Shown here: positions 1-64,000 of the stretch, piece after piece | How the letters are laid out: each line of letters opens with the position of its first letter | Position numbering within the stretch: the first letter of the stretch is position 1 | Assembly (NCBI RefSeq): GCF_963853765.1 | Contig: NC_088855.1 | Span: 59,644,001-59,708,000 of the forward strand | Source: Magallana gigas | Lineage: Eukaryota | Direction of reading: 5' to 3' | Length of the DNA stretch: 64,000 nucleotides | The notes under the pieces: generated by a model | Databases searched by the model: none | Told to the model about the DNA's origin: nothing | The model's input: the letters and a program-made list of their open reading frames with translations, nothing else | Program-made: the position numbers and the translations under genes

Positions 1-14588: not shown

Positions 14589-15241
14589 TTATAATTTTCC
14601 CAAAGTGTTATCCGAAATCGTACCAACTGTGTTACCTTTCATTGTGGTATTTTTGACTGTAAAGAAATTTTTTTCAATTCATCACACCATCTTTTAATTG
14701 ATATTAATTCTTCAGACCATGCATAATGTTTAAAATTTTAGGAATTTACATACTACAGTAATTACAAAGTTATGAGAAAAAATGTTGTTACCTGCGCTGT
14801 AACCAGGGCAAAGTCCATATACTTTGTCGCAGGTCTTGTTGCACTCTAATGGACATTTCATGTGACATCGTTGTCCGTAAAATCCATCGGGACAGAGTTT
14901 GCTACAATTTTCTCCAACTCTTCCAGGACCACATGCTTCCGAAAAACAATGATTTATCAGAAAAAAATTCAGAAAGTAATCCATTCATAAAATGCAAAAT
15001 CTTCAAAACATATTATACCTATGCAACGATCTCCTATAAGGATAAAGTTTGTACAGCATACGCCTACTCTGAAACAAGAGACAAATGTTAAAAATGACAA
15101 ATAAAACCATTTGGTCAGATCTTAGTTCTTATATCGTCTCACCTGACCTTACCCACACATGTTCGGATCCACGGTAACAGAGCTGGAACACACATAAACA
15201 GAAATTGTCAGTAAAGCGATTACATATACACTATCGTCCAT
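14589..15241 (-). CDS. EGF-like protein copy B, close paralog of the 5-prime half of A, no TM exon (probably secreted, ~116 aa)
   Basis: Exons 15241-15153, 15068-15019, 14935-14792 and putative terminal exon 14656-14589 (VKNTTMKGNTVGTISDNTLGKL*); the last exon is uncertain because an internal GT could make it a 21-nt micro-exon. Confidence 0.65.
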
Positions 15242-16699
15242 ATTCTTTGAATATCGTGTGTTCGTTGTTGACAACTTCCCGGTCTGCTTAGAATAAAATG
15301 TTTTGAGGGGTTAAGAGCAGGAAAAACTATCAATGACAATCTCCGTATTTCAGTGATCGCTATGAGCTAATAAGCAAATATTTATTAAATAACATTCGCA
15401 TGAAATTAGTAAAATGATATCAATAATTGTGTATTATTGAAAGATTTTGATTAACCTGGGGTCGTTGTTCTTTTTATAGTTGTTTATAGATTCTAATCAT
15501 TTGATTCATTCAGAAGGGAACTTTCTTTTGTCAGGTTTTTGTTTTCTATGCTTTTTGGAACAGGCATGTTGCAATAGTCGGTGGCTATTTTCCAATTTAA
15601 TGTTTCGAATCTTTTTTCAATTTTGAAGTCTTCAACATATTTATTAGCAGGTAGTTGTATTATTGTGATTATTCTGATTATTCAGGATGCATTATTTTTG
15701 TCATTTTTACACTTTATGTACTTTGAATAAATGATAGAATGATCAGAAAAGTATATGTATATGAGCGAGAGCGAATGACCTGTATTATTTTAAATGAATA
15801 TTGTAAAACAATTAAAGCAGTTCAATAAGTTTTGAATAAAGTATCAATTTATAACGTGCATATATTTCAAGCATAATGTGTATATGAAATTCCAGAAGAG
15901 GTAGTGTGTGCAAAACTACTCCAATTAATAAATTATTTGTGCATTGAAATATCTTTTTCCACATTTAAAAATACCACACCATACAAAATTAAACCTATTT
16001 TAGAAGTCTGAACGTAAAACCTCATTGGAGGTAGGGTGTATATTGACTTTTTTATTTAAAAATTCATTAATTAATCATTTTAACTTCTAAAATAATTAAC
16101 TTTACTACCCCGGGTATTGAAAAATGTTTAAGCATAATTTTTTTTTTATTTTGCATATTTGATTTTTTTACAGGTCAATTTTTGATACCCAGAATATAAC
16201 AATGAGGTCAATGAAAATTAAAAATGGGCTTATGTTATCCATTCAGCAACCTGAAAATAAAAAGGGAAAAATTCTTGACACCCTATTACACATTACAAAT
16301 CACTTTCAGATATACCCGTGAAAATAGTTGGTCTCTGCAGGCAATGAATTTCAAAAAATTACATTAAATGATCATATATTGAACCAAAAAGAAGATACTG
16401 AAGTAATTAGAACATTTCATTTTAAAACTTTATCGATTATTGTGATAAAGATATGTAAAACAAATTTAACGTTTATATGTTTTCCTTATGAATATTTACT
16501 ACTTCAACTAAACTTTTGATTATGTTTTTCACAGCTTTGTTACTACATTTCTTTTGGAATCTCTACATATTCCACGTACAATATAAATGCAAGCATCTCT
16601 ACTATTATATCAAAATATACTCGAAATTTTGGGCTTTAATACCGTAAGTGTGTACCTTTTAGTAAGTGTGAAAAAGGACACATTGAGTGAAATAACATG

Positions 16700-17880
16700 C
16701 ATATAAACACAAACAAAAGAAGAAAAGCAAATAAAAAATATAACATGCACACCAACTTATAAGTGATAGTTCTAAATTTAAAGATTTTCCAATATTTGAT
16801 TATATTATACACAAGCAACAGCATGTACATAATATTAAGCATGTACATATTTTTATTTATGTGAGAAAAAAAGGAGGGAAAGAAAAAAAGCTAATGGGGC
16901 AATGGTTGCATTGCATTATATTTGTTTATCAGGGTTAAGATATTGATTATTTTAAAAAGCATAATACATTTTGTTAACAAGTAGTTAAGGATATAGAAGA
17001 AACTTGCTCAATTCTCCAATTGCTCTTGAATTTTTCAAATTCACAATTCTTTAAATGTAAATATTTTTCCACAAGAAGACTGATTTAGTTTTCCTTTTAA
17101 GTTCCAACACATTTAAAGTAGGTATATAAGTGAGAATATACTGTTTTACAATATAGCTTAACAGGTTTTGTACTTTATACATACTGTGATTTTTAAGAGT
17201 CACCAAAAAGTATGTTTTGCTTATCAAACATTAGAGACACCGTGTAGTTTCTTCAATGCCACTCCATAGTTCTTTTACAAATGGGCAATCTACAAAAATA
17301 TGACTCTCGAAAGCGAGATTAGTCAAGAGCGAGGTTAACATAAGCCTTTTGGCTTGTTTCTCAATCTTCTTTGTAGCGTTATTGTAATATGTATGATGCA
17401 ATTAAGAAATAAATATTGTTTAAACTAAAAATATGACTGTTTCAGAATCTTATTTACAAAAAGAGCATTTAGGAGAGTCAATAAGTTTGAGCTTATGTAA
17501 ATAATAATTTGTTGGTAATATCCTGTGTACAATTTGGAAATATAACCAATGGAATTTAGATTTTTAAATTGTCTTAAAAGGACGTTTAAATATTTTAAAC
17601 CAATAATTCTCATTAAAATATAGTGTCATATTCGCTTCTTATTTAAAAATTGCTTTATTTTGGACCTTCTTTTCCCTTATCAAAACGTTTTAAATATCTT
17701 TAGACCCTTTTCTATTTTTGTAGAATATGGCTTGTGTGTTTGAGATATATGTTCCAACTGTTGGTTTAATTTCTTTTACATTGCATTCACCTATTTGTTT
17801 TAATATACTCTTTTTTAGACCATTATATTCAACAAAATTAGGGGTTTTTTTATTTGAGCTTCTAATGTTTTCCATTTTTA
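16700..17880 (-). mobile_element. Degenerate L1/Tx1-type LINE ORF2 3-prime fragment
   Basis: HIFVDCPFVKELW zf-RVT-like motif at about 17255-17310; segment absent from the paralogous region downstream of copy D. Confidence 0.6.
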
Positions 17881-18449
17881 ACAGAGATATTTTTTTATTT
17901 TAATGTTCATAAAAACAAATACCCAAGATAAGACTTTTTGATCTACACATTGGCTTGAAATTTATTTTGGAGATACCGAAAACAATTAAAAGAAACAGAA
18001 TTGTAACTCCTTTGCAAACTTGCATTATAAATACTGAAAAATAACCACCCAATTTGACATACATTACAGATCTTTAATTACTTTAATAACGATTTCATGT
18101 AGCAATGATACAAATTTAAAATAGTGGTATTACTAAGTTTATCTATGTTTATCTATATGAACAATTTAAAAACCTTTTTTATATAGGATTTCACAATTTC
18201 TTTATTTGTTATTATCAAAGTATTGTGAAAAAGTTTCAAACTTGAACGTAAAGTTGGTTGAATTTTAATGTAGCAAAGTTTATACATTTACCCTATAACA
18301 ATTGCGTTTTCCAGTTTATATGAATTGTCCCTGTAATAGGCACTTAATATAACGAAGCAGTTGACGTCTTTATAAGATGTCTTGATCTTACTTTTTCTTG
18401 AATTTCTGCCGAGCATGGAAAAGAAAACTTTCGAAATCAAGTATACTTT

Positions 18450-21400
18450 TTAGAGCCAAATGCTTCCATACGCTTCGTTTGGTCTTCGCATTGATTGCTG
18501 CTCTGGTTGAGACGTCTTTGGTAGATCAGAGATTTGGACTTTGCTACATATCTCATTGCTATCTTCAAATTCATCACTATCAAACATGTCATCACTATCA
18601 TCATTATAATCTTCATGTGACGTCATTTCCTTGGATACAACATTTTTTCGAGTTTGACTGTTGCGCTTTTTGACTTTGCTATATTGAACTTGTTCTTGTG
18701 GCACTGATTTGTTGTTTTCAAGAACCAGAGGAGGTGGTTGCACGCTCGTTGAATGTTGGATTGAAGCTTCATCATTTTCATAAATAATGCCGTTAGACTC
18801 TTGGGGATTCTGATCTGCTGAATGGTCTATAAATGATACAAATATACTGATATAAATTTTTATTAGTTGATACTTTGCACATGTGAATGGTATATAAAAA
18901 ACATATTTTGATTGTGAATCCTATTGAGGGTGTTTTAAATCAATCATAACTTGTTCAGAACCAATCTCCGTTGATTGCCGTATACCCTTCACATAATTAG
19001 GTATGTATATCAAATGTTGATGTAAGAGGTAAACAAAAATACTTCGTATTCTATGTCCAATTTGAAAATATGGATAACAAAAAGATTCTATGAACTTGAT
19101 AATAGTCCTTGACCAAAACTTCACCAATTCTATCTTTAAACCAAAATTTAAATAATTTAATTAAAGCTATAAGACTTATTGATTATTTAATCATATACAA
19201 CTGCATGTTAGGAACCAAATTTAAAAACAAACAAAGGATTGTATGTCAAAATTAAAAATTTGATTAGGCATAGAAAAATGAAATGTACCGATGACTTGTC
19301 CTTTGTCCTTTGTACTGAAAAAGGATAAATGCAATAATTATATATGATTTTCCTAACATTGCTTAAAATTTTATGACTGATNNNNNNNNNNNNNNNNNNN
19401 NNNNNNNNNNNNNNNNNNNNNNNNNNNNNNNNNNNNNNNNNNNNNNNNNNNNNNNNNNNNNNNNNNNNNNNNNNNNNNNNNNNNNNNNNNNNNNNNNNNN
19501 NNNNNNNNNNNNNNNNNNNNNNNNNNNNNNNNNNNNNNNNNNNNNNNNNNNNNNNNNNNNNNNNNNNNNNNNNNNNNNNNNNNNNNNNNNNNNNNNNNNN
19601 NNNNNNNNNNNNNNNNNNNNNNNNNNNNNNNNNNNNNNNNNNNNNNNNNNNNNNNNNNNNNNNNNNNNNNNNNNNNNNNNNNNNNNNNNNNNNNNNNNNN
19701 NNNNNNNNNNNNNNNNNNNNNNNNNNNNNNNNNNNNNNNNNNNNNNNNNNNNNNNNNNNNNNNNNNNNNNNNNNNNNNNNNNNNNNNNNNNNNNNNNNNN
19801 NNNNNNNNNNNNNNNNNNNNNNNNNNNNNNNNNNNNNNNNNNNNNNNNNNNNNNNNNNGGTAGGTATTGAAAAATAGATAGATTACGTACCAAATCTTAT
19901 AAAAAATAACAGCCCACACACAAGAACAGAGGACAAATATTGATGATGTTCCAATTAATAACCAGATGTTTCTTTCCACAAATTTTATAATCTGATCCTC
20001 CAGATCGGTATTCAAACCTATAATAAGAAATAAGTAAAATAAATTAAAAATATTAAAACCAAGCATAAAAATGCAGAAAGTCGGCCACCAGTCTCATCTT
20101 TGTGTTTAAACGTTACTAATCGAATTTGCCTTTAGGTTAGACCATTTGGCCATAAACTACCTGATAGTAAAACAAAAATCTCTTTATTTTGAATTTGAAC
20201 ATTTTAATATTGATATAGAGTTTTTTTCATCACACGGATAAAAACATTGTCTTAAATGACCAAGACCATCCACCCTTCTTTATTTAGCTATTATGTTTTT
20301 TCCTGCTTAATGTGATCGGAAACAAAAATGAATTAAAGAACGGTTTGTACAAAAATGGTTTTACAAAACGGTTAAGGTTGGTTACTTAGTGTCTATGTCT
20401 AGCGGATATAGTCCGTAGAAGTTAAGGCAAATATAGATGCTAATACACTCTAAAGTGTCGTCATTTCCCTTTTGGTATACGTGGTTGTATAAGGATGCCA
20501 GCAAATTACTCATAAAACAGTGACATCCTGAAATATTCACGTATTGTGTGATAAAATAAAACTCTTAAAGTAATATGAGCTGGGTTTTTTATAATTTTAT
20601 TTTAGTGCAAAAACCTGTTAGTATAACAAGTCTGCATGTAACTTGAACTTTTATGATAAATAAGATATTTCCCTTCTAAGGGATATATAGCAAATCTATT
20701 TTTGTACAGGACAACAATAATACAATTTTGATTCAATTTAGGCTCCTTAACGCCTTTTCCCACAAAAAATAACATTTTCGTAAAACAAATTTCAACATGA
20801 AAATTGCAGCTCATATTGCTTCAAATGGTTCATGTTTAATCTGTTTACTCTGAACTAACATTTCCACAGAATGTGTTTTTAAACATTTAATTGTCATATT
20901 TATTTATGTTTGAAATATATAAAATCATTTTACATGTTTTGACATGTTATGAAAACAAATCAGCTGGTTCCGTTTCTTTCCATTTACCTTGACATCTTCC
21001 TGATATTTTGTCACATGTTGTGTTGCACTGTGACGGACACTGCTCCTTACACAAACGCCCATATAATCCATCAGCACAGATTTTAAAACAATTTGTTCCA
21101 TACCACCCTGGAGGACACTCTGATAAAATCAAAGAATCTATGCTCTAAGAATAATTACAGGAAATTCAAAATAATGTTACATATCTAATGTTTTGGGTAA
21201 CATCCTAAGTACGAGGATGAGAAATACCTATACAGCGTTCCCTATGAGGTTTATAACTTGTACAGCAAACATCCCTGTAAATAAAACACAACTAAAATCA
21301 AAATGTCAGGTAAAAAAATTGAGTTAATCATGGTAATCTGACAAACCCACCCAGTGACTTACCCACATTTATGCGGGTCAACAGTGACAGTCGCAGTGGC

Positions 21401-21457
21401 GAGAAAAACATGAACTCCAATTAATAACAACATCGACACGTTTAAATTGTTTTCCAT
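18450..21457 (-). CDS. EGF-like type-I membrane receptor, copy C (267 aa)
   Basis: Exons 21457-21363, 21274-21228, 21119-20988, 20017-19891 (TM), 19314-19289, 18826-18450; 804 nt in frame; tail has IYEN, VQYSKV and AYGSIWL; an assembly gap lies in one intron. Confidence 0.8.
19382..19858. other. Assembly gap (N run)
   Basis: N characters. Confidence 1.
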
Positions 21458-22556
21458 ATTCTACGTTTGTGAGTAATATGTTGCTTGACAACTTCATTAA
21501 CTTATCCTGATGCGAGTTTGTGGTTTTACACTAAAAGGAAATGAAATCAAGTTTCCTCCTCGATAAGTATTTCTATGAAGTGTGAAAACATAGGCATGAA
21601 ATTAAATTCATATTTGTGTGATTATTGTGTTTGTAACAATATAGTTTAATTCTTAAAATGAAAGGATATTAATTCAAAACATCTGCATCTTAAAATTATC
21701 AATACGATATATGCCTGGTCTTGATAATTAGAGGGTAACAGTCAAACTACTTGTTTTTCCTTTTGCTTAGAAAAGACGGTCGTGTGTCCTCGTTACAGGG
21801 GTAAAACATGGCATAATACCGTTAGAAGAAGAAAAACAATACGAAGATGAAAATAGACTGTTTGCAACAAACTGTATTCACTCAACATTATTATTGTATC
21901 ATTCAGACGAAAACTTCTATGATGCTATGGTTTGGGATAAAAAAAATTAGTATAAGATTTAATTCTATACATACATGTAGAGCTTGTGTTTGTCTTGTTT
22001 GAAATCAATTTCAATAGATGAGTTTAAACGATATTTTATTACTAATACATCTATCTCTCACATCATAAGTTGCTTTTGCCACAATATGATTATTTATTGA
22101 GACCTAAATACTTTCATTACAAAACATAAAATTATAAAAGTATTTTACTTATCATTGAACATTTTTCAAACACACCATGGATTATTTCAGAGAAAAGTTA
22201 ACGTTCGTTTCTTGTAACAAACACAGCATTGTCTATTTAAGCGATGTCCGGGATTGCTTCAAGGAAGAACCAGCCTGGACTGATAATGCAAAACCTTAGT
22301 CGGTTACCAGCTAGGAATGAATTGTGCATATTTTCATGAGTCGCATTATTACATGTAGGTCACTCGTGCATAACAAAATACATGAATTGACACTAAAAAA
22401 AAAATTAAAAATGTAAAGTAGCATGGTATACTTTTTCATTTCAACGTTGAGCATTGATAATCCTAAGCATTATATGAGATATCTAAACCAATTCTAACAG
22501 TCGTCTTGGGTCTGGACAGAGGAATCAAATGTTACAGGTTTTTGTGGTTTTTGTCT

Positions 22557-22782
22557 TACTGTGGAATCATTTTAATTCGTGGGGGTCAATGTTTGTGGGT
22601 AACCCAAATTTTCTTGGCTCGTGGAGACGTCATTTCGTTGTAAGTATAATCATGATAAATTTAATAAATATTTTTTAAAAAATGATTGAGTATATGTTCA
22701 TGGGGATGTAAATTCGTGAACAAGGTTTACCCACGAAAACCACGAACATTGGTCCCCCACGAACAATGATGATTCCATAGTA
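22557..22782. mobile_element. Tc1/mariner-type MITE family (tactgtggaatc...gattccacagta)
   Basis: TIRs with TA ends; relatives at about 37060-37281 (left end lost), 40728-40950, 42493-42714 and 50401-50622. Confidence 0.75.
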
Positions 22783-23109
22783 TACTTATGTTTGGACTTT
22801 GTGTGACATTTATTCGGAGTCAATCAATATCGGATTCAAATATTTTGAGAACATCCATACATTGAAAATTTAAGTTAAAAGGTTTAGACCCTTGTCTATG
22901 TTAAATACGTGTTGCGTACCTTATCAAGACATGTGAGCATAATAGATGAACATATACCCTGATTGATTCTACTTTTGAATCGATTATATTGTAAACTTTG
23001 GAGGTGTTTTTAATTAAAATTGAATGTAGCTCACATAATTATAACCGGGACTTTGAGAAGCTTTAGATCATCTTTAAGAAACAAATAAAAAGCTAGCATA
23101 TTTCATAAG

Positions 23110-23470
23110 GAGATCGCTAGAGTTTACTCCATAGAAACCATCATCACAAGTCTCGCTACAGTCTACTCCATAGAAACCATCATCACAAGCCTCTCTAGTC
23201 TACTCCATAGAAACCATCATCACAAGTCTCGTTACAGCTTACTCCATAGAAACCATCATCACAAGCCTCCCTAGTCTACTCCATAGAAACCATCATCACA
23301 AGTCTCGCTACAGTCTACTCCATAGAAACCATCATCACAAGCCTCCCAAGTCTACTCCATAGAAACCATCATCACAAGCCTCCCTACAGTCTACTCCATA
23401 GAAACCATCATCACAAAGATCGCTAAAGTCTACTTCATAGAAATCATCTTAACAAAGATCGCTACAGTTT
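23110..23470 (-). repeat. Minisatellite of ~10 units alternating 39 and 37 bp, derived from EGF coding sequence
   Basis: actccatag anchors at 23126, 23165, 23202, 23241, 23278, 23317, 23354, 23393 and 23432 (variant); the 39-mer translates as TCDDGFYGVDCSE on the minus strand. Confidence 0.85.
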
Positions 23471-23819
23471 AATCCACAGGTTCCCCGGGCACACTTTTTA
23501 TGGAAAACTATAAAATCATTTATTATATTATGGTTATGTGATTAGACAGTACTATATTTTATCATGCTATGTATGTCTTAATATTATACCTATACATCGG
23601 TTTCCTATAAGAATATAGTTTGAACAGCAAATACCATTTCTGAAACATGCGATAGGGTAAGATAATGAAATCTGACATATCACACTTTCTTTGAGAATTG
23701 TATCGTTATAAAAAAATTGTTGCAGTTACTTACCAACACATATTTGGATCCACAAAGACATTCCTCAAAAACTCCTGAACAAAAACTAAAAATACTGACA
23801 TCTGTATAGAGTCGTCCAT
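23110..23819 (-). pseudogene. EGF-family pseudogene, copy G
   Basis: Signal exon 23819-23734 ends TG and joins the CC exon (23639-23590) to form TGA; the EGF exon lost its acceptor and is expanded into a minisatellite with stops and frameshifts. Confidence 0.75.
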
Positions 23820-24557
23820 TATCCTTTTTCTATTCAAATTCCGATAATATGTTGATGAAAACTCCCCGGTATCATATGTTCCAATGAGAAAAAAATAGTT
23901 CGTATCTGTCGGGAAATCAACCGATAACTTTTCCTTTTTTAAAATAAAATGAATCAATCTGGGGTACTTAAAATCAAATTAATTACATATAATGATATAA
24001 TAAGTCATAATGCATATAAATTTTAAAGTAATTTAGTTAATATCGTGGTACCGTACACAGTTGATATGAATAAAAAGCTACAAAACTAAAATATTTCTAA
24101 CAATTATTTTTTACAACAAATCGTTATTGTTGCATAGTATGTTGAGTAAAAACTTTGCAAAAATGTGTAATGATAGTTTCTGCAATATCTAGCATCCTTC
24201 CATGCATTTAGTTGCTCGATGGAAATGCGTTGTTGATCTATTAATTGTTGTGAATGAATATAATCCTCCTTTAGAGAGTATGAAATAACGAATAATTGGA
24301 TCCTTCTGAAAATCCTTAATTGTTTACTGTGTTGGTTCAATTGGTTTTGTGTAACAAACGGTCCACAAATCTTGAAGATCACCCGAGTACCAAAGCCCTT
24401 AGTTTGACATGTCAGAGTCTCGTGTTTGCATTTTAAGCTTCATACTGAAGGCTAAACCCTAATATGAGACTCCTCTGATTGTTACACCACTTTTTATTCT
24501 TTGATTTTTGAAAAATATTTATTCATTAAAATGTTGGGGGGGGGGGGGGGTGGGGGT

Positions 24558-25460
24558 CACAAGAGTCAGAGGAAACTCGGATTATATATTCCTTAGCTCC
24601 AAGGGGCCAAAAATTGTAAGCTTTTGGTAATAAAAGAACTGCAGGAATTTAATAGCCTATCTGAAAAATATTCACATTTACATTTAAAATGCTCACATAA
24701 TGCATGCAACTTTTTTTACAATAATATTAAAATAGATTTCCTAAAATAGAACAAATATCTAATTCAATATTATCTAGTGACAATTTGCCATATTGTTTTA
24801 AAAATGAAGAAAAATTGTTATCGATGACCAACATCAATAACCATAAATAAAGATAAATGTTCAAAAATTTATTAATCAATCATAATCATGATCAATCATA
24901 ATTACATCCCCCCTTACCAATGCCTCGACTTCTATCCAATGGCCTGAAGAGTGAATATCACTACTTAACATCAGGACATTAACAAAGAACACAATAACAA
25001 TACATGACTTTATTTCAAACGACTGTGATACTTCAGAACAAAATATAAAATCAATACATTTTCACTACATGGTTATATTGTCTCCTCCCTAGGGCCTGAA
25101 TCCCTGACCCTGAGATCATAAATTTCAAAATTTTGGTAGAGGACTTCATGGGCATGATAACAATGCGTTTAATTTTTTTCGACACATGTGGGACTAGAGA
25201 ATTTTTTTTTGAAAATTGGGCTGTTTACATATTTAACCCCGCCTATGGCGTCCTGTAGATTGTAGAGCCATGAATTTCACAATTTAAATTCCTCTTACCA
25301 TAGAGACGCTTCACCCAAAAGAATTGGTAAGCATTTGCCATGTAGTTTTTAATAAGAAGTGAAAATTGTTAAATGCACGGCGGACGATGTACATGATGCA
25401 CGATGACGGACGAGAACCGATTGCAATAGGTCACCTGAGTGACTTGGGTGACCTAAAAAA
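24558..25460 (+). mobile_element. Probable non-autonomous Helentron (HINE)
   Basis: 3-prime ggtcacctgagtgacttgggtgacc hairpin/subTIR preceded by a gacg/gatg microsatellite-like tract; 5-prime end uncertain. Confidence 0.5.
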
Positions 25461-26421
25461 TGGTTTTACCACTTTGTTTTTATTTTGACATGATATTTGT
25501 CTAGCACATTAAAAAAGAAAAAAAATCAATGTTTGAATTATTTGCAAATTCTGAAAATTAAATGGGAATTCTTGAGACCTTGTTGTACATCACATATCAC
25601 CATCAAATAGATTCGTGAATATGTTTGGTTTCTGGGCATAATGAATTTCAAGAAATTATATTAAATGATCATACAATGAAGAAAAAGGAAGATACTGATG
25701 TAAATAGAATCTTTGATATTAAAACTTTATCAATAATTGTGACAAAGATATGTGAAACAAACTTTATGTTTATATATTCTCCTTATGAATATTTACTATT
25801 TTAACTGATATTTAATTATGTTTTCATCAAGAAACATGTTTCCATGTTTATCATTTGTTTCTTGTAGCGAGATAGTCATATTTCAATGTCCATAAAAACA
25901 TATACCTAAGACAAGACTTTGTATCGTACACATTGGCCTAAGATCCATTTTAAAGATACCGAATTCAATTTAAAGTAACATAATTAGAACTCCTCATTAA
26001 ACTTGCATATGATTGTAAATACCAAGAAGTAAGGTACAGATTTATAATTACTTTGATAATTATTCCATGTAGCAATAATACAAAGACCAATAAAAGAAGT
26101 GGTGTAGTTAAGTTTTGGATAACTATTAAACTCATTTAAAAATCTTTGTAATGTAGGATTTCACAATTATCTTCATTTTGTTTTTATTAAATTATTGGTT
26201 AAACAATCTCTAAAAGTTCAAGAAAAAAGTTGAACGTAAAATTTGTTGAATTTCTGATAAAGCAAGGTTTGATACATTTACTCTAAAATTGCGTTTTCTA
26301 ATCTATATGAATTGTCCTTGCCATAGACACTTAACAGCAGTTGATGGCTTTTTCAGATGCCTTGATTTCACTTTTTCTTGGCAAGCATGGAAAAGAAAAG
26401 TTTTCAAATCAGGTGTACTTC

Positions 26422-29400
26422 TTAGAGCCAAATGCTTCCATACGCTTCGTTTGGTCTTCGCATTGATCGCTGCTCTGGTTGAGACGTCTTTGGTAGATCA
26501 GAGATTTGGACTTTGCTACATATCTCATTGCTTTCTTCAAATTCATCACTATCAAACATGTCATCACTTTCATCACTATAATCTTCATGTGACGTCATTT
26601 CCTTGGATACAACATTTTTACGAATTTGACTGTTGCACATTTTGACTTTGCTATATTCAACTTGTTCTAGCGGCACTGGTTTGTTGTTTTCATGAACCGG
26701 AGGAGGTGGTTGCACGCTCGTTGAATGTTGGATTGAAGCTTCATTATTTTCATAAAAGTTAGACTGTTGGGGATTCTGATCTGCTAAATGGTCTACAAAT
26801 GATAAAAATATCTATAGTACTATATTAAAATAATAGACTCGAATTTTTGGTCTTTAATACCGAGAAATCAGAAGAATACTGTCATTTGTTTTACACATTT
26901 TAAAGATCATCGGTACTTGAAGATTACCGATTTGTTTACATTTTTCTAAGTTAAGCTTCGCTAAGTAATAACCAACGAAAATTCCTCAAAACATCCCGGA
27001 AATCACCTGGATTTTTTGGATTTTACAATCTTGCGCTTGCGCAATACATTCACGCTAACAGGATCTTTAGTTTATGTTTCCACAATATCTCATCTGCATG
27101 AATAAACTCAGAAATGATAATACAAATACTGGTAAATTTTCATTGGACTTTTGATATATATTCTGTTCATATATATTAATGATTTCTTATAAGAGAAAGT
27201 ATAAAATAACAAATATACATTTTAACTAAGTACTTACTTTTGTCTTCGTGATGACAAAAAATATTTGATTACATGCAAAAAAGTTACATTAAATTTGTTA
27301 GGAGAGTGAAGATAGAATATGTTTTATGATAATCGTACGGACCCAGTTTTACAAAGAAAATACGTGTACGTTGGTGAAAAGGTGTTGAATTCTTCCATTC
27401 TATGGATTAAAATTTTTAGCTGAAAGGTATTTGCAGTCTCAAAAAGGTTTGTTCTGATGAACTTGGCTGTTATTTTCAAGGCAACTTCATTAACTTTCTC
27501 CAAAATCGATTCTGCAATTTTCTGCTACATTACGGGTAAAAGGGAGGCATTCTAACTGTGGTGAGGGCCTTTCCCAAGACACAGTTAGGATTATTCAAAG
27601 TAAGGAAAGTGTAGTGAAATTAATAGCAGTATTGTAGGCTAAAAGCTTTGTAATGTAAATGTTAATAATAAGGTGTGTCGATGTACCTATTTTGTAAATG
27701 TCCGATATGCAATGTCAACCCGTGCACGCACGGGTCAAAGTCTAGTAATATTATAAATATATTTAGTTGATACTTTGCACATGTGAATGGTAGATGAAAA
27801 CATAATTTGATTGTGAATCCTATTGAGGGTTTTATAAATCAATCATAACTTGTTCGGAACCGTTGCCTGCCGTATACCCTTAACATGATTAGGTTTGAAT
27901 ACCAAATGTTAATGTAAGAGGAAAACATAAATACTTTGTATTTTATATCCAATATAAAAATGGGTATAACAACAAGATTCTATAACCTTGATAACAGTCA
28001 TTGACCAAAACTTCACTATCAATTCTATTTATAATCCCCTAACATTTAATTAAAGCTATAAGACTGATCGAGTATTTATTCATATACAACTTCATGTTAG
28101 GAACCAAATGTAAAAACAAACAAAGGATTTTGTTTCTAAACTAAACATTTGATTTTGCATAGAAAAATGAAATATACCGATGATTCGTTCTTTGTCTTTT
28201 GTACTGAAAAAGGATAGATGCAATAATTATATATGATTTTGCTATATATGGCCTAAAATTTTCATGATTAACAAATAACTAGNNNNNNNNNNNNNNNNNN
28301 NNNNNNNNNNNNNNNNNNNNNNNNNNNNNNNNNNNNNNNNNNNNNNNNNNNNNNNNNNNNNNNNNNNNNNNNNNNNNNNNNNNNNNNNNNNNNNNNNNNN
28401 NNNNNNNNNNNNNNNNNNNNNNNNNNNNNNNNNNNNNNNNNNNNNNNNNNNNNNNNNNNNNNNNNNNNNNNNNNNNNNNNNNNNNNNNNNNNNNNNNNNN
28501 NNNNNNNNNNNNNNNNNNNNNNNNNNNNNNNNNNNNNNNNNNNTAAAACATAACAGACCACACACAGGAACAGAGGACAAATATTGACGATGTTCCAATA
28601 ACTATCCAGATGTTTCCTTCTACGAATTTTATAAGTTTTTTCTTTAGATCAGTATCCATACCTTCTAAATGAAAAAATAAAGCCAAATGCAAAAGGTAAA
28701 ACTATAAGCTTAAAGCACTTGATTCAAGGAAATTATAAATTTGATATTGTTAAGTGTAAGTAATCATATAAAAGGGGTAAATTGGTGCAGGTGTTAGTTA
28801 ATCATGCAAAATGAATTCTCATTGTTTTCACGACAAACGTCATTAGGAAACTTTGGAGGGAAATAAAATAGATTATATTGTATATAACAAATGAAAATTT
28901 GTTCTCAAAATACAAACAACATATCTTAATCTAATTGTTGAATGGTTGGCTTCTGAAAGTTAATAGTAAGCGAGAAAAACAAATGCTAACGAAATTCTTT
29001 ATTTTGTTTAGGATTGTTTGTGTATATATAAGCATTAATTACAAAGAAAAATACGAAATGCATTTTGTAGTGACACATTAAAACTTGTTAACGCATCACA
29101 TTACATATCAGCATTGTAAAATCTTGTCAAAATTTAGAAGCAAAATCAAATCCATTTCCCGTGTTGACATCTCATTGAATGTCTATTCTGAGGTTAACAT
29201 TAGACTTTTAGCTCCGCTCTACATTTGAAAGAATTTGATATACACAAACACAGTTAAGTTCATTATTCTCCTTCATCTAATCAATGAAAAACGTACCTCA
29301 CTAATATGTAATTTGTTTTTAAATGCCAAAGTTCAGTGGGTCTTCCCAATACAAGCTGATGTTGTTTACCTTTGTGAACTCGTTACCTTATATAATATCA

Positions 29401-30627
29401 CACGTCCGTGCCTCGCGTGTCACGTGACATAAATTTCTGTAAGCGTGTTTGTTGTTTCTTTGATGCCATTTAACTTTATCTACAGAATGCATTATTTGTA
29501 AGTACATTATTTGTAAGTACATTATTTGTACATTATTTGTAAAACGAATTTCATTTCAGTTTCTCACAATTGGTAAGAATTTGGTAAAATAAATAAAGTC
29601 ACGTGATACGTAAACCAGCCTTCTCTGATCTGCTTAATTCTTTTATATACATAATGTCTGTTGTTCCAAGGCCCACCTATTCTATCCATTTTTATCCATT
29701 GAAAGGATAGAGCCGCAAACAAAAACGAAATTCACTGTTAGAGGGTTTACAAAATCATCGATAATGCTTAATCATTACAATAAAAAAGTCCCAAGCGATC
29801 AACACTAATCAGGATTTGTCATATTTATTCACTATTATAAAAAGTATGGTAGATGTTCTATAATTCGTTGTATAAAAACGGCTGTTTTCATATATTATCA
29901 TTTTTTGACGTAAGAGCGTTATATTTAGAAATTAAACACACATCTGTAATATCCCGAGTTATATATATATAATAATTAATAAAATAACGGCTATCAAAGT
30001 TTTTCTTGTTTAAGCTCGTCACTCTGAAATAAAAATATGCATTGATTGTGCTTCAACACATAAATTAGTATCCTTCCTTATGCAAGAAGTATATTAAATA
30101 AAAATTTGTTTTACTATTAAATGTTATGGTACCAATGCAGTTCATACGACATTTGACTTTCCTTTACCTGGACAACTTCCTGATGTTTTATTACATGTCT
30201 CGTTACACTGTGGCGGGCACTTTTCCTTGCATAAAAGTCCATAAAATCCATCAGGACAAATTTCTGTACAGTTTTCTGTATGATAACCTGGAGGACACTC
30301 TACAGAAATCAAAGAAGCTATTATCTGTGAATTTTATCACAAATTCCACAATATGATGAATTTGTGTGAAATTCTGTGCTTAAAATTTTAAAATACCTAT
30401 ACAACTCCCCTGTATAAGTTGAAAACCTGCACAGCAAACGTTTTCTCTGTAAAATAGAATAGAAATCAAAACTCAGCTGAGAATATCCGGAAAAGTAAGG
30501 TTGCTTTATATAGTCTGGCAGACGCCATAGTAACTTACCCACACATATTCGGGATATCAGTGACAGTATTGAGACAAACATAGACTCCAAAAAACAAAAA
30601 TAGCAACACTCTTATACTGTTCTCCAT
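26422..30627 (-). CDS. EGF-like type-I membrane receptor, copy D
   Basis: Exons 30627-30539, 30446-30397, 30299-30168, TM exon from 28661 running into the gap, 28203-28178, 26792-26422; tail has FYEN, VEYSKV and AYGSIWL. Confidence 0.75.
26811..27745 (+). mobile_element. Non-autonomous Helitron in the last intron of copy D
   Basis: 5-prime TC, 3-prime hairpin cccgtgcacgcacggg (27719-27734) then CTAG, inserted at A|T with no TSD; absent from the paralogous intron of copy C. Confidence 0.85.
28283..28543. other. Assembly gap (N run)
   Basis: N characters. Confidence 1.
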
Positions 30628-32468
30628 ACTCTACTGTTATGATCTTTTTTTGTTGATTAACTAACTTCCAAATGTAATTTATCCTGGTGTAACTTTGTGG
30701 TATTTACACGAACAGGAAATTAAATTGAGTTTCCTTCTCTATGAAAACATATGCATGAAATTGTCTCTATAGTTCAATCCTTGATTTATATGAGACCGAT
30801 GAAATGAAGAAAATATCAATACGAAACAAAACAAGAAAGCAAATAGTAGCCTGTTGTATCATTTTGATATCTAGGAGGCAACTGTCTTTTCTCTAACTTA
30901 AACAAAACGGTTGCTTGTTAATGTCTCTGGAGTAAAACATATTAAGGTACCGTAAGAAAAATCCAAACAATACAAATATAAAAAAGACAGTATCAAACTT
31001 GATATAGCAACATTGAAGCTCTTATCTTACAATTATTTAGTGATTACATTTGGCTTCGAAAAACACTCCCAAAGAATTTTTTTTTACCTTGTCATTCAAA
31101 TACCTGTATTTCATCTTATATAAACAGTATGCCATTATACATGCCATTCAATCAATCATCCAGAACAAAACAAGTTCAAGATTAGATTTTTATTTAAAAA
31201 TGAGTATAAACGAGATTTTGTAAACAAGACATGTATATCATACATCATAGGTTGCCTTTTTAACAATTTGATTCGAATGCAAACCTTATAAATCTGTTGA
31301 TGTCTTAATTCATTTTAGTAATCTAAAGTCATATTGAAAAAGCATATTTCCTCTTCTCAACGTTAAAGAAAAATATTAAGGTTAATCACACAGTAATGGA
31401 TTTAACGTTTATATACGCTATACGCCTTTGACTTAACTTATAACTTACTCAAGAATATGTTTAATAGTATATCTGTCTTAAATTTCGAAGTAAGTCAGGA
31501 ATGCATTTGAGATTTATTAATTTTCATCTTAAATACAAATGCATTTGGTTAGGTCAATTAAGATAGATTATAATTATATCAAGCAAATTTTAAAACTATT
31601 ACAAATCAAGCCTTTTACATTTCATGTGTTTTGAATTTTAAGAGAGTTCGATGGTCGTGGCCATTTTTAGACTCTATTTATCTTCATCAGAAGAAGAGTT
31701 GTATATAAAGATAAAGGAAAACATTCAAATTATGAAGCTGAAATATTTTTATTTTTTCTTTACTAGATGACAGACTATGGTTATAAATATCATAGGTAAA
31801 TTTTAAAGAAAGGTCTGATTGATAATATATGTACCATTCTGAATAATATACATCACGTACGTGAAAAATTCAATGATATTAATTGATTTACATGTAAATT
31901 ACAATAGCAATTATTTAGGAAAATTTAGATAATTTATAAGATATAAAGCAAATTTAATAATCATTACAAATAATGCCTCTTCCTTCTCGTGTTTGGTTAT
32001 ATCTTTAATTGTATATACCATGTGCAAATTAAATGACATGTTAATGGCCGCACAGCTGTCTATATTTTTTTGTAGCTTTGTATGTCCTCGTCGTATAGGC
32101 TCTTTGCACCAATAGACATTAAAACACTTCACATTCTGAACATATTTCAAAAACATATCATTTTCATTGACATTACTTATTTCATTTCATGGCGCTCTAT
32201 ATCATATTGCTTTAGTCATTTTGATTGCTTAATTTTGTTAAGTATATTTACCAAGCTAAACACTCAATTGATTATTTCAGAAAAAAGGATGATACGTCTC
32301 TTGTAACAAACACATCATTCTCTATTTAGTCGATGTCCGGGATTGCTTCACGGAAAAAACAGCTTGGACCGATAATGCAAAAGCTAGGCACGATTTGTGT
32401 ATATTTCCTATGTCACATTACTCCATCACTCACGCATAATAAAATACATGAATTGACACTAACAATAT

Positions 32469-35400
32469 AAACAAGAGGCCCAATGGGCCACATCGCTCAC
32501 CCGAGCAACACTGGCTTTATATGGGCGTTCAAAGGATATTGTGCCATATGGCCCTTGGTAGATTAACCAAAAAAGAATATCCGAATTTTACACTTATTAT
32601 TTTTGCATCTACTTAATCTTTGACATATTTACCTTTATGGAATACCTATTTTACCGAAAATAAGATCTTATGCGATGTAACTAACTAAAATATCAGTTAG
32701 TGTTCACGGTTAACTTCCAGTTCCCTTTATTTTAGACCCCCCCCCCATCACTTTATGAAACGATTAAAATACATGAGAGCGTTAAGGTTCATTTTCTCCC
32801 TCCACTACTTACTAGTAATTGTGTATTGGCAGGCATGTCGCTCTATTGTACCGAGGCCCACTCATTATTTTCATCTTTATTAAAAAAACAACAAATGTCT
32901 ACAAACAAAGATGATTTTCCGTTGCAATAATTTTTTATGAACAACAATAATGCTTTAATCCTCATAATAATAATGTGTCAGGACTATGGAAACTGTTTAA
33001 AATACGTCGTTTTATTTTACTTGTTTTCGAAAAACTATCAAAATTTTGTGTAGATTTTATGCAATTCAATTAAGAAGGGATACCAGAAAGTATTTACAGC
33101 ATTCCATCCTTCTATTTATCGGCCAAAATTTCAGCGTCAATCGTAGAAATATAAGCAAGAAACGTAGCTTCGTTTGAGTCATGCTTTTGTTCACACGAGT
33201 TTATTACATTCAACTTAAGATTTTTAAACTTTGTATTTCCTATAAATTGGGTCATTATCAAAATATGCAGACTTTGGAAAAATGAAAAACATGAGAAAAT
33301 TATTGCTGAAAAAATTACTTTGATTGCAAAAAACACATTTAACAAACAATGAAGTATAACATCTGAAAATTTGCAAACATTGGAATCTACCATTTGGTTG
33401 ATAATTAGACCGTAATTTAATGAACTGTGAACATGTTGTCAGTGGTGTAACAGGTATATAGTATAGGAAAAAATTCTTAAATAAAATAAAATAATTCTTT
33501 TAAAATGATGGACATAAGGTTTATATCAACAAAATTCATTTAAAGTTATTAGAATTAGATAACAGAAAATATTTGACACATTTACATTATGACCAACATA
33601 ACATTTGAGACAAAGTCTTGATGTTACTCAACAAATTTTTAATTTGAGCATTAAAAAGAACACAACTGGATTTTTCTTTCAATGGAGCATAAAAAAGACA
33701 TTAATATAAATGCACTGGTGTTTTCAAATATACATGTATTATTGTCAGTTAATTTTATTTGGAGAAAAATGTACATGTTACACCACTGATTTTTATGTTT
33801 TACCACTGACATAAAAGTTACACCACTGACCTAGCGATAATAAATAAGAGATAAGCGGGTTAAATTTTGTAAAATAAACTAATTTCTATTTTTGATTGCA
33901 TTTAAAACGTGATAAATTTGATCTTAAATAAAAGTTTTCGTGCCTCATTCTTTCATAATCTGAAGATAGACACACTGTTACACCACTTATAATCAGTGTT
34001 ACACCACAGACGGAAAAATTGCATGTAGATGTTGTTTTACATGAATTCACTCATTCTTTGATGTTATATTTTTTACTATTGGCATCCACACACTTTTATC
34101 CACCTTGTACCGAGTTCGAACTTTCTTTGCCTCATCAATCTCACAAACAACATCGTCAATACTATACCAGCTTATATCAATCATACATTTTGGACAATTA
34201 AATTGAATTTTCTCCAATTTTCTCCAAAATCAGTGCATACACGCATATACACTTTCTGTTTGTCTATATATGTTTGTTGAAGTTCAGCTAGCATTTGTTA
34301 CCTTTAAGCATTTGAAAGATTTTAGTATAACATAATTGGGTATGTGAAATGTCAGTGGAATAACATATCTTATAATACAATATAAGTCATTAAAAAGTTT
34401 GATTTTTTAATAAAAATAAAATGTGGATAATTTCATTTCTTTATTAGAATAAATTTGTTTTTACTTTTATCTTTTAATCAAGTATTTAAATGAGTAAAAC
34501 ATAATTAGAGCATACAAAATGTCAATGGTGTTTCAAATAATGTCAATGGTGTAACAGGTCTCATTTTCCAGATTAAGAAAACACAATTGCAATTAAATAG
34601 TCAAGCTTTCTTTATTGTGACAGTTTCTGCAACTTGTAAAATTGATAAATAACAACTGTTCAAAATGCTCAAAATATAAATGAAATAGAAGAAAAAGTAA
34701 AATAATTAAATAATGTCATGTGGTGTAACAGTTTTTTCAGTGGTGTAACAACAATTTTTGGTTACACCACTGACCGTTATACCACTGATGTATCCATAGT
34801 AAATGTAGCAGTATCTCCCAAGAGAACAGATACTACACAAAGCTACATAGCCTATGTTATAATGTGATAAACATTCATCATTTATGTGAAAAACTTTTTT
34901 GTTCTTTCATAATAGAAAACCTTAAATAGCACGTTATCCCACTGACACAGTTTACATTGTATTTTTCGGAGCATACTAACATTTTCTGCCATATTTTCTA
35001 TCACAATGATGTCATCACTGATACATTTATCTTTTTAGTAGCAGGGAATGATGTCACTATGATCTGGGGGATTCCAACTGTAGTACAATATTATTTACTT
35101 GATGTATTTTAAGATATTTTTATATAATTTGCCTTGTAACACCAATGACAAAATTTTTTTGTACACAGTTTACATTGTATTTTTCGGAGCATACTAACAT
35201 TTTCTGCCATATTTTCTATCACAATGATGTCATCACTGATACATTTATCTTTTTAGTAGCAGGGAATGATGTCACTATGATCTGGGGGATTCCAACTGTA
35301 GTACAATATTATTTACTTGATGTATTTTAAGATATTTTTATATAATTTGCCTTGTAACACCAATGACAAAATTTTTTTGTACAAGCATACATCTCATCAA

Positions 35401-36877
35401 ATTCATTGTTTTTAAAAGAGAACTTGTTAAGGAGCATAGCAGAAATTAAAATATGAATGTTGTTTTGAAAATAAACAGTGATTTTTGGAATAAAACATCA
35501 ATATTATTGAAGATATTGTAGGTTAAAGACGTTGGAAAAATTTAATGACAACATAAATTCACTGAAATCTCATAACAAATAATTTTTTTTTATACTTTAA
35601 GCAGTAAAATTGTCGATTTTTTTGTTCAACAATGTAGGTTTAAGTTTCTAAAATCCAATGGTACTGTATATATTCCACAGAACATTATTTTTCCCCATTT
35701 AAATTGACACTGACACAAAAGGCTGCATATTTTGATAATGACCCATTTAGCATAGCTGCATTCAAAATAAAAACGAACTAAATCATGACCTCAGCTTTGT
35801 GTACAAACATACAGTAGCATTGTGCGCAAAGCTCTGTATCTTGCTTATACTTCGAAGCTTGACTCTCAGATTAGAAAATAGAAATTAGTAAACAATTAAA
35901 ACAAGAGAAAAATGCACTTAAACAAAGAAAAAAAACACAATTTATTTTTCATTATATATATACTTATATGATTCTAGCAGCAAGATTAATCTCTGTTTAG
36001 ATTGAAATTGCTGAGCATCTTAATAAAACATGTTGCATTAATCAACCATTACGTAGAGATCGTACCAAATTACAATACATGTACCAACATAATGAATAAT
36101 AGTTTATTATATGTTGTTAGTGCATCAGATTTTGCGCAGGTACATGTCAAAAATCAGCTGACTGATTTACCGGTCTACACGTAAAAATTTTAAATTCTGA
36201 AATAGAAACAATGGTTCCTCTCAAGTTAAAAAAAAAGAAACTATAAACATGTTAAACGAAAATCAAAACAAGCTAAAACCACCGTCACAAATGAAAATGT
36301 CAACGCATTGAAATATTTAATCTCAATTTACTTCACATAGACGGCACAACTATATTTTTGATGTATCAAATATTCCCTTAGCATGCAAACTGTTGCACAA
36401 CAAGCAAATTCATCTCCGTTCAAGATGGCTACTTCTAACATAGACCAGTCCTCGAAACTGGATTTCGATATACGAAATATCGAGCCCGAAGTTAAATTGA
36501 TTGACCCCCATTCTCTCTGTCTTATTATTATTTTCGTAAATTACTCAAATTTGAAACAGAATTAGCCCTTGATTTCCTTCCCATAAGGATGATTTATGCT
36601 AGATTACGTAGAATTTGACTCAGTAGTTCTTGAGAATAAGATTTTAAAAAATGACCCCCTCCCCCTTTTTCTACTTTTCGAGGTCTTCTCCACCTTGAAT
36701 AAAGATCGCTCTTTCATTTCTGCAATTTATATTTGTCTTCCCATAAGGATGCTTTGTGCCAAATTTGATTGAAATTGGCCAAGCGGTTTTAGAGAAGTTC
36801 AAAATGTTAAAGGTTTATAGACGGACAGACAGACAGACAGACAGACGAACGGACGACGGCCAAAATGTGATCAGAAT

Positions 36878-36910
<33 letters not shown>
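32469..36910 (+). mobile_element. Large composite non-autonomous Helentron (HINE) with nested content
   Basis: Same aaacaagaggccc start and gctcaggtgagctaa end as 3246-4670; (ACAG)n near the 3-prime end; the paralogous empty site is visible at about 22395. Confidence 0.75.
34945..35383. repeat. Near-perfect 218-bp tandem duplication
   Basis: acacagtttacattg... starts at 34945 and again at 35163. Confidence 0.9.
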
Positions 36911-37619
36911 TAAATTATTGCAAAGTAGCATGGTAAACTTTTTAATTTGAACTTTGAGCATCGATAATCCTAAGCATTAGGTAAAATATCTTTACCAATT
37001 CTAACATTCCTTAATACCTCCTCTTGGGTCTGACCAGTTTTTTGTGGTTTTTTGGCTTAATGGGGTTCAATGTTTGTGGGTAACCAAAATTTTCTTGGTT
37101 CGTGGAGACTTTATTTCGTTGGAAGTACATGTATAATCATGATAATTTTAATAAATATTTTAAAAATGTGTATAGGTTCGTGGAGATGTATATTCGTGGA
37201 CAGTCAAGTATTACCCACAAAAACCACGAACATTGCCCCCCCCCCCCCCCCCCCCCCCCCACCGATGATGATTCCACAGTATACTTATGTTTGGACTTTC
37301 TGTGACATTTATTCGCAGTCAGTCAATATCGGATTCAAATATTTTGAGAACATCCATACATTAAAAATTAAGTTAAAAGGTTCAGACACTCTATGTTAAA
37401 TACGTGTTTCGTACCTTATCAAGACATGTGAGCATACTACCCTGATTGATTCTACTTTTGAATCGATTATATTGTAAACTTTGGGGTGTTTTAATTAAAA
37501 GTGAATGTAGTTCTTATGATCATAACCGGGACCTTGAGAGAATTCGATTTGAAAGTAAAGCTTAAGATTATCTTTAAGAAACAAAGAAAAAGCTAGCATA
37601 TTTCATATGGAAAGGGATA

Positions 37620-39380
37620 AGGTAAGGACAACTTTTTGCAGGCTATTTAGATAATTTATCGTGGTGGTTTTAGCAATATAATATGAATGATGTATATTTA
37701 TTAAAATTAAAAAATATGAAATTTATTATTGATTGAACTAATATGATGATAAAAAAAATTCAAACAATAGATTTTGCAAGGATGTATTACAATAATGGAG
37801 ATCAATTATTGATGTGCAAAAAGGAAATTGTGATAGAATGTTAAATGAACAAAAATCGACAAAAAATCAGTTTTCTTAAAGGATTTATTTAAATTATGTT
37901 TTTATGTGGGGATATGTATGAAAATGACAATTAGATGTTTAGGTATAATGAGTTGAAAAACAGATTCAATTTAAAAACAAATTTTGTTCAATATCTCGGT
38001 CTAACAAAAGCAATTCTGTGAAAGGATTATATTAACAGTTAACCAAGAATTGTAATACTGATTACCCAAATACAGTAGCAATATTCTGTAGATCGACGAA
38101 TTATTGTAGTGACATGTACAGCCTCTTAAAGCTGACATGAATTCATAAAAGCATTTGGTCGCCATATTAGTTTCGATCGCTCCTCTACTGCCGCTGGGGT
38201 ATATGTACCGGTTGAGAAAGTTACGGTCCGTTGCTTTCCGATCGAGGCATTCAGGTTGCTAGGACTTCTAAATGCATGAACTACACATTGTAGTAAAATG
38301 TTTGTAATAAAGAATAAAGGAAACAACAATCAATAAAATACAAAATATATTTATTCTTTAAAAGAATTTCCAATGTATCCGTATTATTTTGAACAGATAG
38401 TGCTGCCTTACTTCGTATGCACATCGAACACGTGTGTCGTTCATATAGAGTGAATAACGTCTGCATCTTTTTGAAAACCCCTGCGGCACTACATCCAACA
38501 CAGTAGATAAACGATAGTTAATCTAAGAAAGTAACAACGGAACATCGTTTCCACCGGTCTCTACCAAAAAAAAAACCGCTGCGTTTCTAAAAGCCATGCA
38601 AACATTCACATTGCTAGATCTGTCTCAGTGTGTGGTTTGCACATGTGGGATGGTATAACATACACACGGAAGCGGTCTACAATTATCGAAGATTTTTTAA
38701 GTATCTGTGTCTGGATTTCAGTCTGTCTTGTTTCGTCGTTCATTGGATATTCCTTGCTAGTGCAGTGGTTATCATTTTATTTTTGTTCAAATCGCGTTTC
38801 TACACGTCTTTTCGACCAAGGTAACGTGTTCGGGTGTATGAAAATCCTGAATGCAGTGAAGCATGAATAGTGCTCTCGGTCTTATATAGGGGGTGTATAG
38901 CGATGAGCAGAACAATAAAAATCCACAACTAATGTGGCGGTTGTCGGAGATAAAAGGGAAATAATGCGTATTTATGAATTCATATTAGCTTTAATATCAA
39001 AGAAAAGAACCTATCCAAAATCTGGAACAAAATGGATGTCAGAAATCGAATTAACTCAAAAACAATGGAGGAAAATTTATAATCTGCCCTTTAAGTGCAA
39101 AAGGATTCTTTGAATTTTTCCTTTTCTTTTTTTTTCTAAAAAGAAAACATTTTCACATATATTATATACCACTATTTGTTCAAATTATATTGTAACTCTT
39201 CTGAGGAGTAATATATATATATAGGTACATATACTTTATATCAAAATATTGAATGTATCTATCAAACGAATACTATAGATGTATACGTATACCTTGCAAC
39301 ATATATCTATGTTTATGCGCAATACTTATACTCTGGTACGTGAATATGTGAAAGTTCAATAAAAACACAAAATTAAAGAA
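37620..39380 (+). mobile_element. Degenerate L1/Tx1-type LINE 3-prime fragment interrupted by a DNA transposon
   Basis: Remnant peptides FNLKTNFVQYLGLTKAI and KQWRKIYNLPFKC on either side of the 38130-38990 insertion. Confidence 0.5.
38130..38990. mobile_element. Kolobok-like non-autonomous DNA transposon
   Basis: TTAA on both flanks (38126-38129, 38991-38994); TIRs agctgacatgaattcataaa / tttatgaattcatattagct. Confidence 0.7.
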
Positions 39381-39667
39381 AATCATTTTGCCTATTGTTT
39401 GCTTTATTTGCAATATTTACAAAGTTTTAAAGCTGATTCAAACTTTGGAAAATACATCATGTTAAATTAAATAAACTTTTGACACAACGCTGGCTTCAGA
39501 TCTTTGGTCTCTAATTTACAATACCTTTTTTTAAATTATTTTTTATATGATAATACCATCGATTACATCAGTGGCTTTACTTTACAATGCATGACTGTTG
39601 ATAAATAATTGGATTTGTCAGCAAACGGTTACAAAACTGAATACGTTGAGACTAACGTCCTTCAGTA

Positions 39668-41735
39668 TCAGTTCTTTCCTTTCAGTTTCTTTATCTTCAG
39701 TTGTAGGTATTCAATCTCTAGTTGTATCTTCTGTACTGCCAGATCATCCATACTTGTACTGTGGTTCATTAAATGGCACTCACATATTTTCTCTATATTT
39801 GCAAAACATGAAAAAGGAAAGACAGAATGAGATGTAAGGATAACATGTCTCGTATAACGCAAGTCAAAACATGTATTAAAACTCTTGTCTTACTCTAACG
39901 TCTAGACCCGCCACAATACTTAATAAAAATCAATCGTTTTATGCGATGCACTTTTGAAAACTACGCTGTGTGAAATAAAACTCTTTTAAGGTATTTATAT
40001 TCTTGATATGTTGTTCCAAAATGCAATATTAAAGGAAATGTTGCTTTTACCAGGACAATCTCCCGATATTTTGTCACATGTTTCGTTGCACTCTGATGGA
40101 CATTTCTTCTCGCATAACCGTCCAAAGAATCCATCGGGACAACCTTCACTGCAGTTGACTCCATATTTTCCAGGCGTACACTCTATCAAAAAGAATATTA
40201 TATTTATACATTTGTTTGGGGTTTCTTATTATCAGTACATGTACATGTAAATTGGTTAACTATATTTCGTAAACCTTAGTGATGATATTATGATATTGAA
40301 ATGTCATTAGTCTTATACCGATCAAATCTTAAATTCGCGACACCTATCAAATAGTCCAATCCACACTTTTCAAAATTGTTTACCTTTGAGGGGTCAACCC
40401 AAAGGTCAGAAGGGAAAAACCAAACTTTTTCCTTCTTTAGGCTACCAAATATTTGGGCGTCCTGTGATAAAATTTCTTTGAATTTAATTTATTTCTTCAA
40501 TGTGTGGGTTGCCCCATCCTAGGGCAATCAAAATTCACAACGGAAACGGAATTTTATTGCCAAATGAAAAGTTACAAACCTCTAAAATACAAAGGCTACT
40601 GTAAGAAACCTATAGGTTTTTCCCCAAAGATGGCGGCCAGGGGACATAACTTTTGTAAAGTGTGGATTGGTCTATACAGGACAGGAAACCAAGTCTTGCT
40701 ACAGGTGTTGCATATAGCAGAACCAAATACTGTGGAATCATATAAATTCGTGGGGGCAAATTTTCGTGGATTATGGGTTTTATGCTTATTCTTGGGGGAT
40801 GCAATTTCGTGGATTGGTCGGTTTTCAGTTTCAGTAAGAATAGTTACTCTTTCAAAATCTGTTTTCGTCGAGGATGTATATTCGTGGGGGAGGGCTACCC
40901 AGGAATACCACGAAAATTGAGCCACCACGAATTCTAATGATTCCACAGTAGTAGGGTATATGTTGTTCGTATCCAATTTAGTTTTGTTTCATAATTATTA
41001 TTTCACTGAAGAACTTTTTTATATTCCCTGGACTATTCCCACCCTTTGTCCTTATCTTTTTCATTAATATGTATACATTATACAAAACCATGGGCTTACA
41101 TCATATAACTGTTGAAACATTAATTTATCATATCATTGTCAATTCACATCATTATTTACTTATTCAAAACAAAACGCATATGTCATATTTGTATTTATCT
41201 TATTATCAATGTCTTGTATTGCTTCTTTTCAAATTTCGATCCTCTGAAAACCAAAACATGTTTTAACTATTATCATGTTACCTGGGCACTCTCCCGATAT
41301 TACGTCACATGTTTGGTCACACTGTAATGGACATACGTCCTTACATAAACGTCCATAGTATCCTTCCGGACAAGCTTCACTGCAGTTCACTCCATAAGTC
41401 CCCGCCGGGCACTCTAATGAAAATAAAATCGTATGTTCATTTTGTCAGATTTAATTATATAAATTTATTTTTCGGTAATTGTCAAAGTTCAGTATATACC
41501 TATGCACCTGTTCCCGTCAAATATATAGTTTGAGCAGCAAATATTGTATCTGTAAAATTGAAAATGGAGATTAACATATGTTAACAGCTGTTCATGTTCT
41601 GGTGGTGGTATTGTATGACAGTATCGACCAGTAACCTTACCCACACAGACTGGGATCCACCAAGACTGAGCCCAGACACAAATGGACACCAATAACCAGC
41701 AGTGCCGACTTGTAAAGATGTACTGTGTCCTCCAT
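39668..41735 (-). CDS. Secreted two-EGF protein with coiled-coil tail, copy E (177 aa)
   Basis: Exons 41735-41641 (signal), 41549-41500, 41413-41282, 40182-40051, 39792-39668 (EKICEC...VQKIQLEIEYLQLKIKKLKGKN*); 534 nt in frame; no TM segment. Confidence 0.75.
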
Positions 41736-43472
41736 GTCTTTAAAGAGCAGTATATGTGCTGGTGACAACTTCCCTGTGTATTTCTGTTAAATCTATATTT
41801 TGCCCTCTTGATTTTATGTAATACATAAATTTTCTCTAACAGGAAAATAACTCTTGTTTCCTCATTCTGATGTGACTTTTGGAAAATCATAAATACAGGA
41901 AAAAAGTTTGAATTTATTTATATTTGATACATGGGCATCGTACAATAGCGATGATTTCAAATTAATTACTCAACATAATGATATTGTGAAGGGAAAGTAT
42001 CTGAAAATAAAATTTCTTGTTTGCCAATGAACATGAACGTTATAATTTCATAATTGTTATGCTACCGATATGATGAGAAAACAGATATCATGCCACGCGT
42101 TTTACGATAAAAAAAAAGAAGAAGAAGGAAGTTACTCCTTTGTAGCAGAATATAGCAGAATATTAAATATCAATATTTAATATAACTGACCTTTTGGCGT
42201 CCAATAACATTACATTTATAGAGTAAACAGGATATACATAGACATCATCTCACATTTTGTTCAGTAATATTGTATTTTTGTTTCTAGAAAACAGAACCTT
42301 TGCTTTTAAAAACCATTGTATTTCAAAGTATACACAAGAATAATTTTTAATTGCATGTTAAGTAAAAAACATATTCTATAAAAAGCAACTAAATTATTTT
42401 GATTTTGCAGGTTATTTGCAAAAGTACAACCATTTGTTTAATTGAAAATGACAAAAAAATAGAAGATTCAATTTAAGTACAATACAATAAACTACTGTGT
42501 AATCATTAAATTTCGTGGTGGCTCAATTTTCGTGGAATTCGTGGATACCTCTCATCCACGAATGAACATCCTCCACAAATTAAAAAAGATGGTAATAAAG
42601 TAACATTCCCTTTTGTCAATACAAGAGAATACACGAAATTACGTCCCAAAAAACCTGTAAAATTTAAGCTATCCACGAAAATTGGCCCCCACGAAATTTA
42701 ATGATTCCACGGTATACTTTAAAATATATACATTGGCAATTTACGTAAGTGAGTACAAATATAAAAATAGCATCAATTAATCATCTTTTCAGAAAACAAA
42801 TTGATCGTACTGATCAATCAATAGCACAAAATAGATTCAGAGCTAGCGTCCTGCGTGGTGTCGACGCCATTTCAGATCAATCATTAAATGTTGTAAATTA
42901 TCTTTCAATGTTAGATCATCTTATCTTACACCAGCACAGCTCACTAACCATCCAATGTAATTTTAAGGAAAATAAATAACGCAAAAGTTGCTCTGCTGTT
43001 TTGTAACTTTCCTTTGGACTTTCGATTTTGAACACTTTTTGTTATCACCATGTTTCATAGAAAATTTCAAGATGCATTTCAAAAAGTTACATAAAAAGTC
43101 TACTCCAAATTCATGACCAGACTACTTTAATCGAATTGTAATCAATCAAAAGTAATAGCACGCCTTTTTACAATCAACAGAGTATATCTTTTTGATATAC
43201 ATGTAATATGTTGCTACTTTAATGAACGTTGTCATTAAATAGACAAACACAGCTTAAGCGCACTCATGTCCTGTCATTTATTTACAGATGAAATACATGT
43301 ATATATCCCTTTACAAATTTTGATTTATTATCACAAAGTTTAAATAAGATTAACAAATGAAAACATCAAATAAATTAGCTTATACAATGGTATTCAATAA
43401 CAATCTTAGAGTCAATCTGAAGCGTCAAAGTTTATAACGTTTATACTTTATTACTTCCTCTTGATTATTTAT
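41263..43472. repeat. 2,210-bp direct duplication, copy 1 (copy 2 at 49171-51380)
   Basis: Constant offset of 7908; ORF-track translations are identical in both copies. Confidence 0.95.
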
Positions 43473-43838
43473 ACAAGGAAATAAGAACAAGATATGTGAT
43501 TTTATAGTTTTATTTGGCGAACATTGGCCGTGGCATATTACTTTGTGGGATGCCAATAAACACACAACTTTTGGGCAAACCCACACAAAATCAACAAATG
43601 CATCAAAATTTATACAACACACAACATATGTTAAATGGCCACCCCGGGTAAACCGCGGGTGGTTACTTATTTAAATGTAAGTTATATGCACAAAACAATG
43701 TGAATCCACATCAAGCAAATATTTTACAAACAAAATGGTTTAGCATTTTACCCCCCTTCACAGTTCAATGGTGACAACTTCACAATAATACAAAGCTTAC
43801 ATAGGCCTCAGTTGCTTTGGTGTGCGCAAGCGCCACAT
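43464..43838 (-). repeat. Split direct repeat B2 (375 bp; B1 at 44228-44602)
   Basis: Matching sequence at offset 764. Confidence 0.95.
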
Positions 43839-44003
43839 CAGTGCTTATGCCACGACATTTCTTGAAAAGAACCAATAGATACGCCTTCCAATGTTATAAT
43901 CTGCAAAATCAAAGGAAAAGCCAGCAGCAAAAAAACAAAAAAACAAGCATATATCTGCATTGAAAACTTTATTTCCTAAACAAATTGGGAAAGGGTGGGC
44001 GGG

Positions 44004-44133
44004 ATATTTAAGGCGGATGCAAGAACTTTACAGCATATAATTTAAAAAAAATTCTCCCATACAATTTTTCAACCTACTCCTATTCAGCAACTTTTGGAAA
44101 AGGATGTTGATCCCGAGCTTCCAGACTTAAATA
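44004..44133 (-). repeat. Split direct repeat A2 (130 bp; A1 at 49041-49170)
   Basis: Matching atatttaaggcgg...ccagacttaaata in both places. Confidence 0.95.
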
Positions 44134-44705
44134 ATAAAAGAAGGCCGCAGGCCGATCCCGACCAAAATTAAGATAACCCTTTCCCGTAAAATAAAGTCAT
44201 CGATTTTATATGCATAAAATAGATGGTATTATTTATACAAGGAAATAAGAACAAGATATGTGATTTTATAGTTTTATTTGGCGAACATTGGCCGTGGCAT
44301 ATTACTTTGTGGGATGCCAATAAACACACAACTTTTGGGCAAACCCACACAAAATCAACAAATGCATCAAAATTTATACAACACACAACATATGTTAAAT
44401 GGCCACCCCGGGTAAACCGCGGGTGGTTACTTATTTAAATGTAAGTTATATGCACAAAACAATGTGAATCCACATCAAGCAAATATTTTACAAACAAAAT
44501 GGTTTAGCATTTTACCCCCCTTCACAGTTCAATGGTGACAACTTCACAATAATACAAAGCTTACATAGGCCTCAGTTGCTTTGGTGTGCGCAAGCGCCAC
44601 ATGACAGCGAACAATTAAAGGAGAGTTCGCAGTCATCCCACACATGGGGGAGCACCCAAGCAACTGAAAAAAGCCCCCACGAACCAATGTTCTCTGGAAC
44701 AAGTT

Positions 44706-45284
44706 TTAAGGATATACCTGCCCCAGTTGCGACTGGAAGAATTCTAATCCCCCTTGGAAATTATTGAGGAAGAGCTTATTTCCTAACTCGTTGAGATGGA
44801 CGCCATCAGGCATCAGAAATTGGGACATGTTTCTCAACAGATCAGGGTGCTTAATGTAACAACCCCCCAATTTTAAAACTGATGAGGCAGCTACCCTATT
44901 GGCCTTGAGACGGCATCTCTCCATTGCTTTGTTATCATTAGAATACCTCCATTTAATTCGTGGAAGCATCTGTGACCAAACAAGTGTGGACTGTGGAAAT
45001 TGAACTTTAATAAATTGTAAGTGGGTTTTAATTTTTTGAATTAATGAAAACAGATCAATAGCCCCAATATCATTCACCCCACAGTGAATAATTAAGTAGT
45101 CTGGTGATTCTTCATATTGTGTTAGAAAAAAGAGCTTTCTTTTCAGCTCCAAAAACTTCAAACCTGAATATCCTTGCCACCAAATATTCATATTCAATCT
45201 ATCCAGTCCTAGATTTGATCCCCCCGGTCTGCATACTGATGCCATCATAGCATTCTTGATAATAGATGAGCCCACACACCACAC
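44706..45284 (-). CDS. SGNH/GDSL-type hydrolase ORF of the retrotransposon
   Basis: Blocks VGSS, GG, HCGVND and DGVHLN all present; the ORF-track start is GTG, so the true start is uncertain. Confidence 0.8.
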   Translation of the reverse strand: MWCVGSSIIKNAMMASVCRPGGSNLGLDRLNMNIWWQGYSGLKFLELKRKLFFLTQYEESPDYLIIHCGVNDIGAIDLFSLIQKIKTHLQFIKVQFPQSTLVWSQMLPRIKWRYSNDNKAMERCRLKANRVAASSVLKLGGCYIKHPDLLRNMSQFLMPDGVHLNELGNKLFLNNFQGGLEFFQSQLGQVYP

Positions 45285-45348
45285 TGTAACTTCAGGGACC
45301 TCTACAATTCCAGCAAGAATAAGTATTGAACCTGATTACTTTTAAAAA

Positions 45349-46350
45349 TTACATCTTATTTGTTCCTAACATCTGCCCAATAGGACATCTTATGTATGTC
45401 CTATATGCCCTAGACTTCCAACGGCCTGCTTCCATTATAATATCCTGTGTGCACCCAGCCTCAAATGCTAAAGTGGCTGCCCCTATACGAAACGAATGGG
45501 CCCTATAATGTCCCTCAACTCCAAGAGCATGAAGTGCTTTTTCTAAAATAGCTGAGAACTGATACCTAGTAAGAGGGTTCTTTCCCAAATGAATGAACAA
45601 TGGGCCTTTAATTTTTGGTCGAACAGCAAGATAATCAATCAAACCTGCTACTGGACACAAAATTCCCTCAATTCTATCAATGACCAGAGAAACACCCTTC
45701 CTATCCTGATCAGTTTTTGAGCTTTTTATGAGTACCAAGAGCTTGGAGTAATTAGCTTGAAACTGTACATCTGTCACTTGCAATATTGAATGAACACCAT
45801 TACCAGTAGACAATGCAAATTCCCCTATTCTGAGAAAACCAAAGAAAGCTAATAAATATGCAGCTCGAAACAACTTTGTTTCATAGGTATCATGACAAAT
45901 ACCTGGTAAAGTCTCCACAAGTTGTTTGAGTAATTCCAAGGTTATAGGTAACCTTGCATCAGCAGACCTACCAATTCTTCTCATACCTTCAAGAACCTTC
46001 AGAACAAGGAAGTTTTTTGTTTCATCAACCAAATTTTGAACTTTGCATTGAAAACTAATGGATGATAAGTAAGACCTAGCCGTAGCATAAGAACATTTCT
46101 TAAGTGACAAATAAGAAACAAATTGAACAACGTCCCTGAGTGGTGGGGGCCATAAAATCTCGTACCCAAATTCTCTCCGGAAATTAAAAAATGATCTTAG
46201 CCCTGTTTCATAAGATGTCTTGGTGTTGCTGGAGATTGAAGCATCTAACAATTTGTTCATTTGAATCTGTAAATCATGTTGACTAATTCTAATGGAATTG
46301 GGTCTGGTCTGGTGTGTGCCTCTGGTGCCAACCTCTTGAAGCGGTACCAC
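45349..46350 (-). CDS. Tyrosine recombinase
   Basis: FLRIGE, HSFRIGAAT and GRWKSRAYRTY catalytic motifs. Confidence 0.92.
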   Translation of the reverse strand: MVPLQEVGTRGTHQTRPNSIRISQHDLQIQMNKLLDASISSNTKTSYETGLRSFFNFRREFGYEILWPPPLRDVVQFVSYLSLKKCSYATARSYLSSISFQCKVQNLVDETKNFLVLKVLEGMRRIGRSADARLPITLELLKQLVETLPGICHDTYETKLFRAAYLLAFFGFLRIGEFALSTGNGVHSILQVTDVQFQANYSKLLVLIKSSKTDQDRKGVSLVIDRIEGILCPVAGLIDYLAVRPKIKGPLFIHLGKNPLTRYQFSAILEKALHALGVEGHYRAHSFRIGAATLAFEAGCTQDIIMEAGRWKSRAYRTYIRCPIGQMLGTNKM

Positions 46351-47972
46351 TGTTTGCGAGACAAAGAATCTGCAACTTTGTTATCCAAGCTAAATATGTG
46401 TTTTGCCCTAAATATAACATTGTTCATCATAAGTCTAAAAACCAAATGTCTTACCAATTCCATAACTCTTTTTGATTTGGAAGATTGGGTATTGATGACA
46501 CTTACTAGTGAAAGGTTATCCACATGGAACTGAACCTTTTTGTGTTGCAACCTAATTCCCCATAACTCTATTGCTAATACTACAGGTATGAGCTCTAAAA
46601 AAGTCATGTCCCTCAAAATGTCTTGGTTGTTCCAATGAGCTGGCCACTGTAGAAAAAACCAACTCCCCCTAAAGTAACCCCCACAACCTAAATGACCTGA
46701 GCCTGCACTATCTGTAAATAATTGCAAAATGCTAGAATCTTCCCATACAGTATCAGGAAAATATGCTACCCCATTGAAGTGGTCTAAGAACACAAGCCAC
46801 ATTTTAAGGTCACTTTTAATTCCAACTGATAATCTTATGTGATGGTGTGGCTTAAAAACCCCTCTAAATGCATCATACATTCTTCGAATAAAGGCTCTAC
46901 TAGACCTGATTGCCTTTGAGAAAAAATTCAGCATTCCAACTAATGATTGCATTTCTTGCAACCTAACCTTTTCTCTACCTAAAAAGCTCTCAATTAGGTT
47001 CCTAAGGATATTTACCTTTGCTTCTGGGATCCTAATAATCATCTCCAATGTATCTATTTCAAAACCTAGAAATATTAACTTAGTTGTTGGGCCTGAAGTT
47101 TTATCATGAGCTAGTGGTACCCCTATTTCTTTAGCTAAGTGACTAAAAGTAGACATAAGTATTGCACATTCTTGACTTCCACACCTTCCTGCAAAAATGA
47201 AATCATCCAAATAATGATCTAAGGTATTCAGCCCAGACTTAAACTGTGTCAGCCAATGTAGAAAAGTTGCGAATGTTTCCCAAATTTTGCAACTTATAGA
47301 ACATCCCATGGGAAGACATTTGTCTATGTAATATGAGCCATCTACCGAGAAGCCTAACAAATCAAAATCCCCTGGATAGATAGGAATTAAACGAAATGCA
47401 CTTTTAACATCCATCTTCCCTATCAAGGCACCCCTTCCCAAACTGGCAATCATGTCAACTACACCATCAAAAGATGCATATTGAACTGTACATAAATCTG
47501 GATCTATAAAGTCATTGATCCCACGATCACTAGGGTAGGATAAATGAGTTATCATTCGCCACCCCCCATCCGATTTTGGAACAATGCCAACTGGCGAAAT
47601 GTGAAGGTTGGAAATAGGCAGTTGGTCAAAAGGACCCATAATCCTGCCCAGCTTAATTTCTTTACTTATCTTATCCATCAAATGATCATGGTGTTCAGTT
47701 GCAGACTTGAGATTTTTTGAATACACATGAAACCTTGGGCCAGTATAATTAATTTCAAAACCTTTGGAAAAACCATTTTTTAAATAATTAGCAGCATATT
47801 TGTCTGGGTATGATTGTAAATACTCATCTAACACTTTAGTTCTAATAGGGGAAGTTCCTAGGGCCCATATATCTTTGTGGTCTTGGGGTTTGTGTTGGGT
47901 GTGACACAGGGGGTCTAAACTGGGATTGTCCCTGCAATGGTGCCCTGGGGCGATTTGTGGCCTTGAACACAT
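46257..47972 (-). CDS. Reverse transcriptase / RNase H
   Basis: KMDVKSAF, LPMG and YLDD motifs; DIRS-type RNase H FTDSAG...LEL...HVDN. Confidence 0.93.
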   Translation of the reverse strand: MCSRPQIAPGHHCRDNPSLDPLCHTQHKPQDHKDIWALGTSPIRTKVLDEYLQSYPDKYAANYLKNGFSKGFEINYTGPRFHVYSKNLKSATEHHDHLMDKISKEIKLGRIMGPFDQLPISNLHISPVGIVPKSDGGWRMITHLSYPSDRGINDFIDPDLCTVQYASFDGVVDMIASLGRGALIGKMDVKSAFRLIPIYPGDFDLLGFSVDGSYYIDKCLPMGCSISCKIWETFATFLHWLTQFKSGLNTLDHYLDDFIFAGRCGSQECAILMSTFSHLAKEIGVPLAHDKTSGPTTKLIFLGFEIDTLEMIIRIPEAKVNILRNLIESFLGREKVRLQEMQSLVGMLNFFSKAIRSSRAFIRRMYDAFRGVFKPHHHIRLSVGIKSDLKMWLVFLDHFNGVAYFPDTVWEDSSILQLFTDSAGSGHLGCGGYFRGSWFFLQWPAHWNNQDILRDMTFLELIPVVLAIELWGIRLQHKKVQFHVDNLSLVSVINTQSSKSKRVMELVRHLVFRLMMNNVIFRAKHIFSLDNKVADSLSRKQWYRFKRLAPEAHTRPDPIPLELVNMIYRFK

Positions 47973-48834
47973 GGTTAGAAAGGGGACACTGGTATTGTGG
48001 ATGAGCCCCTGAACATCTTATACACTTATGCATGTACTGACAAGACGGTCTGTCACAAATTCCCTTGAAATTGAAATTATAGCACTTGTTAAATGCTGGG
48101 CTATTTGGGCTAAGTGTAACTTTAGATTGCGGAGATGATGTCATAAACATCAACCATAACTCATAGTCTACTTTAGACCATTGTTTGGTGGGATCGATAC
48201 TGCGGCGAAGTCTAAATTGTTCATCATATTTCTTCCAGCCCAAATCTCCCTCCCCACATCTTGATGCCCCTAGTCTAATGTCATGCAAATATTTCAGAAG
48301 ACCTTGAAAAGATTCTGGATGGGCCGAAGCATAGATACTTGCATAAACTAAAAATGCATCTGTCCATCTACTGATAGATTGAATCTTTATGCTGGGCCTA
48401 ACTACCTCTCTTGTGACCAACTCACCCTTATCATTAAAAAATATTCTTTTCTCTGAAGATTCCGTCAGAGAAGTATTATCAAGCAATAAGCTAATGTCAA
48501 TGTATGACGAACTGATAATTTTTGATTTCAATGAGTTAGAGACATTGCTAGATAACAATGTATGAATGCTATCGACGTATTGACTTTCAACACCAATGCT
48601 TGTACCTGATTGAATAGCTAAAGCAGGAACAGGTGTTGGGGGCAAACTTTGGTTCACGGTTGCCACATCTTCACTTTCTATTGCGATGGCGCATTCCCTG
48701 CTTCGTGATGGACCTGGTTCCTGAGATGCCTGATCGTCAGTGGATGGAGCTGATCGCTCGGGTCTTGACCTCTTTGACCTTGATCCCTTCCCCTCGTGGT
48801 GTCTGCAATTCCGCTTATTATTTTTTGGTGGCAT
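47842..48834 (-). CDS. Gag-like ORF1 with C-terminal Cys/His zinc-finger region
   Basis: 330-aa ORF overlapping the RT ORF; CYNFNFKGICDRPSCQYMHKCIRCSGAHPQYQC. Confidence 0.85.
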   Translation of the reverse strand: MPPKNNKRNCRHHEGKGSRSKRSRPERSAPSTDDQASQEPGPSRSRECAIAIESEDVATVNQSLPPTPVPALAIQSGTSIGVESQYVDSIHTLLSSNVSNSLKSKIISSSYIDISLLLDNTSLTESSEKRIFFNDKGELVTREVVRPSIKIQSISRWTDAFLVYASIYASAHPESFQGLLKYLHDIRLGASRCGEGDLGWKKYDEQFRLRRSIDPTKQWSKVDYELWLMFMTSSPQSKVTLSPNSPAFNKCYNFNFKGICDRPSCQYMHKCIRCSGAHPQYQCPLSNHVFKATNRPRAPLQGQSQFRPPVSHPTQTPRPQRYMGPRNFPY

Positions 48835-49170
48835 TTCCGCTCATTAAAATGAACAATACACATACAATAACTCACTTGAGATTAAAAACACGATTTTAAA
48901 AAAAAATACAAATTATATGTATAGTGCCTACTGATAACACCCTGCTTTTAATCCGGCCCCATCAATAGAAAATATAGACGCCAGATTAAAATTAATGTAA
49001 AACACAATTAACTTGTCTATCCGTTAATGAAATTTCATATATATTTAAGGCGGATGCAAGAACTTTACAGCATATAATTTAAAAAAAATTCTCCCATACA
49101 ATTTTTCAACCTACTCCTATTCAGCAACTTTTGGAAAAGGATGTTGATCCCGAGCTTCCAGACTTAAATA

Positions 49171-51380
49171 TTAACTATTATCATGTTACCTGGGCACTCT
49201 CCCGATATTACGTCACATGTTTGGTCACACTGTAATGGACATACGTCCTTACATAAACGTCCATAGTATCCTTCCGGACAAGCTTCACTGCAGTTCACTC
49301 CATAAGTCCCCGCCGGGCACTCTAATGAAAATAAAATCGTATGTTCATTTTGTCAGATTTAATTATATAAATTTATTTTTCGGTAATTGTCAAAGTTCAG
49401 TATATACCTATGCACCTGTTCCCGTCAAATATATAGTTTGAGCAGCAAATATTGTATCTGTAAAATTGAAAATGGAGATTAACATATGTTAACAGCTGTT
49501 CATGTTCTGGTGGTGGTATTGTATGACAGTATCGACCAGTAACCTTACCCACACAGACTGGGATCCACCAAGACTGAGCCCAGACACAAATGGACACCAA
49601 TAACCAGCAGTGCCGACTTGTAAAGATGTACTGTGTCCTCCATGTCTTTAAAGAGCAGTATATGTGCTGGTGACAACTTCCCTGTGTATTTCTGTTAAAT
49701 CTATATTTTGCCCTCTTGATTTTATGTAATACATAAATTTTCTCTAACAGGAAAATAACTCTTGTTTCCTCATTCTGATGTGACTTTTGGAAAATCATAA
49801 ATACAGGAAAAAAGTTTGAATTTATTTATATTTGATACATGGGCATCGTACAATAGCGATGATTTCAAATTAATTACTCAACATAATGATATTGTGAAGG
49901 GAAAGTATCTGAAAATAAAATTTCTTGTTTGCCAATGAACATGAACGTTATAATTTCATAATTGTTATGCTACCGATATGATGAGAAAACAGATATCATG
50001 CCACGCGTTTTACGATAAAAAAAAAGAAGAAGAAGGAAGTTACTCCTTTGTAGCAGAATATAGCAGAATATTAAATATCAATATTTAATATAACTGACCT
50101 TTTGGCGTCCAATAACATTACATTTATAGAGTAAACAGGATATACATAGACATCATCTCACATTTTGTTCAGTAATATTGTATTTTTGTTTCTAGAAAAC
50201 AGAACCTTTGCTTTTAAAAACCATTGTATTTCAAAGTATACACAAGAATAATTTTTAATTGCATGTTAAGTAAAAAACATATTCTATAAAAAGCAACTAA
50301 ATTATTTTGATTTTGCAGGTTATTTGCAAAAGTACAACCATTTGTTTAATTGAAAATGACAAAAAAATAGAAGATTCAATTTAAGTACAATACAATAAAC
50401 TACTGTGTAATCATTAAATTTCGTGGTGGCTCAATTTTCGTGGAATTCGTGGATACCTCTCATCCACGAATGAACATCCTCCACAAATTAAAAAAGATGG
50501 TAATAAAGTAACATTCCCTTTTGTCAATACAAGAGAATACACGAAATTACGTCCCAAAAAACCTGTAAAATTTAAGCTATCCACGAAAATTGGCCCCCAC
50601 GAAATTTAATGATTCCACGGTATACTTTAAAATATATACATTGGCAATTTACGTAAGTGAGTACAAATATAAAAATAGCATCAATTAATCATCTTTTCAG
50701 AAAACAAATTGATCGTACTGATCAATCAATAGCACAAAATAGATTCAGAGCTAGCGTCCTGCGTGGTGTCGACGCCATTTCAGATCAATCATTAAATGTT
50801 GTAAATTATCTTTCAATGTTAGATCATCTTATCTTACACCAGCACAGCTCACTAACCATCCAATGTAATTTTAAGGAAAATAAATAACGCAAAAGTTGCT
50901 CTGCTGTTTTGTAACTTTCCTTTGGACTTTCGATTTTGAACACTTTTTGTTATCACCATGTTTCATAGAAAATTTCAAGATGCATTTCAAAAAGTTACAT
51001 AAAAAGTCTACTCCAAATTCATGACCAGACTACTTTAATCGAATTGTAATCAATCAAAAGTAATAGCACGCCTTTTTACAATCAACAGAGTATATCTTTT
51101 TGATATACATGTAATATGTTGCTACTTTAATGAACGTTGTCATTAAATAGACAAACACAGCTTAAGCGCACTCATGTCCTGTCATTTATTTACAGATGAA
51201 ATACATGTATATATCCCTTTACAAATTTTGATTTATTATCACAAAGTTTAAATAAGATTAACAAATGAAAACATCAAATAAATTAGCTTATACAATGGTA
51301 TTCAATAACAATCTTAGAGTCAATCTGAAGCGTCAAAGTTTATAACGTTTATACTTTATTACTTCCTCTTGATTATTTAT
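49171..51380. repeat. 2,210-bp direct duplication, copy 2
   Basis: Matches 41263-43472. Confidence 0.95.
49190..49643 (-). CDS. Copy F: duplicated 5-prime exons of copy E, cut off by the retrotransposon
   Basis: Exons 49643-49549, 49457-49408, 49321-49190 match E; the next intron runs into A1 at 49170. Confidence 0.7.
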
Positions 51381-51399
51381 GATTCCTTTGATAAACTTT

Positions 51400-51720
51400 A
51401 ATCGTCGCCATAGAATAAAAGTATTCTGAATTTCGGGATATGCCTTTCTAATGGTATTCTTCTGAATTCTAAGCTAGTATTTTAGGTTAAAATGCATGGT
51501 GTTAGGTTTGAGGTATGAAAATATGTTTTGTACAGAGAGTGTTACCGATCTTGGAGAAGGTGAAATTTTTCTATATTTGAAATCTTGTATTCTTGTTCTA
51601 TGCTGACGATACTTTTATCTCGCTGAAAAAGCTAATAATTTAAAATTTATTTACTGTGTGAAGTTTTGCACAAATTGCATAACTAAGTATACAGCAGATG
51701 AATTCTTTTGTACTTCAATG
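51400..51720 (+). mobile_element. Degenerate LINE RT fragment
   Basis: LFYADDTFI motif at about 51593-51620 in a disrupted frame. Confidence 0.5.
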
Positions 51721-52541
51721 TAATACGTTTTTGTGAATTTTATATATAGTGTGTGTTGTGTGCGTGCGTGCGTGATTTGATGAACGACCGAACACTTTTA
51801 AATATTGTAAATGCTGGCATATCAACTCACCCTTAAAAATCTAGATTAGCTTCATAGGTTACGCGGGTCGCTGATCTTATGTATTTATTTTGTCGCGTTT
51901 TTTGGTTTTGTTTTTTGTTGTTGTTTTTTTTTTTTTTGTAATTTATGCTGTTTTTTTTTAATTTCGACAATTTGTCGACTTGATATAATTTGGTATTTTG
52001 ATTGCGTATATACTTTTGAATCAAAATTAATGTGCTCACTGAAATCTTATTGTTCATTTTTAATCTTTATACTTATATACACATGGATGACATTTTATTG
52101 GGAATGGGAAAATCGTGTGTTAATAATTGTATACATGGTATAGTGAGAGGGCTACATAAGTTTAGAACTTGTATCCATACATTACTCATTGTAATTATAT
52201 TGCAAGAAAATAAGTTCAGATCAATTTGTTATTTGAATAGAAAGATATTTATAACCTTGTACCACAAATTAATTAAGGTGTAGTTAAATAAATTGTATTC
52301 TAAACCTCATTTTGGATTTAACAAATAGTTAAGGTTTTAAACTGATCATGATTACGCATAAGATAATTACATATACTTACAACTGATTAATACAAAATTT
52401 ATCTTTAATCATTTATCAGTTTTAAATATACATGAAGTGATAAATATAGTTTTTCTCTAGGCCCTGATGAATCACTCTTGAGGAACTAGTCTTTTTACCT
52501 GTGAGAAATAGGACGGAAAAGTGAGATCGCCTGATCGTTAA

Positions 52542-52549
52542 TGACGTCA
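52542..52549. promoter_or_regulatory. Perfect CRE palindrome TGACGTCA about 70 bp upstream of the FABP start codon
   Basis: ATGACGTCAT read directly; function is inferred. Confidence 0.4.
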
Positions 52550-52618
52550 TCCAGGATCTAAGCGTACAGTAGTAGCACAGCTGAGAACACGGGCATACGC
52601 ACGTGCAATCTGGCGGTA

Positions 52619-54969
52619 ATGGAGGTGGCTGGGATAGAGGATACGATAGTCGGAGTGTGGGCCCTGTATAGGAACGAGAATCTGGACGGATACCTGAAGG
52701 AGTGCGGTAAGAGACTCGCGGGGACGGTCGAAGTTTTGATCTTAAAGTATAAATATGTATCTCTGTCTTTGTTTAGTATCTTTTCTATTTATCAAAATAC
52801 AGGTGTCTATATTTATATTTTTCATGCGTATCGAGCTTTAACTGAAATAAAAAATATCCACGTGATATTTTTTTTTTATCAGAATTGGAATTTTTAAGTT
52901 GATTCTGTTAAAAACTAATATAGGTAATAGAGAAATTTTGATTTCATAAAGAACGTTTATGTTCTTAATTGTTCTTTCAGAATATAATTCAAATCTTAAA
53001 AAACGTCATGTATGGAATGAATTTTTATCCATCATTTCTATTTTCTTTTTTATTGTGGCTAGGCGTGAACTTCATCCTTCGGAAGCTTGCCCAAGCCGCT
53101 AGTTTGTACGTTACTATGGTGATATCTATGGAGGATGGACAACTGAGGATACAAAACAAAGGTCCCAAAAACACAGACCACAAGGCGCCCCTGGGCACGG
53201 AAATCTTTATCACGGACCTAATGCATAACCCAATGAAGGTATGAATTGTTAGGGGGGGGGGGGGTATTTTTTTATTTGATTGAACATTAGATTTACAATC
53301 TGAAAGTGAAACTTTGAAAATTTTACAGAGCGAACAAAGAAAACAATTGAATTAGTTCTTATCCTGCAATGAATGTACATTTGTAAACAGCATGAGTCAT
53401 TCAACATTCATGCAGAGAGTAGATTAATTTTCCTGAGCTGTCGACAGAATGGAATGATTTAAACTGCCGAGTACTTTGTGAACTTCCGCGCTGACGTCTG
53501 CTTTCTTTGTGTTTTGTTCAGGAGGTACACACGTGGGACAAAAATCAGCTGGTCACGGTTTCTGAGCCGACCCCAGGCTCCAAGGCGCTGCCAACCCGCG
53601 TCATCCGGGAACTTGTGGAGGGTCAGCTGGTCATGGTAGGTGACCCGTCTGGGCGGTCCCAGTTTGATTTAGGTCTTATTCTGTACAAGCTATATATACA
53701 GGCGTTTCTTTAATGTATAATTACTAGTAATCAGCTCTTAATGACACAGATGATCGATTGTTGAATAAGAATTTAACCATACACAGTAAATGCCACCGTT
53801 TCCGTCATATTTGCACGATTTTTTAACGCAGAAAATATATACACACACCTGTCAAAGAAATACAACTAAAACTGATTTAAAGGAAATGAAAATAGTATAT
53901 ATTTTTCACTGACATGTCAGCGTTTTCTATTTTCCATTAAAATTGACAAAAACGAGAAATGTCACGGAGATTTGTAATGGGAAATCTGACATTAATTTCT
54001 AACTCACACAATTTTCTTACACGTAAGATGTACATGTAAGATGTACATGTAATTTTTGATGTTTGCAATGAAATATATTCGTAGACTTATTTTTTGGAGG
54101 CGGTTCAATAGGGAAAAAAATTCTTCATTCTAGCAAATACAAATTGTTTAAACTTAATGGTTATGAATGTCGAAAAAGATTTTCAGAAGATGTGCTGCAT
54201 AAACTTAATGGTACAGTGTTTGGTCTACTATTGTGACGCCTTTCATCGCAGAAAACAAAAGAAAATCGACGGAATGCAAGTTGTGACCGATAACAATAAA
54301 TTTCCGAGGCTTCATTTTCCTATCTTAGTAGTGACCTCCAGAAAAGTGCATGTAAACAAAAATTAGAGTTATTTTCTCATTCATTTGGCTGAAGAATAGA
54401 GATAAAATCTATCTAAATTCCCGCTGTTTACCCATGCATGAATATCATCAGGGAGTAACTATGATCAATATTTGTATTTTTTTTTTAATATATTCGAGTG
54501 CGTCTAGATGGTTCTTAATCAAAGTGAACAGATTTAATGAATACATGTATATATACATATCGTATTACTTCATTGTATTCCGATTTATCCTGGCCGGACA
54601 CAGATGTATACATGCATTTCTATTTATATCAACTTAATTTATTTTACTGTGTTTTAATTACATTAATTCTACTCTACTCATTTTTACATTACCAGTTCTA
54701 CATGTGAATACATTATTTCTAAAAAAAAAAAAATAACAAAAATATTTTATTTCTACTTTCAGTTAGTCATTTTTACATTATTTGTTCTTTTAATTAATTA
54801 TTTGTACATTTTTCTACTTTTAATTAATTATTTCTAAATTATTTCGACTGACTTGTTTTCTGCTAAAAAATTTCAATATTAAATTTCTACATGTACCTTT
54901 CTCCCTTTTTTACAGACTCTAATAGTGAATGACGTTGTCTGTAAAATGTTTTACAAACGGAAGAGCTGA
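52619..54969 (+). CDS. FABP: Intracellular lipid-binding protein (FABP/CRABP family), 143 aa
   Basis: Exons 52619-52706, 53063-53238, 53522-53635, 54916-54969; canonical 4-exon iLBP layout; GVW..NENLDGYLKECGVNFILRK. Confidence 0.85.
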
Positions 54970-56208
54970 CGAATATCCTGGACAATTAGACACACATAAA
55001 TTGTGAACAGACAAAAATTCGAGCATGGATTTATTGGCGTGCGTCGGCCATGCTTGGCGACCCGCCATTGTGTTGTGATAAATGTGCGGGTATCCATAAC
55101 TGTTGACCTTCATGTGTACCCGTGTCCTTGACGTGTCTCATTATACAAGTACTGGTACAGAACAAGTACTGCTGTAACATATGGTGGAATATAATACACA
55201 GTGTCTTAGTCTGCAAAATTCTTATACATTTTCATGGAATCAAAGATGAAGTAAAAGGAAATTGATCATATGCATTTAATATGTGTTGATGATGCTGTGT
55301 TAGTAAAATGGAATGCACTCGGGGTTCTTTTATTTGTTTTTATTCAATTATTTAGTTGTTAGTCAACTGAATGAATTTCAATTATCGGTTTCAATTTGTA
55401 TGATTTGTATCATCTCAAAAACGGAAAATATAAACATGCCAGTACTTTGATTTTATAGGTCGTGTCCCTATCACTATAGACAAGTCTTCTTTCTGATTAT
55501 CATTACAAACCGATAAGCTTTACAGAGATTAAAACTGCATTGTTTTGAATTAAGGGACATACATTTTATTTTTATATAGACAAATGTATGGATAGGGACA
55601 AGTCGTTGAAAGTGCAATGAAAAATATTCATTATTTTGTTAACTACATGTACATTGAAGAATTGAATCATCAAAATATTTTAGAACGATTGGGATTTTAA
55701 CGCTACGGATTAATGACTCGGAAAAAGAAACAAATATTTAAGCTGCTTTTGTTCCAGTCCTTTTTTATTTATTTATTTTTTAATTTTTAAGCTATTTCTA
55801 AGCTTTAAGGACTTTTTTTTCTCTAGAATATGAAGTACATCCTTTGAAGAGAGAATAAAACTTTCATAAACATAGAATTGCATTTCACTCATTGAAATAT
55901 ACACGTATAGTCCGTAAGAAGTTTACTTACAAACATATCGGTAGTAGTTTTCATACTTAGGATGAGTCAGTTGCTGCTATGTCATTCGTGGACTATGATT
56001 GAGTTCTTTATCAGTCTCACTCTGATATTACAAGTATACACCACTTTTTGTACCAGTTTCTTTCAAAAGCCAACCTGAGTCAGATTAACTCAAGAAAGAA
56101 ACGGCAGTGCCTCCAGTGTAATATTTACACATATATTACATCGGGATCGGGGTCAATATTATGGTGAAAACACGTGTTCATTTCTAGTTTCACTTTTGAT
56201 CGCACAAC

Positions 56209-57396
56209 ATGAGTGAATCAAAGAAACAGAAAATATCGAACGTAGATACATCTGATGGGACGGATTCTGCGAATTCTAAATTGAAGGACGAATTCCGATT
56301 TAGTGAGGACCCATCTCTTGAGAAAATGTAACTTATTTACTATGAACTCTTTATAACTGATACATGTATATATACTGTACCCTTATATTGTATACACATG
56401 TATTTACCGATCTTGGGCATGTACTTTATGTCCAGATAGCTAGTTGTAAATATACTTTACGGTGATGTTTCAGACGAGAAATGCAAGCTGTGTTCTGTAG
56501 GGAGAGGAACTGGGACCAGTTTCATACACCCAGGAATGTACTACTGGCCCTGGTCGGAGAGGTTGGGGAGCTAGCAGAAATCTTGTGAGTTTTTTGGAAA
56601 TCAACTTATTAAATTCAAATTGTAAAATTGAAATAACTGGAAAAAGGTTAAGAGCAGAGACCATTTCGTTTCTCTCGGCGAAGAAATTGTTCAACGGATT
56701 CTCTGAAAAAAATATGGCCCCGTGCATGGTTAAATGAAAGCTGAGCTATTTTCATGTTGCTTTGTTTTGTTTCTGTTTTACAGTCAGTGGAAAGGAGAGG
56801 TTGATGTAGGACTTCCGGGTAAGATTACAAGCTGTATACGATGTTACATGCATGGATCAATCTACATTATCTATTAAGCAAACAATTAATCCTAGTGCAT
56901 TAAATGTTTTGTTTTGTTTTTTTGTAAAATTTTAAAACAAATGTTTAATATTTTAATTTTTCATTAATTGCCAAATAATGTATTAAAACTGTGTATTACT
57001 TTAATTTTGAAAACCCTTACTGCAAATGATGTTTTGCTCTCCAGTGCTCACACACTATGTAGAAGTTATTAATAATGTTACAATATTCCATATTAATATC
57101 AACTTCAGATTGTTGAACCACATCCAATAGCAAGTGTATGTAAACATGTAAATTGTTTAACTACAGACTTCAGTCAGGAGGAGAGAGATCACGTGGGCCA
57201 GGAGATGAGTGACATTCTGATTTACTTAGTGAGGCTGGCAGACAGGTGTCTTATTGACCTACCCTCCGCCGTGCTGCAGAAAATAGAACACAACGCACAG
57301 AAATACCCCGTCAATAAGGCGTACGGTAACAACAAGAAATATACCGCGTACGTGGCAGAGGATGCTGGGAAGGCACTCCCCAGTGGGGACCAGTAA
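56209..57396 (+). CDS. DCTPP1: dCTP pyrophosphatase 1, canonical copy (164 aa)
   Basis: Exons 56209-56327, 56474-56584, 56784-56818, 57167-57396; WDQFHTPRNVLLALVGEVGELAEIFQWK...QEMSDILIY MazG-like motifs. Confidence 0.92.
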
Positions 57397-58489
57397 ATGA
57401 ATGAGACAACAATATTTCTTAGCCAAAGAGCATACAGCATGTATGCGTGCATGTGGCTACATTTAGTACACATGGGTTTAACTATGTGTACATTTTATAA
57501 AAAAGACTGGCTGTCAACTGGGCCCAGTGTCATTGAGAGTTCCTCACTGGTGTCTGTGTGGAGATTAAGATTTAGGAGCATGGACGGACAGACACTTAGG
57601 CACCCAGACACAGCCATTGTTTATTACAGGGTCCAATTTTTCTCTCAGCCAAACTGATTTAAACGTTGATTTTGTTTTAATGTTTGATGTTGTAAATAAA
57701 GTTTTATGTTCAATTGTTCCTTTTTACTTGTGATTGATAGATTGACTTGCTTTTCTTTTAAGATTTAAAATTAAACCACATAATCTGATATATTATAGCA
57801 TTTAGCAAAATATTTTTAAAAAATTATACACGCCTTGAATAGTGGCAACAAATGGAGATAATTTTAATTGCAATTAAGAAAATTAGAGATGAACCAGGAC
57901 CTATGAAAAAAAAAGAAAATCATGCATGTTCAGAACAACTTGGTCAGCGCCATATCATTGTCAATTCATTTCATGCGCACATCAAGAAAACTCTTCCGGT
58001 GGAATAACTTACATAATGGTGAATAATACAAAAACCAAAGAATTAAATAAAGAATGTTATTTATGTCTCTGCTAAAACCCTGCATCTGATCCTTTTAAAA
58101 CAAACTCTATAGTCGGAAGCAAATTGAAAGTGGGGGCTAGACTGGACTGATCTGAAATCTTGACAAGAAAAAAAAGGCTAAATCCCAAAATCATGAAAAT
58201 CCTAAGGGGGGGGGGGGGGGGGGGGGGGGGGGGGGCTAGTATACATATACTCCCCCTCCCCGGTTCCGACGCTTATCTTAAGTCTATGATAACTTTACCC
58301 ACCATATATTGCAGTCATATGAATTCATAATTTAGAATACTCAGTACTTGGTAATACATATGTATATGCTTTCGATTAGGAAACATTTTGGCGGGTTTAA
58401 TAGATTTGGGGAAGATGTACCCAACAATCATCGGGATCGGGGTTTAAAAATGCACGTGTTCGTGGTTTACTTTCTACTTTCGCTTTACA

Positions 58490-59546
58490 ATGAATAACAA
58501 GGAAAACGAGACCGGCTATAAATTCAGCAGTGACCAAACACTTGAGAAAATGTATGTACTGATGGAATGCATTAGATATAAAGGATACAACCAAACCTTT
58601 TTCTCATTTATTAAAACGATCAATATGAATATAAATATTGTCAGATGTCGTGAGTCTTCTCCCGAGGCTTCACCAGCTGTTCACATAAATCAGTGTTGCA
58701 TTGTACTAGAACAGCTAGAAATCTGTTGTAAGTTTTATCGATATGTAAATAATTTAGGCTGGAAGAACACCCCAGACCTGAACAGTGTGCTATAACATAT
58801 ATTTCAGACGTGAAATACAAGCCGTGTTCTGTAGAGAAAGGAACTGGGACCAGTTTCATCCACCCAGAGATGTTCTCTTTGACATGGTGGGGGAAGTCGG
58901 GGAGCTGGCAGAAATCTTGTGAGTTTTTATGGAGCTGTAAAAGTTGTAATGTGAAAACTGAAACTTAAAGAAATCTGAAATGAATAGAGTGGCTCTCAGA
59001 GTAATGATTGATCAATATATAAACAGTTTTGATGCGTTCTCTTTGGAGTTCCTTTTTTTCAGCAGAACACCAATTTTATAAATACATACATTGTTTGCTT
59101 TTAATTTTACAGTCGATTTAAAGGACATGTAGAAGTTGGTCTTCCTGGTAAGGCTACAAGTTTTAACTTTTGAGATTTTTTTTTTTAATTCTGTAATGTT
59201 GACTATTTTTTTACTTGACTAATGATCAGTATTTTGTAATTATATACCCAATGAAGAATTATTGTTCAACACACTGTTAGTATAAACTTGTATTATGTAT
59301 GTCAGTGGACCTATTACAGAATTCAGTGAGGAGGAGAGAGATCACGTCGGCCAGGAGATGAGTGACGTTTTACTCAGCCTGGTCAGACTGGCCGAGAGAT
59401 GTCACATAGACCTACCCACAGCAGTGCTACAGAAGTTCCAGCTAAACAGGGAGAAATACCCGGTCCACAGGGCCTACGGTAAAATCAATAAACCTACAGA
59501 AAACACGGCAGAAAAGGATGGAAAGACAGACACTACTGGTAAATAG
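58490..59546 (+). CDS. DCTPP1: dCTP pyrophosphatase 1-like divergent tandem paralog (144 aa)
   Basis: Exons 58490-58551, 58808-58918, 59113-59147, 59320-59546; same intron positions and phases; frame open. Confidence 0.85.
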
Positions 59547-60319
59547 AGAAAGTTTCAATAAAAAGACAAATAGAACTCTTTAACAGCACAGTCTTTGTAA
59601 ACAGCAATAACAGATCAGGATACCCGAGTCGGTGAAACATTTCCTCAAAGAGTGAAACCAAAATGTACAAAATGACAGGAACCAATAACATCACAGAGTA
59701 AAAATAAACCCTGAATTAGCCTAGTGTTCTAACCCTAACCCAGTGTCAATGGAACCAAAATAGCAGAGAGTAGAGACAAACCAAAATCGACACAGTATTA
59801 ATAGAACAACAGCACAGAGTGAAAGACAGGCAGCACATAGTACTCTGTTCTGGTAACAGTGGTCTATTATTTTCACAAATAACTCAGTTAGATATGAATT
59901 TTTATTATTATTAATGATTTTTATCATTGAAATAGATATTAAACTAACTTCTTAGACCTACGTGTGTGACTAATAATTAATAAAAGGAAAAAAAAGACAG
60001 TAATCTGCTCAGTGTTTTTTACAATGTGGAGTGTAGCTGGCTTGAAAGTTTAAGCCTACAAAGTACCGGAAAGGAAAAGTGGGTATGTAGGTTACAGAGG
60101 AAGGGACATTACATTGAAGTGGACAGGCATAGCCTACATCCACTTCTTCAAAGAGAATAACCCCATGCTGGTACAAGAAAGGGGAGTGAACTATACAGTA
60201 AACAAAATGGGATCGAGGGACTTGCTCGTATTTTATATTACTTGGGACTCTATAGACCAACTCTTACTTTTTAAAAAAAATATTGACCTGGTACTTTATC
60301 CCAAACCAATCCTTGCTAC

Positions 60320-60933
60320 TTTAGTAGTATAGCTCCTGACTAGAGTTGCAGGTGTCCTGGTTCGATTCCCGATCCAGCAATATACTAGTATTTAAAATGT
60401 AATTATATGCCCATTCCTACTACATATGGTTCGTGGCCGTCCTTATTCAGGCAATATGAATAAGTCCCGGCAAGCTGAACTTGTGTTAATTGTGTCTTCA
60501 GGGTTAAAGACCATTTAAGGAGGGAGGAATGTAGTAGCTGGGGCTATATGGACCGTGTATATCGACCTGGGCATTTCAGTGGTAGAGCTCCTGACTAGAG
60601 TTGCAGGGGTGTTGGTTCGATTCACGGTCCAGGTATATATTTAGGATGTATCTGTATGCTCACCCCTACTACAGATGGTTTGTGGCCGTCCTTATTCAGG
60701 CAATATGAATAAATAAGTCCTGGCAAGGTGAACTTCTGTTCTGTCTTCAGAGTCAAAAACCATTTAAGGAGGGAGGAGTGTAGTAGTTGGGGCTATATGG
60801 ACCGTGGATATCGATCTGGACATCTCTGTGGTAGAACTCCTCAGTAGAGCTGCAGGGGTTCCGGGTTTGATTCTCACTATTGCCGCTCTATATTTCCTTG
60901 TATTTATATGCCCATTCCTCCTTTCCTACTACA
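60320..60933 (+). mobile_element. Tandem TRIM-like LTR array (LTR-int-LTR-int-LTR) with tRNA-like LTRs
   Basis: LTR2 60530-60673 and LTR3 60779-60933 start TGTAGTAG and end CTACTACA; each ~105-bp internal part starts with a TGG PBS-like motif and ends with the purine tract aaggagggagga; LTR1 (ends 60424) is partly deleted. Confidence 0.7.
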
Positions 60934-63369
60934 ATAACAAAAGATACATGAAAGATGGAAAGAAGGGTTGCAGGGACACCAGAGAGGAATAATAGTATTT
61001 TGTTATTACAGAAAGAGACCGGGGTCTTAGCGTTTGGTGATTAGTCAAGGGCGGGAACTGCTGGTGTATCATTATAAAATCAAGGACAGCATGATAGGTG
61101 CAGATCCGCATGCTCCAGTGATGATTCAAATAACCTAATACAAGTACTTGCTGGGAGAAAGAAAATAAAGTACAATGTGGTTAGAATGTAATATCCCAGT
61201 CATTAATGTGATGTACGCTGTAATTAATGTGTTGGTCTAAAAGGAACAGATGAAATCCCTGTTGTATACACAACCAAGTCAGGCAAAAAACTCACAGTGC
61301 ATGAAACTGTTTGTTCCGAGTACGACAATTATTATGCAAGAATTCTGTTACTCGTGCAGGGACAAACTGACGGCTTCAAATAACATGTAAAAAACGTAAG
61401 GATCATATTTGGTTTTGTGTGAATTTCTGGGACGAAATATTTGCATTATAATTTCCTTATACATATATGTGATCGTGTAATTTTTGTAACCAAACTTATT
61501 TTAAACTAGTACAACATAATGAACTTAAAATGATTGACATGAACAAAAAATTATAATAAAGACTGGATGAGCTAAAGTGTATCCAAACGAGTTTTAACTG
61601 ATTATTATTTGATAAATTTTTATCAAAACTACCAACAGGTTTTGAAAAGTGTTCCATATATCAATGTGGGACAAACTCTTTCTTTCAATTTAATTGTGCT
61701 GAATTCCTTAAAGCATTCCTCCCCGTCCCACTTTACTTGATGTATTATCTATGGTATAGATGTTCCCTCGTTTGTCTCCAGTGTTTGAGCGTCGTATCGT
61801 TCTTGATATACAATACCGGGCCAGCTCTCCATTCCTGGTGACACACGTCAACCCCTCCATTTACTAGATTGGGATTCAATTGTTCAGGTGTAAATTTCAA
61901 ATTAAAGTTTATACCTTACACCTGTAGAGACTCACTGTGGACGCTATAGATACTAGTTATAACCTCCTGCTGTGTCCAAATTCAGGAACGCATTTCAAAT
62001 TACAAAGGATTAACTTGCATTTTGTGAAATTTTTAAGACATTCCTGAACACAGAATTATTCTTCATACAGTTTATACACAATTGAAAACACTGATAAGTC
62101 TAGAATTATAAAAAGGGCGATGAATATCGAAAATATACATTTCAATGCTTACTTTAAATGAGTCTGTGGTACATATGATATTTCATCACCTATCTATTAT
62201 TGCAGCATTGTTGCATTTGTAGTGCGTTCGAATTGGATTTCGAGTTGCGCGGTCATATTATAGAAATATTTATTGTTTATTAGCTGTATATAAACATGTT
62301 CCTGGTGACAATAGTTCTCATATTATACATGGTCTTTAAAATTCGGACAATATAGGTTGGAACAATTTGTCCCAGCAACGGAGTTCCAGGCTATTGTGTC
62401 ACAATACATGTGATACGGTATAAAGTCATACAGTAAGAAGTAATTCCTATATAGACGTCGTGGGCCCAAAAAAAGGAATGGGTGTCTATCGGTTTATTAA
62501 AAAGATGTAAAAGGAATGGTGGAATTTATCTTATATGGAATATATATTGACGGCTAAAAGTCGCCAAAATTAAGATATAATTTTTAGGCAGTTATGATGT
62601 TCCTGAATCAGCAATCATTACTGATGTACCATGAGAAATTAATGTGCTGTCAAGAAAAGCATTCAAATTAGTCTCGATTATCGTATATATATCCGGTGAA
62701 GCAAAACTCTTTGCTAAGTTAACACTTTTTTATCCTGATACCAAAAATTGTTAAGAATTGTAACTCACTGAAAATTTGGACGGCTTCAAATAACGTGCCG
62801 AGGAATCCAAGTTTTGAGTGAATATTCAGGACAGCATATTTGCAATTTTTTCCTGTCTATATGATTGTGATCCATGAAATGTGTTCCTCAATTTTGACCT
62901 CTTTCCAAGTATTGCGCACTTAAGGTATCTCACTCGATCCTTTTTTGATTTCATTGCGCAGATGATCATTATATTTTAAACGAATATGATTTTATTTATT
63001 TAATCATCGCAAAAAGATCATTATTTCTTAATTACATAATATTCATAAAGAAAATCCATTTGAATTCAAGAAACAAGCAGGTTTTGGGAGAAACTATTTT
63101 TTCGTGCGGAATGCTTTTTATTATACTTTATATATATTGGGATATATTTTGAGAGTGATAGACGTTTAGCATAAAATCATGCAAATATGGAAAATGTCTG
63201 AATTTTTGAAGCCAAATTTTGCGATAATTATCGAAGTCATATATCTAAAATTTGACTTCACTTACCCCCATGTTTTATTATGTCAAAATGATACTGAATA
63301 CATATATCTAGACAACTGGATTAATTTTATAAAATTCCTTAAATTCAGAATGTTTTTTATTTCAAATCA

Positions 63370-64000
63370 AATTGAAACTATAAAATAATTATAGATATTG
63401 TCTATTTTAAGTGCAAAAAGGTCACAAAAAATATGCAGCTTCGTACAATTTTTTTTTCATAACCCCTCATAATACATATACGGTTTTCACGAGGTATATC
63501 ATACCATCTACCTCGTTCTATAGGCAATTTAGCATTACTTGTTCTAAAAATACAAAAAGATTTCTGATATTTGGAAGGCAGATTCAATAAGTATTTTTCC
63601 AAGGATAATGTGGTTTTAAAAATTCTATGGTTAAAACCTTTTGATGAATTATACATTTCACTATTCCATGACTGCTTGAATTGGTCTAGAAGTATATGAA
63701 AAACAGTTTTCTTAAGCCACTGGATATTTACATTTTGTTGCTACAAAATAAAAGATAGACAATCATTCAATATTTTAACAATAAATTTAAACCAGCGTCT
63801 GTTCATTTTACCCATTGCATTTTGTAGTTTTGACGAAACTTTATTATTTTGTGAAAAGAAAAGTTTACTCCAAAATGCTATCATGCGAACTTTAACATTA
63901 ATTATTAGTGGGTATCGTCCAAGTTCCCCATAAACCATATAATTTGGTGTTGAAGACTTTAGGTTTAAGATATGTTTACAAAATTTCAGATGTAACTTTT
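63370..64000 (-). mobile_element. Non-LTR retrotransposon ORF2 C-terminal fragment (CR1/L2-like)
   Basis: VYGELGRYPL and FRTSNAKLPIERGRW..RENRIC motifs in broken frames. Confidence 0.75.

What the first reader, a model, noticed from the sequence alone, without database searches (positions are those of the whole stretch)
41263..51380. Tyrosine-recombinase retrotransposon flanked by a 2,210-bp direct duplication of host DNA
Seen: host 41263-43472 recurs at 49171-51380, and the element ends (B2 and A1) sit exactly at the inner boundaries. Neither junction pair rebuilds a simple empty site, so the two element ends are joined to host positions 2.2 kb apart. Established: DIRS/Ngaro elements integrate by tyrosine recombination and normally leave no long TSD. 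Inference: unequal exchange between two nearby allelic insertions, integration across sister chromatids, or a chimeric assembly of two haplotypes. If real, it is a route by which YR elements expand gene clusters.
Basis: partly seen in the sequence, partly recalled or inferred. Interest (0 to 1): 0.8.

Follow-up and report, generated by a model that had tools for sequence, protein, structure and literature searches.

The report
Oyster retroelement inside a 7.9-kb duplication
A young, intact Ngaro-type jumping gene sits between two perfectly identical 2.2-kb copies of oyster DNA; one end is a normal insertion junction and the other is a broken end joined to DNA 2.2 kb away, so this looks like an ordinary recent tandem duplication, still unconfirmed by reads, that copied one EGF-like exon.

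Summary
Window 41263-43472 equals 49171-51380 (2,210 bp, no mismatch), and the block occurs nowhere else in the 564-Mb assembly.

Between the copies lies a 5.7-kb Ngaro-type tyrosine-recombinase retroelement on the minus strand, with four open ORFs.

- **B2 end (43464-43472):** a canonical crossover inside a 9-bp identity, ATTATTTAT, shared by the element's internal B1/A2 circle junction and the host.
- **H2|B (51366-51386):** the intact, unoccupied target site.
- **A1 end:** not canonical. It lacks the outer ~94 bp that five other copies in this genome carry, and is joined bluntly to host DNA.

One illegitimate junction (49170|49171) therefore explains everything. It defines a 7,908-bp direct duplication with one breakpoint inside a freshly inserted element. 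The block also carries a 132-nt, phase 1-1 EGF-like exon of a paralogue cluster.

I could neither confirm nor refute the junction with public reads. The assembly's size and scaffold count match a published 48x HiFi/hifiasm genome, which makes an artefact less likely but not excluded.

"Two allelic insertions" and "giant TSD" are not supported.

Verdict: probably real, mechanistically ordinary, modest interest.

The parts
41263..43472 (.). Host block H, copy 1 (2,210 bp). Its last 9 bp (43464-43472, ATTATTTAT) are shared with the element's B2 end.
49171..51380 (.). Host block H, copy 2, 100% identical to copy 1. It ends in the intact target core 51372-51380, followed by the original downstream host DNA.
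43464..49170 (-). Ngaro-type YR retroelement. In element orientation: truncated A1 - gag-like - RT/RNase H - YR - SGNH/GDSL hydrolase - B1 - A2 - 165-bp spacer - B2.
43464..43838 (-). B2 repeat (375 bp, identical to B1). Its outer end is the canonical 3' terminus of the element.
44004..44227 (-). A2 repeat, full length (224 bp): 44004-44137 is also present in A1, and 44138-44227 is the outer 90 bp that A1 of this copy lacks.
44228..44602 (-). B1 repeat. The B1/A2 boundary (core ATTATTTAT at 44228-44236) reproduces the circle junction, i.e. the attachment site.
44706..45284 (-). ORF4, GDSL/SGNH hydrolase-like (192 aa).
   Evidence: PF13472, E 2.7e-6, below the gathering score
45349..46350 (-). 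Tyrosine recombinase ORF.
   Evidence: PF00589 28.7 bits and PF02899 25.4 bits, both above their cut-offs
46257..47972 (-). Reverse transcriptase / RNase H ORF.
   Evidence: PF00078, E 2.2e-13; RVT_3 weak
47842..48834 (-). gag-like ORF1 (330 aa, no Pfam hit). It overlaps the pol ORF.
49041..49170 (-). A1 repeat, truncated: only the inner ~130 of ~224 bp are present.
49170..49171 (.). J3, the single illegitimate junction: the element 94 bp short of its 5' terminus joined to the first base of H. No microhomology and no filler.
51366..51386 (.). Unoccupied target site, CTCTTG-ATTATTTAT-GATTCC.
41282..41413 (-). 132-nt phase 1-1 EGF-like exon (8 Cys) with an AG acceptor and a GT donor. The H boundary lies 19 nt beyond the donor.
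49190..49321 (-). Duplicate copy of the same exon, in H2.

Best explanation
A Ngaro element inserted canonically, by its tyrosine recombinase, at an ATTATTTAT core in a putative intron of an EGF-repeat gene.

During or shortly after that insertion, one non-homologous blunt join connected the element, 94 bp short of its 5' (A1) end, to a point 2,210 bp back along the host sequence on a chromatid that still carried the empty site. That chromatid was either a sister or the homologue. The result is A-H-E(truncated)-H-B: a 7,908-bp direct duplication with one breakpoint inside the element.

An equivalent route is an intrachromosomal tandem duplication, A-H-E(truncated)-H-E-B. In that case the second, complete element was later lost by crossover with an empty allele or by excision, or the assembly switched haplotype inside H2.

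Shown: the canonical B2 junction, the intact empty site, the truncated A1, the blunt junction, and the perfect identity of the copies.

Inferred: the order of events, the kind of partner chromatid, and whether the join arose by breakage and rejoining or by a replicative template switch.
For: - **Canonical crossover.** The B2-side junction CTCTTG-ATTATTTAT-ACAAGG is the crossover product expected between the internal circle junction GATGGT-ATTATTTAT-ACAAGG and the host site CTCTTG-ATTATTTAT-GATTCC. That host site survives intact at H2|B.
- **Truncated A1.** The outer ~94 bp of A1 are missing here. They are present at the A1 end of five other copies in the same assembly.
- **One event.** J3 is at once the duplication boundary and the truncation point, so a single event accounts for both.
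- **Recency.** There is no difference in 2,210 bp between the H copies, none in the 375-bp B repeats, and the A1 and A2 copies are identical over the 130 bp they share (49041-49170). This copy has only two private substitutions against 16 other copies or contigs.
- **Local history.** The locus carries older tandem duplications at 80-91% identity.
- **Assembly method.** The assembly's size and scaffold count match a published 48x HiFi, hifiasm assembly. In such an assembly a junction without sequence overlap has to be present in reads.
- **An independent contig.** A contig from another run (L043) begins exactly at base 49170, as expected if the sequence branches there.
Against: - No read or contig bridging 49170|49171 was seen.
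- The 60-mer across the junction listed no run, but only 2 words were sampled.
- Laying reads showed no listed bridging piece, and most rows were not shown.
- Word depth on H is 2-2.7 times that of the downstream flank in X15 and X16. Heterozygous flanks explain this equally well, because the H contig breaks at 49228, not at 49171.
- The model needs either an occupied and an empty chromatid in one cell, or a second step that removes a complete element.
- The match to the published genome is inferred from size and scaffold number alone.
Confidence: 0.55

Rival explanations
1. Assembly artefact. The individual is heterozygous for a normal insertion (A-H-E-B) and an empty site (A-H-B), and the contig was built through a chimeric read or a wrong graph path.
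For: - The H copies are exactly identical in a highly polymorphic species.
- No independent sequence bridging J3 was found.
- The published assembly that matches in size needed heavy curation: 108 joins or mis-joins were corrected and 68 haplotypic duplications removed.
- H2|B is just what the empty haplotype would contribute.
Against: - J3 has no sequence overlap, so an overlap-based assembler cannot invent it. It would need a chimeric read joining two points 8 kb apart, in the same orientation, at the same locus.
- There is no N gap at J3.
- HiFi reads are long enough to span a 2.2-kb repeat.
- L043 ends exactly at 49170.
Confidence: 0.22
2. Campbell-type integration of a circle. A circular DNA made of the truncated element plus H, closed at J3, recombined with an empty allele. 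The recombination was either by the element's own recombinase at the ATTATTTAT core or by homologous recombination within H. Either route duplicates H around the element.
For: - The product is topologically identical to what is seen.
- It explains the perfect identity and the intact site at H2|B in one integration step.
- Elements of this order are proposed to use circular DNA intermediates.
Against: - An RNA origin for such a circle is disfavoured. The element has its own AATAAA at position 325 of 375 in B. There are 12 further AATAAA/ATTAAA hexamers in H. H ends without a signal or an A tail. J3 lies ~45 nt downstream of the start site predicted from the TATAAA at A position 18.
- A DNA origin needs an excision that creates J3 and then a reintegration, which is two rare steps.
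Confidence: 0.1
3. One reading: two independent insertions of the element 2.2 kb apart on two alleles, followed by homologous exchange within the element.
For: It would give the same gross topology. The element family is young and low in copy number.
Against: - The A1-side junction is not an integration junction. It lacks the outer 94 bp that five other copies carry.
- The host there has no similarity to the core.
- No second insertion allele was seen.
Confidence: 0.03
4. A 2.2-kb target-site duplication made at integration, by breaks 2.2 kb apart that were filled in.
For: A direct duplication immediately flanks the element.
Against: - YR integration is conservative and leaves no fill-in duplication.
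- The C2 copy shows only a few shared bases at its ends.
- One end is truncated, and the empty site is intact at H2|B.
Confidence: 0.02

Closest known systems
Ngaro retrotransposons (order DIRS), including those with a hydrolase ORF
   Same: - RT/RNase H plus a tyrosine recombinase, with no DDE integrase.
- Split direct repeats in the layout A1-[ORFs]-B1A2B2 (PMC8547959).
- An extra hydrolase ORF, as reported for some Ngaro elements (PMC7192593).
- Short sequence identity between the circle junction and the target.
   Different: - A 165-bp spacer lies between A2 and B2.
- This copy lacks the outer 94 bp of A1.
- It is flanked by a 2.2-kb duplication, which is not a feature of the family.
Ordinary tandem duplications with blunt or microhomology junctions (NHEJ or replicative template switching)
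   Same: A head-to-tail duplication defined by one novel junction, without homology at the breakpoint. It lies in a locus with older tandem duplications.
   Different: - One breakpoint lies inside a just-inserted retroelement.
- The second unit lacks the element. This requires an empty partner chromatid or a later loss.
Flanking duplications made by alternative (sister-chromatid or reversed-ends) transposition of maize Ac/Ds. This comparison is from my own knowledge and was not checked here.
   Same: The topology host-element-host, with the element at the join of a direct duplication.
   Different: That is a cut-and-paste DDE transposon using canonical ends on two chromatids. Here one end is not a transposon end at all.

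Membership tests
Ngaro (DIRS order) YR retrotransposon | Encodes a reverse transcriptase/RNase H and a tyrosine recombinase instead of a DDE integrase | tested here: met
   RVT_1 E 2.2e-13; Phage_integrase 28.7 bits (cut-off 27.1); Phage_int_SAM_1 25.4 bits (cut-off 22.3)
Ngaro (DIRS order) YR retrotransposon | Split direct repeats in the order A1-[ORFs]-B1-A2-B2 | tested here: met
   44004-44137 = 49041-49174 and 43464-43838 = 44228-44602. On the minus strand this reads A1-ORFs-B1-A2-(165 bp)-B2. Layout as in PMC8547959.
Ngaro (DIRS order) YR retrotransposon | Both termini together reconstitute the internal B1/A2 junction, with no fill-in TSD | tested here: not met
   This copy: the B2 terminus fits, but the A1 terminus lacks ~94 bp. 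The feature is met by the C2 copy of the same family. The family assignment therefore stands, and this copy is a truncated member.
Ngaro (DIRS order) YR retrotransposon | No methyltransferase domain (which distinguishes DIRS1 and PAT); an optional hydrolase ORF | tested here: met
   no methyltransferase hit in any of the four ORFs. ORF4 hits Lipase_GDSL_2, E 2.7e-6 (sub-threshold).
Simple tandem duplication | One novel junction; all other adjacencies are those of the parental sequence | tested here: met
   A|H1, H1|E and H2|B are parental (occupied or empty allele). Only 49170|49171 is new.
Simple tandem duplication | The second unit repeats the whole first unit up to the breakpoint, so a second element copy is expected after H2 | tested here: not met
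   H2 is followed directly by flank B, with an intact empty site. This needs an empty partner chromatid, a later loss, or a haplotype switch.
Real structure rather than assembly artefact | Reads of the sequenced individual span 49170|49171 and both H copies | tested here: inconclusive
   no run was listed for the junction 60-mer (2 sampled words). No bridging piece was listed. The depth ratios are ambiguous.

The most novel reading that the evidence does not exclude
The element mobilised its own 3' host flank. A circle carrying the element plus 2.2 kb of downstream host DNA was reintegrated, by the element's own recombinase at the ATTATTTAT core, into the empty allelic site. A YR retroelement would then have directly produced an in-frame exon duplication. 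This would be a transduction-like route to exon or gene-cluster growth not described for this order.
Probability: 0.07. Interest if true: 0.7.

Novelty: new member of a known kind. Interest (0 to 1): 0.32.

Why it matters
If the junction is real, this is a cleanly dissected, very recent structural variant. A young retroelement of a little-studied order sits at the breakpoint of a duplication that adds one in-frame EGF-like module to a gene of an expanding oyster family.

It also gives an unusually clear integration site for a Ngaro element. The occupied junction, the intact empty site and the internal circle junction all lie in one window, sharing a 9-bp core.

It does not show that YR elements drive gene-cluster expansion. 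The duplication junction itself looks like generic non-homologous joining.

Tried and rejected
**Searches that gave nothing usable**
- Run search with the 60-mer centred on J3: none was listed, and only 2 words were sampled.
- Laying two contig runs and two raw-read runs on 46500-52400:
  - No listed piece or joint at J3.
  - The raw reads were only 2-3.4x and uneven.
  - The contigs carry only the majority letters of the element family at 48880-48897, so they cannot identify this particular copy.
  - The depth ratio H:B of 2-2.7 is also explained by heterozygous flanks.
- Exact-protein look-ups of ORFs spanning J3 (two), J2 and J1, and of the largest ORF in H: all not on record, so they are uninformative.
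- Exact-pattern scans of metagenome contigs for J3 and J2: none.

**Readings rejected**
- An RNA read-through (transduction) origin: disfavoured by the positions of polyadenylation and TATA signals.
- Back-splicing or a lariat origin for J3: the junction lies 19 nt past the splice donor, not at it.
- A duplication of H first, then insertion at the H|H joint, then a deletion: the deletion would have to end exactly at the first base of H2.
- The 133-aa ORF in H as a 7TM gene fragment: a sub-threshold hit and a junk-like sequence.

**Literature**
- A search for YR-element-associated flanking duplications found no precedent.
Full report
**1. The observation**

A self-comparison of the window shows that 41263-43472 and 49171-51380 are identical over 2,210 bp, with no mismatch and no gap. 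The bases just outside differ on both sides.

Searched against the whole assembly (564 Mb), the block occurs only at these two places. The one exception is a ~225-bp MITE inside it (42491-42717 and 50399-50625), which has more than 100 copies. The duplication as described is therefore in the sequence and is not chance.

**2. The element**

The 5.7 kb between the copies is a retroelement on the minus strand with four open ORFs:
- gag-like, 47842-48834;
- RT/RNase H, 46257-47972 (RVT_1, E 2.2e-13);
- tyrosine recombinase, 45349-46350 (Phage_integrase and its SAM-like N-domain, both above Pfam's cut-offs);
- GDSL/SGNH hydrolase-like, 44706-45284.

Its repeats are 43464-43838 = 44228-44602 (375 bp, 100%) and 44004-44137 = 49041-49174 (134 bp; the single mismatch, at 49171, lies beyond the element's end at 49170). 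On the minus strand this reads A1-[ORFs]-B1-A2-(165 bp)-B2. That is the split-direct-repeat layout given for Ngaro elements (PMC8547959). Hydrolase ORFs are known in some Ngaro elements (PMC7192593).

The family is low in copy number in this genome. The only other ~99% copy is on contig C2, and an 8.8-kb insertion splits it.

**3. The junctions**

- **The circle junction.** The internal B1/A2 boundary, which in this order of elements reproduces the joined ends of the circular intermediate, reads GATGGT-ATTATTTAT-ACAAGG.
- **The empty site.** The host at H2|B reads CTCTTG-ATTATTTAT-GATTCC.
- **The B2 junction.** The junction H1|element reads CTCTTG-ATTATTTAT-ACAAGG. This is exactly the product of a conservative crossover within a 9-bp identity, so the B2 end is a bona fide integration junction. 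H2|B is the intact, unoccupied target site.
- **The A1 junction.** The expected partner, GATGGT-ATTATTTAT-GATTCC, is absent. Instead the element stops at 49170. In the C2 copy the same repeat continues for another 90 bp plus the core before host DNA begins. The A1 ends of four further related copies (two on C1, one on C5, one on C9) also run through this stretch to the same terminus.

So this copy is truncated by about 94 bp at its 5' end. The truncated end is joined to the first base of H with no shared bases and no filler.

Every adjacency except 49170|49171 (J3) is that of either a normally occupied or an empty allele. One illegitimate junction accounts for both the truncation and the duplication. 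The repeated unit, H plus the truncated element, is 7,908 bp.

**4. What H carries**

On the minus strand, which is also the element's strand, H contains a 132-nt exon (41282-41413, duplicated at 49190-49321).
- It has an AG acceptor and a GT donor.
- It is phase 1 at both ends.
- It encodes an eight-cysteine EGF-like module. Its Pfam EGF hits are only sub-threshold.

The H boundary lies 19 nt beyond the donor.

Paralogous exons lie at about 7.1, 14.7, 20.9, 30.1 and 40.0 kb on the same strand. The window also holds older, diverged segmental duplications at 80-91% identity. The locus is thus a tandem paralogue cluster.

The new event duplicates one symmetric exon and about 2 kb of putative intron, not a gene. 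Whether the two exon copies are spliced together across 7.8 kb that contains a sense-oriented element with its own AATAAA was not tested.

**5. Age**

- The H copies show no difference in 2,210 bp.
- The 375-bp B repeats are identical.
- The A1 and A2 copies are identical over the 130 bp they share (49041-49170).
- This copy has only two private substitutions (48880, 45527) against the C2 copy and 15 contigs from other public runs.

Insertion and duplication are both very recent.

**6. Is it real?**

I could not settle this.

- **Run search.** The 60-mer across J3 had only two sampled words, and no run was listed. A 3.4-kb query listed runs holding 0.90-0.94 of its words (X15-X18), and raw-read runs of the same species.
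- **Laid reads.** On 46500-52400, no listed contig piece, joint or loose end speaks to J3, and most rows were not shown.
- **Contig limits.** At 48880-48897 X15's contig shows only the majority letters of the element family and no X16 contig was laid there, so they do not resolve this copy.
- **Depth.** Word depth over H is 2-2.7 times that of flank B: 23.8 against 8.76 in X15, and 181 against 74 in X16. However, the H contig breaks at 49228 rather than at 49171, and the X15 flank contig is a variant haplotype. Homozygous H between heterozygous flanks explains the ratio as well as a duplication does.
- **Raw reads.** The two raw-read runs (about 2x and 3.4x read) cover H poorly.
- **Other look-ups.** Exact-protein look-ups for junction-spanning ORFs and metagenome pattern scans were blank, and the control look-ups were blank too.

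Two indirect points favour reality.
- **Assembly method.** The assembly's size and scaffold number (563,985,803 bases in 29 pieces) match the published Pacific oyster genome note. That note reports 564.0 Mb in 29 scaffolds, 48x HiFi, hifiasm, purge_dups and YaHS (PMC11267148). If that is the source, a junction with no sequence overlap must exist in reads, and reads of that kind span a 2.2-kb repeat.
- **An independent contig.** A contig from an unrelated public run (L043, ERR12033102) begins exactly at base 49170. This is the last base shared by the canonical and the J3 continuations, as expected if that sample's graph branches there. This is suggestive only.

**7. Mechanism**

The best-supported reading is a canonical recombinase-mediated insertion at the ATTATTTAT core. 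A blunt non-homologous join came with it or soon after. That join connected the element, 94 bp from its 5' end, to a point 2,210 bp back on a chromatid carrying the empty site.

An equivalent route is an intrachromosomal tandem duplication followed by loss of the second, complete element, or a haplotype switch of the assembly within H2. I cannot tell breakage-and-rejoining from a replicative template switch.

Alternatives considered:
- **Circle carrying host DNA.** A circle of truncated element plus H, integrating by a single crossover, gives the same product. An RNA read-through origin for it is disfavoured. The element has AATAAA at position 325 of the 375-bp B repeat, and there are 12 more such hexamers in H. 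H ends without a signal or an A tail. J3 lies about 45 nt downstream of the start site predicted from the TATAAA at position 18 of A.
- **Two allelic insertions.** This fails because J3 is not an integration junction.
- **A 2.2-kb TSD.** This fails because YR integration is conservative and because the empty site is intact.
- **Duplication first, then insertion and deletion.** The deletion would have to end exactly on the first base of H2.

**8. Comparison and verdict**

The element is a member of the Ngaro group with a hydrolase ORF. This copy is a 5'-truncated member.

The flanking duplication is not a property of the family. It has the anatomy of an ordinary tandem duplication with one breakpoint in a new insertion. 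The topology recalls the flanking duplications made by alternative Ac/Ds transposition (my own knowledge), but here one end is not a transposon end.

A literature search found no report of such a structure for YR retroelements.

The structure is probably real, but no reads yet support it, and the mechanism is probably generic. Interest is modest.

Noticed in passing
window 42491-42717 and 50399-50625; inverted partner at 40727-40952: A ~225-bp MITE with ~45-bp terminal inverted repeats and more than 100 copies at 84-89% identity across the genome. The copy in H and the one at 40727-40952 are in inverted orientation 1.5 kb apart, and they bracket the duplication breakpoint at 41263.
   Followed up: partly
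L012:1441-1500 and L013:3875-3934 (G000:C2, about 20542722-20551555): The only other ~99% copy of the element is split by an 8.8-kb insertion. The insertion has perfect terminal inverted repeats of about 30 bp and a TTTAA (or TTAA) target duplication at the position equivalent to window 46803-46807. This suggests a DNA transposon nested in the Ngaro element.
   Followed up: no
window 23114-23476, minus strand: A tandem array of ~76-bp units encoding short Cys-rich CxEACDDGFYG-type repeats, next to one of the EGF-like paralogue exons.
   Followed up: no
window 17-1391 / 13116-14490; 7141-7691 / 14783-15333; 16251-19376 / 25551-28267; 22580-23058 / 37061-37539: Older segmental duplications at 80-91% identity. 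They show that the EGF-like paralogue cluster grew by repeated tandem duplication with periods of about 7.6-14 kb.
   Followed up: partly
L041 (ENA metagenome contig, 5,097 bp): A contig that is circularly permuted relative to the element (RT-YR-hydrolase-B-A-gag-RT). It is most simply a de Bruijn path through the A repeat, but it is also what a circular or tandem form would give.
   Followed up: no
window 46500-49170 in runs X15 and X16: Word depth over the element is 5-7 times that of single-copy flank B, whereas the assembly holds only two ~99% copies. The family may therefore have further, unassembled or heterozygous, insertions in those samples.
   Followed up: no
window 47842-47972: The gag-like and pol ORFs overlap by 131 nt in different frames, which suggests a programmed frameshift.
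   Followed up: no

Follow-up and report, generated by a model that had tools for sequence, protein, structure and literature searches.

The window analyzed here, a 64,000-nucleotide stretch of the Magallana gigas genome (contig NC_088855.1), carries at positions 60311 to 60933 an LTR-internal-LTR-internal-LTR array with a period of 249 bp. A DCTPP1-like gene copy precedes it, with its last ORF ~770 bp upstream of the array, which itself contains no ORF. Tandem Repeats Finder recovered the 249-bp period in 2.2 copies (60323 to 60873, 82% matches, score 709), and the boundaries of the parts were set by sequence reading (59900 to 61400), repeat finding, and alignment to the well-kept natural copy L005. 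Natural copies were used for all comparisons. An unbroken run of 30 G (58206 to 58235) stands just upstream of the DCTPP1-like ORFs. In a scan for bacterial promoters and terminators, irrelevant to the element, promoter-like sites were fewer than in shuffles and terminator-like sites were absent.

All parts of the array are on the forward strand. The first LTR (60311 to 60424) is recognizable over only ~102 to 114 bp, corresponding to about LTR positions 37 to 153, its 5' third being disrupted; its stretch 60311 to 60384 is 81% identical to 60566 to 60639 according to the repeat finder, and 60323 to 60421 reaches 84.9% against L005 by local alignment. A possible remnant of its head (the first 25 nt) is found at 60234 to 60258, with 18/23 matches to LTR positions 3 to 25, and is uncertain, since its local alignment score of 13 was also reached by the top-scoring one of 500 shuffles (mean, 6.7); ~50 nt of A/T-rich, partly duplicated sequence separates this trace from the rest of LTR1. 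Internal part 1 (60425 to 60529; 86% identity to the internal part of L005) carries a mutated tRNA-His primer-binding site (PBS), TGGTTCGTGGCC, at 60427 to 60438 and a PPT at 60517 to 60529. LTR2 (60530 to 60673, 144 bp) lacks ~9 nt of the U5-side pyrimidine tract and is 83% identical to the L005 LTR over 141 nt. It is followed by internal part 2 (60674 to 60778; 83.7% identity to that of L005), with the mutated PBS TGGTTTGTGGCC at 60676 to 60687 and a PPT at 60766 to 60778, and by the full-length LTR3 (60779 to 60933, 155 bp), 85.4% identical to positions 1 to 153 of the L005 LTR. The joints are regular: TGTAGTAG opens LTR2 and LTR3 at 60530 and 60779, CTACTACA closes the three LTRs at 60424, 60673, and 60933, the PPT AAGGAGGGAGGA starts at 60517 and 60766 and abuts the next LTR, and the PBS-like TGGTTYGTGGCC stands 2 nt past LTR1 and LTR2.

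A decayed tRNA-like unit can be followed in each LTR, at about 60310 to 60380 in LTR1, 60565 to 60635 in LTR2, and 60814 to 60885 in LTR3, where both the A and B boxes are mutated. The initial annotation had described a Cassandra-like TRIM in tandem array, with a tRNA-derived A/B-box unit in each LTR, and this structural reading is correct, as is its account of ~105-bp noncoding internal parts with a PBS-like start and a PPT, of which there are two. Its details fared unevenly. The repeat length of ~145 to 155 bp holds for LTR2 and LTR3 and not for the truncated LTR1. The A-box-like string that it placed in every LTR is present in LTR2 (60577), its exact form being absent from LTR1 and LTR3; the anticodon-arm string occurs in LTR1 (60335) and LTR2 (60590) and not in LTR3; and the exact B box occurs in LTR1 (60359) and LTR2 (60614), the LTR3 versions being mutated.

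Searching the genome (564 Mb, 29 contigs) with the array as query gave 51 scored matches out of 278 first-look candidates. Nearly all long matches were equivalent to window positions 60530 to 60933, i.e., exactly one LTR-internal-LTR unit, and such dispersed units were present on all ten large contigs. The dispersed copies have the structure LTR(153)-internal(~110)-LTR(153) in the 15 copies aligned, and the 16 copies aligned with their flanks show sharp edges at TGTAGTAG and CTACTACA and unrelated flanking sequences. Every full copy ends at CTACTACA, the equivalent of position 60933, with a 4-bp target-site duplication (TSD) immediately behind it. The LTRs have fixed TG...CA ends that form inverted repeats of 8 bp, the PBS TGGTGCCGTGGCC stands 2 nt after the 5' LTR, and the PPT AAGGAGGGAGGAA abuts the 3' LTR. 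Perfect 4-bp TSDs were found for 14/23 independent full or solo insertions and a match at 3/4 positions for 6 more, the chance of a perfect match being 1/256 per site; the TSDs in the aligned copies read TGTA, GATG, GTAT, CAAC, GTAT, ATGT, ATGC, TTAA, and ATTG. The LTR-internal-LTR structure is, thus, real and recurs genome-wide with TSDs far beyond chance, and the TSDs on complete copies that the initial annotation had proposed to look for are 4 bp long.

With a single LTR as query, 375 first-look candidates were obtained, the LTRs being 93 to 97% identical to the query. Ten fetched LTRs had no internal part within 400 bp, and these solo LTRs, also anticipated by the initial annotation, carry perfect TSDs in five cases (L065, L067, L068, L071, and L073, with GTAT, GTAT, ATAC, ACTA, and TAAA, respectively). 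Fixed ends, 4-bp TSDs, PBS and PPT, and solo LTRs altogether argue for integrase-mediated LTR retrotransposition and not for a SINE or a satellite. Arrays were exceptional among the copies examined, being limited to the one in the window and a second three-LTR array on contig 8 (L002). The latter is flanked by CTAA on both sides, indicating that such arrays descend from one insertion. As a separate observation, GTAT or its complement ATAC accounts for 5/14 perfect TSDs (GTAT at L007, L010, L065, and L067; ATAC at L068), which hints at a target-site preference of the mobilizing integrase.

The family to which these copies belong has been published. Kojima (2024, Biology 13:119, PMC10886601) described Helenus as tRNA-bearing TRIMs that occur in oysters and other bivalves of the Pteriomorphia and, in animals, make TSDs of 4 bp. 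Helenus-2B_CGi, a Repbase-style entry from Crassostrea gigas, is tabulated there with an LTR of 153, an internal part of 114, a total of 420, a TSD of 4, and a tRNA-His primer, the numbers for C. gigas being 260 for LTRs and 45 for internal parts. Diagnostic strings of 12 to 15 nt matched only the Helenus-2_CGi and Helenus-2B_CGi entries (Kojima 2024, DataS1): strings from the LTR head and LTR core were confined to the LTR entries of these two, and the PBS string to the internal entry of 2B. Compared by motif look-up and by eye, the natural copies agree with the printed consensus of 2B, the 3' LTR of L005 differing from it at 4/153 positions. The 153-bp LTR from TGTAGTAG to CTACTACA, the tRNA-like segment, the 4-bp TSD, the tRNA-His primer, and an internal part running from GA plus TGGTGCCGTGGCC to AAGGAGGGAGGAA are shared with Helenus-2B_CGi, whereas the window copy differs from it in its three-LTR array, its 14 to 17% divergence, its mutated PBS, the lack of a T4 run, and an internal part of 105 bp compared to 114 bp in the consensus. 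Among its relatives, Helenus-2_CGi has a nearly identical LTR but a different internal sequence (an internal part of this type was found in L018), and Helenus-2C_CGi has a different internal sequence and LTR flanks that cannot be aligned outside the tRNA-like unit; both have the tRNA-like core, the His-type PBS, and the PPT in common with 2B. We, hence, conclude, with a probability of about 95%, that the locus is an old, inactive Helenus-2B_CGi, a nonautonomous LTR retrotransposon (TRIM) of oysters, in the form of a three-LTR, two-internal tandem array. The initial annotation is, therefore, partly supported, right on structure and wrong in supposing the element to be uncatalogued, since the Helenus-2B_CGi entry already describes this structure, and a database entry of this kind is what it had itself named as refuting its view.

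The copy in the window is dead and goes back to one old insertion, which either had the LTR3-I2 form from the start or acquired it later. It is 83 to 86% identical to typical copies, which are 93 to 97% identical among themselves. The two internal parts are 92% alike and share derived changes, the PBS included, which fits the duplication of a single element. Its LTRs, however, are only 82 to 83% identical to each other; this is unlike the prediction of a single simultaneous duplication, the difference between LTR-LTR and internal-internal identity being marginal (Fisher P = 0.035). CpG decay was considered as the cause of the faster LTR divergence and set aside, because CpGs are too few (5 per LTR) and non-CpG divergence is 13 to 17% in all parts. 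Because LTR1 has lost its intact 5' end, no TSD is demonstrable for the window array, the best pair being ATTT and ATAA. By our proposal, arrays would arise from one insertion, either through unequal LTR-LTR recombination or as an aberrant reverse-transcription product.

Three other readings of the locus were weighed against an old Helenus-2B insertion. A tRNA-derived SINE (SINE2), dimeric or tandemly duplicated and mobilized by a LINE, would share with these elements a tRNA-like head carrying an A box and a B box, here found in the LTRs, and a short, noncoding, interspersed nature, and some copies are indeed 5' truncated (L019 to L023, L025, and L029 to L030). SINEs, however, have A-rich or LINE-derived tails, TSDs of variable length, and neither LTRs, PBS, nor PPT, while the dispersed copies have no A-rich or LINE-like tail (SINE-like tails being what the initial annotation itself had named as contrary to its view) and combine uniform 4-bp TSDs with fixed TG...CA ends and their inverted 8-bp termini, a PBS 2 nt past the 5' LTR, a PPT directly before the 3' LTR, and solo LTRs with TSDs, so that this origin is hardly credible. 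The 249-bp period of 2.2 copies would suit a local satellite-like repeat holding a tRNA pseudogene and unrelated to transposition, a reading made just as implausible by the single elements with TSDs on all ten large contigs and by the rarity of arrays among the copies examined. An older, uncatalogued sister subfamily of Helenus-2B would explain why the best nonself genomic match of the window copy is only 78 to 84% identical, why both internal parts share changes unseen in other copies (for instance in the PBS and just beyond it), and why the T4 run is missing. None of the window variants, however, occurs in another copy among ~50 scored matches, making private decay the simpler account, and identity exceeds 80% over the whole length, which by the usual 80-80-80 convention keeps the window copy inside the family; we consider a separate subfamily improbable.

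The role of the tRNA-like unit has to be read from younger copies, since neither ARAGORN nor Rfam called a tRNA in the window copy, where the unit is too decayed. Each LTR of the well-kept copies contains a tRNA-like cloverleaf of 72 nt in which both the A box and the B box are intact. The Rfam tRNA model RF00005 matched both LTRs of L003, L005, L006, and L017 over its full length at 40.9 to 50.4 bits, compared to a gathering cut-off of 29 bits. The fold given by ARAGORN is a cloverleaf whose anticodon loop has 8 nt and includes the four-base "anticodon" agag, which makes a working tRNA unlikely; cloverleaves with a four-base "anticodon" were called in 13 further LTRs. A T4 run is found at LTR position ~112 to 115, 4 to 5 nt past the unit, in nearly every LTR, and in most elements it is the only run of at least four T, once per LTR. 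An avoidance of T runs elsewhere was rejected, the elements showing no depletion (a mean of 2.0 T4+ runs per element versus 1.8 in dinucleotide shuffles); conservation is limited to where the run lies.

The unit is a putative RNA polymerase III (Pol III) promoter, the boxes of the window copy being partly mutated. Transcription would then start at the tRNA-like unit, with U3 corresponding to about LTR positions 1 to 36, R to the tRNA-like unit up to T4 (~112 to 115), and U5 to the rest, and the T4 of the 5' LTR would need to be read through by leaky termination. An alternative is that the locus is a Helenus TRIM whose unit is not a working promoter, the genomic RNA being a product of Pol II or of host-gene transcripts reading through and the unit being kept for RNA structure, packaging, or chromatin/insulator effects. 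The conserved T4 just after the unit speaks for this alternative, since an efficient terminator would stop Pol III after ~80 nt, before the internal part; the lack of a T4 after the unit in the 2C-type LTR L056 and the absence of experimental validation of Pol III transcription for Helenus (Kojima 2024, PMC10886601, section 4.1) point the same way. On the other side, the tRNA-like segment is ~88 to 90% alike between a 2B copy and the 2C-type copy L056, whereas the remaining LTR is barely alignable, which fits a constraint on the segment in master copies; both boxes are conserved among the Helenus families (PMC10886601), and the 5S-bearing analogue Cassandra is reported to be transcribed from its own Pol III promoter. 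We regard a unit without promoter function as a possible but doubtful reading. The window locus, being a dead copy, is of no help on whether Pol III makes the template of an LTR element and how it would get past the T4 of the 5' LTR.

The internal part of ~110 bp offers only a tRNA-His-type PBS and a PPT. Insertions bear TG...CA ends and 4-bp TSDs, and recombination has reduced some of them to solo LTRs. Reverse transcription and integration would probably come in trans from a Gypsy-type element. Helpers of the Gypsy type were already inferred for Helenus from PBS similarity (PMC10886601). The family PBS can pair with the first 10 nt at the tRNA-His 3' end (CCA included) and with two further positions. 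The corresponding tRNA T-arm/acceptor end occurs in the genome, in clusters, at 15 or more exact sites. Exact 17-nt tRNA-His PBS sites number 73 in the genome versus 0 for a control pattern, and their spread over about a dozen LTR families or ends (L031 to L060) indicates that tRNA-His is a widely used primer among oyster LTR elements.

A Gypsy element with the same primer type, a candidate for the autonomous partner that the initial annotation had proposed to look for, lies at C4:39,456,409-39,465,650 (L062:1048-10289, read together with L076). This 9.2-kb element has 949-bp LTRs without a mismatch between the pair, a 4-bp TSD (TCTG), a tRNA-His PBS, the PPT AAGCAGGGGGGA, and a pol of 1064 aa that includes RT, RNase H, and integrase domains. 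At least four further LTR pairs elsewhere are 99 to 100% identical to its LTR, and such near-identical pairs indicate very recent activity of the family. The LTR ends of the element, TGTAGCAG...CCTATTACA, compare to TGTAGTAG...CCTAYTACA in Helenus, agreeing with Helenus-2/2B at 7/8 positions at the 5' end and 8 to 9 of 9 at the 3' end. Apart from the ends, PBS, and PPT, no resemblance to this Gypsy was seen, the local alignment scores of the Helenus LTR and internal sequence being no better than those of shuffles. On these sequence likenesses, the Gypsy family is to be seen as a candidate helper of Helenus-2/2B and only as that. A joint model, in which this recent Gypsy family would mobilize Helenus-2/2B from a Pol III genomic RNA, with R formed by the unit plus T4 and with leaky termination in the 5' LTR, is proposed as a speculation that is, taken as a whole, rather unlikely. 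Another locus (L061:1700-8644, C3:20.685 Mb), where a repeat end ...CCTTACTACA is followed by a perfect tRNA-His PBS and, 2.7 kb downstream, by RT, RNase H, and tyrosine recombinase ORFs, was considered as a closer partner and dropped, its ORFs being Ngaro/DIRS-like and its terminal repeat present in only 7 copies; one of these 7 is inverted and lies 12.6 kb upstream.

Kalendar et al. are said to have presented Cassandra, in 2008, as a plant TRIM with 5S rRNA sequence in its LTRs. [quoted passage not shown] Helenus and Cassandra have been grouped as "TRIMp3" (PMC10886601), and Cassandra also forms LTR-internal-LTR-internal arrays (PMC7215508). Tandem arrays are known for the TRIMs Cassandra, biv-TRIM, and LTR-11_DR. 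The bivalve element biv-TRIM (Satovic et al. 2019, PMC6934838), found in species including Magallana gigas, occurs as solo repeats and TDRx_I(x-1) arrays, with repeats of 202 to 218 bp, an internal part of 77 to 80 bp, the PPT GGGGAGA, and the conserved TGATCCCAAAGGAC; a tRNA-like unit was not reported for it. Both its PPT and TGATCCCAAAGGAC (searched as a 14-mer with up to 3 mismatches) are absent here, and together with the different lengths of the parts this excludes biv-TRIM.

As a discovery, the locus is of little weight, since the Helenus TRIMs of oysters, this family, its 4-bp TSDs, and its tRNA-His primer were already published. What goes beyond the 2024 description is the young His-primed Gypsy with matching ends and the single conserved T4 after the tRNA-like unit. 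For genome annotation, Helenus LTRs score as tRNA genes (41 to 50 bits) and would inflate tRNA counts or pass as SINEs, and three-LTR arrays resemble tandem repeats of 249 to 262 bp. Some copies also lie within larger duplicated sequences. The Helenus-2B copies L003 (C6:15.216 Mb) and L004 (C10:19.819 Mb) are contained in a 2.2-kb interchromosomal duplicate of 99.1% identity, and L066 (C7) and L069 (C3) in one of at least 830 bp and 96.9%; these may be either segmental duplications or copies of a larger repeat carrying a Helenus insertion. At L020:1321-1777 and at C4:33,046,236-33,046,491, an inverted partial copy adjoins Helenus-2B head-to-head.
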